64,000 nt of DNA from Epithemia pelagica (Eukaryota; Protista; Bacillariophyta). Positions 1 to 64,000 of the stretch are shown here, piece after piece; the first letter of the stretch is position 1; every line of letters starts with the position of its first letter. Below the pieces are notes generated by a model, which was not told where the DNA came from, searched no databases, and saw nothing but the letters and a program-made list of their open reading frames with translations. A program made the position numbers and the translations under genes. The stretch covers positions 2,728,001 through 2,792,000 of the forward strand of contig OX337235.1 of the NCBI GenBank assembly GCA_946965045.2, read 5' to 3'.

Positions 1-1447
1 ACACATATCCGACGATCCCACTGTACAGGAATCCATTGAATGCGTGTTTGCCTCTCAGTTGGGAGAGAATTTGGCGCTGATGTTGCAGCAAGATGATGAC
101 GATGATGAAGAAAAGAAAGTTGATACGGACGACAAGTCCGGTCTGGTGGCTCCGTCGGTTCTGCAGCAATCCCTTTTGCGGAGTCGTTCCGAGCGTACAA
201 TGGATGCTCAAGCCAGACATGGTAATCAACGGAGACGGAGCAAGAAACTGCAAGAAAGTCTGAAACTAGTCCACGTGAGCACCTTCGATCCCAACGAAAC
301 GACCGACCATTCCACAACGACGGAGAGTGTCAAGGGGGAGCCCAATACGGAAGCACGAGTCTCTCACGCAACCCAATGTCCCTGCTGCCGGCAAAGCACG
401 CCCATTGTAGATCCAAAGCGTTGGCCCCAAAGACCACTCTTGTTACGACCCACCCCCAGTGGAGGTACCGTGGTCAAGGGAATCCGTAAAGTTGGTTCAA
501 CCGAGTACCTCTGGAAGGCTGGACGAGATACCAGACCTTCTGCTCTTACTTGGCCCACGTCATTGAAAAAAGAATGGGGACAGTCTACTACCGATACTGA
601 AACCAATCCCATGGAGGTTATGTGTCCGAGGTGTATGATATTACCCATCAACAATGGGAATGAAGCCTCTGGGGAGTCCTTGGTGACAGATTTTGAGAGT
701 GAACTCTTTGAAGGAACCCTACTTCTTCGAATGAGGGCTACCGAAGGTACGACACCTCAGCCATACAATGACAATATTGGATACTTTCATGGCATGAATC
801 GACGGTATCAAGCAGTGATACACGGACGCTTCAAGAAGGCCATTCCGTTTACCCAATGCCTTACAGGCTTTGTTCTAGATCGACCATGTGGGAAACTCCC
901 TCCCAAATGGATCTTAAAGGGAGGACTCAAAGTGCTAAGTTTCTTTGCTCCCCAGCTACAAGCCCGCTTTGATGGACCCCATCCCAGCAGTTTAACGCCA
1001 CTGGGAAGTACTCCGCAAGTGCTATCCCTGCATGATCACGAGAGACATAACATAGAGAAAATGCAACAAGAACCCACACAAGCAAAACACACGTTGCTCG
1101 GTGAAGCATCGGATTCCACGAGTACTCTTCAACGGGCCAGATATCGCAAAAAGCATTTCGATAAGTTGTTTACTCAGAAGAGCCCTTTTCCAGTTACAGA
1201 CCCCAACAAAGTGTACACATTTGAGTTTCTTCAGCATCTGTTCAATTTCAACGATTTCAGTATCGAGCTTGGATCAATGTTAGGTGCCATCAAACTCAAG
1301 GAAACTCTCGATGGACAACCACTCCAAATAATGGCAATGCTTGGTGAACAGAGAATATGGTCCTTTGATGTTTGGCACGAGGTTCTCATTGAAGAGTCCA
1401 GAAAACACGACAAAAACAACAAACATCCTCAGGCTGGCCAATGCTAG
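1..1447 (+). CDS. DUF1769-like protein; frame is open to the window start, so probably 5'-partial
   Basis: No in-frame stop upstream of position 44. The C-terminal half (FEGTLLLRMR...YFHGMNRRYQAVIHGRFKK...FEFLQHLFNF) resembles DUF1769 from memory; the N-terminus is low-complexity. Confidence 0.6.
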   Translation, partial: HISDDPTVQESIECVFASQLGENLALMLQQDDDDDEEKKVDTDDKSGLVAPSVLQQSLLRSRSERTMDAQARHGNQRRRSKKLQESLKLVHVSTFDPNETTDHSTTTESVKGEPNTEARVSHATQCPCCRQSTPIVDPKRWPQRPLLLRPTPSGGTVVKGIRKVGSTEYLWKAGRDTRPSALTWPTSLKKEWGQSTTDTETNPMEVMCPRCMILPINNGNEASGESLVTDFESELFEGTLLLRMRATEGTTPQPYNDNIGYFHGMNRRYQAVIHGRFKKAIPFTQCLTGFVLDRPCGKLPPKWILKGGLKVLSFFAPQLQARFDGPHPSSLTPLGSTPQVLSLHDHERHNIEKMQQEPTQAKHTLLGEASDSTSTLQRARYRKKHFDKLFTQKSPFPVTDPNKVYTFEFLQHLFNFNDFSIELGSMLGAIKLKETLDGQPLQIMAMLGEQRIWSFDVWHEVLIEESRKHDKNNKHPQAGQC

Positions 1448-1485
1448 CAAGTTTTAAAGTGTTGCCTACTTTGATCATTAATCAA

Positions 1486-4400
1486 TCAATTTTTGCGTCC
1501 TGGCCAGAACTTCTCCTTTAGACTTCGTAGATTTTGAACACGGGACTCAATGAAACTGTCATGCGACACCGAATCGCTTACTTTTGAGGACATTCCGTAA
1601 TCATCTTGAGGGACGTGATCATTTCCCGAGTACTGTTGTTGCTGGGTCCGATTGCGATGTTTTTGCCATGCCTTGATCACAAAGTTGAAAGTCTCACCAG
1701 AGGGGGGAGATCGAATTCGACCGACACGATGTTGTTCGCAGAAGTCACGAAGGTAGGCCTCTGCTTCTTCCGGTATGCCCTCTTGACTTAGCTTTTTAAT
1801 CACGTATCTGTAGGACAGGCCAGTGGGCCTGACAGCCTCTTGGTCTGTATTGGAAAAGTGATTACGCATCGCTTCGAAATAGTCTTTCATTTTCATCCCA
1901 GTACCATGTTGGGCGCATAAACTCATAACAAAATGATAGGAATTGCGATTTGGCGCTACATCAAGTCCTGTAGTGTGGAACAGATATGTCATTTCCCTCA
2001 GCAAAGAATCAGCTCGTTCCAACGCAAGTGACTTCGATTTTTTTGTTTCAGCCCATGCCTTGAGCACGTTGTTAAAACACTCGACATCCGGCATGGCTCG
2101 TTGATTGGCGTTCAATCTATGGTCTTCCAACAATTCCCGAAGTACACTTTCCGCCTTCTCAGCATTAGGTTCGTCTAATTCTGCATATGCAAGGATTGCT
2201 GTATTGTACATGGCAACATCAGGATACATCTCTGTTTGGCCTTCCCTAGCTACCTGGTGCATGTGCTGGATTGTTTCGCAAGCGCGGTCAATCCCCTTCT
2301 CATCCCTGGCAGATCGTATCCATATGAAAGGGATCAATCTTCGTGCCTTTGGATCCAAGCCCTCCTTCGCAATACCTTTCTTCTTCAATTCCGCGAAGCG
2401 TTGTACCAATCTCTCCGCTCGAGCACCGGCTTCCTTGTCACTTTTTGATACTCGAAACCATGATGCCAACACACCCCCAACGAGACTCACAGAAGGTCCT
2501 TCTTCGCCAAAATAACCTTTCTCGCATGCGTCGAAAATACGGTGCAGCCAAGCATCTGCAGCACGCGCTTTATTGTCCTTGGCCAACGCAAGCACAACTC
2601 GAGCAGGGGTTGCGATCTCAAAAAATATGGAGTCATCTAAGAACGCCTCGTACAAAAGTTCTTCCGCCCTCTGAACATTCTCAACACCATCAATTGCGTC
2701 CAAATAGCCACAAATGACGTAGCTATACGACACTCCATCTGGTTTGAATTTAGAGGGATCAGAACCCCAATTATATTTCATCCAACCCAGAAACTCGTCC
2801 GCACGCCTGGCTCCGTCACCTCTATCAGACGAGACAATGGCCGCGAACATCAAATGGTGCAACTGGGCCAATGAATCTTGACCTGATCCTCTCAGCAGGG
2901 TACCCTTCTCATACAGATCATAGACAAGATCAAACACAACGTGCATCCTTTCCATTCTTTCCGGACTATCTGACTTCATCCATCCACTCAAGACATCAGT
3001 GAACATCCCAGTATTTGGTCTCATAATCCTGTCATTGTTCATGTCGTAAAGTTCACATAACTCTACTAAGACTTTTTCTGCCATCTCTGGTTTTCCTGAC
3101 TTTGCGAGAGCCTGAACCACAATAGAATACGAAACATTGTCCGGCCTGAATAAAGCGTCGCCAGTACCGTCCTTCATTGACACCAGAAGTTTGTGGGTTT
3201 GTTCTCCCGCGTCCTCCCGCCCCGACTTAGCCCAACAAGCAAGGACATTGTTGAAAGTTCTTGTTCGTAGCTCGATCGAGAGCCCTTCAAGTACCTGGGA
3301 CTCTTTCAGTCGCAGAAGTAAATTCGTAGACCTTTCCGGAGAGTGCTCGTACCCAGATCTTACCCAAGCCGTGACGGTTGATTCAATCGAAGCAACGTTA
3401 GGCTTGGGTTCTTCAGGGTTTTCATTCCACCTCTCCACAAGAGATGTGAGCATAGATTCCGCTTCTTCGGCACACCCGCCTTTCGAATAAACATCCAACA
3501 TGGCATTGTAAGCGCTTATATCCAAATATGAACAAATCCAAGACTCCTCCGCCATGCTCAAGACTCGTTCTGCTCGCTGTACAGTATCTCGTCTGCCACT
3601 GTTGCTCCAGACATCCAAAACGCCATTCACAAGAAAAAGCATCACCTGTGGGTTGCTTTGATCTTGGCTGCTGACAGCGAGGAAGTCGTCAAACGCTTCG
3701 TCCACCTTCTCGGCTGCCTCGGACGGGTTTGATCTCAACATTGAAGCATTCATCAGGATGGTGACAGTACGTCGGTTCAACTGCAATATACCGAGACCTA
3801 CTAAGCGATTGATCAACGAAGTGACCTGTTTTGGTGTCCAGTGCGTTTCCTTTTCGTTCCATAAGGAATACCAGGTGGAGAGTAATTCCATAACGTTTCT
3901 CTTTTCCATGATCAATGCAAGTTTTTCAGTGGAATCTTTTCTAGTGGTTGCTTCATCCACGAATCGTGCCAGCAGATCAAAGGATGTTTTGACGAAATCC
4001 TCGGATGTTTGCCGGGACAACCAGATGATGACCTCCTCAGCGTTTTTCCAATGCTCTGCCTCCATTGTCCCCACTGGTACATCGAGAATCATCCGCGCAA
4101 CTGCAATCATGTGATTTTCCTTCTCAATACACGTTGTGGGTAGTTCTTGCTCTACCTCTTCTTTTTCAACAGAAACCACTCGAGCCATATTTAAAGGTAA
4201 CTGCGTTCCGCGGTGATACGACGGGCCATTTCGTCGCGCAATTTCCTTATTTGCTTCTACTTGAAGAAACTTTTTGCCCAAAAGATTCTCGATGTGATCG
4301 ACCAATGCATTTGAAGCAGATTGACAGTCTTCCTTGGGCATATTACTTTCGAAAAGTTTCAGAATGTGTCGGGCGGTTCGTTCCACGCTTTCCTTGAACC

Positions 4401-5406
4401 CCGCACTCTGTTGTTTCCAAAGACCAGGCAGTCGATGATCGAGAGTAACGCTCAACCAATACCTTATTGCCTGTGCCACAACCGAAAAAGTTGAGGAAGG
4501 AGTCGAGGATTCAGGAGAAGATGTAATGTGCGAGATTGACTCAATGGAATCACTGAGACTTCGAAAACATAGAAGAAGGGTACCGTCATCCATATGGTCA
4601 ATGTTCCTTTCTTCAAGTAACGGAAATGCCTTTGACAAAAGATTTGACATGTTCGCACAAAGCACAGTGTCTACATCATTATCCATGGACATCAGTTCCT
4701 TCGACATACATCGACAAGCTAACAAATACGTCTCCAAAATGGGTTTCATTGTGAAACTCCATTTCTCCATCATATGAATGACATCATCCGCCAAAGCGCT
4801 AGCTTGCGAACACTTCCTGTCGTCGGCATACGCAAGAAGAAGCTGATCGTAATGCTTCCGTGTAGGTTTATTCTCAATGTCAGAGCCGAACATCTCATCA
4901 AAGTTCTCGAGCACTTGTTGAGCCACCGCTGCTCTTGGGTGATGTTCACTACAGGCTTCCAAAACTAACTCAAATATTTGGCTGTTTCTCGGTCGTATTC
5001 GGCCTCTTCCCCTTGTTTCTGAATCCTTCAACATGGACCACCATCTATTGTACAGATTCACAATGCCTCCAACAAGTTCTTCAGCCTTAATCTCGTTCTT
5101 CACGCCGTCGTCCGACTCTGTGCGGAGAACGGCCATTTCCGCGTTTATCAGCTTCTCGAGTCCATCCAAGTCGAGAGATGCCGACGCTGATCGATCCGAA
5201 TAAGTGGCATTATATGGTTCCATGAGATTGTCGAAGGTGCGGTCAGTTGTCCCCAAGTTCCGATTAGCAACAACGAAATGGTTCGGTACTCGAATACGAA
5301 AAATTCCTCCAACTAAACGGGTAGTCCTTTTCAGATGCGGAAGCATGGACGAACCACTACGATGAAGCTCTATGCATGACTTCGATATTCTTACTGACGA
5401 CAACAT
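1486..5406 (-). CDS. Pentatricopeptide repeat (PPR) protein, probably mitochondrion-targeted
   Basis: 1313-aa ORF in the track starts at GTG 5427; first ATG is 5406. Many ~35-aa PPR motifs (AYNAMLDVYSKGG, TFNNVLACWAKSG, SYSIVVQALAKSG, MYNTAILAYAE, CFNNVLKAWAE). Arg/Ser-rich N-terminus. Confidence 0.85.
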   Translation of the reverse strand: MLSSVRISKSCIELHRSGSSMLPHLKRTTRLVGGIFRIRVPNHFVVANRNLGTTDRTFDNLMEPYNATYSDRSASASLDLDGLEKLINAEMAVLRTESDDGVKNEIKAEELVGGIVNLYNRWWSMLKDSETRGRGRIRPRNSQIFELVLEACSEHHPRAAVAQQVLENFDEMFGSDIENKPTRKHYDQLLLAYADDRKCSQASALADDVIHMMEKWSFTMKPILETYLLACRCMSKELMSMDNDVDTVLCANMSNLLSKAFPLLEERNIDHMDDGTLLLCFRSLSDSIESISHITSSPESSTPSSTFSVVAQAIRYWLSVTLDHRLPGLWKQQSAGFKESVERTARHILKLFESNMPKEDCQSASNALVDHIENLLGKKFLQVEANKEIARRNGPSYHRGTQLPLNMARVVSVEKEEVEQELPTTCIEKENHMIAVARMILDVPVGTMEAEHWKNAEEVIIWLSRQTSEDFVKTSFDLLARFVDEATTRKDSTEKLALIMEKRNVMELLSTWYSLWNEKETHWTPKQVTSLINRLVGLGILQLNRRTVTILMNASMLRSNPSEAAEKVDEAFDDFLAVSSQDQSNPQVMLFLVNGVLDVWSNSGRRDTVQRAERVLSMAEESWICSYLDISAYNAMLDVYSKGGCAEEAESMLTSLVERWNENPEEPKPNVASIESTVTAWVRSGYEHSPERSTNLLLRLKESQVLEGLSIELRTRTFNNVLACWAKSGREDAGEQTHKLLVSMKDGTGDALFRPDNVSYSIVVQALAKSGKPEMAEKVLVELCELYDMNNDRIMRPNTGMFTDVLSGWMKSDSPERMERMHVVFDLVYDLYEKGTLLRGSGQDSLAQLHHLMFAAIVSSDRGDGARRADEFLGWMKYNWGSDPSKFKPDGVSYSYVICGYLDAIDGVENVQRAEELLYEAFLDDSIFFEIATPARVVLALAKDNKARAADAWLHRIFDACEKGYFGEEGPSVSLVGGVLASWFRVSKSDKEAGARAERLVQRFAELKKKGIAKEGLDPKARRLIPFIWIRSARDEKGIDRACETIQHMHQVAREGQTEMYPDVAMYNTAILAYAELDEPNAEKAESVLRELLEDHRLNANQRAMPDVECFNNVLKAWAETKKSKSLALERADSLLREMTYLFHTTGLDVAPNRNSYHFVMSLCAQHGTGMKMKDYFEAMRNHFSNTDQEAVRPTGLSYRYVIKKLSQEGIPEEAEAYLRDFCEQHRVGRIRSPPSGETFNFVIKAWQKHRNRTQQQQYSGNDHVPQDDYGMSSKVSDSVSHDSFIESRVQNLRSLKEKFWPGRKN

Positions 5407-5958
5407 GGTCGTCGTCAGGACTCTCACGGCAACAAGATACAGATACAGTATTCAACATTTCAACTCACATCACATGGCGAATGCGAGAGGTGGATGAATT
5501 ATATGATTGTGGTTTTCCCTCGTTTTTTCCACCTTATCGCAAAGGGGTCGCAGTTCAGTCGACAAAATACGCCAGAAATTCAGAGTAACCCTTACTTACT
5601 ACCTCTAGCGTAGAGGTTTATATTGATCGAAGTAGGTATCTTCTATTCCAGTCTCTCAATCCATTTGTAAAGAGGACATTGATGAAACGGCATAAATGAG
5701 CGCAATGGCCACCGAACTGGTGGAAGTCTTGGACTTGGGCATTGGGCCGATTGATAGGTCGAAATTTTCGTCATTAAAGAAAGCATGAACACAAAGCTCG
5801 GGAACAGGTCGCACGGTTGACAGCAAGATGGCAAAACAAAGGGGCCACTTGAGACTTGAGGTCTATCTTTTTACCTTAGGCATTTACCAGGAACGAACGC
5901 CCATGATCCCTGGAATCAATTGATTACAAGCACGATCCCCTCGACGGCATTTTGGTTC

Positions 5959-8826
5959 TTATTGTTTCGTTGTTTCCAATTCTATTCCCGTCGTTTCTTC
6001 TTGAAGACTTCTTAATCTTCGCACGGACTCGGTGACCATGTCGAAAGTGGAAGTGTTGCTCAATACACCTTGTAACACCGAAGCAGTTTTATCTACATTT
6101 TTCTTTCTCTCCCAAGATGTGATAACTTTGTCGAACCAGTGATTAGGAGGTGGGGACTGAAGAGAACCCTTTTGGAAGTCGGTACATGCATCCCTAAGGT
6201 AGCGCTCTGCCAACTCTGGGTTTCCATCATCACAAAGTGCAAAAATAACATGACGGTAGGAAAGTCCACTCGGCTTGCAGTGATCATTTCCGGAGAGATA
6301 GCATTGTTTCATCTCATCAAAAATTTGCTTCGTTCTTTCCCCGTTCATCGACAACTGGATCGCATACTGGTAAGTCCGTCGATTGGGGTGTACGTCAAGC
6401 TTTCTCGACTTAGAAAGATCCTTCATTTGTTGGATCTTGGCCTCGACTTTAGCGAGTGACACGTATATATCGCTTCCCATTGTCCACCCTCGCAGGACGT
6501 TATTGAACGACTCAACATGGGGCTTTGCTCGTTGATTGTCGTTCAAATAATCATTCAACATTTCCTGTTGGACCTTCTCCGCTTCATATGGCCTATGGGA
6601 AATCGCATACGAATGAATGATCGCACCATACATGCCCTCGTCGGGTATCATTCTTGGGTCACCCTCATCAGCTTTGCGTCGCATAAATTTTAGTACCTCG
6701 TAGGCGCGGTCGATACTGATTGAACTACCCGTCCGAAGCCAGATATGAGGTAAGACCCGAAAAGTTCCCGGATCCGGCTCCATCGCAAGACCTTTTTTGT
6801 ATAGCATCATCATTCTTCTTACTAAATGCTCGGCACGAGATCCTGCATCTCGGTACGTTCTTGCTACTCGAAACCAGGCGCCAATGACAGCACTCAAAAG
6901 ACTATCGGAAGGAATGGAATCACCAAAAACCCTTTTCTCGCTTCCGTCAAATACTCGATTGAGCCAGACGTCAGCGTCGACCGCGGCATCTGCTTTGGCC
7001 AAGGCATGGATGACTCTAGCTGGCGTCTTCAATTCCAGTGCGATTCTCTTGTTCAGAAATGCCTCAAGAAGGAGATGCTCCGCCATCCGAAGTCCACCTG
7101 TTTCCCGTAAGCAGGCACAAATCACACTAGTGTACGAGAAGCCATTGGGGGCAGCCTGTGGCAATCCCTTTGTTGCTTGATTTTTCATCCATTCTAAAAA
7201 TTGATGACCTTTCTTTGCTCCGCTTCTCCCGGATGACGAAAGGACCGAGCAAAGCATCAAATTGTACATCCAGGTATCGGCGGCTTCAAGTAGTATTCCT
7301 TCTTCGTTCAGCTTTCTGGTATCCTCGAGGACCCCCTGAGCATGGTGCTCTTTATTTGGATGGTCGGAGTTTAGCCATGCCTCCACAACAGAAGTAAAAA
7401 TATGGATAGTCGGTCTCAGTCTTTCGTCATGGCTTTCACGATATGCCTGGATGAGCTCACCAGCCACTTTCTCGGCTGCTTGAGGATTTCCATTCTTCGC
7501 ATACGCATCAGCAACGGTTGCATAAGTAACTTTATCGGGAGCAGCATCATATAGGTTGGGATCTTGCATTTCGGTCAGTACATGGTAAGCCTCTTCTCCT
7601 GCATTTTCGCGACCAGACCTTGCCCACGCTGAAAGTAATGAGTTGAAGAATTCAGTGTCCGGAGTTACACTGAGCTTTCCGAGGGGATCATACGGATCCA
7701 TTAATCGATACATGAGTTCTGCAATCTTCTCTGGTGCTTGGGGATCCCCTGAACGTGACCACGCCGACGCAGTGGTTGCAAATGATATCTTATCGGGGGC
7801 AACTCGTCGAGGATTAAGCAGGTAGTCTTTTGCCATTGCCTCCAAAAGCGCTTCAGCTCGTTCTGCAAGTCCCGCTTGAGCATAGACATCCAACATTGTG
7901 TTAAAGGATATAATATCAAGATTCTTTCCCACAGGAGATGTTCGTACTCTTGAGAATATATCTTCTGCTCGCTCAACAGCATCGGCTCGTCCACTTTTGC
8001 TCCATACATTCAAAACACTATTGATAAGGTAGCAGGAAACGCCACTTGGACGTGTCCGACGATCCAGAAAATGAGATAACAATTGATCTGCCACTTCAGC
8101 GGCTTCCATTGGATTGATTCGAACCAACAAAGCATTAATGATATAGGAGAGCAATATGGAAGTAAGTTGAAGCCCTCGTACTTCAGGTGCTTTATTTCCA
8201 AGTTTGTCCATTTCAGACAAAACTCTCGTGGGTGTCCAAGATATTTCTTTTTGTTTCCAAACTTCCCCCCAGTTTACAAGAAAAGTGACAATCAGATTTT
8301 GATCCAAGAACATGGAAAGATTATCTACACCAGCATCGTTTCTCTCCGTTTCTCTGACGAAACGATTCAATAGATCAATAGAAGTATGTATCGATTCTTC
8401 TGTACGTTGGGATATCCACCACTTTAAGGTCTCCTCAGCATCGTACCACACAGATGGATCCATTTGTCCGACAGGTAGTTGCAGCAAACGTGAAGCGTTT
8501 TGTCGCATCAGCTTTGTTTCAGCCTCATTCACAGATTCAATTAACACAACATCACTTATGCTCGTCCGTTTTACGTGACCGATAGCTTCGGAATCTGCCC
8601 GTACAACTTGATTAGTAGATTGACGCGGTTCATGCGTGGTGTGGGAAAATCCATTGGAGAGGTTTACATTTGTACTGAAAAGCTTTTTGCCTCCTCGTCT
8701 TGCGTCTAAATGATTAACAGGCAGTGAAAAAAGAACCCTCCTTCGTGCTCTCGAGCGCTTCAAGAACAACAAAAGTGAAGAGGTCACCAACCTTGACGAT
8801 GCTCCGTCGACCTTCACCGGTGTCAT
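5959..8826 (-). CDS. PPR protein, tandem paralog of 1486-5406
   Basis: PPR motifs (SFNTMLDVYAQAG, FFNSLLSAWARSG, TYATVADAYAKNG, SFNNVLRGW) are collinear with the neighbouring gene and the C-termini are similar. Arg-rich presequence-like N-terminus. Confidence 0.85.
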   Translation of the reverse strand: MTPVKVDGASSRLVTSSLLLFLKRSRARRRVLFSLPVNHLDARRGGKKLFSTNVNLSNGFSHTTHEPRQSTNQVVRADSEAIGHVKRTSISDVVLIESVNEAETKLMRQNASRLLQLPVGQMDPSVWYDAEETLKWWISQRTEESIHTSIDLLNRFVRETERNDAGVDNLSMFLDQNLIVTFLVNWGEVWKQKEISWTPTRVLSEMDKLGNKAPEVRGLQLTSILLSYIINALLVRINPMEAAEVADQLLSHFLDRRTRPSGVSCYLINSVLNVWSKSGRADAVERAEDIFSRVRTSPVGKNLDIISFNTMLDVYAQAGLAERAEALLEAMAKDYLLNPRRVAPDKISFATTASAWSRSGDPQAPEKIAELMYRLMDPYDPLGKLSVTPDTEFFNSLLSAWARSGRENAGEEAYHVLTEMQDPNLYDAAPDKVTYATVADAYAKNGNPQAAEKVAGELIQAYRESHDERLRPTIHIFTSVVEAWLNSDHPNKEHHAQGVLEDTRKLNEEGILLEAADTWMYNLMLCSVLSSSGRSGAKKGHQFLEWMKNQATKGLPQAAPNGFSYTSVICACLRETGGLRMAEHLLLEAFLNKRIALELKTPARVIHALAKADAAVDADVWLNRVFDGSEKRVFGDSIPSDSLLSAVIGAWFRVARTYRDAGSRAEHLVRRMMMLYKKGLAMEPDPGTFRVLPHIWLRTGSSISIDRAYEVLKFMRRKADEGDPRMIPDEGMYGAIIHSYAISHRPYEAEKVQQEMLNDYLNDNQRAKPHVESFNNVLRGWTMGSDIYVSLAKVEAKIQQMKDLSKSRKLDVHPNRRTYQYAIQLSMNGERTKQIFDEMKQCYLSGNDHCKPSGLSYRHVIFALCDDGNPELAERYLRDACTDFQKGSLQSPPPNHWFDKVITSWERKKNVDKTASVLQGVLSNTSTFDMVTESVRRLRSLQEETTGIELETTKQ

Positions 8827-9091
8827 GGATAAATTGTGTATCTGCTAAGAAAATGGATAGATTCTGGATTCTGGACAAAAAAGTGGTCGCGTTTACCGAA
8901 TCGCCCCAAAATCGTAGTCTTAGTTGTAGCTACCTACTCCTACCTCTAGCTAGGAGTAGCTAGTAGAGCTACAATAGTAGAGTAGCTAAGGCTTTTACAC
9001 TTTACGCCGCACACAGTGCGTATTGACCCTTGCCATTTGCCGTTTCTCGCATGACGTGAGAATGTGATACATCTTTGTATTCAAATCATCA

Positions 9092-11605
9092 ATGCAACCG
9101 TTTGTTGCCATACGGGTGGAATATCTTCGACGCGGTTTACCAGCTTGTTGTAGGCCATTTGTGAAGGCCCAGGGAAGAGGTGTTTTGCTTGCAGAAAAAT
9201 GCATATCCGCGTTGCGCTCAACCGCCCCGTCGTCAGATGTCGAAAGCCGACAGCTTGTGTCTAGGCGAAGCTTCCATGGTGATTCAAAGCAATCCAAAGC
9301 GGGAAGTTTGGGGTCACTGTCATCCACCACTTCTGGATTGACGAATATCCGAGAAGCTGCGTATAAATTGATTAATACCGGTGACCATCCAGTTGGGGAT
9401 TTCACGTCGGACTGTTGGTTTGAAGTAGAAGATATGATTCCGTTTTGGTTGACACAGGAGACACCCGAGTCGGTTGTCATTATTTTCAAGTTGCTGGACC
9501 GTCTGGTCATGGAACAGCGACACTTGCCAACTTCAGGACCGCGGTTTGATTGGATCAATTCTAAACTGTTGGAAAACGTTGTGCGCTTGTGGTTTACAGT
9601 ATATGGTCGTCATGGTTTGAAGGAGCTACAATCAAAGGACGTTTTCTTCAAGGTGCAATCGTACGTCGGTGAGTTTCAGGACGCTAGATGGACTGCCTCG
9701 ATAGCGGCTCAGATTGGGAGAGTGCATGTAGTCTCAACGAACGGCCCTGTAAGGATTGATCCATGGTTTTGCGAAACCCTTATTGACTTGACAATTAAGG
9801 AATGGAGAGATACAAACAAAGAGACGTGTTTTCCATCTTCAGAAGTGTTTCTTCCTGCATTCAAATCTTGGTCATATACCTATATGTCCAAGAATGCCAA
9901 TGTTATGAAGCAGAATAAAAAGTTTTGGAAAGACGATCCTCTTAAACGTTTTGACGTACTACTTGAAACAATGAAAAGTTTGGGGCTTGAGCCCTCGGAC
10001 GAAATTTATGAAACCATTATCGAAAGTAACGCGCACTCTGAAACGAGGGAAGGTGCTCTCGTTGCCCATAGCCTTGTCGCGGACAAAATTCTGGACAAGG
10101 CGCGTCCTACCAAACCGAGATCCATGTCAATGTACAGGGCAGTTTGCTCCTCCATCGAAGTTTGGCCCAGAGTCACCGACGCCTCTTCTGTCATTCGACA
10201 CACAGAACTTGTAATTCGCAAATTCACTAACTGTCATATTCCGGGTGCTTTGCCCTTGAATGAGGGTGTACTTTTAGTGTATAACAAAGCAATTGAGTCA
10301 ATGGCCATCGTCGGAAACGAAGAGTCCTCCCGGAAAGCGGAAAAGTTCTTTGATATGATGAAGGACATAACCAACCCAAATGACGAATCTTTGTTTTGGT
10401 TAGCTGTAGCACTTGCAAAGGCTGGTCGCTTTGTTAAGACCCATCACATTCTCGCATCAGCACCAACTCATACTTTTGCGGGATACCTTGGTCTTTTACG
10501 TGGGATGTCTGATTTGAATCACCCGCAGCTACTTGTCGTAGCAGAAGATATACTAAACATGCTGAAGATGTCAGGAACAAATGGTGGAATAAGAGCAGAC
10601 ACGCAGACCTTCAACATGTTTCTTGAGAGTCTTCTTGGAACAAATGATTTTTTAAATATGAACTGGTTGGGAAAGGCGTTGTTGTCGGTGGATGTTGTGG
10701 AATTTTTGAGAGCATCATGGGTCAGAGGGGAATCTGACCGACGGCCTGATCGCCAATCCTATTCACATATTATAAGGTCCTGGGCAATGGTGGGGCAACC
10801 GAGTCTCGCTATGCACTGGTTGGAAGAGATGCGGAATGATTTCGGTGCTGGTAGAACTGTGGCTGCACCTCACATTACGGAGTGCAACCACGTGTTAAAG
10901 GCTTACGCGAACTCTGCAAACAAAGAGGAGGGAGTGGTAGGGGCGCAGGATTTTCTTAAAACAATATCATCCATCCAATCGACTAATGGATTCTTGCGCC
11001 CAACTGAAACGAGCTACGAGCTAGTTCTCACTTGTTTGTGGAACAAGGGTGGACGTGAAGCAGCGCAACGAACAAAGGAACTGCTCGCTGAGATGAAAAA
11101 TGGCGGCCTCAAACCAACCATTCAGTGTTATTTTCTCGCAATGACCTGTTGGGCTGCATGTCATTCTCCTGAACAGGTGGAAGACCTGTTGAACGAAATG
11201 CTCCTTGCTGTGAACGAGCTGCAGCCCACGTTGAAGGCTTTCAATTGCGCTATCAATGCCTGGGCGATTTCGGGTCATCACCAAGGAGCAGCCAGAGGCG
11301 AACGGCTTTTGTCTCGCATGATGGACTTGCGAGAAAATGGTTTTGCTCACTTACAACCTGACGTAGACACGTATGCGTCTCTGGTGAAGGCGTATGCCGT
11401 CAGTGACCAAAGTGAAAATTCACAACGCGCTCAAGGACTGTTCATGAATATAAAGAAACTGGAAGAAGATGGCATGTTGGTCCACGAAGCGATGTACCAT
11501 GAATTGCTGGCGGCATGGAAGCATTCAAAAAATGGCTCAAGGCATGATCTTATAGGCGTCATTGAGAGTCATATTGATCGACGTTCTGGAAACTTCCCCC
11601 AATAA
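9092..11605 (+). CDS. PPR protein
   Basis: PPR motifs (SYSHIIRSWAMVG, ECNHVLKAYAN, AFNCAINAWAISG, TYASLVKAYA); presequence-like N-terminus (RRSFHG). Confidence 0.8.
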   Translation: MQPFVAIRVEYLRRGLPACCRPFVKAQGRGVLLAEKCISALRSTAPSSDVESRQLVSRRSFHGDSKQSKAGSLGSLSSTTSGLTNIREAAYKLINTGDHPVGDFTSDCWFEVEDMIPFWLTQETPESVVIIFKLLDRLVMEQRHLPTSGPRFDWINSKLLENVVRLWFTVYGRHGLKELQSKDVFFKVQSYVGEFQDARWTASIAAQIGRVHVVSTNGPVRIDPWFCETLIDLTIKEWRDTNKETCFPSSEVFLPAFKSWSYTYMSKNANVMKQNKKFWKDDPLKRFDVLLETMKSLGLEPSDEIYETIIESNAHSETREGALVAHSLVADKILDKARPTKPRSMSMYRAVCSSIEVWPRVTDASSVIRHTELVIRKFTNCHIPGALPLNEGVLLVYNKAIESMAIVGNEESSRKAEKFFDMMKDITNPNDESLFWLAVALAKAGRFVKTHHILASAPTHTFAGYLGLLRGMSDLNHPQLLVVAEDILNMLKMSGTNGGIRADTQTFNMFLESLLGTNDFLNMNWLGKALLSVDVVEFLRASWVRGESDRRPDRQSYSHIIRSWAMVGQPSLAMHWLEEMRNDFGAGRTVAAPHITECNHVLKAYANSANKEEGVVGAQDFLKTISSIQSTNGFLRPTETSYELVLTCLWNKGGREAAQRTKELLAEMKNGGLKPTIQCYFLAMTCWAACHSPEQVEDLLNEMLLAVNELQPTLKAFNCAINAWAISGHHQGAARGERLLSRMMDLRENGFAHLQPDVDTYASLVKAYAVSDQSENSQRAQGLFMNIKKLEEDGMLVHEAMYHELLAAWKHSKNGSRHDLIGVIESHIDRRSGNFPQ

Positions 11606-12332
11606 CATCTTATCCGAGATCTGTACCCCAAAGATTGGATTCAATCACTGCTCTTCTTTCGTTTGCTTCAAGCTGTTTTGGGTCATGTTCGCGTGGACAT
11701 GTGTGTGAGCCATGCCGGCATCATGGGGACTATTTACATCTAGCGCCAGGAATAATTTTTCGAGTCATTCAATCTGACTGGGACAAGAGCGGTAACATTA
11801 CCAACATTATCAGTAACTCAAGGCGCATTAGGTTCCATCACGGCACTAAGAGATGGAGAAGTCAGCCTGGAGGTGCTCTCCACCTGCTCTAGGTGGAGAT
11901 ACAATACATGGAAGGAGAGGTGCGGAGTGCGTAAGCCAACTCCGTGATGCGAACCTCAAGAAAGCAGACGTGAAAAGATTTTCTAGCCTACAAATGGGAG
12001 ATACGTGCGTCTTTGTAAACATAACGGCAAGAGAAACTCCAATAACTTCTCCAAAATTATGGAGAGAACCTGTGGCAAGTTTCATTGTCCCAACGACCTA
12101 ACACTCCTCTTTCTCGGTTTGTAAATTGGGTAAAACAAAACTCCAACTGCAAAAATGAAGGACAAGATCAGGGTAGCGTTCATTTTCCGTGGAAACATTG
12201 AGCCAACAACGAAATCCTTACTCGATCTATTCGGGTTGAGTATTGTCATCGAGCACACACAGCTGGCTAGCCAAGGGGAGGTTTTGATATTGGGTTTCGG
12301 AACTCGGAACTATTACTATCCGGGAAAACAGT

Positions 12333-14090
12333 TTGAGGTTGTCCAGCATGAGAGAGAAGCACATACCAAGAGAACCGACTGGAGAGGAAACACCGGTTGG
12401 AACAGCTAGAGGACAAACAACAACGAAGACTAAGCGTGGAGAGGGTGCAACAAGCGGCAATAGTATTTGCACACCGTCGTCGTCATCCTTTTCGTCCATC
12501 ACCATTCATCCAGGACACCACAACATCTACCAGGAATCGACTCAAAAGGGATGTCGCACCAAGTCCCCTCCTTCCATCATATTGTCTTCTTCTTTGCCTG
12601 CATATTCAAGCGGGTGGCGGATGCGTTCAAGTGGTAAAAGTGGAACCGCAGACTTGCCACTGACAACCTGTTCCCCTTCTCCTACTGGCCAACCACGTCG
12701 TGCAAAGGGTAAGAAGACAAAAAATGTTGTGGTAATTGCTGATGGTGATCCTCCGGGGGAATGTTCCGGTGGTGCCGCCGTGACAATTTATTTGCCAACG
12801 ACGATACCGGGGAAGAGCAAACCACGGGCACCTCAAATGTCCCGCAAGAAGCGAGGATCAAGAGGAGAGAAAGACGAAACAATATCAACCACAAAAAGCA
12901 CACCGTCTGTTTCTAATGGCAGTCAAAGCCACGCGTCATCGATTGGAAAGAATAGCATCCCCTATGCGTTGTCATATGTGACAGGAGGACCACGCTCACC
13001 CTCATCCCAAGAGCATCTATGGGCAATGACAACTTCTTCGTCCTCGTGGGACAGAAAACCACCGTTATCTCCAATCCGAAAAGAGACTCGCTATAACACA
13101 AGCGAATCAAGTACACTCGCAACTGGCGCTCTGTCTAAAGGAAAGAAACGGGTCGAATGGAATCTGTCTCAACAAGAGCAACGGGGAGGAAGGAACACGA
13201 GTTTTGAAGCACCGAAAATAACTTCTCGAGGCGAATCACTCAAACACCGTTCCGAATCAATCTTAATCCCCTATTCAGACAACCGGAACTCGTTGGGCCC
13301 TACCGCCATTGTACCTCCCATCTCTCACGAAAATCGATGGTGGTCACAGACAACCACTCTCCAACGATCACCCTGTAGCAATGAAACCAAGAGTAAGGAC
13401 AATATAGCGAGGGTAGAACACAGGCGGCAAATTGATTTACCAGCCAGCCGCAACATCAAACTACCAGTCGACCCCCTTTTCACCAGATTGATAGTAAGCT
13501 CCAAGCACAAAATGGGTAGCGTGAACAGCCGTCGTCGGGATGATCACAATCATCCTAAGGTCCATATGGAGGCACCTTTCGGGAAGTCCTCCGTGAAGCC
13601 TTCGTCTAGCTCTAAAGCCCTGAAACAAACCGCTTTCGAACAGTCCCCAATCAAAGCTTCGTCCAGCTCCAAAGCCATGAAACAAGAAGACAAAAAGATT
13701 TCTCTTTCTTCTTCTTCTTCTCCTTCTTCTTCCCGTCGTCATGTTGAAGTTCCTGGTTTGTCGTCTGTCGCCAGTGACACGAAAAGCTTGGACTCCACCA
13801 GCGCCAAGGACAGCATGAAAAGAGAGGGTGAGGCAGGTTTCGCGATTCACCTGAAGTCGCGAAAAGATCTCCTTACCAACAGTACTCGCCACCATATTCA
13901 GAACGGCAATGTTGTTCCAACAAACACAGCTCCTATCAGCGGTCGTCGTTCTTATCATCGTCGCGATGGTACGTTGGACCGTCCTACGTTGCGACTCTCT
14001 GGCTCACGGTTCTCTCCGTCAGCTCTTCGTCGTCATCAGCGCATTCGTATGGTTCCGTTGGCGGCACCATCACTTGCGAGTCCTCTTTGA
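12333..14090 (+). CDS. Ser/Lys/Arg-rich, probably disordered hypothetical protein
   Basis: 585-codon ORF with no recognisable domain; true start uncertain. Confidence 0.45.
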   Translation: MRLSSMREKHIPREPTGEETPVGTARGQTTTKTKRGEGATSGNSICTPSSSSFSSITIHPGHHNIYQESTQKGCRTKSPPSIILSSSLPAYSSGWRMRSSGKSGTADLPLTTCSPSPTGQPRRAKGKKTKNVVVIADGDPPGECSGGAAVTIYLPTTIPGKSKPRAPQMSRKKRGSRGEKDETISTTKSTPSVSNGSQSHASSIGKNSIPYALSYVTGGPRSPSSQEHLWAMTTSSSSWDRKPPLSPIRKETRYNTSESSTLATGALSKGKKRVEWNLSQQEQRGGRNTSFEAPKITSRGESLKHRSESILIPYSDNRNSLGPTAIVPPISHENRWWSQTTTLQRSPCSNETKSKDNIARVEHRRQIDLPASRNIKLPVDPLFTRLIVSSKHKMGSVNSRRRDDHNHPKVHMEAPFGKSSVKPSSSSKALKQTAFEQSPIKASSSSKAMKQEDKKISLSSSSSPSSSRRHVEVPGLSSVASDTKSLDSTSAKDSMKREGEAGFAIHLKSRKDLLTNSTRHHIQNGNVVPTNTAPISGRRSYHRRDGTLDRPTLRLSGSRFSPSALRRHQRIRMVPLAAPSLASPL

Positions 14091-14821
14091 CAGACCACAT
14101 CTCCCTGAATTCTACAAGTTGTCGTAAGAAAGAAAGACAACTTGGGTCCTTCCCCACAGAGCCACTGATAATCCCTCGTGCAATCCAAGTCCAAACCAAG
14201 TCAAGGAAAACCGTAACTTCACGAAACGAGCCTTCCCACAATTACTTAAACAGAATCATGAAAAAGAAGAACGCGGTTAATGAAGTGGGAATAGAGGAGC
14301 ACGAGCTCTTGCACAATTCGGTCGATTTGACGTTGGTATCATCAGATGCTCCCTCGTCTTCTTCATCCTCTTTTTCGTATGCTCCCTCTCCCGATCGACA
14401 CGATGATGCTGGCGACAGTCAGGGGTCCTGGTCAACAGCGACCGCGACTTTGTCAGGTTCCGTATCAGATCAGTGGTTCAGTGTGAGTGACACAAGGACT
14501 CGTAGTTACGATCGCCATAGTGTTTCTAGAGGTGAAGGTGAAGTCGACGGTGGTGATTCTTGCTCGGCTCATCAAGTGGTCCTCGATGTTTGGGAACCTG
14601 CTCAGGAAGTTGATTTCGAATGTCTGGGAAGCCGGACAGTACAGTATCCCGATGAAGTCAGTACAGTCCAGAACACTACCAGGAACATGTCGATCGATCA
14701 CTCTCATGTCCATACATCTTCGGCCAATAATGTTAATCTCCCTTATGAAAGAGAGCAAAAGAAAGAGGGTGAACGGGCGTCATCACATATACACTCAGCA
14801 AGGCAAGACGCTTTTTGTTGA
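14087..14821 (+). CDS. Ser-rich hypothetical ORF, possibly the frameshifted continuation of 12333-14090
   Basis: 244-codon ORF overlapping the previous stop by 4 nt, with similar composition; the track start is a non-ATG codon. Confidence 0.3.
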   Translation: MTDHISLNSTSCRKKERQLGSFPTEPLIIPRAIQVQTKSRKTVTSRNEPSHNYLNRIMKKKNAVNEVGIEEHELLHNSVDLTLVSSDAPSSSSSSFSYAPSPDRHDDAGDSQGSWSTATATLSGSVSDQWFSVSDTRTRSYDRHSVSRGEGEVDGGDSCSAHQVVLDVWEPAQEVDFECLGSRTVQYPDEVSTVQNTTRNMSIDHSHVHTSSANNVNLPYEREQKKEGERASSHIHSARQDAFC

Positions 14822-15248
14822 AGCACGGTCCACGAAGCAAACTTGGTTTTGAAACATACTATATCCCGCTAGGAGGTTTTGACTTGAAACCATCGTAAGT
14901 TTACACAAGTACGGGTGCTTTCTGAATAGTCAACCGTGGTGGCATGGTTTTTAAGTGGTCCCTAGTTATGTTTACATGTACGCCCGGTGTAGTTCATTTC
15001 ATTAATGCAAATGGGATGTAGCATGAGTGCGTGTAGCTAGCGTTCAAAAATTGTTTCAAGGTATAAAAAGTAATGAAACGTTATCGTTGATATTGATAGA
15101 GAGATGCTCGTTGAAAAGTCCAAAGTTAGAATAGTGGATGGAGAAATGGGGGGGACTCATAATTGACCCCCAAATCCCAAATATACTCAGATTCTAATTA
15201 TATCTTTAGTCTTTGTGTCATGTCATGAGTCACCAACGACGATGAACA

Positions 15249-16349
15249 ATGAATGACCGATATAAGGCGATCAAGCATCGAGGCAAACTGAGACTCGCTA
15301 TTTTTGTATGCTTATTTCCCGTTTTTGTTTTGAATGCTGTAAGAATACACCACCATGCCATGGACCAGAGCATGTCGGCGTTTCTTCCGTCATCGTTGTA
15401 TCATGGCAACAAACCAGCTGTGGAACTGTATCCATCGCGTCTGAAACAAAGCCAATCTATATCTAAAGTGCAGAGAAATATGACACAAACCTTGTATTAC
15501 TACAGTCATACTCGTGGTGACCGGCCAGGATCTGCAATCTTGGACATGCTAATGGCACATGCCTACGTATTCCTCCAAAATGCCACAACCACTGACAATT
15601 CGATCAGTTTGTACGGAGGTGCCTGCGGTGACACACCCTTTGTGACGCTCCCCAATCAGCAGAAGCTCATTCGTACTCTTGGACTAGAAACTGAATTGCC
15701 CTTTGCTTGTCCTAGTCAGCGCAATGAACTTTCAAGTGCAAACAGACTCATATTGGAGTACAGCGACTATGATTCAATGGTTTCACAGACCTTTCGAGGA
15801 GCGTGGCTGGAACACATTCGCTCCAAATCTCGTTGGGATACTCGACAAGAACAAGAACGCCATGGACGCCCTTGTCAAATTGTGGTCCATGTAAGACGAG
15901 GCGACGTGACTCTCTGCGGTAGCAAGTCAAGGCGGTATTTTCCAAACCAATACTACATACATTTGATTCAACAACACTTACCTCAAAACGGGAAAACCTG
16001 CAATGTTTCGATATTCAGCAACTTGCAAGACCCAAAAGCACATAATGCACACGAGCCTCGGGAACCGTGGCAAGACTTTTCTTCACGTGGCTACAACGTC
16101 TTTCTTGGGACGGATCTTGCAGCGACATGGGAATCCATGATAACAGCCGATGTACTCATTTTGTCGAAATCGAGTTTTTCACATGTACCTGCCATGTTCA
16201 ATACAATAGGAAAGATCGTGTACACGCCATACTGGACTTTGCCACTACCTGATTGGCACGTAGTGTCCGATCACACAAGGAGTCTTGCGCGTAAGGTGAT
16301 GCGACAAACACGCAAAGAGTACTGTGCTAACTTTTCACCAACTCCATGA
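15249..16349 (+). CDS. Type II membrane glycosyltransferase-like protein (GT11/alpha-1,2-fucosyltransferase-like)
   Basis: N-terminal anchor (LAIFVCLFPVFVLNAV), IVVHVRRGD motif, and C-terminal DVLILSKSSFS motif. Confidence 0.65.
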   Translation: MNDRYKAIKHRGKLRLAIFVCLFPVFVLNAVRIHHHAMDQSMSAFLPSSLYHGNKPAVELYPSRLKQSQSISKVQRNMTQTLYYYSHTRGDRPGSAILDMLMAHAYVFLQNATTTDNSISLYGGACGDTPFVTLPNQQKLIRTLGLETELPFACPSQRNELSSANRLILEYSDYDSMVSQTFRGAWLEHIRSKSRWDTRQEQERHGRPCQIVVHVRRGDVTLCGSKSRRYFPNQYYIHLIQQHLPQNGKTCNVSIFSNLQDPKAHNAHEPREPWQDFSSRGYNVFLGTDLAATWESMITADVLILSKSSFSHVPAMFNTIGKIVYTPYWTLPLPDWHVVSDHTRSLARKVMRQTRKEYCANFSPTP

Positions 16350-16419
16350 CTCAACCCACGATGATGCCCCATGGAAATATCAAACCTATGTGATGGTTGG
16401 AAATATGTCCTAATATACC

Positions 16420-17849
16420 TTAGTTTGAAGTAAAGAATCCAAGCGATACCAAACTGCTCGATACAGCTTCATACGTCATGAATGTAATGGCCTGGCCTGG
16501 AACAATGCGAAGCAGTCGTGGTGTGATCCCCTTCCAGAGAGCCAATAAGCCTTCTTCATGACCAATGACCATTGCGGCTTGCGCCATTCCAGTATACTTG
16601 GGAGCTTTGCCTGGAATGACAACCTGCTTTTGAAGCCGAGTCTGAGAAATGAAACCAAAGAGAAAGAAACCAAATTTCATTGAGCGCCGGAAGTGGTTGT
16701 TGGTACAGTTCCTTCTGTACACTATGCTCACCTTAACAACATCTAAAGGGTTATTTACTGATAGAACATGAATGAATAATCCATGAGTCAATGAGGATGT
16801 TGTTATGATACATTTCGTGTTCTCCGACAAAACTTACCAAGAGGCCCAACCCCACCAGATAATCCACCAAGGACAAGTGACTGCCAATGTTGAATATGAT
16901 CAGTTTGTTGCCACTGTAAGAGCCACTTTTTGGCTGCATTATAGCACGTGAAATTGACTGCTTGGTTGATTCCTTGACGAAGCATGGTTGGAACCAGTCC
17001 TTTATAAAGAGCACCAATGCCTTCTTCCCGAACAATAAGAAACGCTGTCTGAATGACATTTGTATATTTTCGATGTTGCATTTGTGACGGATCAATCATA
17101 GAATGATACTGGGATTGCAACCGAATTTTGCACACTTCAGCAGGTGTGACTACCACAATTGCTTCGGTCAAGCCCGAGGCCAATCCGGCCACAAAAGTTA
17201 CTCGAGAAGTTTTTTCGCCATTGGTTTCCATTTTGGCAAACAAATCACGGTATTGTTCGAAGGACACGAATCGAATGGCCATTTTGGGAATAATTCCAGT
17301 ATAAACGGCAGTCAACCCCTTGTACAAGGCAAAGACTCCTTCTCGTTGAATGATGCGATGGGCAGTTCCAAACGGTCCCAAGGACGCTGCCACTGGACCC
17401 TTGGAGGCCACCATTGATGGTTTGGCAACCGTTTCTTTGGTCAATTGGGTTGCTGTCGAAGGAGAATGAAGATGCAAGCTGGGCTCATGAAGGCCCGCAA
17501 CACCTGAAGTATGAATGGTCGCTGCAGTCCTTCCCACAAAGGGCTCTTGCAGGGAATGTTTGAAACGAAGTGCAGGCTCCACCAAAGAGTTTCTGACCTG
17601 AACGACAACTCGGTTGACCGAAACCTCTTGTTTTCGAAGCTGCATACGAGTCTACAAAGAACAGAGGCAGAAGGAATGTTGGAAACAGCACTCGTAGCTT
17701 TGAACCGACAAAAAGAATGTAACGGGCCATCTTACCTTTATGGTGTCCAGGGGATGACAAATGGATGACTCCACAAATCCGGCGCATCCCCCCGCAATTA
17801 AGTGCATCATGGGATGCTTTTTCTTTCGTTCTTGCTTGGAAGACGACAT
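16420..17849 (-). CDS. SFC1: Mitochondrial carrier, succinate/fumarate (SFC1-like); 4 exons: 17849-17736, 17651-16838, 16757-16732, 16641-16420
   Basis: GT-AG introns reconstruct the PX[DE]XX[KR] signatures HPLDTIKTRMQ, TPAEVCKIRLQ and NPLDVVKTRLQ. IIPKMAIRF and PRLLRIVPGQAITF match the SFC1 subfamily. Confidence 0.85.
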
Positions 17850-18945
17850 GGCGTTCGGTCTATATCAAGACTGTGTGAAAACCTTTGGGAATGCCGATTT
17901 CCGGATCCTGTCGAACGAAACAAAAAATAAGATTGCATGATTGTTGCATCAAGTTGATGGCAATCACCGATCACCACTCCTTTCCGACCGGGTGGGTCTC
18001 GAATTCGCCGTCGTGATGACGACGGGTGACGGCGACGCACCGATTTTGTTGACATCTCGCAGACACGATGTGCAAAAAGTGTCACCTTCTCTCTTGGGGG
18101 ATTGCAATGGTCGGTTTGATCTTGATCATGTCCCCCACGCACCGGTCATCCCTTGATGTCATGTACTCCGCTTGCGCTTATGCGCGAAAATTTCCGGGGC
18201 CAGGAAATCCCCAGCCACGAAGTCATTCTCACTAAGTTACAATTCTAAAATCAATTCATTACCTTATCGCTTGAGATTCAGATTTTTGAATTTTGGCGGT
18301 GGGGCCGAGTCCATTTCGTCGCATGACCAATCGTGAAAAATTGATTCATGTGTCACTCCGTTCAAACCATTTGTGTGCCAACCAAGACTATTAAATAGGC
18401 TTCTTGGGTCATGCATTAAACTTTGTGACATGCGTTAGGGCTTATCCGCTTATCTCAACGGAGTACGTTGCGGATCATTGCCAACCGTTGATTCTACGGT
18501 TTAATAGGGCCAGAGAGGTCTGAGACCACCCGTATGTGCGATTGTAACCAAAATCAAACCTTGTTGGTTTTCCTAATTATTCTTGCCGAAAAACACACAC
18601 CGGTCGAGTGTGCCTGCACCTTTGTCTTTGTTGTGCAACACAGAAGCAAAAAATGACCCCATCGTCGAAACTTTATCGAAGCCGTCGTGTTTGATCAACC
18701 TCCGTCGATCCTTATTCAGGAAGTTTATCTTCTTAACTTGATGTTATCAAAAGATCGACAGGAAACTCTGCAATAACGAGAGGTCGCAAACGAAATATCT
18801 GCTGGCGGTGAATTTTGGTCTGTTTTCCTTTTTTGTGTCACGAAGGGTGCACCATCGAGAAAAACGGAAGGAAGAAACCGGGTCAAAGCTCGCTACCGTG
18901 TCGTTTTGAGTCTGACTTTGATCAATCAACAATCCATCCATAAAA

Positions 18946-21903
18946 ATGTTTAAAAGGATCAAATGCCGAAGTCCCGTCTTTGATGGGAAGCACGGAAATC
19001 GACCAGAAAGTCTGAGAACACATTCCATGACGGATCCCATTCCAAACGGCACGCACCCATCACTCAGTTCGGACGGGAAGCACGACGAATTGCAGTCAGG
19101 TATACACACGAGTAGCAGACTGATCAGCAATTCAGGTGGACGGCAAAATGCCTCAAGTTATGACAACGATCACATTCACGATGGGAGTATCAACCGAAAC
19201 GACGACACAATTGACGATGGTTCTGAAGACGATTATTCGGAAGGTTCTTCCTATGAAATAGACAAGGATCGAGTGTTTATGGTGATTGAAGAAGTTCCCG
19301 AGACTCCCATACCAGCGTCACAACACCACATTTCATCTAACCGAGAAGAGATTTTTCACATCGGAGATTTTGACAGCGACAATGAGGCTGCAAGTGTAGA
19401 AGCATCCCCTACCCAAGACCTTTCGCAGAATAGCCATATTCCTCCCCACCGTCACCTTCCAATTGGTGCCAGGAGCAATAGAAAAGTCCCCATCATCGAC
19501 AAGGAAAATGGTGGTGGTGGGATATGGAGTACCTATTGGGTAGATGGTAGGAAGGAACCTGGAAGTCCTGAAGGAAAGGCAGATACTATGATCACGGAAC
19601 AGGATTCCTCATACTCGCTATCTTCCTTCGATGATGATAACTCAAATTCACCAAAGATCGATGCAAACACGACTTCCTTGGGGAAACATGTTATGATTAC
19701 GATTTCTTCGCATGATTCTGTCTGTACGTCTACATCATCGCAGGACTCTGTCAAGCTTTCCTGGCTTGGCGACCTCATGGACCGTCCAGAAGAACCCAAA
19801 GATGACTTGATTCATCAGGATCAACCAAACATGACCACCAAGCAGTCTGGTCGGAAACACGAGTTGAAACGAAAGATTGACCGTTCTAAGGCGGAAGGCA
19901 GTGATCCTGTCGAACGCATAGTGATTGTAGGCTCCATGTCAGGTGACTGGGATGAACCCGTCCCTATGAAGTCATTTTCTGCTGAGAACTACTCTATTTG
20001 TTCGGATCATGATTGTAGGAGTGTTGATGGGACAGACGAAGCCCTTGCAGCGCCTCCCCAATTGATTCGATCAGAAAATCCCGCCGGCGATGCTCCCAAA
20101 TTTGAGTCACAAGACAAAGAGTCAACCACGAAAAACGCTCTGATAACGGACTCGGAATCGTCAAATTGGGAGCTCGATGAGGATTCTCCTGAGATCGCAA
20201 CTGCGTCTTTATACTTAAACCCCAGTCCTACAAAGAGTCAAGGTCATGGGAAATTTGGAATTGACGCTAGAACAAAAATCGAAAAGGAAGATGGTGAAGC
20301 CGTCCGAGAAATGAATGGAAGTGAAAGTCGAGGACAGAAAGGCGTCTTGCAATCAAGTGCTTCTTCGTCTTCGTTTGAACGTGACTTTGGTCGCGATGTG
20401 CGTACTTCAACTCCGATTCGTCCAAGCACTCGACATTCATATTTATCGCCGATACGATCGATGAATGATGATGCCCTCCAAGCCGCTCTTCTAACACCAG
20501 TCGTAGTGAGACGGGAGTCTCTGGCTAGCGAAATAAAGTGCTCCCCGCGGTCCCAAGTTCACGAAGAAGATGAAGCGATCAAAGCAGCTGCCAGGACGCC
20601 AATACACAAACGACAAGCGTCTCTGACCGATGCTCTGTCTCGGCCTCTGGTCAAAGATGACAAAGATGAGGACGAAGCGCTTAGACATGCATCCTTGACA
20701 CCCGTTCATAAACGACAAGCTTCCTTAACAGGAGATTCGACTTCTGTATTCCGATCATCTCTTCAAGATAAAGACGTTGTGGAGGCAGCATGTTCCACTC
20801 CTGTTGAAAAGAGGAAAGCCGCATTAACAAATGAAGTCGCACCAATTCAAAGAAAGGCAACTCCTGAGAGCGATGACGCCCTCATGGCTGCATCTGCGAC
20901 GCCTGTCATTGCTCGGCGGGAACAGTTTATTAGAGAGTCTAGTTCAATCTTTCGCAAGTCACAAGTTGACGACGCAGCGCTCCAAGCGGCTTCAAGCACA
21001 CCAGTTGACTCAAGAAGAGCCTCCCTCCCTCTGGATAAGGACGCAAAACCCTCCACCCCCGAAAGGCATAATACTCTCTTGGCGTGTGCAGCACAAGCCA
21101 GTTCGCGCCGCAGGTCCCCGAGTGCTGGTCCACCATCTGCCGCCCGAAGTTCTCCTGGATCTTCGGACGCACTGGATGCAGCCTCCAAGGTTCCAGTAAA
21201 CGAACGACGAGAGGCCCTGGCTCGTGGATTCAGCCAATCGGCTTGTGCTTCCCTTCGTCTTCAAGCTGAATTAGATGCCTTAAAGCAGAAATCGCTCGTT
21301 TCGTCTCGGTGCCAGCATCGAAACCGCAGAGCACGTAATGACCGCTTGTTCTTTCGCCTGGGTCAGAAAAAAGGTGGGATGAGCGAGAAGGACTACCTCC
21401 GACTTGAGAACTTTCTCCCACATGACAGGGTTATGTACGAGTTGAAGGCAACATCAGGTCTCTATGACTTTCAAGACGAACCACCGATGAATGAAGATTT
21501 GGAAAATCTGACGCTCCGCATTTGGTTAACTTGTCCAACAGAGAAGATCTTTGAAATTGTCACTGTAACACTTCGAGCCAAAATGACTGTGGAAGAAGTT
21601 TTGGAGGAGGCTTGTTCCCTCGCCTTAGATCCTGTGTTGAGTGAGCAACAATACGTCAGTCTATGTAACAAGAAGCATGAGATGGTCAACTCACCCAAGT
21701 CTGTCGCGCCTTTGGTCAATGGCACGTCATCATCGAAACGTCACTTAACCCTTATGGCAGTGCCATTCGGATCCACAGCGGCGCTGGTAAGGGCAATCCG
21801 ACGAGTACTAGAGAAAACAGATCGAGTGAAGCGCGCCCTGACGAAGCGTGAACGGGACCCACTTAGTATGAGCAACGGGAAAAAGAGTCGAGAGTGGGTC
21901 TAA
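18946..21903 (+). CDS. Large, mostly disordered protein with ~7 internal A-x-x-A-x-x-T-P-V-x-x-R repeats and a small folded C-terminal domain
   Basis: 985-aa ORF; repeats at 20461-21220; the C-terminal LTLRIW...VTVTLRAKMTVEEVLEEAC segment resembles a ubiquitin-like/RA fold. Confidence 0.65.
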   Translation: MFKRIKCRSPVFDGKHGNRPESLRTHSMTDPIPNGTHPSLSSDGKHDELQSGIHTSSRLISNSGGRQNASSYDNDHIHDGSINRNDDTIDDGSEDDYSEGSSYEIDKDRVFMVIEEVPETPIPASQHHISSNREEIFHIGDFDSDNEAASVEASPTQDLSQNSHIPPHRHLPIGARSNRKVPIIDKENGGGGIWSTYWVDGRKEPGSPEGKADTMITEQDSSYSLSSFDDDNSNSPKIDANTTSLGKHVMITISSHDSVCTSTSSQDSVKLSWLGDLMDRPEEPKDDLIHQDQPNMTTKQSGRKHELKRKIDRSKAEGSDPVERIVIVGSMSGDWDEPVPMKSFSAENYSICSDHDCRSVDGTDEALAAPPQLIRSENPAGDAPKFESQDKESTTKNALITDSESSNWELDEDSPEIATASLYLNPSPTKSQGHGKFGIDARTKIEKEDGEAVREMNGSESRGQKGVLQSSASSSSFERDFGRDVRTSTPIRPSTRHSYLSPIRSMNDDALQAALLTPVVVRRESLASEIKCSPRSQVHEEDEAIKAAARTPIHKRQASLTDALSRPLVKDDKDEDEALRHASLTPVHKRQASLTGDSTSVFRSSLQDKDVVEAACSTPVEKRKAALTNEVAPIQRKATPESDDALMAASATPVIARREQFIRESSSIFRKSQVDDAALQAASSTPVDSRRASLPLDKDAKPSTPERHNTLLACAAQASSRRRSPSAGPPSAARSSPGSSDALDAASKVPVNERREALARGFSQSACASLRLQAELDALKQKSLVSSRCQHRNRRARNDRLFFRLGQKKGGMSEKDYLRLENFLPHDRVMYELKATSGLYDFQDEPPMNEDLENLTLRIWLTCPTEKIFEIVTVTLRAKMTVEEVLEEACSLALDPVLSEQQYVSLCNKKHEMVNSPKSVAPLVNGTSSSKRHLTLMAVPFGSTAALVRAIRRVLEKTDRVKRALTKRERDPLSMSNGKKSREWV

Positions 21904-22336
21904 TGGACAACTCTGATCGTCGTTCTTTTCACAAGTTGAGGGTTTCTCATATCGGGAAACCAGCGGATTGTTAGTAGCTAATAGCTAAGGCTGAACTGGT
22001 CCTGATCAAAGCAACATCATAGATATACATGAGTATCTTTTATCAATTCTTATCTCATTTCTCAGTAAGTAGGTTACCAGATACCAGACACTTACTCTTA
22101 GGAGTAGCTTCTCACTTTAGCTAGAGCTAGAGAGTGCCTAGCGGGCCTAACAGCAGCACTCAGCGATGTATGCATGCAGCGGGACTGCATTGTCTTTTCG
22201 GGAGTCGTCTGACCGATGAGAAGAAACGTCAGCGTTTTTCTTCCACGCAGTTTGCAAAAACTGCAACGGAAGACGGGACGGACACAAAAAGGAACCAGAC
22301 TGGTTTTAACATTATCAATTATCATCCCTTGGATAA

Positions 22337-23827
22337 ATGGTCAAGATGAAATATCTGTGGTACTATACGCTCCTTTTACCTATCAATACACACAACTTTT
22401 GCAATGGCTTCACCGTTATCGGCCCAGGGACGCATCACTGTTGCTCCTGGAGGCCGTTGTTCATGGTGTTTGACGGCGACATGGCCCAAGCAAATGGCCT
22501 TGGCGGATATCCTCACAATACGACAGACGGCCTTTCTTCAAGACCCAAAGGGCGAAGTGCCTCGTTCGCACGTTCACAAAGTATCGATACCCTGGAAACT
22601 TGGTCCCCTTCCGCTTTGGATGATATGGGGAGACGTGATATTACAACACAACGCATTGGAAACACATATAAACAAAACCAACAACGAGTTTCATTTCGTG
22701 ATAATCAAGACGAACCAAGCCAGGTTGTAATGGAAAGGTCATTGGGATCTGTTGAACAAGATGCTCAGCGAACACGGTTGTTGAACGAGCGTTTTTATGC
22801 GAGAAAAGATTCTTTTGAACCTGAAAATCTTCGGAGGCCACCTGGTCTTGAAGACCTGTCCTCAGCGAGCGAAACAGGGAATTGGGCAGACAAGTTCTGG
22901 ATCACCCTCCCGGCTCGTTTCTTCACCTTTGGGGTGGCTTATCTCGTCTTTCCTTACATAATGTCTATGTTGGATCGTTTTGTCACAATGGCACCCGATC
23001 AATTGGATGAGATCACCAGCCGGTTTGGACCCGGTATCGCCATTCTTTACGGTACATTCACATCCCTGACAATATCAATTCTGTACCAAAGGCAGAAGTC
23101 AATACAGGAAACTGTCGCCACGGAAGCATCGCTTCTGTCATTAATATTGAGAAGCGTCCTCTCGCTGTTTCGAGGTGATACGGATCGGACGATTCAAGCC
23201 GGCCAAGCTGTGGCGGACCAAGTTCGCACATTAGTGAAGTCAGGACGTGGAGTGGAATTGATGCAGATTATGCATACTGATCCTTATTCACGATTGTTTG
23301 AATTGGTCGATGACTTTGCCAACAACGTTTCTGATCCTGAATTCGGCCGGAAGGACTCGTTGATTGGGTATTGTCGAGACACATTTCGAGAACTCACCAA
23401 AGTGAGAGCCGTTCGACTCGCCGAAGAGGCGCGTGCGCTACCACCTACCCACTTTTTGATCCTCAATGCCTTGACATCCCTCATCCTTCTCGCATACTGC
23501 GTGAATACACTCCCCACACTCGATCGTATTGGGGAACCTCCCAGTGAGAGCTCACTGATATTTGGCCTCTTGACGACAGTGTATATATTGTTTTACAATT
23601 TCGCAGACGACCTCAACAACCCATTTGAAGGCGTGTATCAAATCCGTCGAAGCACAGCAGCCAGTCATTTATTGGAAATCAAATGGCTTATCGTGAGTGA
23701 TCCATTGCTCCGAGACTCTGTGCAGTTTGAAGAAATACCAGAGCCGTTGGAGAAGACAATGGTTCTTCCTTCAGGTCTTGGCGACTGTCGATTTGATATG
23801 GATAGATTCGACGGCGTCTCCAGCTAA
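22337..23827 (+). CDS. DUF4239-like (bestrophin-like) membrane protein, probably plastid-targeted
   Basis: Signal peptide followed by a GF cleavage-like motif, four hydrophobic helices, and a DLNNPFEGVYQI motif. Confidence 0.6.
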   Translation: MVKMKYLWYYTLLLPINTHNFCNGFTVIGPGTHHCCSWRPLFMVFDGDMAQANGLGGYPHNTTDGLSSRPKGRSASFARSQSIDTLETWSPSALDDMGRRDITTQRIGNTYKQNQQRVSFRDNQDEPSQVVMERSLGSVEQDAQRTRLLNERFYARKDSFEPENLRRPPGLEDLSSASETGNWADKFWITLPARFFTFGVAYLVFPYIMSMLDRFVTMAPDQLDEITSRFGPGIAILYGTFTSLTISILYQRQKSIQETVATEASLLSLILRSVLSLFRGDTDRTIQAGQAVADQVRTLVKSGRGVELMQIMHTDPYSRLFELVDDFANNVSDPEFGRKDSLIGYCRDTFRELTKVRAVRLAEEARALPPTHFLILNALTSLILLAYCVNTLPTLDRIGEPPSESSLIFGLLTTVYILFYNFADDLNNPFEGVYQIRRSTAASHLLEIKWLIVSDPLLRDSVQFEEIPEPLEKTMVLPSGLGDCRFDMDRFDGVSS

Positions 23828-24057
23828 ACTTGTCTCAGTGAGCTCGTTACGGTCACTGTCCACTCTTAAAAACTCTTGGACTGCTGACTGGCCCGATTTT
23901 GAGTCAATAAAAACAACAGTATTTCATGCCAGAGCAGTGAAGTGTTTCGGAACAGATCCGACCCAACTTCTCGGGAAGAAGAGAACCCCAGTTTTCTGAA
24001 ACGATATCACAGGTAGGAGTTCTCCTCTGTTGTCTGCAAGTTAGAAAAGTCTTTTTC

Positions 24058-24525
24058 CTACTTTTTGGTCATTCGCACCTTGCCTCCCACTAGCTTCAAC
24101 GCCGCCAGTCCTCGTATCGTGGCCGGTCGTGCAAAGACGGTTTGGCAAGAGGGGCATGCATAGTTGGATTCCTTGTCGTTTTCAGGTCGATTCTGCAAAA
24201 TTTGAGCGGAATCTTCTGCGATCCGTTCCACGAAGCACTTAATTAGATTTGACTTGGTGCCATTTTTCTTTTTGTACCGAAACAGCCGCTCTCCACACTT
24301 GGCGCAATTCACACTGACGGTTTGGTAAGAATCGACCACTGAGCCTCGCTTCGGTTTTGCCAGCCGTTTCGTCGAACTCGTATAAGGGCAATGTTTCAAG
24401 GAAGGATGAACCGTAATCTTGGGAGACATCGGATGGCCTATACAAAAAGCGGACAGGAAGGTTGACGAATCAAACGCTGCCAAAAAGCATAACATCAGAC
24501 CTCGCGGCCACTTCCTCGCCATCAT
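24058..24525 (-). CDS. Small Zn-ribbon protein (two CxxC pairs), probably plastid-targeted
   Basis: CAKC and CPSC pairs; signal peptide followed by an SAF motif. Confidence 0.6.
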   Translation of the reverse strand: MMARKWPRGLMLCFLAAFDSSTFLSAFCIGHPMSPKITVHPSLKHCPYTSSTKRLAKPKRGSVVDSYQTVSVNCAKCGERLFRYKKKNGTKSNLIKCFVERIAEDSAQILQNRPENDKESNYACPSCQTVFARPATIRGLAALKLVGGKVRMTKK

Positions 24526-24746
24526 GGTGAACGTAGCAAAAGCACGGCAGCGAGTCGAACATGCAAACGCCCTAGCGGTTTCTTTGATTTAGACCGTCTG
24601 TCCTCCGTACAACTCGATTTCCCCTCTTTCTTCCGACCAAATCTCTTCGTTTCATTTTTTCCACCAGCGTCGTCGCAAGCGGCAAGGTGCTTCTTCCAAA
24701 GCTTTCCAGTTTCAGAAAGACATAGTGTCGCATCCATAACCCGACA

Positions 24747-26577
24747 ATGATGCAAGGGGGGCAGTATCCTGGAGGGTCAGGACCCCAAGTACTTGTACTG
24801 AGTAAGTCGCCGCAATTATTTGCAGTCATGTCGAGTCGACGCGTCTTTGGTTGCGTATGTACAATACACATAAAGTTTTAGTTCAAGACTCTAATGCTTG
24901 TTTTGTTTTGTCGTCGTAGATCAGAAAACGCAGCGTCAGACTGGTCGACCAGCCCAACTGGCTAACATTCGGGCGGCGCGGGCTGTTGCGTCCATTATTC
25001 GGACGACATTAGGGCCTCAAAGTATGCTGAAAATGCTTCTCGATCCAATGGGAAGTATTGTGCTGACCAATGACGGCCACGCCATTTTAAGAGAAGTGGA
25101 TGTTAGCCATCCGGCGGCCAAATCCATGATTGAACTTAGTCGGGCCCAAGATGAAGAGGTTGGTGATGGTACAACATCTGTCATTGTTTTGGCAGCCGAA
25201 GTGCTTGGACAAGCCGAACCCTTTTTGCGAGAAGATAATGTCCATCCTACAGTCTTGGTTTCTGCGTACACAAAGTGTCTGGCAGCGGCTCTTGAGATCA
25301 TTGAGCAACAGGCCATTACTGTAGACGTCATTTCCGACAAGGAATGGATGCAAAAGCTGGTCCAATCATCGCTTTCGACCAAGTTCAGTGGTCGATGGAA
25401 CGATAAAATGGTCGAAATGGCTTTACAGGCCGTCCTCACTGTCGCACAACCCGTGGTTTCTTCTAGCCAGTCTAATGTTGGACTTTCGAATGGATCTACA
25501 TCAGAAACAACCATGCAACCAATGGAAGTTGATTTGAAGCGCTATGCCAAGACGGAAAAGATTCCGGGTGGTGAAATGGAGGATTGCGAAGTGTTGCGCG
25601 GTGTCATGTTTAATAAAGATACGGTCCATTCATCTATGCGACGTAAGATTGTGAATCCTCGAATCTTACTTCTTGACACACCGTTGGAATACAAAAAAGG
25701 AGAATCACAAACGAATATGGAAATCACACAGGAAGAGGATTGGAGTGCCTTGTTGAAAATGGAAGAAGAATATGTCGCCAATATATGCCAAGAGATTATT
25801 GCTGCCAAGCCTGACATTGTCATCACCGAAAAAGGAGTGAGCGATTTGGCACAGCACCATTTGGCGAAGGCGAATATCACAGCTTTCCGGCGGTTGCGCA
25901 AAACGGACAACAATCGAGTGGCCCGTGCCGTGGGTGCGACCATTGTGAGTCGGACCGATGAAATTCAAGAATCCGACATTGGGTTGGGTTGTGGTTTGTT
26001 TGAAATGCGCAAAGTCGGAAATGATTGGTTCTGCTATTTGACAGAATGTAAAGATCCCAAGGCATGTACAATTGTGCTTCGTGGTGGATCCAAGGATGTG
26101 CTGAACGAGGTTGAACGCAACTTGCAAGATGCCATGCAAGTGGTACGGAATGTCGTCCACAATCCCAAACTGGTACCAGGTGGAGGAGCGATCGAAATGG
26201 CATTGTCGGTGGCGTTGAAACGAAGAGGCCAGACTCTTCAAGGCGTCCAACAAGCACCCTTTCTGGCTGTGGCCGAAGCACTGGAAGTCATTCCAAGAAC
26301 CTTGGCGCAGAATTGTGGCGTTAGTGTGATTCGGACAATCACGCAGCTACGTGCCAAGCATGCAGCAGCCTACGACCAAGCGAATGACGAGAAGGCGATG
26401 GTTCGTTGTTCTTGGGGGATCAATGGAGAAACTGGTCAACTAGCGGATATGAACGACTACGGCATTTGGGAACCAGTCAGCGTCAAGGCACAAACCATCA
26501 AAACAGCGATTGAAAGTGCCTGTATGATTCTGCGTATTGATGATATTGTGTCTGGGTCGAAGAAACGGGAGGCCTGA
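24747..26577 (+). CDS. CCT3: T-complex protein 1 subunit gamma; exons 24747-24801 and 24920-26577
   Basis: The intron gtaagt...tag joins VLVL to NQKTQRQTGRPAQLANI. Diagnostic motifs RTTLGPQSMLKMLLDP, GDGTTSV, KIPGG and LRIDDIVSG. Confidence 0.95.
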
Positions 26578-26677
26578 GACAGTCCAGTAGTTTCAAAGGA
26601 AGGCATGGACTCAAAGTAGATCCTTTTAAGAGCATGCGACATGTTGGTTGTCTTGTCTAGAACAAAGCGTAGAACCT

Positions 26678-27682
26678 CTATCTCCACCATGAATTAACAC
26701 TTATGGAGAAATCAAGAGACTTTGCTGAATGCCACCATTTTTCAGGGATGAACAAAATGTCTCCAGGATGAAGGGTAGCTTGTTGTGCCACAACGTGAAC
26801 TGGTGGAGCTTGAGGGAAGCGCGCTCGATCCACCTCATCCAGGTTGTGGATACTGCTGGTGTTGTATTGTTGTCCGTATTCCTCACCTGCATACAATGTA
26901 TTGGGATTGACCTCTGGATGAGTGGGATCTATGAGAATGACTCGTTTCCGCCCCACCACTTGGATCAACAAGTTGCTCAATGGATCGTAGTGCAACGGTG
27001 AAAAGGCAAAGGGTGGGCCCATCCAAAACATGCACTGGTATTGTTTGCCTTCTCCCATGCCAAACTTGGGATCTGAGCAGAGAGTCGGAATTCTGACATC
27101 CTCCGCCAAGGCAGCAGGAAGGTCACGCTGTGCCAAGTACAAGATATGCTCACTGCTTGGCTCTGGAGGGTCATCCAAAGAATCAGCCTCGTTGTTGTCG
27201 TCGGGAACTGAAGAGGTGCCATACATAGATTCAAACATGTTCAAATATTCCACGTACTGTGAAAACGGTATGGTAACATTCTCTCCCTTATTGTAATGTC
27301 CAATCTCGACATCAAAATGCTGATCGGATCCGATGCGGTCCGTCAGATAGTGTCGATCTTGCCAGGATTCCATGGCCTTTGTCCATTTCTCATTGGCATG
27401 CAGATATCCACCCAAAACAACTGGGGACTCGCTTCGGAAAAACGGTTGCAAGGCGTCCACCAAGGCAGCGTCGATGGAATCGTTGCTTTGACTGTATTCG
27501 CTTTCATCCTTTTCGGAAATCTTTGGCAAATCCACGTACGAAACATCCGGTATCCGACCATGTTCCTGCAAGGATGTTGCTGTTTGGCAGAATCCCCGTT
27601 TCGTAGACGCTATAACGTCGACGTCTTTCGTCGCCCATCGACAGGGTAGAAAACGGCGTGGGAAAGGACCTCTCGATATCAT
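26678..27682 (-). CDS. JmjC/cupin-8 2OG-Fe(II) oxygenase (JMJD5/KDM8-like)
   Basis: YLAQ, FWMGP...SPLHYDP...NLLIQVVGRKRV and LHPGDILFIPEKWWH motifs give an HxD...H metal triad. Confidence 0.85.
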   Translation of the reverse strand: MISRGPFPRRFLPCRWATKDVDVIASTKRGFCQTATSLQEHGRIPDVSYVDLPKISEKDESEYSQSNDSIDAALVDALQPFFRSESPVVLGGYLHANEKWTKAMESWQDRHYLTDRIGSDQHFDVEIGHYNKGENVTIPFSQYVEYLNMFESMYGTSSVPDDNNEADSLDDPPEPSSEHILYLAQRDLPAALAEDVRIPTLCSDPKFGMGEGKQYQCMFWMGPPFAFSPLHYDPLSNLLIQVVGRKRVILIDPTHPEVNPNTLYAGEEYGQQYNTSSIHNLDEVDRARFPQAPPVHVVAQQATLHPGDILFIPEKWWHSAKSLDFSISVNSWWR

Positions 27683-28351
27683 AATATATGGTATAGTCTG
27701 AGACTGAGATCAGGTCAGATGTCGATCCCGCTTGTGTTCTACACGCCATTTTCAAAATAACCCAACGTCGTTGTGAATAACCGACGGTCAGACGCATTGC
27801 AATATGCAGAATAAACCCCAGCGGTTACGGGCAAGTATTGCAAAATACCCCCAGCGAGGGAGTTCTGAGGTACGCGAGTAAGGTACTAAGGAGCAAACCA
27901 ACAGAAACGCTCGTATGCGCGCCGTCCATCCATCATCCGCAGTCACAGTCACCACAACCAGACACGCAATCTTATTAACAATAAGGCCATTCTGGGAAAA
28001 TTTCTGCGAGCGCGCATGGCTTTACTATGAAATTCAGTCGTAAACGTACCTGGTACGCGCGTCACTTGTCACTGGGTCTCTACTGTAAGTCATAAACTCA
28101 AAAAAGCATAAATCCTATATTTACGTTCGGAAAACACATTTTTAGTATAAGACGATGACTGCTACTGTAAGTCATAAAACCTAACCAGTGTCATTCTTTG
28201 GACAACCCAACGCACGTTATAGGATATACACAACCATATATATGCATTGGCATGTCGCGCCATTTTCCCCCACGAAACCTCCCTCCACCTCGACACGCCT
28301 TTCGGCCTCATCGTCATCCTAACCTGTAGTAATATTTGTTGTTGTAATACC

Positions 28352-29536
28352 ATGGATGAAGACGATTCATTGATCCTTCTCCTCCTGGAGGAGGAGAAGA
28401 AGAAGAAGAAGCTTCGTCTTGAGGAAGCACAGCGTGTTCGTAATCGTTCGGGAGGGATTCGTCGCGCTGCTCTCCAACATCCAAAATACTCTTCGTTCAT
28501 GAGACTTTACAATAGTGGCGATGACCCCTCGTTGATAGCTTTGTGTGGCTTTGATCATGAGTCATTTGAGAGTCTGCTAAAGCTGTTCACGCCACTGTTT
28601 AACAGTTGGAGTCCCTATCCACAGAAAGCGAACAAAAAGTTTCACATGAGACGCGTTCGACAAACTGGGAGAACAGGACGGAAACGGCAAATAGACGCAA
28701 CGATATGTCTAGGATTAGTGCTCGCCTGGACGCGTACTCGTGGTTCAACGATCCCCTTGCAGGTCATCTTTGGGATGACTGCGAACCCAGTTTCTGTTTG
28801 GTTGCGCTTTGGGCGTCGTCTTCTGGTCAAAGTCCTCCAGAACCATCCGGACGCCGAGGTGAGAATGCCAACGCGAAGCGAAATAGCGAGCTTCAAGGCG
28901 GTTATTAGGGAGAAATACCCTGTGCTCAAGAATGTGTGGGGAGCGATGGACGGACTCAAAGTCCTCATCGAAGCTAACCCTGATCTTGAAAACATCTTCT
29001 ATAATGGATGGAAATGCGATCACTATATTTCAAACCTTTTTGTTTTTTCACCAGATGGAAGGATCCGGGCGTGTTACATCAACGCGCCTGGATCCTGGCA
29101 CGATTCTACGTTGGCCCACCTCTCGAAGATCTACGAAAAATTAGATGCCGTGCACGACAGTGAACAACGACGTGGTGGCGGGCGCATTGTCGTGGACTCT
29201 GCATTCGGATCGGAGAATCGCCCGAGCTTGTTGAAGTCGTATCAAAACAATGTGGATCGACAGGGTCGAGTGAGAAATACAAGGGAGATGTACAAGGCGG
29301 CCACTTCGGTGCGACAGCTGTCCGAGTGGGGGATGAGAGGCTTGCAAGCTTCCTTCCCTCGCCTGAAAGACCGCCTTAAGTATGAAGAGATGGGAGAAAG
29401 GAAGATTGTCCTGTCTCTCATTGTCCTATTGTACAACTACAGGGCTTCGTGTGTTGGCTTCAACCAGATTCGGACGACATTTTACCCCCATTTGTATCTT
29501 ACAGGACAACAGGGATACCATTCATCTCTTTCGTAG
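28352..29536 (+). CDS. Harbinger-type DDE transposase (DDE_Tnp_4-like)
   Basis: GAMDG, GSWHDS, IVVDSAF and SEWGMRGLQASFPRLK motifs; ATG at 28352 is in frame with track ORF 28247. Confidence 0.9.
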   Translation: MDEDDSLILLLLEEEKKKKKLRLEEAQRVRNRSGGIRRAALQHPKYSSFMRLYNSGDDPSLIALCGFDHESFESLLKLFTPLFNSWSPYPQKANKKFHMRRVRQTGRTGRKRQIDATICLGLVLAWTRTRGSTIPLQVIFGMTANPVSVWLRFGRRLLVKVLQNHPDAEVRMPTRSEIASFKAVIREKYPVLKNVWGAMDGLKVLIEANPDLENIFYNGWKCDHYISNLFVFSPDGRIRACYINAPGSWHDSTLAHLSKIYEKLDAVHDSEQRRGGGRIVVDSAFGSENRPSLLKSYQNNVDRQGRVRNTREMYKAATSVRQLSEWGMRGLQASFPRLKDRLKYEEMGERKIVLSLIVLLYNYRASCVGFNQIRTTFYPHLYLTGQQGYHSSLS

Positions 29537-29561
29537 TCAACTATACCAGTTATTTTATCTA

Positions 29562-30902
29562 CTAAATTTCTTTTCCTACCTTGTCATCATTCTGGTCAAT
29601 GTTCTGGTCTTCAGGTGTTAGAGTGTGTTGCGGTCGGAGCTGACCCGCAGGCGTTGTAGTGTTCTGTTGCGGTTGGACCTGTTGCGGTTGGACCTGTCCC
29701 ATTACATTGGGTGCAAGCAACATGAGCAAGTTACTCTGTTGCTGCATCATCATTTGTAGCATTGATTGTTGCATAGCCATTGACTGTTCCGCACGACGCT
29801 CGTCTCTCTCACGTCGCTCGTCATCACGCTTCTGTCGCTCTTCTTTCTCACGGTCTTCTTTCTCTCTGCGAAACTTTCTTTCTTTCTCTTCCGCATCTTG
29901 ACGATTCTGCTGCGACACCATCATGAATTTCATGATAGCGTCAGTTTTGTCGTCGGAGTAAATTGTTCGCTTGCGTCGACTTTTCGTATCCGACCGAAGG
30001 GGCTTTGATCCATGCGGCTTGAGACTTGTTTTGGGGGTCTCTAGATTTCCCTCCTTGTCTTGCTTCTCTCCTTGTTGATCGTCTGCTTCTTCGTCGTCTT
30101 CTTCATCTTCTCCGTAGTCTGCTTCTCCATCTGCAACACTCTCTCCTTCTGACGAGGTCGAGTCGAAGCCAATGTCGTGTCTGTTTGGCTTTTCGCCAAC
30201 ATCACATCGTGTTTGGATGTTGATGAGGATCTGTTTGGCCGCCTTCACTTCGTCGGGACAATGTGGATCTCCCGTAGGAATCTTTCTCCCATGTAGCGCA
30301 CCAAAACGGCGTTTGAGAGATTCCCTGTCCCTGAGGCGGTCGGACGCCTTGAACCTTTCGTTGTAGGCGTCCGTTACTCGATCCCAATCGTATTGCCCTG
30401 CAGGTTCTATGGCGGAAATAAGATCAAGGAGGTACCAGGTCTCGTCTTCAGTGAAGTTCCTCCCTCTCGCTCTACCTGGTCCTCCATTACCCTTTTTTGC
30501 GTGTGATACGCTTCCTTTTTTCGCTTTGGTTGTTGTGTTCGATGTTGCTGTGTTTTTTCCGGAGGCTGTAGGAGCTGATGTTGGAGCAGTCTTCTTTGCC
30601 TTCTTGGCTTTGGCCTTCTTGTCGTTGTTTTGCTCTTGTAGGAGTCTCTTAATGCGGAGTCGGGGTGACTCACGTCGCACTGGTGGGACACTTGTTGCTG
30701 CAGGAGTGGGAGGGACGCTGGTTTTTGTCAAATTCAGTTGTTCGGACAAGTCAGGAGGTCCCTGTGTGACTGGCATCTGGGTCGGGGCATCTTCCTCCTC
30801 TGACTCCTCTGAGGTGAAGTCGTCCTGGTTTTGGGCCAAGCCTGCCTCGACTTCGGCAAAGGCTCTCTCCATCTTCTTTTCAAGATCCTCGGCCATTGTC
30901 AA
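29562..30902 (-). CDS. Myb/SANT-like DNA-binding accessory protein of the Harbinger-type element
   Basis: RGRNFTEDETWYLLDLI...WDRVTDAYNERF...SLKRRF...PTGDPHCP, followed by a coiled-coil, Gln-rich tail. Confidence 0.75.
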   Translation of the reverse strand: MTMAEDLEKKMERAFAEVEAGLAQNQDDFTSEESEEEDAPTQMPVTQGPPDLSEQLNLTKTSVPPTPAATSVPPVRRESPRLRIKRLLQEQNNDKKAKAKKAKKTAPTSAPTASGKNTATSNTTTKAKKGSVSHAKKGNGGPGRARGRNFTEDETWYLLDLISAIEPAGQYDWDRVTDAYNERFKASDRLRDRESLKRRFGALHGRKIPTGDPHCPDEVKAAKQILINIQTRCDVGEKPNRHDIGFDSTSSEGESVADGEADYGEDEEDDEEADDQQGEKQDKEGNLETPKTSLKPHGSKPLRSDTKSRRKRTIYSDDKTDAIMKFMMVSQQNRQDAEEKERKFRREKEDREKEERQKRDDERRERDERRAEQSMAMQQSMLQMMMQQQSNLLMLLAPNVMGQVQPQQVQPQQNTTTPAGQLRPQHTLTPEDQNIDQNDDKVGKEI

Positions 30903-30953
30903 GGGTGGAGGTACAAAGCGAAGAAGTCAAGGGTGGACGTACAAAGCGAAGAA
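30899..30953 (+). repeat. Subterminal direct repeat TCAAGGGTGGA(G/C)GTACAAAGCGAAGAAG, two copies
   Basis: Seen directly, just upstream of the Myb-like gene inside the element. Confidence 0.8.
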
Positions 30954-31342
30954 GAGGCTCGAGAAAAGGACGAGATGCTCGTGGTGGTAAGCTTTTTCCT
31001 TCTTGTATGGGGGGGGATATATCATATACATGTATGGACATATATATATACATGCGCTGAGAATAAGTTTGTGTCGAAAGTTCATAAGCCGAGGCCTACC
31101 CCCGGACAAATTTTGCCTTAAACGGATCTTAATTTCTCAGCGAACAGGTTATGGGCTCAAGTTTAGGAACGATTTTTTTTTAGGATTTGGGGGTTATGAC
31201 TTACAGTAGAGTTCCACTCTCAGATTGCAGACACTTCTACTTCTTGTTTTCCGACTCGGTCTCCACCAGCGGCATTGACAGTTGCTTTTTGTTGACACAA
31301 CAACAAAAACAGGGCACGTTTCGTTGCAAGCAAAAAAGAGGA

Positions 31343-32185
31343 ATGAGTTCTAACAATCAGCATCAGCAGCAACAAGATGGAAGAAGCCGCAGCAACCCGC
31401 CCGTTTTGAGCGGTTCCGTGCGTGCAAGGGATTTCGATGACGAAACGTCGTCGCCTGAGACCAGACGCCCGCGAAGATTGCGCGACGATGAAGATGATAC
31501 TACGGCTTATGAACATCGACACGTGCTATGCTTTGCTGCTCGTAACCGGAGGGGTCGTTTTTATATTCCCGTGACGAACAACGATTTCGGTGGAATTCTA
31601 GTAGACCATGTGTTGCTCGATTCAGGTTGCAGCACACTCTTGTTGCCATTTCCATTGACTGCAGGCTTTCCAAATGTTTTCTGTACGAGCAAATACTTTT
31701 GGACGGTGTCTTCTTCTAGGGGTTCTGGAGCTATTCACTCTCCAGTTCTCAAAATAAAGCTCCGTCTCGGTGGAGAATTTCCCCTCACCCTTGCGAACAA
31801 AGAGCAGCCTCCCCTCGCAATTCTGCGATTTCACATTGGAAGTCAAGCCGCCAATATGCTTTTAAATACGCACCATTATCGCGCCATACTGGATGCCAAC
31901 TCTGTCACGAAACTCAACGATTTCCGCGGTGCCCTAGGTGATCGGACCTCCCCAGAACGTACGTATGCGTTGCTTGGACAGAGTAACTTTTCTCGCTTCA
32001 TGTATTGCCAGCTGGGTGACGTTGCCATTGCGCTATCGAGGGATTTTGACGGATGCCAAAATATTTTGGACATCATGGCACAATACGAGAGAAAAATGGC
32101 TCCTTTGGTAGCAGCATTTGACAGATTTCATGACTTGGAGGACGACGATGGAGACGGCAATGAGGAAGAGTATCGCTTGTCCTAG
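31343..32185 (+). CDS. Stand-alone retropepsin-like (aspartic protease fold) protein
   Basis: VLLDSGCSTLLLP (D-S-G) and a later YALLGQS motif; ATG 31343 is in frame with track ORF 31187; acidic tail. Confidence 0.5.
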   Translation: MSSNNQHQQQQDGRSRSNPPVLSGSVRARDFDDETSSPETRRPRRLRDDEDDTTAYEHRHVLCFAARNRRGRFYIPVTNNDFGGILVDHVLLDSGCSTLLLPFPLTAGFPNVFCTSKYFWTVSSSRGSGAIHSPVLKIKLRLGGEFPLTLANKEQPPLAILRFHIGSQAANMLLNTHHYRAILDANSVTKLNDFRGALGDRTSPERTYALLGQSNFSRFMYCQLGDVAIALSRDFDGCQNILDIMAQYERKMAPLVAAFDRFHDLEDDDGDGNEEEYRLS

Positions 32186-32299
32186 GATGCTGGTTCAGAA
32201 AATGAGGTGGACGAGCCGGATGACCGCTAGCTAGCCAGGAGAGGAAGATGTGACAACGACAACATTCGATCTGCAGAAGCCATCTCGTTTCTTTCGATT

Positions 32300-33450
32300 C
32301 ATTGTTTCAAGTACGCGGCTGCAACGAGTGAGGTTTGGCTGACTAGTTGGTTGAGGATCCAAGGGATTTTTCCATGTCGGATTCTGGTCGAGACACACGT
32401 CCTATGCAGCGCTTGCAGTTCCACCTGCATTGTCCTGGGAAACTTGCTGAGAAATTGAGGTGGACGAGTTAGCAGGAGAGGACCTTGGGATTTGTCGAAC
32501 GGAAGAGCAGGCCAATCGTTTATAATCCCAGACCGCAACTCTCCGAAGCGTCGGATCGAGTGGAAGACTATCTCTGTCAGTTGCAACAGTGTTATGAGGA
32601 GAAACGGGCGCACAAAAGTATTGGCCCACACCTCCTTCCTTTATTGTGCCATGATCCATGATGGAGACACACAACCAATCCACGCGCCTTTGATCGAATT
32701 CAAGATCTCTTCGACGAAATGATTGACAAGGGTGATGTGTCCGAGCTCGATTCAAAGGCCCTGACCCGAGTCTGTCATGCCTTTTCCGACTGTCATCATC
32801 TGCATGTACTGGATGCCGCGCGACGCATTCTCGATGACATGTCGAGGCCCCATCAACCGGCGTTCGGAAAACCCACGCGACATACCTTCTCGGCTCGACC
32901 GTTCTGTCAGCTTCTGGTCATGAGGAACGGGTAGAGGAAGCCCAATGCCTCCTTATCATTGTAGAAGAATTTCCAGAGAGTAAGGGAGATTCAAATCTTC
33001 ACCGAATGCCGTCTGCTTCAATGCCTTGATCTGGGTCTGGGCCAGATCCGGAGATGCTTCTCGGATGTCGAAGCCATTCTTCTTCATGTGGTCGCAGCCA
33101 TGGACACAACAGGGGCAGATGGAAGTCGAAGTGAACTGCTGCTATACCAGAAAAACTTGGCCGGTGTCCTGACTTCGCTCAGGGAACCAGATGCCGCCCG
33201 TTGCCGAGATTATCCAACAATTGGAATATTCTTGAAAGAGCAACAGTGCAATATAGACAACCCGGCATTTACTGGCATTTACCATGGGCTCTTGACGTGT
33301 TCGTGAGGGCGAGATGAGCTCCGATGTGCTCATGGCACAACAGTACACTTCAATGTGGCCATTGCGGCCCGGTGAATGCCGCTAGCTGCAATTTCCAAAT
33401 TTGGTGCATGGCCGTGGAAAACTCCAGGTTAGATCGAGGGTCTCTTTCTT
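32300..33450 (+). pseudogene. Degraded PPR pseudogene
   Basis: PPR-like peptides in shifting frames interrupted by stops: VLDAARRILDDM, CFNALIWVWARSGD (~33015-33060) and TTVHFNVAIAAR. Boundaries approximate. Confidence 0.5.
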
Positions 33451-33674
33451 CTTAAGGAAGCGCCTTCAGGAAATTCATGCGAGCCTGGTGTCGTCGAACA
33501 GGGTGGACTCGTCGACGAAGACGACGAAAACCCACTCGACCAGGACGTTTGCTGAGCTCCCGCATTGTTCGAATTGTTTTCAACGGGGCATTTGGACTTG
33601 TCTATTCCAAACAGTGATGTACTTCTCTCTAAACTGTATAAGTATGGTGTGGTATTAAGGCTGCTGTCTCTGCG

Positions 33675-33831
33675 TTCCACCAGGCGTTCAGCGTCCATTC
33701 GATGCAGTCAAACGCAGGCTGCAACTCACATGCAGCGCCAACTCGTCTGCCATTCTTTGTGAGTTTGAGCGTCATGTGGGCGTTCCAAGAATATGGTCAA
33801 CAGAGCACGAACAAAGGATGTTGGTGTTGGG
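33675..33831 (-). repeat. Duplicated 5' fragment of the prolyl-hydroxylase-like gene (copy of ~37249-37410)
   Basis: Near-identical sequence ttccaccaggcgttcagcgtcc...gatgttggtgttggg at both positions. Confidence 0.9.
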
Positions 33832-34358
33832 CCATTTCGTCCCACTCAGCAACAATCAAGGCCATTATCATCCCTTGTTCATCGCCCACTGGGACAACAC
33901 CAGCCGCAGCCCCCCTCTCGCAAGCAACAGGGGAAGTGCAGGTTGGCTTACACTGGTTTCCTTCGCTTCCGTTTCAGCAAGTTCAGGTACTCTTTGACAG
34001 CGCTTTCGCGCGACTTTGCATCTTTTCCTCACGGTACTTGTACGCTATCGGTCTCTCACCAGTATTTAGCCTTTGATGAAATTTACCACCACCTTAGAGC
34101 TGTTATCCCAAACAACGCGACTCCAAAGCCAATTCTCACGCATGTGGACGAACGGGAGTCTCACCCTCTCTGTTGCCCCGTTCTAGGGGACTTGGTCCAC
34201 TAGCTGAATGAAAAGGCAACCACAATTCGACAAAGTCGATTCACAAGAAGGCCTATTGGCGCTTCACTCGCCGTTACTGGACCAATCCTAGTTAGTTTCT
34301 TTTCCTCCGCTTATTAATATGCTTAAATTCAGCGGGTCCTCTTGTTTGAGCTGAGATC
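33832..34358 (-). rRNA. Divergent 28S (LSU) rRNA 5' fragment, from the 5' end through D1-D2
   Basis: The minus strand carries conserved LSU motifs in correct order: ACCCGCTGAATTTAAGCATAT, AAGCGGAGGAAAAGAAACTAAC, AGTAACGGCGAGTGAAGCG, GAGGGTGAGACTCCCGT, GACCGATAGCGTACAAGTACCGTGAGG, GAGTACCTGAA, GAAGCGAAGGAAACCAGTG and GACGAAATGG. It stops just before the post-D2 core. Confidence 0.92.
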
Positions 34359-36357
34359 AGGGACATAAGACATGAGGATGCATCGCATGTTCATATTGAC
34401 CACCATTTCACACAACCAAGCAAACGGAGAAAGTCGAGAACGATGATAGCTCGTTGCTCGCTGAGGACCACAGGGGCTCCTACGTACTTGAGCCGAGCAC
34501 TCGCTTTGGCGTCCATTCTCGCATTACTTCCTCCCAGGTGAATCGGTGCCTTTAGGATGGTCAGGAAACTATATTACGCGACCACCGTCGACTGAAAGCG
34601 ACAACTCTACAAGGTCGGACTTCGAAGCAAACTCCTTCAACGGGCCAATTAACTCAAAAAGATCTAAAAAATTGGCCCGGCCCTTGACATTTCGGTCCCA
34701 CCAACCTGAAAACGTAGACCCAGCTTCTGGTCCGCTAACGACCGGACGGAAAAGTTGTAGGAGGTATAACATAGACTCCAAATCATGCGATTTCTCCATT
34801 CCCAGAGAGCCTACGGTTGAGTCCGCAATGGCCTGTACAACATCTTGAGCACGCCCGCCATCTGAGCCATCCCGTTTCAGAAGACGCAACGTCGAAGGAT
34901 ACCGCTCCCCCTCGCGTCGACAAAAATCAAAGTCAACGATCATTCCCGTATGCAAAATGCAATTAAGCAACCGTATGTCGCCATGAACAAAACCTTTTCC
35001 ATGCAGTGTCTGCAAGTTCTCCAAAAGCCGTCCGAGCATGGCTGCCGGAACGCGGTGGAACCACTTCTGTCCATCTTCTCTGCCATAAAATTTGGTTGTG
35101 ACAATACAGAGATCATCGTCGATTTCAGTTTCTTCTGCGTTCGGGTCGATAAATTCTCTGACTAACTCGATGTTCGGCTTCCTACGATCTTGTTCCGCAA
35201 CATTGCGGTCGCGATAATCGTAACCCTTGACGACTTTTCTGCTTTTTTTGTGGAGTGATGTGACGTTGCTCAGCATGTACTCCATGAAAGTGCCCTTGAT
35301 TTCAGTCTTGTAGTTTTGAAGGTAACCCTTGATTCCCGAGATGAGCATCTTGAGACCAGCTTCGTTCTGGCCTTCCATCAACATAACCTTGCGGAATGGA
35401 GGTTTATTCGACTCGGAGATCCAAGGAACAATCCCAAATGCTCTAATGTTCAAACAGTTCATGTCTGTGCCATGAACTTGAACTCCGAGTACTGATCGCT
35501 GTGAAACGCTCATGTAGTCCGTTCCATAGCACGCTGATTGGGCTTCGAAATCGTCAAAATTGTTCCGAGGCTTGTACTCCAACAAAACAGCGACCTGCCC
35601 ATCACCGGAAGTTGTCTCCTCGCAGAATACAGCGATATCAACGTCCTGCTTTGACGATGGTTTGCTATCTGGGAGGATTGGGGTTTGGTGAACGACAGTG
35701 CAATCATCTGAGCGCAGTTCGTGCGCCAGGATTCTGCCTAACTGGCAACTTCGAGGAGTCTCGAGGTCAGTCGTTCGTCCTTCTTTCGGGCACCATGCCG
35801 TCACCTGTTCATTCATGATTCTGCGTGCGGTTGCGGAAAATTCAAAGCTCTTTTTCATTGCCTTCAGGAAAGCAATGTACGATGGAACATGAACAAAGGA
35901 TCCGTACATAAACCCACTAGGCAAAACATCCCTTTCGTACAACTTTCTCTTGTTGGTATCAGTCCCAAGGGTAGATGCTGAATGATCAAAAGTAGGTGGG
36001 GGGACATAATCAATGATTCTTTGTGTTTGCCTATTTGCGTTGTCGATCAGCAAGTCCGCAATCTGAGGGATACGCTGCCGATCTAAAACTCCTCCGGCTA
36101 ATAAGGTTAGAACAATACCTTCACACACTAATGTCGCTGCGTCACGCCAAAATTCATCCGACCTCATCGGAGCATCATTGCGTTTCTTCACCGCATTGAC
36201 CAGCGCCTCAATGTATTCTTCCTTCGTAGATTCTGACATTTTGGTTGGTCCCTCTTCTTCGTCTCTCTCTTTTCATGGTTTCCCCAAGGTCGTCATTATG
36301 ACAATACACCACCGACCAGGCCGGCTTGAACGGATGAAGGACGGACTGTCCATTCAT
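34253..36357. repeat. 2.1-kb segmental repeat, copy 1 (direct repeat of 53779-55861)
   Basis: Near-identical sequence; three indels (2, 9 and 11 nt) account for the 22-nt length difference. Confidence 0.95.
34569..36239 (-). CDS. PD-(D/E)xK nuclease plus atypical protein kinase (Crinkler/CR-effector-like architecture), copy 1
   Basis: DVDIAV...VAVLLEYK nuclease-like motif; kinase motifs LHGKGFVHGDIRLLN, MIVDFDFC and HDLESMLY. Confidence 0.65.
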   Translation of the reverse strand: MSESTKEEYIEALVNAVKKRNDAPMRSDEFWRDAATLVCEGIVLTLLAGGVLDRQRIPQIADLLIDNANRQTQRIIDYVPPPTFDHSASTLGTDTNKRKLYERDVLPSGFMYGSFVHVPSYIAFLKAMKKSFEFSATARRIMNEQVTAWCPKEGRTTDLETPRSCQLGRILAHELRSDDCTVVHQTPILPDSKPSSKQDVDIAVFCEETTSGDGQVAVLLEYKPRNNFDDFEAQSACYGTDYMSVSQRSVLGVQVHGTDMNCLNIRAFGIVPWISESNKPPFRKVMLMEGQNEAGLKMLISGIKGYLQNYKTEIKGTFMEYMLSNVTSLHKKSRKVVKGYDYRDRNVAEQDRRKPNIELVREFIDPNAEETEIDDDLCIVTTKFYGREDGQKWFHRVPAAMLGRLLENLQTLHGKGFVHGDIRLLNCILHTGMIVDFDFCRREGERYPSTLRLLKRDGSDGGRAQDVVQAIADSTVGSLGMEKSHDLESMLYLLQLFRPVVSGPEAGSTFSGWWDRNVKGRANFLDLFELIGPLKEFASKSDLVELSLSVDGGRVI

Positions 36358-36616
36358 GTTTTTTGCACTAGGTAGGTAGAACCAATATGCCACAAGAACG
36401 TCCTTTGATGGATGAACGCCATTTTAGCTGCGGTGTACATTGCACTGATTCATTTTGCTAGGTTCAAGCTCAGTATGGCGACCAAAGCCAGGACAAAACT
36501 TCATAGTTCGCATGAGAACGGCACACTCGTGCAACACTCCTTCGACTCGCGCAAGTGTCGATCAAAGCATGTTATGTATGTGTTATGATAACGGTTGACA
36601 GATAATTGATCACAGT

Positions 36617-37349
36617 TCACGTCGCTGCGATGCAACATATTCTTCTGGTGTTGCATGAATCTCGAATGACACTGCCGGCACTTTCCGGGTGAGCCTGGAC
36701 TGCATGGTCTGCCATTGTGTTGCGACGGCCATCTTTATCGTAGTTTAGCCAGGTAAAGGCCGGCCCTTTCTTTGGAACAATAGTCACATTAGCATTGGGA
36801 AATATAGTACCTGCACCGCCGTCAGTAAGATACATGAGGAACGTCATAGCGCGCTTGTCATGGTGCAAATGCATCGGAGTGGTACCTCCGCTTGTGCGCT
36901 GAAACTTTGCATAGGGATGTGTCAATTCAATGTCAGTATCCCACATGGCTTTGGCTTTATCTTGCAAGGAAATGATGAAGTTGGCATCCTCTTTTTGGAC
37001 CATCACAAACCTTATCCTCTGAGATCTTGAAACAGGTCTTTCCTTGACTTGGATGAGCATTGAGGGCATCCTTCTTCTCATCTCTACATGGACCAAACAT
37101 GTTGAAATCATTGCCGTACTTTTGAGCTAGGACAAGCAACTTGTCAACTTCCTCACTGGTCAGAAAGTCTTCAAAGGACCATATGCCAGGATTTGCCGCT
37201 ATCAGATGGCCCTTTCCTTCTTTGGGCCGAGCCCACGGTTCAGTACTATTCCACCAGGCGTTCAGCGTCCATTCGATGCAGTCAAACGCAGGCTGCAACT
37301 CACATGCAGCGCCAACTCGTCTGCCATTCTTTGTGAGTTTGAGCGCCAT
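36617..37349 (-). pseudogene. Prolyl-4-hydroxylase-like 2OG-Fe(II) oxygenase with a frameshift near 36990
   Basis: Frame 1 has IWSFEDFLTSEEVDKLL; frame 2 has LHHDKRAMTFLMYLTD...GTIFP...PKKG...HAVQ. No plausible intron at the switch. Confidence 0.6.
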
Positions 37350-38031
37350 GTGGGCGTTCCAAGAATATGGTCAACAGAGTACGAACAAAGGATGTTGGTG
37401 TTGGTGTTGGGCGTTGGGCGATTGCACCATCACCAATCACCAATCACCATACTAAAATGTCTACCTCCTAGCGGGTTTGAGAGTTCTATGGTCTTTCCGT
37501 CAATCATTGGGGGTGGAGGAAGTCTCTCCGTAGTCCGTAGTTCCCGCTAGATAATCAAAAATACCGGGTAATCCTTGTTTTACAGGATTTCAGTGGAAAC
37601 CCGGATAATTGCGACACCATTTTTGAAAAATTCATCTCTTTCCTCTATAGTGGTACAGCTTACCCCCAAAACAGTCGGTGACACCCGTACTACCTTCACC
37701 CCGCCACGTTTTTTCCCTATATTCCCCTTCTATTCTTTTAAGGGCAAACGGCGCCGTTATTTAATTTTTTTCCATCAACCTTACACTAAGAAATTGTATT
37801 GTATTTTAATCTCTTCAATGTCGTTACGCTGGCAATGTGGTAAGCGTTTTCCCCCCTGCCGCAAATTCCCTACCCCCAAGCAGGGGCGAGAATCTGGTCG
37901 CACAAAAAGAAGAATCTCTATTCTCACCCCCAAGGCGCGACGGAAAGTCCCCGAGGTTGATACAAAACTCCAAAACCACACATGCATTCATCACGGTGTT
38001 GGAGGTGCAGTGGTTGATAACAAAGTCTATA

Positions 38032-39829
38032 ATGTCGACATCCTCTCACAAGCGAACCCGAAGGTCTCAAAAGGCTGTCAGGAAAGCCTTCGGCACCCGT
38101 AGTGCCTCCGCACCGCCTTATACAACGCAGAATTCAGATGATAGCAGACCCATCGCCGAAACTACATCTGCACCTCAATCTCAAGAAGCCAACACCGACC
38201 CTGTCTCCACCGGCAACGCGACCTCGTCGGTTGCTTTGTTGCCCTCTGCTTCCTGTGGTGTTCCGTACGAAACTCTGCAAATCTGCCGGACTCAACCAGG
38301 AAGCAACGGACAACCTTCCAACAGGTCTGAACCGTCCTCAACAAGAGCAATGGACAGTTCAATCTCGTCGGTGTCAACTACACCACGCTTCCATGCGATC
38401 CCTCCACCGGTCTTTCAACCCTCTATGTTATTTCCCACAGTGCCACCACAACGTCAGACCACCGCAGCTTCCGCTTCAAACAACAGCAACACTTCAACTT
38501 CCGTCCAAAGCACGGTCTTGTCTTCATCCTTTCACGTTTTGCACCGTCGCGATTCCATTGGACTTGTTCAATTTGGTACGCAATCTTCCCCTCCCAAGCC
38601 CATGAATGTGCAGAGTCCAAAAGAGGCGGACGCTTCCACACCAGCTGGTACTTTGGGAACCGAAATAAATGAGCAAACGTCAACCACAACCATGCACAAC
38701 AACCCTCAGCAAGCGACCACTCCGTACACTGTTGCTACTGCCGCCGCGCCTCCGACTGCACAAACCACCGGAACTGATTCGTTGTCATCCCTTGAACTCG
38801 TCGGTTCCGGTCTTAATCTCACACGTCGGCCACCCACTTCAGCAATGCAACCCTATATACATCCAAACCTGAAGTTACAAGTACCCAAAATCACGGAGGG
38901 TTCTTTTTTGGTTCCATTGCGACGCCACCCCCCTCTTTCTTGTCGAACCCCAGGTGACTCGGAAAAAAAAAAACCCTCCAATGGTTCTTGTGTCTTCTAC
39001 TCCGGATGATGTATCTTCACTGTCGTTGGTTTCCAATCACTGTGGTCCTTTGATGCGACGTGCTAAGAACTACACGAAGGGTGTAACACGGTCTCCCACT
39101 GGCACAGCAAAACAACGTCGTTATAACAACACCAACAAACGAAAGCGATCCTCTAGTGACAGCGACAGTGTACCACTGGCCTCCTCGTCCCTGATGTCGG
39201 ATGCTGTGCCTGGTCTATCAAGTACTTTGGCTGCCCCAATTCAAATGGTTACTTCATTTGCCTTGCGAACGCTCTTTCTGGAAGATATTTGGTTCTTGGA
39301 GGTAGGAACACCCATCGTCTTGTTCTTCCGAAGCGAACTCCTACCACCACGTTATGCAAAAGGTTGGTTGGATGTTGCGCGGGACACTCACCAATCACAA
39401 CACATTCCTCAAGTCATGTGCCAGGGCAATCTCTACAATCAACTTTGTGGATATGTGCACTTAAATCCTTCCGGTGTTATCCGAAAAGTAACTGGCACCA
39501 AGACATACAACGATATCATCGCTGCAATGTCCGAAAGATCACAGAACGGATTATACCTCAAGTTTCCTGTTTTCTCACCATCGTCTGGTTGCAACCTTGT
39601 TTCCCCCCCACCGATTGCATCCAACAACTCCTATCCTATTTCGAGATCTTTAACTATCCGCAAGCACTGTTCCTTCAGGCCGACTACCACCCGGAAAGGA
39701 GCTGGTACACAATCTTCAAGCGACTGAAAGCTTCTGGTGGAGATAGATTGACCCTTCTACACAGGATAGTCCAAGAAACACCAGGAGACCGCTATAGTCT
39801 AGCGGAATTACGCAACATTTGGCAACAGT
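38032..39829 (+). pseudogene. 5' part of the Academ-like transposase; two frameshifts at homopolymers, then cut by the LTR insertion
   Basis: ORFs 37837-39009, 38954-39727 and 39289-39894 switch frame near A11 (38963-38973) and probably C7 (39603-39609). Removing the insertion gives NIWQQ|FDVKQRH in frame with ORF 48290. Confidence 0.55.
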
Positions 39830-40612
39830 TGTTAGAATTCTCACCGTCTATGGTGGTTAGATTCTACATCTCATCGATTCCCCATGTCACATAGCCTCGT
39901 GCTATCGCATCATGCCCTCTAGCTTCGAGCTATGTTTCCTAGCTTCGCGCTATATCGACCTATATTTCTTCGCAAATCATGAAAAGTGAGAATAGATTGA
40001 CGAACTCACTCTCAAGACTAAATTGGGTCGTGCGGTATTACAACGGACGTAAATTTGGCCGTTGCTCGGACACTGTACTAACGCCCTAAGCGTACGCGCC
40101 CGAAATCATCGAGCGCGCCCAAGCGACATCCGAGCGCTATCGGCATCTATCCGATCCAACGGTCTAAGTATCCCAAGCACGACACACGATCACGCGAGAC
40201 CATATTTCCATTCCCACAATCTCCAAATTGTCAACAAGCTGCGCGCCATGAAAACAACTATGCCAACCCAAAGCAAGAGCTGTTGACCCTGTATATGTTA
40301 TCCGCCCACATATACATGTCATATACATCACATGAATCAACTCCAACTATTCCAAACCTGTTGCCGCCAAGAACCTATGATACATGACCCTTGGCAGGAC
40401 CGAACATTTCACGTAGACCTATCGTAGTAATCAACACACAATCTAACAATATCACCATTTATCACATCCTCTTTTGTGTCCCGACTATCCTTCTGATAGA
40501 CTTCGACTTGCTTGCTTCTCTGACCCTGAGAAGCTTGTATCGGTTGGTGACCTACCTGATTGTCTGCTCTACCGAGCATCAATGTCCCTACGATTCAGAA
40601 AGAATTGTAACA
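39830..40612 (+). repeat. 5' LTR
   Basis: TGTTAGAATT...TTGTAACA; no differences from the 3' LTR seen (constant offset of 7601). Confidence 0.97.
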
Positions 40613-40626
40613 GATTAACAGTCTCA
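40613..40626 (+). promoter_or_regulatory. Putative primer-binding site complementary to the anticodon arm of a tRNA-Asn(GUU)
   Basis: GATTAACAGTCTCA abuts the LTR; its reverse complement is TGAGA-CTGTTAA-TC (stem strand, 7-nt GTT loop, first two pairing bases). Confidence 0.6.
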
Positions 40627-40648
40627 AAGCTTATTTCCTTGTGGTTTC

Positions 40649-41428
40649 ATGGATACTAACGAGATTATCACTCCTGTACGACAGATCTATCGAGCCAACC
40701 TGCATCCCGGGCAGCCCGATACCCTGGTGCAGCAGGAACTGGTGCCGACGCCGAAGGCAGCCAACACATCGGTCAACATCTCCGTCGACAGTTCCAACAG
40801 CAACCCATTCGAGACTCCAACCCAGCCTCACGCTCCGATCCCTGCGCCGTTGCTTCGGCCCCCGAGTCCGCCTCGTCGGCTCGTCCCTTCTCGATCCCGT
40901 CGTACCACCCGGTTGATTGCTGATCATATCAAGTACTTCCGCCAACCAACTTGTTCGACCTTCGATCCCGAGATCATCCGTGGGGAGACCCAGATCGAAC
41001 GCCAGTTCCAATCGGTGACCCACATCGTCGACCAAGAAGACATTGACCGTCTGAACGACCAACTTCACCGCTCTCCGAGGCGTCGCCTCATCTTTGCCGC
41101 CCTCTCGGGCAACCCCATCCGTACTGTCCACCTCCGCTTCCTAACCTTCGAGCGCCCAACTGGATACTACAATACCATCTACGTCGTGAACGCGACGACT
41201 TGCCCTCTGCCTCCTAACGTTGTACGCCTAGATAACTACGTTGCCTACATCCACGAGGTCCATACCATCGAGGACCATCGTGCAACTATCTACCCTTTGC
41301 GTACCGAGGTCGAGAACCACCTGGCTGAAGGTGATACCCCTTCTTCTGTTGCTTGTGCTGCCCCATCTGAGCCTGGAAGCGACTCTGATCATTCGGAAGA
41401 GGGTGAGGATTCAGAGACCGAAGCTTAA
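40649..41428 (+). CDS. Extra ORF of unknown function inside the copia element, upstream of gag-pol
   Basis: Uninterrupted 259-aa ATG ORF starting 36 nt after the LTR, with a Pro-rich N-terminus and an acidic C-terminus. Confidence 0.6.
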   Translation: MDTNEIITPVRQIYRANLHPGQPDTLVQQELVPTPKAANTSVNISVDSSNSNPFETPTQPHAPIPAPLLRPPSPPRRLVPSRSRRTTRLIADHIKYFRQPTCSTFDPEIIRGETQIERQFQSVTHIVDQEDIDRLNDQLHRSPRRRLIFAALSGNPIRTVHLRFLTFERPTGYYNTIYVVNATTCPLPPNVVRLDNYVAYIHEVHTIEDHRATIYPLRTEVENHLAEGDTPSSVACAAPSEPGSDSDHSEEGEDSETEA

Positions 41429-41748
41429 TTACTCATAGTTAACTCCCGTCCTCTCAAAACCTTTCCAAGACTTAAACTCAACGCACATCCGGGTACCCTT
41501 GGTCGCACAACACGCCACACATTCCCGTCAAATCGCGAAAATTCGGCGAAAATTTGTTGAAACTCGGCGAAAATTTGTCGAAATCAACGGAAATTTCCAG
41601 GAGTCGCACATCACAACACACATCCGGGTATTACATACGTGGTACATACGTGGCACACGTGGTACATCCGGGTTCGCATCACATCACACATTAAATAAAC
41701 CACATCACACCGCACATTAAATAAACATCGAACCAACCAAATAACACC

Positions 41749-44700
41749 ATGGATCCTCAATCACCCAAGACACCTACGACTCCTAAGGGAGAAGATAACC
41801 AAGACAATGTCTCGGACACAGACCTATTCGACCACATCATATTTACTGTCTGCCAATTTTTTACCAAAGAAAGGGCTGACTACTTAATGAAGTGGATGAA
41901 ATACCATGGTTTTGAGAACATTACCCATGTTATCTCGTATATGCAAACTAATACCGAGGAATCCATGAAGGAACTGACACAATACAAGGTCAACAAACAG
42001 ACACATGATCTACAAGGCCCCACAAGACAGCAGATCAAGCTCTTGGCTTATTGGGCCACATACAAGACCAATGAAATTCAAGACGAGCTATCCAATAGCG
42101 ACTGGATGAACCTAACGAGGAAAGAGTTCAACACTTGGAGGATCAACACAGATTTCTCTAAGGGACTACCTAGCCAAGTCCCAGTCTCGCCAATGAAGTC
42201 ACCGTCATCTGTGAAATCTGTCAGCACAGTTACTGCCGCATCCCAATCTCAACAAGACCTTACAGCATTCAGAAAGGGAACTAAGCGCGACGCAACTGCA
42301 TATGAGGTATTCAAGGATGAACGATACTACGATTCATTCTGGCGTGTATTCAAGACTACAGCTAAGGCTCAAGGCCTATCCAACGTTCTGAATTTCAAAT
42401 ACACACCACCCCATGATGATGAGTATGCCGAAGAACTTTTTCAAGAGCAACAAGTATTTCTTTACTCCGTTCTTGTCCGTATCATTCAGACTGACCAAGG
42501 TCGAGCCTATGTACGTGAACATGAACATGATGAAGATGCGCGTGCCGTATTGCAGAAGTTACACTCTTTGCATACCGAATCCGACCTAGCAAAGCGAGAA
42601 GTCCTCCGCTTAACCAACTACATTTCCAATCTACGTCTTGACGACACATGGCGCGGAACAACACGTCAATTTCTTCTACACTTTCAAGAGCAGCTACGTT
42701 TGCTAGACAATTTAGTGACATTGTCTGATCGCATCCCTGATCATACCAGGATGACCTTCCTCATGCAAGCTGTAGAAAAGGTACCTGATCTCCGCCGAGT
42801 CAAGATCTTGGATAATGTGGTGAACACCAAATCCGGTGCAAAATCCCTTTGCTATCAATCATACTTCCGTCTCCTTCTAGACGCAGCTTATGACCATGAT
42901 CAAGCAACCCAGTCATCTGTTCATAGTCGCCGTCGACATGTCAAACAACATGAATCACTATATGGCCAAGATACAGATGCTGACATAACCTCACAAGATG
43001 ATATGGAGTATCATGTCCACAACACCAAAGCGACATCTGAATCTCCATCCTCTTCGTCCAAGGTTAGTCTACCGCGTGACCTATGGTTCAAACTTTCTGA
43101 AGAAGATCGCAAGTTGATCATTGAATATAACAAGATGATTCAAGCACCTTCATCAACAACACCGAGGACAGTGCAAACACATGCCCTCGACATTGATCCG
43201 GAACCTGATCCTGATCCCAACCAAGTTGTATCTGATGACGACTCACCTGGCGTAGTCACTGAGCATTCAGATGATTCAGATCCGGTTACACAATTTATCA
43301 ACCAAGCCATGACGACTGATATCAATCACCCGGCAACTGACCTGACTAGTGTTCTTTCTAACGCCAAGTCCAAGACGAGCAAGAAGGTTACTTTCAAAGC
43401 CAACATGCATAAACAAGCAGGACATGTTCCACGCTATCTGTTTTCCAGGAAATCTACTTTACCAGGGAATCAATTGATTGACCGTGGTGCTAATGGAGGA
43501 CTTGCTGGTTCTGACATGCGCATCCTTTCTAAGACTGGCCGCCATATCACTATTGTGGGTATTGATAACCATGAACTTACTGGACTTCCTGTCGTCACAT
43601 GTGCCGCAAAGTTTGAGACCAATGATGGACCTATTGTCGGCATCTTCAATGAATATGCTTATTATGGGAAGGGCTTATCTATCCATGCTCCTGGTCAATT
43701 CGAGCATTTCGGACTTGCTGTTGATGAACGATCTGTTAAAGTTGATGGTAAACAACGCATCACTACACTTGATGGTCGTGCCATACCCCTTCACATTAAG
43801 GATGGGTTAGCCTACATCCACTCCTTGGGTATCCCCAGCGACGATGACATGGATACCTTACCTCAGATCATCTTCACGTCACCCGACACATGGGATCCTG
43901 GTGTTCTGGACCATTCGTATTCTCCCACACCCTCTGACAATGATCCTGATTGGAAACACGTCAAGACTGATGGTAGTATGTCGAACCATCCATATGACAA
44001 CTATGGGGAGTACACTGATCGTGTTGTTTGTAACCTCAATCTCCTTTTGGATCTCCCATACGATCATGGACCTGACGACGCACCCTTCTTTTCTATCTAT
44101 GCTGACGCAGAAGGTAATGATCCTACACTTCATGCCTCTGTCCACCGTCGTTACCAGGAAGCGTATGACTGGAAGAAGTTCCGTCCATTCTTTGGTTGGC
44201 AATCTGAAGATGTTATTGCCGATACGTTCAAGCACACTACACGTAATGGTAGCATTACTTTTGACCACGACACCCTCAAGAAACATTTCAAGGCTCGCAA
44301 TCCGGTCCTTAATATACCTCGACGCCATGAACCCGTTGCTACTGACTCGGTTTTCTCCGACACCCCTGCTGTTGACCATGGCGGTAAAGTCGCACAAATC
44401 TTTGTTGGTCGAGATACTCTGGTTACTGATATCTATGGGATCAAGTCAACCAAACAGTTTGTCAATACTCTTCAGGACAACATCCGGTTTCGTGGTGCCA
44501 TGGAGACTCTTATCAGTGATGGTGGTTCATCTCTCATCTCTCAAAAGGTTAAAGACATTCTTCGCACTTTGCTTATTGGGGAGTATCGATCCGAACCTTA
44601 TCATCAACACCAGAATAAGGCTGAAAACCGTTACCAGACCGTTAAACGTATGACCAACGCTCTCATGAATGCCACTGGTTGCCCTGCCAACACCTGGCTT

Positions 44701-47436
44701 CTTTGCCTTGAGTATGTCTGTGACTTATTGAACCATACGTCATCACCCACCCACTCCGGTCGCACTCCTCTTGAGGCTCTCTCCGGACGCCCACCCGACA
44801 TTACTCATCTCTTGTTCTTTCCTTTCTGGGATGAGGTTTACTATCGTGTCGACCCCGCTGAACCCAATTCCGGTTCATATCCATCTTCTTCTGATGAGAA
44901 ACTTGGCCACTGGGTTGGTTTTGCTCACAACGTTGGTGATTCTTTTACTTGGAAGATTCTCACCCAGGATAACCAGATCATCTACCGTTCTGCCGTTCGC
45001 CGTGTTGCATCCACTACACCTAACCTACGTGTGGATCGACCTTCAGGGGAGGATTCGTCTGACAAGGATGACAATGATAAGCAAGCTGACACTGTCTTCA
45101 TTCGCAGTGATAGTGAAGATCCATCCAAACCAATGCCCACGATCGATTTTGACGACATGATAGGACGCACATTCCTATGCGACACAGAAGAAAATGGGGA
45201 GCGACACCGTGCACGTGTCATCAAACGAGTCATTGATCTTAATGAAGAAGCAACGAAACAGGAAGAACGTGTCAAGTATATCTACCGAAAGACAAATTCT
45301 GATGTTGATGAGATGATATCCTATAATCAACTCATGGAGTATATCGAACGAGATAACCAAGCTCAAACCTCTGGAGATAATCTTTTCAGGTTCAGGGACG
45401 TCATTGCCCATCAAGGCCCACTGAACACAACTGATCCAGATTACAAGGGGAGCAAATATAATTTGCTTGTTGATTGGGAAACTGGGGAGACTACCTATGA
45501 ACCTTTATCACTCATCGCCAATGATGATCCAATCACTGTAGCAATTTATGGAAAGAAACATGATTTACTCAACGAACCTGGATGGAAGCATTTGAAACGT
45601 TATGTCAAAACAAGCAAACGTCTCATTCGAGCAGCCAAACAGTCAAGGATTAAACAAGTTCACCATTCCGTCAAGTATAAGTTTGGATTCCAAGTACCAC
45701 GCAATTATGAGGAAGCTGTCACTCTTGATAAACAACATGGCAACACAAAGTGGCAAGATGCAACAGAATTAGAATTGTCACAGATCCAGTCCTACAAGAC
45801 ATTCAAGGATTTTGGGAAAGCCATCTTCATTAAAGGGAAAGTATCCAATGCACCTGAAGGATATCATAAGATACGTGTACATCTTGTCTTTGACGTAAAA
45901 CATGATGGACGACATAAAGCAAGACTTGTCGCAGATGGACATCTCACAAAAGAACCTGTTGAGACAATCTATTCAGGTGTTGTTTCCATTCGCAACCTCC
46001 GCATTGCCTTATTCCTGGGTACTTTGAATGACTTGGAAATATGGGGAGCAGATATTGGAAACGCATATCTGGAAGCCTTGACAGGGGAGAAACTTTTCAT
46101 TGTCGCAGGACCTGAATTCAAGGAATTAGAAGGCCACATCCTGATTATATACAAGGCACTTTATGGATTGAAGTCATCAGGCGCACGCTGGCATGATGTC
46201 TTATTCGATGTTTTGACAGACATGGGATTTTCACCAAGCAAAGCAGATCCGGATATCTGGATGAGGAAGGCACCTGGAGAAGACTGTTACGAATACATTG
46301 CCGTATACGTTGATGACTTAGCCATTATTTCTACTGATCCTGGGAATATCTGCAAGATCCTGAAGGAGAAATACAACTTCAAACTCAAAGGAGATGGACC
46401 TATTGATTTCCACTTGGGATGTTGTTACACCAAGGATTCTGATGGAACATTAGTAGCAGATCCAAGACGCTACATTGGTAAGATGATGGACACTTTCGAA
46501 CGAATCTTCAAGGAGAAACCCAAGAAAGCCAAAACACCTCTTATTGGTGGAGACCATCCTGAATTGGACGATTCTGAGCTCCTTGATGAAGAAGGTACTA
46601 ACCATTTCCAAACTCTGATTGGACAACTTCAATGGGTGATCACTATTGGTCGTTTCGACGTCTTCACCGCTACAATGACGCTATCACGCTTTCGTGCTGC
46701 TCCGAGGAAAGGACATCTTGATAGAGCCAAGCGTATCTATGGATACCTTGCACATCTCCCAGAAGGCGCAATCAGATTTAGGATTGGAGAGCCTGATTAT
46801 TCAAGTCTTCCTACCCAAGAATTTGATTGGACTCGCACTGTCTATTCGAATGCAAGTGAACGTATTCCTGAAGACTGCCCAACACCTCTTGGCCGCTATG
46901 TTACTACAACTCATTATGTTGATGCCAATCTCATGCATGACATAGTCACTGGTAAATCCGTCACTGCTGTTCTACATTTGTTGAACGGAACACCTATTGA
47001 CTGGTACAGCAAGAGACAGAGCACAGTGGAAACTGCTACCTATGGATCCGAGTTCGTGGCTGCAAGGACAGCAATAGATCAGATTACAGAATTACGACAT
47101 TCTCTCCGCTACCTTGGAGTACCTATCCGAGAGCGAAGTTACATGTACGGAGATAACAGATCTGTTGTGCTCAATGCAACCGTTCCTCATTCCATACTAT
47201 CCAAGAGACACCATCTTCTGTCATACCACCGAGTTCGTGAAGCCATCGCAGCAAAGTATGTTGCATTCTACTGGAAAGATGGAAAGACCAACCCCGCCGA
47301 TATCCTTAGCAAACATTGGGATTTCGTATCTATCTGGCCCATGCTCAAGCCATTGTTGTTTTGGAAAGGAGAAGTCCAAGACCTCAACAAATCCAATGAT
47401 GACAAGGCTGAAACGACGAGTTGTGGGGAGTGTTAG
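41749..47436 (+). CDS. Copia gag-pol polyprotein (GAG-PR-IN-RT-RNaseH)
   Basis: Protease LIDRGANGG; integrase VATDSVF/LISDGG/SEPYHQHQNKAE; RT RHKARLVADG and YVDDL; RNase H YVDANL. Integrase precedes RT, which is the copia order. Confidence 0.97.
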   Translation: MDPQSPKTPTTPKGEDNQDNVSDTDLFDHIIFTVCQFFTKERADYLMKWMKYHGFENITHVISYMQTNTEESMKELTQYKVNKQTHDLQGPTRQQIKLLAYWATYKTNEIQDELSNSDWMNLTRKEFNTWRINTDFSKGLPSQVPVSPMKSPSSVKSVSTVTAASQSQQDLTAFRKGTKRDATAYEVFKDERYYDSFWRVFKTTAKAQGLSNVLNFKYTPPHDDEYAEELFQEQQVFLYSVLVRIIQTDQGRAYVREHEHDEDARAVLQKLHSLHTESDLAKREVLRLTNYISNLRLDDTWRGTTRQFLLHFQEQLRLLDNLVTLSDRIPDHTRMTFLMQAVEKVPDLRRVKILDNVVNTKSGAKSLCYQSYFRLLLDAAYDHDQATQSSVHSRRRHVKQHESLYGQDTDADITSQDDMEYHVHNTKATSESPSSSSKVSLPRDLWFKLSEEDRKLIIEYNKMIQAPSSTTPRTVQTHALDIDPEPDPDPNQVVSDDDSPGVVTEHSDDSDPVTQFINQAMTTDINHPATDLTSVLSNAKSKTSKKVTFKANMHKQAGHVPRYLFSRKSTLPGNQLIDRGANGGLAGSDMRILSKTGRHITIVGIDNHELTGLPVVTCAAKFETNDGPIVGIFNEYAYYGKGLSIHAPGQFEHFGLAVDERSVKVDGKQRITTLDGRAIPLHIKDGLAYIHSLGIPSDDDMDTLPQIIFTSPDTWDPGVLDHSYSPTPSDNDPDWKHVKTDGSMSNHPYDNYGEYTDRVVCNLNLLLDLPYDHGPDDAPFFSIYADAEGNDPTLHASVHRRYQEAYDWKKFRPFFGWQSEDVIADTFKHTTRNGSITFDHDTLKKHFKARNPVLNIPRRHEPVATDSVFSDTPAVDHGGKVAQIFVGRDTLVTDIYGIKSTKQFVNTLQDNIRFRGAMETLISDGGSSLISQKVKDILRTLLIGEYRSEPYHQHQNKAENRYQTVKRMTNALMNATGCPANTWLLCLEYVCDLLNHTSSPTHSGRTPLEALSGRPPDITHLLFFPFWDEVYYRVDPAEPNSGSYPSSSDEKLGHWVGFAHNVGDSFTWKILTQDNQIIYRSAVRRVASTTPNLRVDRPSGEDSSDKDDNDKQADTVFIRSDSEDPSKPMPTIDFDDMIGRTFLCDTEENGERHRARVIKRVIDLNEEATKQEERVKYIYRKTNSDVDEMISYNQLMEYIERDNQAQTSGDNLFRFRDVIAHQGPLNTTDPDYKGSKYNLLVDWETGETTYEPLSLIANDDPITVAIYGKKHDLLNEPGWKHLKRYVKTSKRLIRAAKQSRIKQVHHSVKYKFGFQVPRNYEEAVTLDKQHGNTKWQDATELELSQIQSYKTFKDFGKAIFIKGKVSNAPEGYHKIRVHLVFDVKHDGRHKARLVADGHLTKEPVETIYSGVVSIRNLRIALFLGTLNDLEIWGADIGNAYLEALTGEKLFIVAGPEFKELEGHILIIYKALYGLKSSGARWHDVLFDVLTDMGFSPSKADPDIWMRKAPGEDCYEYIAVYVDDLAIISTDPGNICKILKEKYNFKLKGDGPIDFHLGCCYTKDSDGTLVADPRRYIGKMMDTFERIFKEKPKKAKTPLIGGDHPELDDSELLDEEGTNHFQTLIGQLQWVITIGRFDVFTATMTLSRFRAAPRKGHLDRAKRIYGYLAHLPEGAIRFRIGEPDYSSLPTQEFDWTRTVYSNASERIPEDCPTPLGRYVTTTHYVDANLMHDIVTGKSVTAVLHLLNGTPIDWYSKRQSTVETATYGSEFVAARTAIDQITELRHSLRYLGVPIRERSYMYGDNRSVVLNATVPHSILSKRHHLLSYHRVREAIAAKYVAFYWKDGKTNPADILSKHWDFVSIWPMLKPLLFWKGEVQDLNKSNDDKAETTSCGEC

Positions 47437-48213
47437 AATTCTCACCGTCTATGGTGGTTAGATTCTACATCTCATCGATTCCCCATGTCACATAGCCTCG
47501 TGCTATCGCATCATGCCCTCTAGCTTCGAGCTATGTTTCCTAGCTTCGCGCTATATCGACCTATATTTCTTCGCAAATCATGAAAAGTGAGAATAGATTG
47601 ACGAACTCACTCTCAAGACTAAATTGGGTCGTGCGGTATTACAACGGACGTAAATTTGGCCGTTGCTCGGACACTGTACTAACGCCCTAAGCGTACGCGC
47701 CCGAAATCATCGAGCGCGCCCAAGCGACATCCGAGCGCTATCGGCATCTATCCGATCCAACGGTCTAAGTATCCCAAGCACGACACACGATCACGCGAGA
47801 CCATATTTCCATTCCCACAATCTCCAAATTGTCAACAAGCTGCGCGCCATGAAAACAACTATGCCAACCCAAAGCAAGAGCTGTTGACCCTGTATATGTT
47901 ATCCGCCCACATATACATGTCATATACATCACATGAATCAACTCCAACTATTCCAAACCTGTTGCCGCCAAGAACCTATGATACATGACCCTTGGCAGGA
48001 CCGAACATTTCACGTAGACCTATCGTAGTAATCAACACACAATCTAACAATATCACCATTTATCACATCCTCTTTTGTGTCCCGACTATCCTTCTGATAG
48101 ACTTCGACTTGCTTGCTTCTCTGACCCTGAGAAGCTTGTATCGGTTGGTGACCTACCTGATTGTCTGCTCTACCGAGCATCAATGTCCCTACGATTCAGA
48201 AAGAATTGTAACA
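47431..48213 (+). repeat. 3' LTR
   Basis: Copy of 39830-40612; contains the gag-pol stop codon (TGT TAG). Confidence 0.97.
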
Positions 48214-48218
48214 ACAGT

Positions 48219-49327
48219 TTGACGTAAAACAACGGCACGATCAAGCCCTTGAGCTTCATCAGGATGTTGTCGGACGCCTCAACGACGCCTTGGCCCAATT
48301 GGAGGCCCCAATCCCACCTCTTATTGAACCGGACGTTGTGAAGCCCTTCTGCGAAATGATGGATAGACAATTATTGACGAGAATGGAGGATTGTTTTGGA
48401 AAGTTCAATAACATATTTGAAAAATTCATTACCGAGAGCAAACTGCGACAACTTGCTTCAGAGTTCGAACAAAAGCTTCCCAAACACTTTGAGACTCTCA
48501 TGAGTCTCAGTGGTCACAAAAACAGACTTGACTCTTTGCCTTCCAATGAACGAAGTCTACTACGGCAACGACTGACTCTTGACGTCCTCTTTCAGTTCAT
48601 TATTCGCGTTAGGAAGCACAACAATCACATGTTGGTGCCGTTTGCGATGATTTTCGCATTGGCCCAGTATGCATGCGGCCATCCTTTGCTAGCGACGCAA
48701 ATACCCGTGTGGATGGGTCTGTCTGTTTCCAAGCGCACTATGGAACGACGGGTGCAAGAGTGGCTGGATGACTACGATAAAAGAACCAAGAGATCATTGC
48801 GGAACGTCACTAGTCTCATGTGTGTTTTTGATAACTTACAAGATAGTCGCCGCCTACAATTCCAAGATGGCCAAAGTTCCATTTATACTAAAGTGACTGC
48901 ACGGTTCGTCATGGCTATGTATCTCGCCCGTTTTCCCTCTTGGGTATACAACTTCCTCGATCGTCCCAAACTAACCTACATCAACCAATCCATTCCAGCA
49001 GCATATCAAATGCCTGCCCTCGAATTGGATGAGCGCTCGAACCCAATGCAAGTGATAAAATCCATTTTCAGCGACGACTACAAGACAGAGGTCAATGAGG
49101 ATGGTAACCCTTTCGATTGCAAAGGAGATCGAGTCAAGAAATATATACACCTCCTTGCTTTGTGTAATGAGCTACAGGGAATCAGACGTTTCTTGTCAAC
49201 CAAACGAACCGACGGTTTGAAATTCGATTACACGCTACAACCGCGAGAGTTCTCCTTGAAAGCTGGACCGGTCTCTAAATTTACTGAAGAGTTACAAATG
49301 TACGGTGAACAAGGAGTCATAGTTTAA
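48219..49327 (+). pseudogene. 3' part of the Academ-like transposase, apparently C-terminally truncated
   Basis: FIIRVRKHNN...FALAQYACG...MGLSVSKRTM...MCVFDNLQ resembles the Academ transposase region leading into its first catalytic Asp. Only ~165 aa follow. Confidence 0.55.
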
Positions 49328-49381
49328 GAAATCGTATGTAATGCATGAAAGTTCCATAAATATATCGAAGTACTGCTAGTG

Positions 49382-51436
49382 TCAATCGAAAAGGTTGAAA
49401 CCAGTCCAGGCATCGTCGTCATTGAAACGTGGATTGCCATGGCAATTATAGCCTAACTTGACTCTTAAATGAAAGCCATCGACTTCGGGTTCGAATATTT
49501 TAGCCGCAAAGCATTTGAGCAACAAAGCTTTTGTTCGTGGCCGTGCTGTTTGGATGGTCTTTACACGGAAGACGGCTTTACAGAATTCCTTAACAGGCTT
49601 TCCTTCATTGTCCATGGTCTCAAAGTGTAGCAGCTCGTTGAGGAAGCAGTCACGATGAAGGGACAATTTTGAAGGGACAAGCTTTTGGGTTATAAAAATC
49701 GCCAGAATATATTTCTTCAATTCGTTTCGGTCAATGCGAGCGTCCAAAGGAGTAGATACCCGACGATCCAAGCAACGCCAACATGCGCCACTACAGGATT
49801 TAGGCATATCGCAGACATTGGTGCAACGGGGGTTAAGCATTGACTGTTCCAGGTCGTAATGGACGCACGTACCCTTGTCGAGACAAATCAGAGAAAGAAC
49901 CTGAAGAACGTTTTGCCATTGTCGATGAGCAAGCTGTGTTGCATTGAGAGTGGTTGAAGGAGCGCATTGTGACGACGAGCCGAGAGATGATTGTGATTTA
50001 GAAGGCATTGGTTTGATTTGTGCCTGTTCTTTCTTGGACTTGGCTTCTTCCACTTTCGGTATGACGAAGATCCGAATCATAAGGGAAATAAGAGAATTAA
50101 GAGATAGAACCATACAGAAGGACGAGTTGCCCGGATGGGCTGACGGTGAACGACCGCAGCGACCAGAGCATTGAAGGAGATCTTCTAAAGTCGTAGGGAT
50201 ACCATGGAAGATGACTTTATCAACCGCATCACAGTCCAAACCGGAACTACTCGTGGCAGCGGTTGCAAAGTAGGCTACAGGGTCGAAGGAAAGAGTCTGG
50301 CCAGTGGTTGGACAAGTATCCACCAACGGGGGTCCAATGAACATGTCGGTGTGGTGGAACTTCTGTTCCCTGAACATGTTCCCGTGGACAAGCAAAAGAT
50401 CCTTTGGGATCTCCATGACGTTGAGCAATTGACGGCTTTGAGCATGTAGATTGATGATGGCCTTTCTTGAATTGGAGTAAACAATTAGTTTCCTGTTGCC
50501 GGGAGTTTTGCAGGTCTTCACAAGGTCAGCTTTTATTCTTCGACTTGGCGAATCTTTAAACGACAAGTCGATGAAAATGTTTCGCCTCTGTACTCCAGAG
50601 TGATTGTGGGGCCATATCAAATCTTTCTCGGGATGAAAGGACAAACCAGTCAACAATTGGAGATCGTGAAGCATGGCCTGTGAGGCAGTGGCAGTCATAA
50701 ACAAAACAGGGACAGGATGTCGGCTGTTTTTTTGGGCAATACGGAAAAGACATCGTTCCAAGTGACCGAATTCTTCTCGGAATTCCATACCGTGTGCGGC
50801 GTACAAGTGGCATTCATCCACGGCAATAAGACGCAGGGTTCCTTGCTTGCAACACTTTGCAATGGTTTGTTGCCACAGTGGATTGTTGGTGATTTTTTGT
50901 GGTGAAGAAAAAAGAGACACTGTTGTAGAGGATTCTTTTGGTAGGGCCTGCAGTTTGTCACGGAGTTCATTGTTGAGGTGTGCAGATCGGAGCATGTCGA
51001 GGTTGAAGACGTTCAAGCGATGTGAAAGGTCTTGGCCCAATGAAAGCTGGGATAGCTTCGACGTTTGATCCGCTGCCAAACTTAGAAGTGGGACGATCGT
51101 GATGGTTATCCCCCCGCACATAAAGCCAGAAATGTCACGGACAGCAGATTTTCCGCCACCAGTGGAACGAACAAGGAGGAGCGGACGAAGAAGGTCTTGT
51201 GTTGGTGGCTCAATATGCCGTTTGATAACCTCTTTGCAGGCGTCAACCTGCCAATGTCGGGCAGTCTTGCCGTGCCAGTCGGTAAAAGCAGAAATTACCG
51301 CCTCTTGAAGAGACGTGCGGTTGCAGAAAGGGTCATGACCATTGGGAAGGGGTTCGGGCAAGGTTCGGGGTACAGGAAGGGGTCCATGACGGGTGTTCTC
51401 GGTCACCTCTTGCCTTGGGTTGCTTGTGGCGGACAT
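49382..51436 (-). CDS. RecQ-like SF2 helicase (AcademH-type)
   Basis: Motifs I RSTGGGKS, Ia VPLLSLAADQ, II IAVDECH, III FMTATA, IV IVYSNSR, V ATAATSSSGLD and VI QCSGRCGR; Cys-rich C-terminus; ATG at 51436. Confidence 0.85.
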   Translation of the reverse strand: MSATSNPRQEVTENTRHGPLPVPRTLPEPLPNGHDPFCNRTSLQEAVISAFTDWHGKTARHWQVDACKEVIKRHIEPPTQDLLRPLLLVRSTGGGKSAVRDISGFMCGGITITIVPLLSLAADQTSKLSQLSLGQDLSHRLNVFNLDMLRSAHLNNELRDKLQALPKESSTTVSLFSSPQKITNNPLWQQTIAKCCKQGTLRLIAVDECHLYAAHGMEFREEFGHLERCLFRIAQKNSRHPVPVLFMTATASQAMLHDLQLLTGLSFHPEKDLIWPHNHSGVQRRNIFIDLSFKDSPSRRIKADLVKTCKTPGNRKLIVYSNSRKAIINLHAQSRQLLNVMEIPKDLLLVHGNMFREQKFHHTDMFIGPPLVDTCPTTGQTLSFDPVAYFATAATSSSGLDCDAVDKVIFHGIPTTLEDLLQCSGRCGRSPSAHPGNSSFCMVLSLNSLISLMIRIFVIPKVEEAKSKKEQAQIKPMPSKSQSSLGSSSQCAPSTTLNATQLAHRQWQNVLQVLSLICLDKGTCVHYDLEQSMLNPRCTNVCDMPKSCSGACWRCLDRRVSTPLDARIDRNELKKYILAIFITQKLVPSKLSLHRDCFLNELLHFETMDNEGKPVKEFCKAVFRVKTIQTARPRTKALLLKCFAAKIFEPEVDGFHLRVKLGYNCHGNPRFNDDDAWTGFNLFD

Positions 51437-52100
51437 GTTGCTTGTATTACAGTGGTGGGAAGGTACGAGAAGGCGTTTGGGAGGCAAAATCAACGTGGTA
51501 TGACGTCCTTGGAGGTCAGGACAGGGTCATGAAACAATTCGGCGGGCTTTAAAACGTTCAGGAGGAATGCACCAACGCTCACAAGTTTGGCTCCGTGTTG
51601 GATGTGTTGAGGTGCAATGAGTTTTGTATCAACCTCGGGAAATCGCTGATTTTGGACGTCGCGCCTTGGGGGTGAGAATGAGAATCACTGAAATGATTGA
51701 CGGACAGACTGCAAAAATCTCACCCCCGCTGGGGGGTAGCAAATTCCCGGGGGTCTGGTTACACCACAGTAAAACGCTTGTTTGGGGGCAATCAAAATTT
51801 GGACTTTCTATGGTTTCACCCCGTCCTAATACTACTACGAGAAATTTTTGTGAGTTTCCTCCTCAATTCTCAAGTTCCACAGGATCCGACTACGAGTAGG
51901 TAATGTGCGGCCAGTTTCTCACCAGCGCTTGGGGATAATAATATAATATTTAGGGATAAGGCTACCGTCAATGGTGATGACGTCGTCGTGATGCTATATA
52001 TCCTTCGAACAACTCGTCTCGGCGAACGGGTCTGGAAAACAGAAAACAATGATGGCGACAACAACCACCTCCTTCAGGTCGGCCGCCCGAAAGCTGTCGG

Positions 52101-52808
52101 GTGGTACTGGTACCACGCCGTTCCCTCCGGAAGACTTACCAACAAATAGAAATGATGAGTTGTGGAAAAAGAAATCCGAGAAGCCTACGCATTGGATTTG
52201 CCCGAGTTGGCGGCCCTGAAGAACTACACGTCGAGGCAACAACAACAGCAGCAATACGCATTCTTCGTGGAGTTGACTGTCCTGGGGGGCCTTAAAGTCG
52301 AATGGTGCAAGAGGAAATAGGAAATGTGTACAAGTTTCTGTAGAAGCACAATTCTTTGCACAAGGGGATTCAAATTGAATATTCCGAAGACGATTTGGTT
52401 GTTGAAGCATACTTTTTGTGTTACGATTCGGCTTGTGCTTTCCAAACTGCTACAAATGCATGGGAGATTCACAAAGAACTGGCACATTTGGACGGAGTGA
52501 CCATTGACCCTATCACACCTGCCAAAGCGACGTTACCTCCGGATCTTCAGCGCCTTGAAGACTACATGGCACAGGATTCGGAATCATCATGCCAAACGCT
52601 GCAGCATCTACATTCATACCATCTTTCAGTTCCAGTGACCGAGCTTGTGGATCCCTCTTCCCCACTAATGAAATACCAGTGTATTGACGAACTCAAACCG
52701 CATGTCGGGCACTACAAGTGCCACTTGATTGACAAGGCGAAATCAAAGACCTACCAATCAAACAAAAAATTTGCTGGCAGCAAGCTGGGATTTTCACCAA
52801 CAGCTTGA
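52101..52808 (+). pseudogene. Unidentified degraded coding remnant
   Basis: Protein-like 150-codon ORF 52356-52808 preceded by interrupted frames; no family recognised. Confidence 0.25.
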
Positions 52809-53778
52809 TGGGTTAAATGTAACCGAAGGGAACCGTTAGTTTCCATTTCCGTCGCGTCATCCTCGCAACATCGTCTTGCTAGCCATGATAACCGGTTCTC
52901 GGTGCAATTGGCGCTAGAGTTCTTCTACGCAGACCTCGGATCAGCCTTCAACGCTGTAAATGGATCTCGAAAACTCAATGATACGACTTGGGAGACAACG
53001 GTCTATGTACAAGATAAGGAAACCTTTGGAAAGTGTGTCAGGTGGAAATACGAAACCACTTAGAAGGCATGGAGCGACAACCGAAGGTTTCTCTATCAAG
53101 AATAATGAGTTAGAGTGGTACTTGCGTGGTTGACGGTTCCGTCGCTCTTGGGCGTTCATCATTTCGTATCTTGTTTGTTCCGTTGGTCGACAACGTATGC
53201 CCATCCACCCCATGAGTACCAGAATTCTGGACATAACCACCGAGACCAGGAGACGAGCACTTTTTGTTTCCAACGACGAAGCAGTGGATGGTGATGCAAG
53301 GCATCGTCATTTTTCATCCTAGAGTCACCGTCCCTGATGTTCCATTAATCGAAATCAGTTGGGATTATTTGTCCCTCCTGTGTCACCCCCAATTCTCTGT
53401 TGAATTCACCCGATGACGATACAACGCCTAACAGTGTCTGCAATTGGATTGGACCACATCACACCGTCTCCCGCACATCGGTGGGTTCACCCAGTTTCTT
53501 GACCCTGAATCAGATAGAGTTGCGGTGGAGACTAAGGAAGGTAGGAATATGTCAAAGCATATAGCTTCGTGCCTTGTGCCTATGGCTTTCTCTGGTGATG
53601 AAACGAATCACCGGGGCTACCAGGATACCACGGAAGTCGAGCGTTAAGAGTTGAGAAGCCTCGTGTATTTGACCGAAAAGTGGCAGAAGAGGCGACTATA
53701 GAAGTGGTGTTAGACGAAGACTATTCAAGAAATGGGACAGATGCGGAGCATTGATAAAGCATTTTGTTTTTGCGAGAG

Positions 53779-53884
53779 CTATTGGCGCTTCACTCGCCGT
53801 TACTGGACCAATCCTAGTTAGTTTCTTTTCCTCCGCTTATTAATATGCTTAAATTCAGCGGGTCCTCTTGTTTGAGCTGAGATC
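53779..53884 (-). rRNA. Second, shorter copy of the divergent 28S 5' fragment (~106 nt)
   Basis: Matches 34253-34358, including ACCCGCTGAATTTAAGCATAT and the TTGG/CCAA covariation. Confidence 0.92.
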
Positions 53885-54092
53885 AGGGACATAAGACATG
53901 AGGATGCATCGCATGTTCATATTGACCACCATTTCACACAACCAAGCAAACGGAGAAAGTCGAGAACGATGATAGCTCGTTGCTCGCTGAGGACCAGGGG
54001 CTCCTACGTACTTGAGCCGAGCACTCGCTTTGGCGTCCATTCTCGCATTACTTCTTCCCAGGCGAATCGGTGCCTTTAGGATGGTCAGGAAA

Positions 54093-55754
54093 CTATATTG
54101 CGCGACCACCGTCGACTGAAAGCGACAACTCTACAAGGTCGGACTTCGAAGCAAACTCCTTCAACGGGCCAATTAACTCAAAAAGATCTAAAAAATTGGC
54201 CCGGCCCTTGACATTTCGGTCCCACCAACCTGAAAACGTAGACCCAGCTTCTGGTCCGCTAACGACCGGACGGAAAAGTTGTAGGAGGTATAACATAGAC
54301 TCCAAATCATGCGATTTCTCCATTCCCAGAGAGCCTACGGTTGAGTCCGCAATGGCCTGTACAACATCTTGAGCACGCCCGCCATCTGAGCCATCCCGTT
54401 TCAGAAGACGCAACGTCGAAGGATACCGCTCCCCCTCGCGTCGACAAAAATCAAAGTCAACGATCATTCCCGTATGCAAAATGCAATTAAGCAACCGTAT
54501 GTCGCCATGAACAAAACCTTTTCCATGCAGTGTCTGCAAGTTCTCCAAAAGCCGTCCGAGCATGGCTGCCGGAACGCGGTGGAACCACTTCTGTCCATCT
54601 TCTCTGCCATAAAATTTGGTTGTGACAATACAGAGATCATCGTCGATTTCAGTTTCTTCTGCGTTCGGGTCGATAAATTCTCTAACTAACTCGATGTTCG
54701 GCTTCCTACGATCTTGTTCCGCAACATTGCGGTCGCGATAATCGTAACCCTTGACGACTTTTCTGCTTTTTTTGTGGAGTGATGTGACGTTGCTCAGCAT
54801 GTACTCCATGAAAGTGCCCTTGATTTCAGTCTTGTAGTTTTGAAGGTAACCCTTGATTCCCGAGATGAGCATCTTGAGACCAGCTTCGTTCTTGCCTTCC
54901 ATCAACATAACCTTGCGGAATGGAGGTTTATTCGACTCGGAGATCCAAGGAACAATCCCAAATGCTCTAATGTTCAAACAGTTCATGTCTGTGCCATGAA
55001 CTTGAACTCCGAGTACTGATCGCTGTGAAACGCTCATGTAGTCCGTTCCATAGCACGCTGATTGGGCTTCGAAATCGTCAAAATTGTTCCGAGGCTTGTA
55101 CTCCAACAAAACAGCGACCTGCCCATCACCGGAAGTTGTCTCCTCGCAGAATACAGCGATATCAACGTCCTGCTTTGACGATGGTTTGCTATCTGGGAGG
55201 ATTGGGGTTTGGTGAACGACAGTGCAATCATCTGAGCGCAGTTCGTGCGCCAGGATTCTGCCTAACTGGCAACTTCGAGGAGTCTCGAGGTCAGTCGTTC
55301 GTCCTTCTTTCGGGCACCATGCCGTCACCTGTTCATTCATGATTCTGCGTGCGGTTGCGGAAAATTCAAAGCTCTTTTTCATTGCCTTTAGGAAAGCAAT
55401 GTACGATGGAACATGAACAAAGGATCCGTACATAAACCCACTAGGCAAAACATCCCTTTCGTACAACTTTCTCTTGTTGGTATCAGTCCCAAGGGTAGAT
55501 GCTGAATGATCAAAAGTAGGTGGGGGGACATAATCAATGATTCTTTGTGTTTGCCTATTTGCGTTGTCGATCAGCAAGTCCGCAGTCTGAGGGATACGCT
55601 GCCGATCTAAAACTCCTCCGGCTAGAACACTAAATTCACACAGTAATGTCGCTGCGTCACGCCAAAATTCATCCGACCTCATCGGAGCATCATTGCGTTT
55701 CTTCACCGCATTGACCAGCGCCTCGATGTATTCTTCCTTCGTAGATTCTGACAT
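54093..55754 (-). CDS. PD-(D/E)xK nuclease plus atypical kinase, copy 2 (553 aa)
   Basis: Near-identical to 34569-36239. Confidence 0.65.
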   Translation of the reverse strand: MSESTKEEYIEALVNAVKKRNDAPMRSDEFWRDAATLLCEFSVLAGGVLDRQRIPQTADLLIDNANRQTQRIIDYVPPPTFDHSASTLGTDTNKRKLYERDVLPSGFMYGSFVHVPSYIAFLKAMKKSFEFSATARRIMNEQVTAWCPKEGRTTDLETPRSCQLGRILAHELRSDDCTVVHQTPILPDSKPSSKQDVDIAVFCEETTSGDGQVAVLLEYKPRNNFDDFEAQSACYGTDYMSVSQRSVLGVQVHGTDMNCLNIRAFGIVPWISESNKPPFRKVMLMEGKNEAGLKMLISGIKGYLQNYKTEIKGTFMEYMLSNVTSLHKKSRKVVKGYDYRDRNVAEQDRRKPNIELVREFIDPNAEETEIDDDLCIVTTKFYGREDGQKWFHRVPAAMLGRLLENLQTLHGKGFVHGDIRLLNCILHTGMIVDFDFCRREGERYPSTLRLLKRDGSDGGRAQDVVQAIADSTVGSLGMEKSHDLESMLYLLQLFRPVVSGPEAGSTFSGWWDRNVKGRANFLDLFELIGPLKEFASKSDLVELSLSVDGGRAI

Positions 55755-57444
55755 TTTGGTTGGTCCCTCTTCTTCCTCATGGTTTCCCCAAGGTCGTCAT
55801 TATGACAATACACCACCGACCAGGCCGGCTTGAACGGATGAAGGACGGACTGTCCATTCATCTCTCATCGAGAGATACTATAATAATATGAGAACTGGGC
55901 GTTCTCCTGTGGTGGGCTGCCAAAGTGTGTTGAGCGGGTGGGGAAAATAGTTGAGACTGGCCAATTAGAAACTGCTGAGGAAGAGCTGCCGTGATACTTC
56001 CTGCCAATGGTCTCTAAAACTGGAGAACTTGAGCGCACGGGAGTCGATAGCAAGCCAGCAATGGAAATTGCGTTTGGGTGGAGAAGGACAGCCGTTTGTG
56101 GTGGTTGATGGGGTGTTGCATCGACCCTATTGTGTAATCCTTAACAAACCTGTGGGAAAGAGCACCCCGAATGGCCAATGCGAAGGAATACATGCTTTCA
56201 GCCCCACAAAATAAAGGTGTTGTATAGGAAAGTCAGGCCACCAGACTCCATCGGTCCTCTAGGGCGCTTCCAAAGTGCAATCACTTGCCTCATTGTCCCG
56301 CGTTTGGCAACCAAACGGGTAGCATGGGCTCTTGTCGTGTGCAACACTGTTCACCGCATCATCATCACCACCAAAATCTGATCATCATCGTCTGATCATC
56401 ATCATCCTGTTCCTGAAGAGTGCGCAGAAAGTATCAGTTTGCATCGCTACTCATCAAATTCTCCTTGTAGCAGAAGGAAGCTCGCCGTGTCGTCACTCTG
56501 ATGACGTCGGCACGAAAAATCAAGTCCACGCTGGACCTCCTGTGGTAAAATGAACGCTCAACAAAAGAAAGCGTCCATCGATAGGCGTTCTCGCCTGTCC
56601 TTCCTGTTCTCAACCCTCGTAACATTCGTCAAAAAGTGTTCTGTTCTCTTTCTTCAGTATCTGGTGTTTGAGGTTGGCTGAGCACTTCCAAGTAGTCTAA
56701 CCATCCGGGGCTATTTCCATGGACACCTCCCGTTCCTCGCGACAGTCCCAAGTTGTGGCGCGCGTAGCCGTGATGGCTTGTATCGGTACCGAAACAAGAC
56801 CAAGTATTTTTTCCTTTCAATCGATTTTCTCCTTCTTGTTCTGCAACAACAATCTGTGCATGGCTCTGGCCCCATTACCGCGCGGTGTTCTGATTCTGAC
56901 CTTGTCTGGTAAAGGTTACATTCCAAGTTGAAGAAGAAGGCTCTGTTTCCGTCTCCAATTGGATTATATCTTTCTCCTCGTCGACAAAAGATGTATTGGA
57001 GCTTGATTCTACTTTCTACGAAACACATTGAATTGATATTGTTGTTTGTCCTCTCCAAACCCATGTTACGAACAGTCAACATGATCCTTTAGAAGCTTCG
57101 AGATGTTCGGCGATGGAAAGGGTCAGCGGGATAGAACGGACAGGATACTTTCGTTTCAGCTTCATTACGGTCGCACGCATAGCAAAGCAGAAGTTGCATC
57201 TAAGTCAATGTGCCATGCCGCGCTTTGATATAATGAGGCACTGGTTTCCATGCTCCAGCCATAAAGATTTTGTGCTAATTTTGCATAATAACTATATCTG
57301 GGCAAAGAGAAGATGGATACTATAGCCTTTGCCATCAAAAACCAAGAAACGCACCGATTCTCGAACTCCTGTTTGTCACCTTTGAAGGTTTATCAGGACG
57401 ATATTCTTGTGTAGAGCCATTGCATCGACCGTTAATGTCATTTT

Positions 57445-60400
57445 TCACCAGCAAGGAAAGACGCAGCTTCCCAGCAAATAACAATCTGCTTCGAGAACAC
57501 TCAACCCCAAGTTGCAAACAGCATTGTCATCAATGGTTCCGTTGAAATTGTTTGAATAAATTCGCAATTTCAACAAGCCCTTCATTTGCGACAAAATGAC
57601 GTTCGGAAATTCTCCACTAAATTGATTCCGAAACAAATCCAACTGCGTTAAACTCTGCAATCCGACAAAACTGGTGGGCAAATTGCCGGTCAAGCGATTG
57701 CGGCTGAGTCGTAGCCAATGTAGCATACTCAAATCGCCGTATTCAAAGGGAATGGTCCCAGTCAAATCATTGTTTGTCGCATCAATGAGTTGCAAGGAAT
57801 CCTTGAGCATGACCCACTCTGGTACCAATTGTCCAGGCATGCCTTGTTGAGCCACATTAATGGCCACGATGCGACCATCAAAATCGCAAAAGACACCGAT
57901 CCATTCGCATTCGTTGTCTCCTTCATTTGGCCAATTGGTGACGGAAAAGAGTTGGCGATGGTGATGACTCAACCACGTTTGAGACGAGACGGTCGTGGGA
58001 AGTTGGACCAATCCCCCCGATTGAATTGTTTGAAAGGAATAGCAAAGGAGGGCAAATTTCTGAATCCATCGCCAGTCGTGTGGCACAGCACTACTACTGT
58101 TGGTCAACGTGGTTGCGTTCATCAAAATAACATGGTGGAGGGCTTGTGATTGTGCCGAGTCGGGGTCGGCCAATGCGAGGGCCGTCGAGGCGGGTGCCTG
58201 GTCCAAAATCAAGAGGCGCAGGGGACTCGGAAGAGTGGGAGAATCACTGGGAAAACGAGTTGCCGTCGGTCCATTGGTCGGAACCACGGAAGTTACTGGA
58301 CTGTGAGTGCCGGACTCGACAACAGAGGCATTGGAAAACGAAGGAGCGTTGGATGACCCATCAAGAGGTGGCAAAGATGGAAGCACCGTGGGTGGGTAAG
58401 TGGGCCGGGCGGACGGTGTTGGTGTCGGGAACCGAGACGGTTGAACCGTGGTGGGCAAGGCCGTGGGGAAGCGTGCGGGAAAGGGAGTGGGAGGCCTCGA
58501 TTCCGGATGGCTTGGGTTGCTTGTTGATGGAAATGATGGAGTTTGGGTCGGGGTTTTCGTGGACGCCACTTGAGGAGACACACTTGGCTGTGGGTACACT
58601 TGAGTAGGAGTGGTTTGGTTGCAGCAGTACAGATAGACACCACCAATTGTGGGACAGCAATGACCTTTGAGTGCCAAGGCTTGGCAGCCTGGGGAGTTTT
58701 TGCAATAGGCATCTTCTTGGGATGTCATGTCCGAGGGTGAATAGGACGGACTGGAGGAGGGAGCAAGTGATGGGAGATAGGTGGGAAGCGCTGTTGGTTG
58801 CCCCGAAGGATGCACCGAATCAGAACTGGGGGACAGCGACAGTTTCCTGGATGGACTCGTGGAAACAGAGACAGAGGGCTCTTCCGATGGAGCGGGCGTT
58901 GGGGCCCTAATGGATGGCATTTGGGGGGATGGGGAGTGTGTTTGTCCACGCGGCGAAATATTCGTTTGTGAAGGTGACAGTGGTGAGAGGGATGGTTCCA
59001 TTGAAGCTAACTGGGGAGACACAGAAGGAGTCTCTGACAAAGCAGCCGAGGAAGTCGTGCGGCTGGCGGCACTAGTTGGCGAGTCAGTAATGGTTGCCAT
59101 GATGGCTGATATTGTCGGTGATGGTGTCTCCAGAGACTGATGGCTTGATGGATGTGACGTTGGTGCTGGGGATGTGGCCACTATACTAACTGTTTCCGAA
59201 TGACGGAATGGATTGTTCCCCGAGAGGGTTTCATTAAGAAAGTTGAGGAACGCTGATGATGAGTGGCTATCAAGTCGTCGGGCTTCCCTTCTTCTTCCTG
59301 ATGAGAATGAATCTCTCACATACTGCCATAGTGTCCCCTCATCGGAACATGATGGATCATTCAATCGTAAGCATGTGCTGTATTCTGTTGTCACTGCCAT
59401 AGTGTCGGCACCGGTTGTCTCGATGGGAACGCCGCTTGTAACGACTATGCCTGCAAAGCAGTCAGACACAACATCCCGAATCACCTGATCTATCCATGTT
59501 TTCGTGGTATCGATCATTTCAGATATCTCGTTGTTGCTCAACAAATCTTGAACTCCTACTGCAATAGTGAGTTCAACTATGAATGTTCTGATTGCAATGG
59601 CTGGTGATGCACAACTTGATGTGGGGGACAACGACATAGTCGGGGATGACGTTGGATTTATTTTCGGTGGAGGTTTCTCCGGGCCTGTTACTGCTGACAC
59701 TCTTGGTCTCTCATCATTCAGAGAGAATGCGCTCACAATAGCGATCGCGATTGCAAGAATCATAACCGCCACCAGAATAATAACGAGAAGATCTAACCGG
59801 AATCGCCAGTAATGCTTCTTTGGAATGCGGTTTCGAGCACGTTGTCCATCGGGGGCATCACTTGTGTCGTTTTGTTCATCAATCGCTTCATCTCGACCAG
59901 TTTCGAATGGAGAACTTCGTCGTCCGAGAGCCCGGGGAAGGGAAAACATACAGCTTGAGTTGGACGGCTGCTCAAAGTCTCCACCCCGTATGCTCTCATA
60001 CCTGGGTGGGTTGGCTTCTTTTCCAAGTGGAAGTATACCAGATGATTCAACATCATTACATGTTTGCACTGTTTCATCATTGGACACAATGCCGTTCTGG
60101 TACGAATGAGATGTCACACCAACGACCTTTAAAACGCCCACAGAGCTGGATTTATTGTCGTCGTTGGGGGCTTTTTCTGATATTTCAGAAGTTTGCTGTT
60201 CTTGCTGAAGTTTTCTTTCAGGATAGTTGCCTATGCGTTTGTTGTGAGTACGGCCTGTGTTGAAGCCAGGGTCCATTCGAGAATCCGTGCTCGCACCCAA
60301 AGCATGTTGTGGTGGTTTTGACTTCTCAACCTCGCAACTAGTTTTAAAAAAAATTGAAGCCTCACTCGCATATGAGGATGTCTGTACGCTCCTCTCATTT

Positions 60401-60933
60401 GTCACGGAATGCTCAAATTCAAAGCTGCCCCAGTCAATTGAATCGATTTCATCCTCCACTTTTTCCGGATCATGCGCCCCACCTTCTTCATCTTTTGAAT
60501 CAGCGTCATCCTCCACTTTTTCCGGATCATGTCCTCCACCTTCTTCATATTTTGAATCAGCGCCATTGGGCGCAGTTTCGGAGTCTATGGCAGACTTCCT
60601 TGGTGAGAAATTTCTCTGCTCCTCGTCCCATTCCAGGTGCCCGAAATCAACAAAGTCAAACTCTGCTCCCATTCCAGCATGAAAGTGACTTCTTCCTGGA
60701 ACTATATCGGCCGTTCCATCCTCAGAAATGTACAAGCTTGACAAGGAGGAACCATTATCTTCAAGTCTGGGTTTCCCTGGAGATCTCTTTAACTTCGGCT
60801 GTGGTTGCATAGCTCCCTCATCAACAAAGCCCTCTTGACTAGGGCCAGGCATTTGCAATGATTCATCATTATCTAGTACCTTCCGCCGTCCGCCTCTAGG
60901 TGATGAAAGAAAAGAGAGAAACCTCATAATCAA
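57445..60933 (-). CDS. Single-pass membrane protein with a Ser/Thr/Pro-rich stalk and a C-terminal plant-type LRR domain
   Basis: TM segment LLVIILVAVMILAIAIAIV; PTxxPS repeats; LRR cap ECEWIGVFC; LxxLxLxxNxLTGxIP repeats. Confidence 0.85.
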   Translation of the reverse strand: MIMRFLSFLSSPRGGRRKVLDNDESLQMPGPSQEGFVDEGAMQPQPKLKRSPGKPRLEDNGSSLSSLYISEDGTADIVPGRSHFHAGMGAEFDFVDFGHLEWDEEQRNFSPRKSAIDSETAPNGADSKYEEGGGHDPEKVEDDADSKDEEGGAHDPEKVEDEIDSIDWGSFEFEHSVTNERSVQTSSYASEASIFFKTSCEVEKSKPPQHALGASTDSRMDPGFNTGRTHNKRIGNYPERKLQQEQQTSEISEKAPNDDNKSSSVGVLKVVGVTSHSYQNGIVSNDETVQTCNDVESSGILPLGKEANPPRYESIRGGDFEQPSNSSCMFSLPRALGRRSSPFETGRDEAIDEQNDTSDAPDGQRARNRIPKKHYWRFRLDLLVIILVAVMILAIAIAIVSAFSLNDERPRVSAVTGPEKPPPKINPTSSPTMSLSPTSSCASPAIAIRTFIVELTIAVGVQDLLSNNEISEMIDTTKTWIDQVIRDVVSDCFAGIVVTSGVPIETTGADTMAVTTEYSTCLRLNDPSCSDEGTLWQYVRDSFSSGRRREARRLDSHSSSAFLNFLNETLSGNNPFRHSETVSIVATSPAPTSHPSSHQSLETPSPTISAIMATITDSPTSAASRTTSSAALSETPSVSPQLASMEPSLSPLSPSQTNISPRGQTHSPSPQMPSIRAPTPAPSEEPSVSVSTSPSRKLSLSPSSDSVHPSGQPTALPTYLPSLAPSSSPSYSPSDMTSQEDAYCKNSPGCQALALKGHCCPTIGGVYLYCCNQTTPTQVYPQPSVSPQVASTKTPTQTPSFPSTSNPSHPESRPPTPFPARFPTALPTTVQPSRFPTPTPSARPTYPPTVLPSLPPLDGSSNAPSFSNASVVESGTHSPVTSVVPTNGPTATRFPSDSPTLPSPLRLLILDQAPASTALALADPDSAQSQALHHVILMNATTLTNSSSAVPHDWRWIQKFALLCYSFQTIQSGGLVQLPTTVSSQTWLSHHHRQLFSVTNWPNEGDNECEWIGVFCDFDGRIVAINVAQQGMPGQLVPEWVMLKDSLQLIDATNNDLTGTIPFEYGDLSMLHWLRLSRNRLTGNLPTSFVGLQSLTQLDLFRNQFSGEFPNVILSQMKGLLKLRIYSNNFNGTIDDNAVCNLGLSVLEADCYLLGSCVFPCW

Positions 60934-62313
60934 TTCGTCATATGCTCCTCTTGGTGAGAAATGACCTGAGTGGATAAACTTGTTTTGATGGTTGAAAGTT
61001 GCTTGTCCGCTTTGTTATTCCGCATAGTCCGGTCCCTTGGCTCGCGAGATAGCCGATCCCAGTCCCACGTAAAACACGAACTGACGGGAACTTTTTGGGG
61101 GTGGGCCTGCGTGGGCGTGGGGCACGAAGCACGAAGCACGAGCCAAAGTTGCAAGAATGGAAGCGAGCATGCGACGCGTGAACGATGGGAACCATGATTG
61201 AACAGGTACGAGTTCTACCTAAACTCGTATTCTATCCATTATCCATCAACTAGGGGCTCGGGCGGGAGACGGAAGTCCGAAGACGGAAGTAGGTAGCTCG
61301 TGCCGACGACACAAAACAGGTTTACATAGTACAAACAAGTCAGCCATCCTGGACCTTCGACCCTGGACCTGGACCGAGAACCTCAACAGGAACAGCCGTT
61401 CACGCGACGCGCTACGTGCTATGGGAATGAAAGCAGGTGCGAGCGGTGAATGATGGTCGTGTAATTTATTTTCTCTGTTTCGAAAGTGGACTGCTGGAGC
61501 AAAAGTGTCTCGGAGGCTGGAAATGGCAAGATTCAAACATCCTCCCTCCTTCTCCTACTGCTCGCTCTTGAGAGGACCTCTGCACTGTGCACTCATCACT
61601 CATCTGAGATATAATATTATCTCCTTTCACGGAGGGAAATGCCTCTATTGAAAAAGAGAGAGTGCCAAGTGCCAATTGCCAATCTCGATTCTCTCCGTAG
61701 CCTCCTCGATCCTCGAGGAGTACGAGCAGGTAGCTACAATAGCCCACTTTGAGAGTTACTCCTAGCTAGAGCGCAGTAGGAGTAGCTGTTGCAAAAACTA
61801 TGAGTACTGAGTACAGGAACACGCGAAACTATGTCGGCTATGACCTCACGCGCCCTATGCTAGCAGACAAGGCAGCATTTTAGCTTAGTACTGGCTAAAC
61901 AGCTCTAGTCCTTGTCGTTTTGGCGATTGTCTCTTGTTCAAAAGACCGGGGCAATAAAAATGGTGCACCCGGTATTAAGCCTCATGACACACACAAGATG
62001 AAATTGTTGTCTTGTAATGTCCTACTTATCACTCATTAGCTAAGCCCGACGAGTAATGTTGTGTACACTACATAACTTCTCAGTCTTGTGACTTGTGAGT
62101 GTGAGCCATCGGTAAATAAGCTCAACGGCAAGGACTACGTGTAGCTGCTCGCCACAATAGGCTATAATATTCTTGAACAGCCCAATTCCCATTATTTGGT
62201 CTATTTAACAGTACATCCAGTACCTCTCTAGTACAACATTACTGCAGAAGTACGAGTCGTGCTTCTATTTTGTCACGGTGCTCCCACGGGATGGTTCTCG
62301 CAAACCTCACAAA

Positions 62314-62498
62314 ATGAAGCGGACAAGACGACAAGCGGACAAGATGAAGCGACAAGCGGACAAGAAGACAAGACGACAAGCCGACAAGACGACAAGCGGA
62401 CAAAACGACAAGCGGACAAAACGACAAGCGGACAAAACGACAAGCGGACAAAACGACAAGACGACAAGCGGACAAGACGACAAGCGGACAAACGACAA
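62314..62498 (+). repeat. Array of 8-bp units (GCGGACAA / GACGACAA / AACGACAA) in the left arm
   Basis: About 23 units seen directly. Confidence 0.95.
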
Positions 62499-62848
62499 TC
62501 AAACCTTGATTTCCTTGATTTCCTTCTCTGCTCAGGAGATGAGTGTCTCCATTCCATCTTGCCTTTCAAACGCTTGTGGACTAACATCTGAGACAGTATC
62601 CAACAGAGTATGTTTGCCGGTAACAACACAAACTTTGGGACATGACGTGGACAGTTTCAGAGTTCCCTTGGCTGGTGTGGTTTCCAGCATGCACCAGCCA
62701 TGCGTCAAACCATAGAGAAGCTCTCCTCCAGCACGTATGTGCGGTGTTACCAATAAGCGATCGTTGACGTCCATTTATAATGGACATGGGCTGAACTACT
62801 TGGTAGATTGCGAACGAGAATACCGCCGTGCTTGTTGCGTTTGGTTTG

Positions 62849-63032
62849 ATTGTCGTTTTGTCCGCTTGTCGTTTTGTCCGCTTGTCGTCTTGTCGTTTTG
62901 TCCGCTTGTCGTTTTGTCCGCTTGTCGTTTTGTCCGCTTGTCGTCTTGTCGGCTTGTCGTCTTGTCTTCTTGTCCGCTTTTCCGCTTGTCGTCTTGTCCG
63001 CTTCATCTTGTCCGCTTGTCGTCTTGTCCGCT
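62849..63032 (-). repeat. Inverted array of the same 8-bp units in the right arm
   Basis: Seen directly; unit order differs from the left array. Confidence 0.95.
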
Positions 63033-63792
63033 TCATTTTGTGAGGTTTGCGAGAACCATCCCGTGGGAGCACCGTGACAAAATAGAAGCACGACTCGTAC
63101 TTCTGCAGTAATGTTGTACTAGAGAGGTACTGGATGTACTGTTAAATAGACCAAATAATGGGAATTGGGCTGTTCAAGAATATTATAGCCTATTGTGGCG
63201 AGCAGCTACACGTAGTCCTTGCCGTTGAGCTTATTTACCGATGGCTCACACTCACAAGTCACAAGACTGAGAAGTTATGTAGTGTACACAACATTACTCG
63301 TCGGGCTTAGCTAATGAGTGATAAGTAGGACATTACAAGACAACAATTTCATCTTGTGTGTGTCATGAGGCTTAATACCGGGTGCACCATTTTTATTGCC
63401 CCGGTCTTTTGAACAAGAGACAATCGCCAAAACGACAAGGACTAGAGCTGTTTAGCTAGTACTAAGCTAAAATGCTGCCTTGTCTGCTAGCATAGGGCGC
63501 GTGAGGTCATAGCCGACATAGTTTCGCGTGTTCCAGCTCTCTCTAGCTAGAGAGAGAGTAGAGGTAGTTTCCTTGAGAAGACCAAAATGCAGCTCTGCCT
63601 GAACAGTGAACAGACAAGCGATATTGCGTTCGTGCATGGTGTGTGTGCTTCGCGTTGCAGTTGTCTCATCTCACAAAACCGGAATAGACACGGCCACCTC
63701 ACCACATCTGTCGAGTGGTTGATTGATTGATTGCCTCTGTCAACATTCTTGAGTTGGCCAATCATCACTCTTCCTGCGTTTGTTTCATAACA

Positions 63793-64000
63793 TTAGAAGA
63801 ATGCCATCTTTAACAGCAGTGAACAACACAATAACAAGGCTCTTGAGTCCTCCGAGCAAAATTGCCCGGGCGTTGGACTGGAACAAGTTGACTGGCGCCA
63901 TTTTGTCGGTACATGTCGGTCTCCGAACAGTTGATCTGGCCGTTGCATCGCATCCAAGCGCATTTCACCCCGTCGATACCCTTCCGTCCATTCCAATCGA
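63793..64000 (-). CDS. 3' end of a gene entering from beyond the window; hydrophobic C-terminus
   Basis: Open frame ending RALLLCCSLLLKMAFF*; too short to identify. Confidence 0.3.
   Translation of the reverse strand, partial: RLEWTEGYRRGEMRLDAMQRPDQLFGDRHVPTKWRQSTCSSPTPGQFCSEDSRALLLCCSLLLKMAFF

Follow-up and report, generated by a model that had tools for sequence, protein, structure and literature searches.

What is the 5′ end of a 28S rRNA doing alone beside a protein-coding gene of a diatom genome, and why do some of its helices differ from those of other eukaryotes on both sides of the pairing? The segment lies in a 64 kb stretch of DNA, the whole of which was analysed and is here called the window. 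A preliminary description called it highly divergent, held that its substitutions preserve helices, and proposed a second rRNA class, an rRNA-derived non-coding RNA carried by a mobile unit, or a foreign long-branch rDNA as its source; that it might simply be a piece of the species' own unusual rDNA was given as a fallback. The fallback is the reading that holds: 33832–34420 is very probably best explained as an orphan pseudogene fragment that derives from the nuclear rDNA of the host diatom itself, and the 28S part is 97.4% identical to the main rDNA.

Results

Identity and limits of the rDNA piece

In an Rfam search of the whole window, the eukaryotic LSU rRNA model RF02543 matched 33781–34336 with 277.7 bits; when the region was searched alone the match scored 280.3 bits and began at model position 1, which corresponds to 34359. 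The fragment covers positions 1 to ~527 of the 3401 positions of the model, homology ending at 33832. A second LSU match, overlooked in the preliminary description, was found at 53783–53862 (90 bits, model positions 24–103). Beyond these two LSU 5′ fragments, Rfam detected no 18S, 5.8S or further 28S in the 64 kb window, and the full 18S-5.8S-28S unit of the same type that had been suggested as something to look for is absent from it. Upstream of the 28S start there are 61 nt of ITS2 alone and then the 3′ flank of a protein gene, giving a total length of 589 bp for the rDNA piece (61 nt from the end of ITS2, then 28S from position 1 to ~527; Table 1).

Table 1. Features of the locus, in window coordinates
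Feature	Position	Strand	Evidence
Orphan 28S (LSU) rRNA 5′ fragment: D1, core helices and most of D2	33832..34359	minus	Rfam RF02543; alignment A1 with 11 environmental rDNAs; host high-depth contig
3′ end of ITS2, 61 nt	34360..34420	minus	Host rDNA contig X1 record 4; similarity to orthologue contig L012 ends at 34418
156-nt direct repeat, downstream copy, abutting the 28S break point	33675..33830	minus	Self-BLAST
156-nt direct repeat, native upstream copy, with ATG at 37349	37249..37404	minus	Self-BLAST; ORF list
2OG-Fe(II)-oxygenase-like gene remnant	36617-37349	minus	Weak PF13640 match, E = 0.0046
556-aa atypical protein-kinase-like ORF with HGDIRLLN motif	34569..36239	minus	ORF list; sub-threshold Pkinase/APH/RIO matches
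Repeat unit copy A: 118 nt upstream, kinase-like ORF, 3′ flank, 61 nt ITS2, 28S 1-106	34253..36357	minus	Self-BLAST
Repeat unit copy B: 553-aa ORF (54093-55754), ITS2 (53886-53946), 28S 1-107 (53778-53885)	53779..55861	minus	Self-BLAST; Rfam

The piece is bounded by non-rDNA at both ends, with junctions at 34420/34421 and 33831/33832. At the second of these the 28S part ends at GACGAAATGG; true rDNA goes on with TTTTCTTTTTCCCGTCTTGAAACACGG, as do all nine close environmental relatives described below, whereas the window passes into a 156-nt repeat. Since ITS2 was copied along with the start of the 28S, the source was rDNA or pre-rRNA and not mature 28S, and a retrocopy of mature 28S is ruled out by those 61 nt. 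A functional nuclear LSU rRNA gene was likewise rejected as a candidate, given the partial model coverage, the lack of an 18S-ITS1-5.8S-ITS2-28S unit and the broken conserved pairs and bases.

Comparison with the main rDNA of the host

The main rDNA was represented by high-depth Logan contigs from the source organism's runs and was compared with the window as a list of differences. Between 65 and 71% of the region's words are present in runs X1–X4 (organism A), and contigs of these runs were placed on the region at a likeness of at least 80%. One contig (X3 record 13; 523 nt, depth 3408) spans 33832–34333 with 13 differences over 502 nt and no gaps, which is the 97.4% identity given above; where it overhangs at 33832, its sequence is that of TTTTCTTTTTCCCGTCTTGAA in reverse complement, with which genuine 28S continues in the environmental contigs L002–L011. 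Another (X1 record 4; 1602 nt, depth 2000) spans 33918–34420 with 20 differences over 503 nt and is unlike the window beyond 34420. Contig depth is 2000–3400 for the rDNA type, as against ~113 for the single-copy flank and ~250 for the neighbouring kinase-like ORF, and on the first two of these values the high-depth contigs were taken to be the multi-copy main rDNA. The gene–ITS2 junction is itself bridged by a Logan contig (X1 record 5, 34360–34623). Divergence of the 28S part from the main rDNA is ~2.6%. By subtraction, 34334–34420 accounts for about 8–10 of the 20 differences seen with X1 record 4, a density far above that in the rest of the fragment, and the ITS2 piece may come from a variant rDNA unit.

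This comparison, which the preliminary description had set beforehand as its refuting test, came out against the new-RNA readings: with ~97% identity to the high-copy rDNA of the host, the segment is neither a second rRNA class nor a mobile-unit RNA nor a foreign rDNA. The term 'highly divergent' stands only against a generic eukaryote and does not apply against the main rDNA of the host.

Helices shared with related diatoms

The four motifs on which the structural argument had been built are all present on the minus strand at the positions reported: (i) GCGCGAAAGCGC at 34011–34000; (ii) TTGG at 34285–34282 with CCAA at 34259–34256; (iii) GTTGTT-TGGGAT-AACAGC at 34116–34099; and (iv) CCCC-TAGAAC-GGGG at 34189–34176. 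The first two are indeed both-sided helix changes relative to the Rfam eukaryotic consensus, from CUUU-GAAA-AGAG to GCGC-GAAA-GCGC and from UcCcu/agGgA to UGGUC/CGCCA, respectively. Motif (iv) is not a helix change at all, as the consensus helix is also CCCC/GGGG and a single loop base differs (UAGAAC vs UGGAAC); CCCC-TGGAAx-GGGG is present in 9 of 9 close environmental relatives. Motif (iii) is private to the window copy, with an uncompensated C·U mismatch beside it; the sequence of this region is GAGTTGT-TTGGGATT-GCAGCTC in the main rDNA and in each of the nine close relatives.

A metagenome scan with the pattern GGATTGG...CCAA yielded 11 contigs (L001–L011), in which the TTGG...CCAA helix is present by construction; the GCGC-GAGA/GAAA-GCGC helix, which the pattern did not demand, occurs in nine of the 11 (alignment A1, helix table). 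Nine environmental contigs are 85–88% identical to the fragment over ~430–490 nt (nearest, 88%), and the four contigs tested (L003, L005, L008 and L010) contain 18S-ITS1-5.8S-ITS2-28S in normal order with full Rfam scores. Because helices (i) and (ii) are common to true rDNA units of the clade, they evolved in functional rRNA, earlier than the event that copied the fragment; the helices that are unlike those of textbook eukaryotes are lineage traits, inherited intact from the functional rRNA of the host. Every conserved single-stranded motif listed in the preliminary description is common to the fragment and to related diatom LSU rRNAs. The diatom-like signatures noted there agree with the CCT-gamma (TCP-1) gene of the window (24898–26577), which supports a diatom source, being 90% identical to that of Epithemia clementina and 74–76% identical to those of Phaeodactylum, Fistulifera and Seminavis, also raphid pennates; by this gene the host is a raphid pennate with close affinity to the Rhopalodiales.

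Changes private to the window copy

The listed differences from the main rDNA are at 33879, 33950, 34026, 34079, 34092, 34103, 34104, 34117, 34173, 34184 and 34252; these 11 of the 13 were positioned from the contig listing, and a twelfth (33911) was deduced from a second assembly (L014). The main rDNA equals the clade consensus wherever the clade is conserved, so that the window states are derived. In the RNA sense, the changes from main to window are five G>A, two C>U, two C>G and one each of U>G, U>A and A>C. At 34117 an A–U pair with 34098, paired in 11 of 11 environmental rDNAs, in L014 and in the main rDNA, has become a C·U mismatch; at 34252 a long-range C–G pair, paired in L014 and the main rDNA, has become G·G; at 34026 the invariant G of GUGAGGGAAAG has become A; and at 34103 a U·G closing pair has become U–A. 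The remaining private changes sit in loops or junctions of the Rfam alignment. In a scripted count of pairs, no compensating substitution was found opposite any of the ~12 private changes. The window copy scores 280.3 bits with Rfam and the main-like allele of L014 scores 317.6 bits, a loss of ~37 bits. The private changes are decay and not compensated evolution: the paired substitutions predate the fragment, and those that are private to it are uncompensated.

The kinase-like gene and the duplicated unit

The rDNA piece starts 148 nt past the stop codon of a kinase-like ORF, which has weak Pfam matches and atlas feature matches to Pkinase clusters at 0.94–0.98. Seven homologues were found, none of them named except for one 'hypothetical protein', and the family to which the ORF belongs is small and confined to this lineage. 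The family is present on contig L012, from a related diatom, and on contig L013, neither of which contains rRNA. The L012 homologue is 79% identical as protein, and over 36270–34418 its DNA is 88% identical to the window, the similarity ending there; as this orthologue is without rDNA, the piece was added beside the gene in the lineage of the host.

The gene and the start of the rDNA form a unit present twice in the window, the two copies being 98.4% identical over 2105 nt (self-BLAST). Copy B, 19.5 kb away, has 28S positions 1–107 only and then unrelated sequence, whereas copy A runs on to 33832; at the position equivalent to 34252, copy B still has the main-type C. Copies number ~2–3 by depth, all of them joined to the same kinase-like gene. 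An rRNA-derived SINE or retrocopy was considered and rejected, as a tail was not found and there are not many dispersed copies.

A 314-nt contig (depth 3.2) of the environmental metatranscriptome X8, corresponding to window 35142–35455, is 99% identical to the kinase-like ORF, a hint that the gene, or this species' DNA, occurs in that RNA library; the other X8 matches are to rRNA of related organisms, on conserved parts of the fragment only.

Junctions and neighbourhood

The downstream copy of the 156-nt repeat reproduces, from the neighbouring 2OG-oxygenase-like gene, the first ~33 codons and the region before them, and is 98.7% identical to the native copy by self-BLAST. The gene–ITS2 junction reads ...CTCCGTTT/G/CTTGGTTG..., and microhomology at the junctions is 0–3 nt. 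An empty-site allele was not found.

Just downstream of the 156-nt duplicate, at 33000–33450, contig depth in the host runs is 2,000–15,000 as against ~110 for single-copy DNA, marking a very high-copy repeat. Direct repeats of 783 nt, 100% identical, at 39830–40612 and 47431–48213 surround an ORF of 1895 aa (41749–47436), and the whole, 39830–48213, looks like an LTR retrotransposon of very recent origin. At 28247–30902, a DDE_Tnp_4 (PIF/Harbinger-type) transposase ORF (28247–29536) adjoins a DUF6818 ORF (29562–30902), so that the neighbourhood probably has a further transposon. Further away, at 61809–63541, is a large inverted repeat with 543-nt arms, 99% complementary and 647 nt apart, the inner parts of which consist of short, ~16-nt tandem-like repeats.

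Allelic differences in a second assembly

Both junctions of the rDNA piece are identical to those of the window in L014 (ENA contig ctg1315l), and from this recurrence in a second assembly we conclude that the fragment is real and not an assembly artefact. Comparison of L014:20670–21200 with window 33832–34252 shows 11 differing sites, at every one of which L014 has the main-rDNA base. Between the window and L014 there are 11 substitutions in 421 nt of the fragment (2.6%) as against 29 in ~3670 nt of the flank (0.8%), and a derived A at 33879 is common to the two alleles. The pattern in L014 is consistent with recent ectopic conversion of the fragment by the array, over a tract of at least 340 bp.

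L014 contains three copies of the kinase-like gene, one of them inverted and partial, and one a hybrid in which the upstream flank of copy A is joined to the downstream flank of copy B. The DNA of window ~37871–51890, within which the LTR-type element falls, is absent between the gene copies in L014. The gene cluster is structurally polymorphic and the locus is prone to rearrangement.

Discussion

The 28S segment of the window is an ordinary find: its identity with the main rDNA, its sharp limits, its absence from the orthologous locus and its private changes leave a new RNA class unsupported. Our current view of its origin is that a 589 bp stretch would have been copied at the DNA level out of rDNA and joined to the 3′ flank of the kinase-like gene by end-joining or template-switch repair, after which a 156-nt scrap copied from 3.4 kb upstream would have been added behind the rDNA. 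The gene-plus-rDNA unit would later have been duplicated, copy B keeping 28S 1–107 only; the fragment presumably yields no ribosomal RNA and would have drifted neutrally since. It is from the anatomy of the junctions, a chain of gene flank, 589 bp of rDNA, 156 bp copy and other DNA such as complex rearrangements typically leave, that we infer both this type of repair and the order of events.

A different route, to which we give only a small probability, is that the rDNA travelled as RNA, either as a chimeric pre-rRNA/kinase-mRNA retrocopy formed by template switch or by transduction of flanking rDNA by a mobile element. The region is rich in transposons, including the LTR element with its identical 783-nt LTRs and the DDE_Tnp_4 ORF, and the 3418 bp block 33831–37248 is flanked by the 156-nt direct repeats. 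However, neither junction has a poly(A) or A-rich tract, inside the block there is no ORF for a reverse transcriptase, a transposase or a Rep/helicase, and a search for terminal inverted repeats around it found none. In L013 the kinase-like family has ordinary genes for neighbours, the copy number by depth is just ~2–3, and the 156-nt repeat derives from the neighbouring gene and is not a target-site duplication of anonymous DNA.

That the segment represents a functional, divergent second type of rRNA, or a structured rRNA-derived non-coding RNA under selection, is scarcely credible. Helices (i) and (ii) do differ from the eukaryotic consensus on both sides, and two haplotypes or assemblies retain the fragment, but the same helices are identical in the main rDNA of the host and in related true rDNAs, the fragment stops at ~527 of 3401 positions with no 18S or 5.8S nearby, the private changes break two conserved pairs at a cost of ~37 Rfam bits, and copy B retains just 107 nt of 28S. 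Foreign rDNA from a symbiont, prey organism or contaminant, whether integrated or mis-assembled, has a negligible chance of being the source, for although environmental runs contain parts of the segment (share 0.05–0.09), its 97.4% identity to the host's high-depth rDNA compares with 88% to the nearest environmental rDNA, and both junctions recur in the independent assembly L014, the gene–ITS2 junction being bridged by X1 record 5 as well.

With an orphan fragment of the host's rDNA as the preferred reading, the differences between the window and L014 call for comment. Either ectopic gene conversion restored the L014 allele or the window allele decayed unusually fast. Conversion, if true, would mean that concerted evolution reaches beyond the array in a diatom. 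It is conceivable, though we think it unlikely, that the fragment still exchanges sequence with the rDNA array or, alternatively, forms part of a putative 3′ UTR of the kinase-like gene.

In itself the piece matters little. It does provide a clean example of how helix-preserving differences from textbook rRNA can be lineage traits inherited by a dead fragment, and a candidate should therefore be compared with the rDNA of its host before a new RNA class is called. Of minor value are its use as a marker of a transposon-rich gene cluster, prone to rearrangement and unlike in the two assemblies, and, with its ~2.6% decay, as a dated neutral marker of GC>AT mutation bias in a raphid pennate related to Epithemia.

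Filler DNA and templated insertions occur at the junctions of double-strand-break repair and of template switching of the MMBIR/FoSTeS type. The locus resembles such junctions in having two unrelated pasted pieces in a chain, with sharp joints, microhomology of 0–3 nt and no poly(A); it differs from the established cases in that the mechanism is deduced here from anatomy. Like the LSU rRNA (RF02543) of the related diatoms L002–L011, the fragment has the helices typical of the lineage; unlike that rRNA, it consists of positions 1 to ~527, with two conserved pairs disrupted and an invariant base changed. Its closest counterparts are the rDNA orphons. Dispersed, decaying pieces of rDNA are already well described, and in the human genome rDNA-like sequence has been reported to be dispersed outside the arrays and degrading (Robicheau et al., 2017, Genome Biol Evol 9:380, PMC5381670). 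In common with orphons, the window piece is a truncated part of a 45S-type unit with non-rDNA flanks and no array in the window, and it diverges from the homogenised array copies regardless of RNA structure. Unlike the orphons of that study, it is young (~2.6% in 28S), 589 bp long, fused to the 3′ flank of a gene with which it was co-duplicated, and carried by a raphid pennate diatom rather than a mammal.
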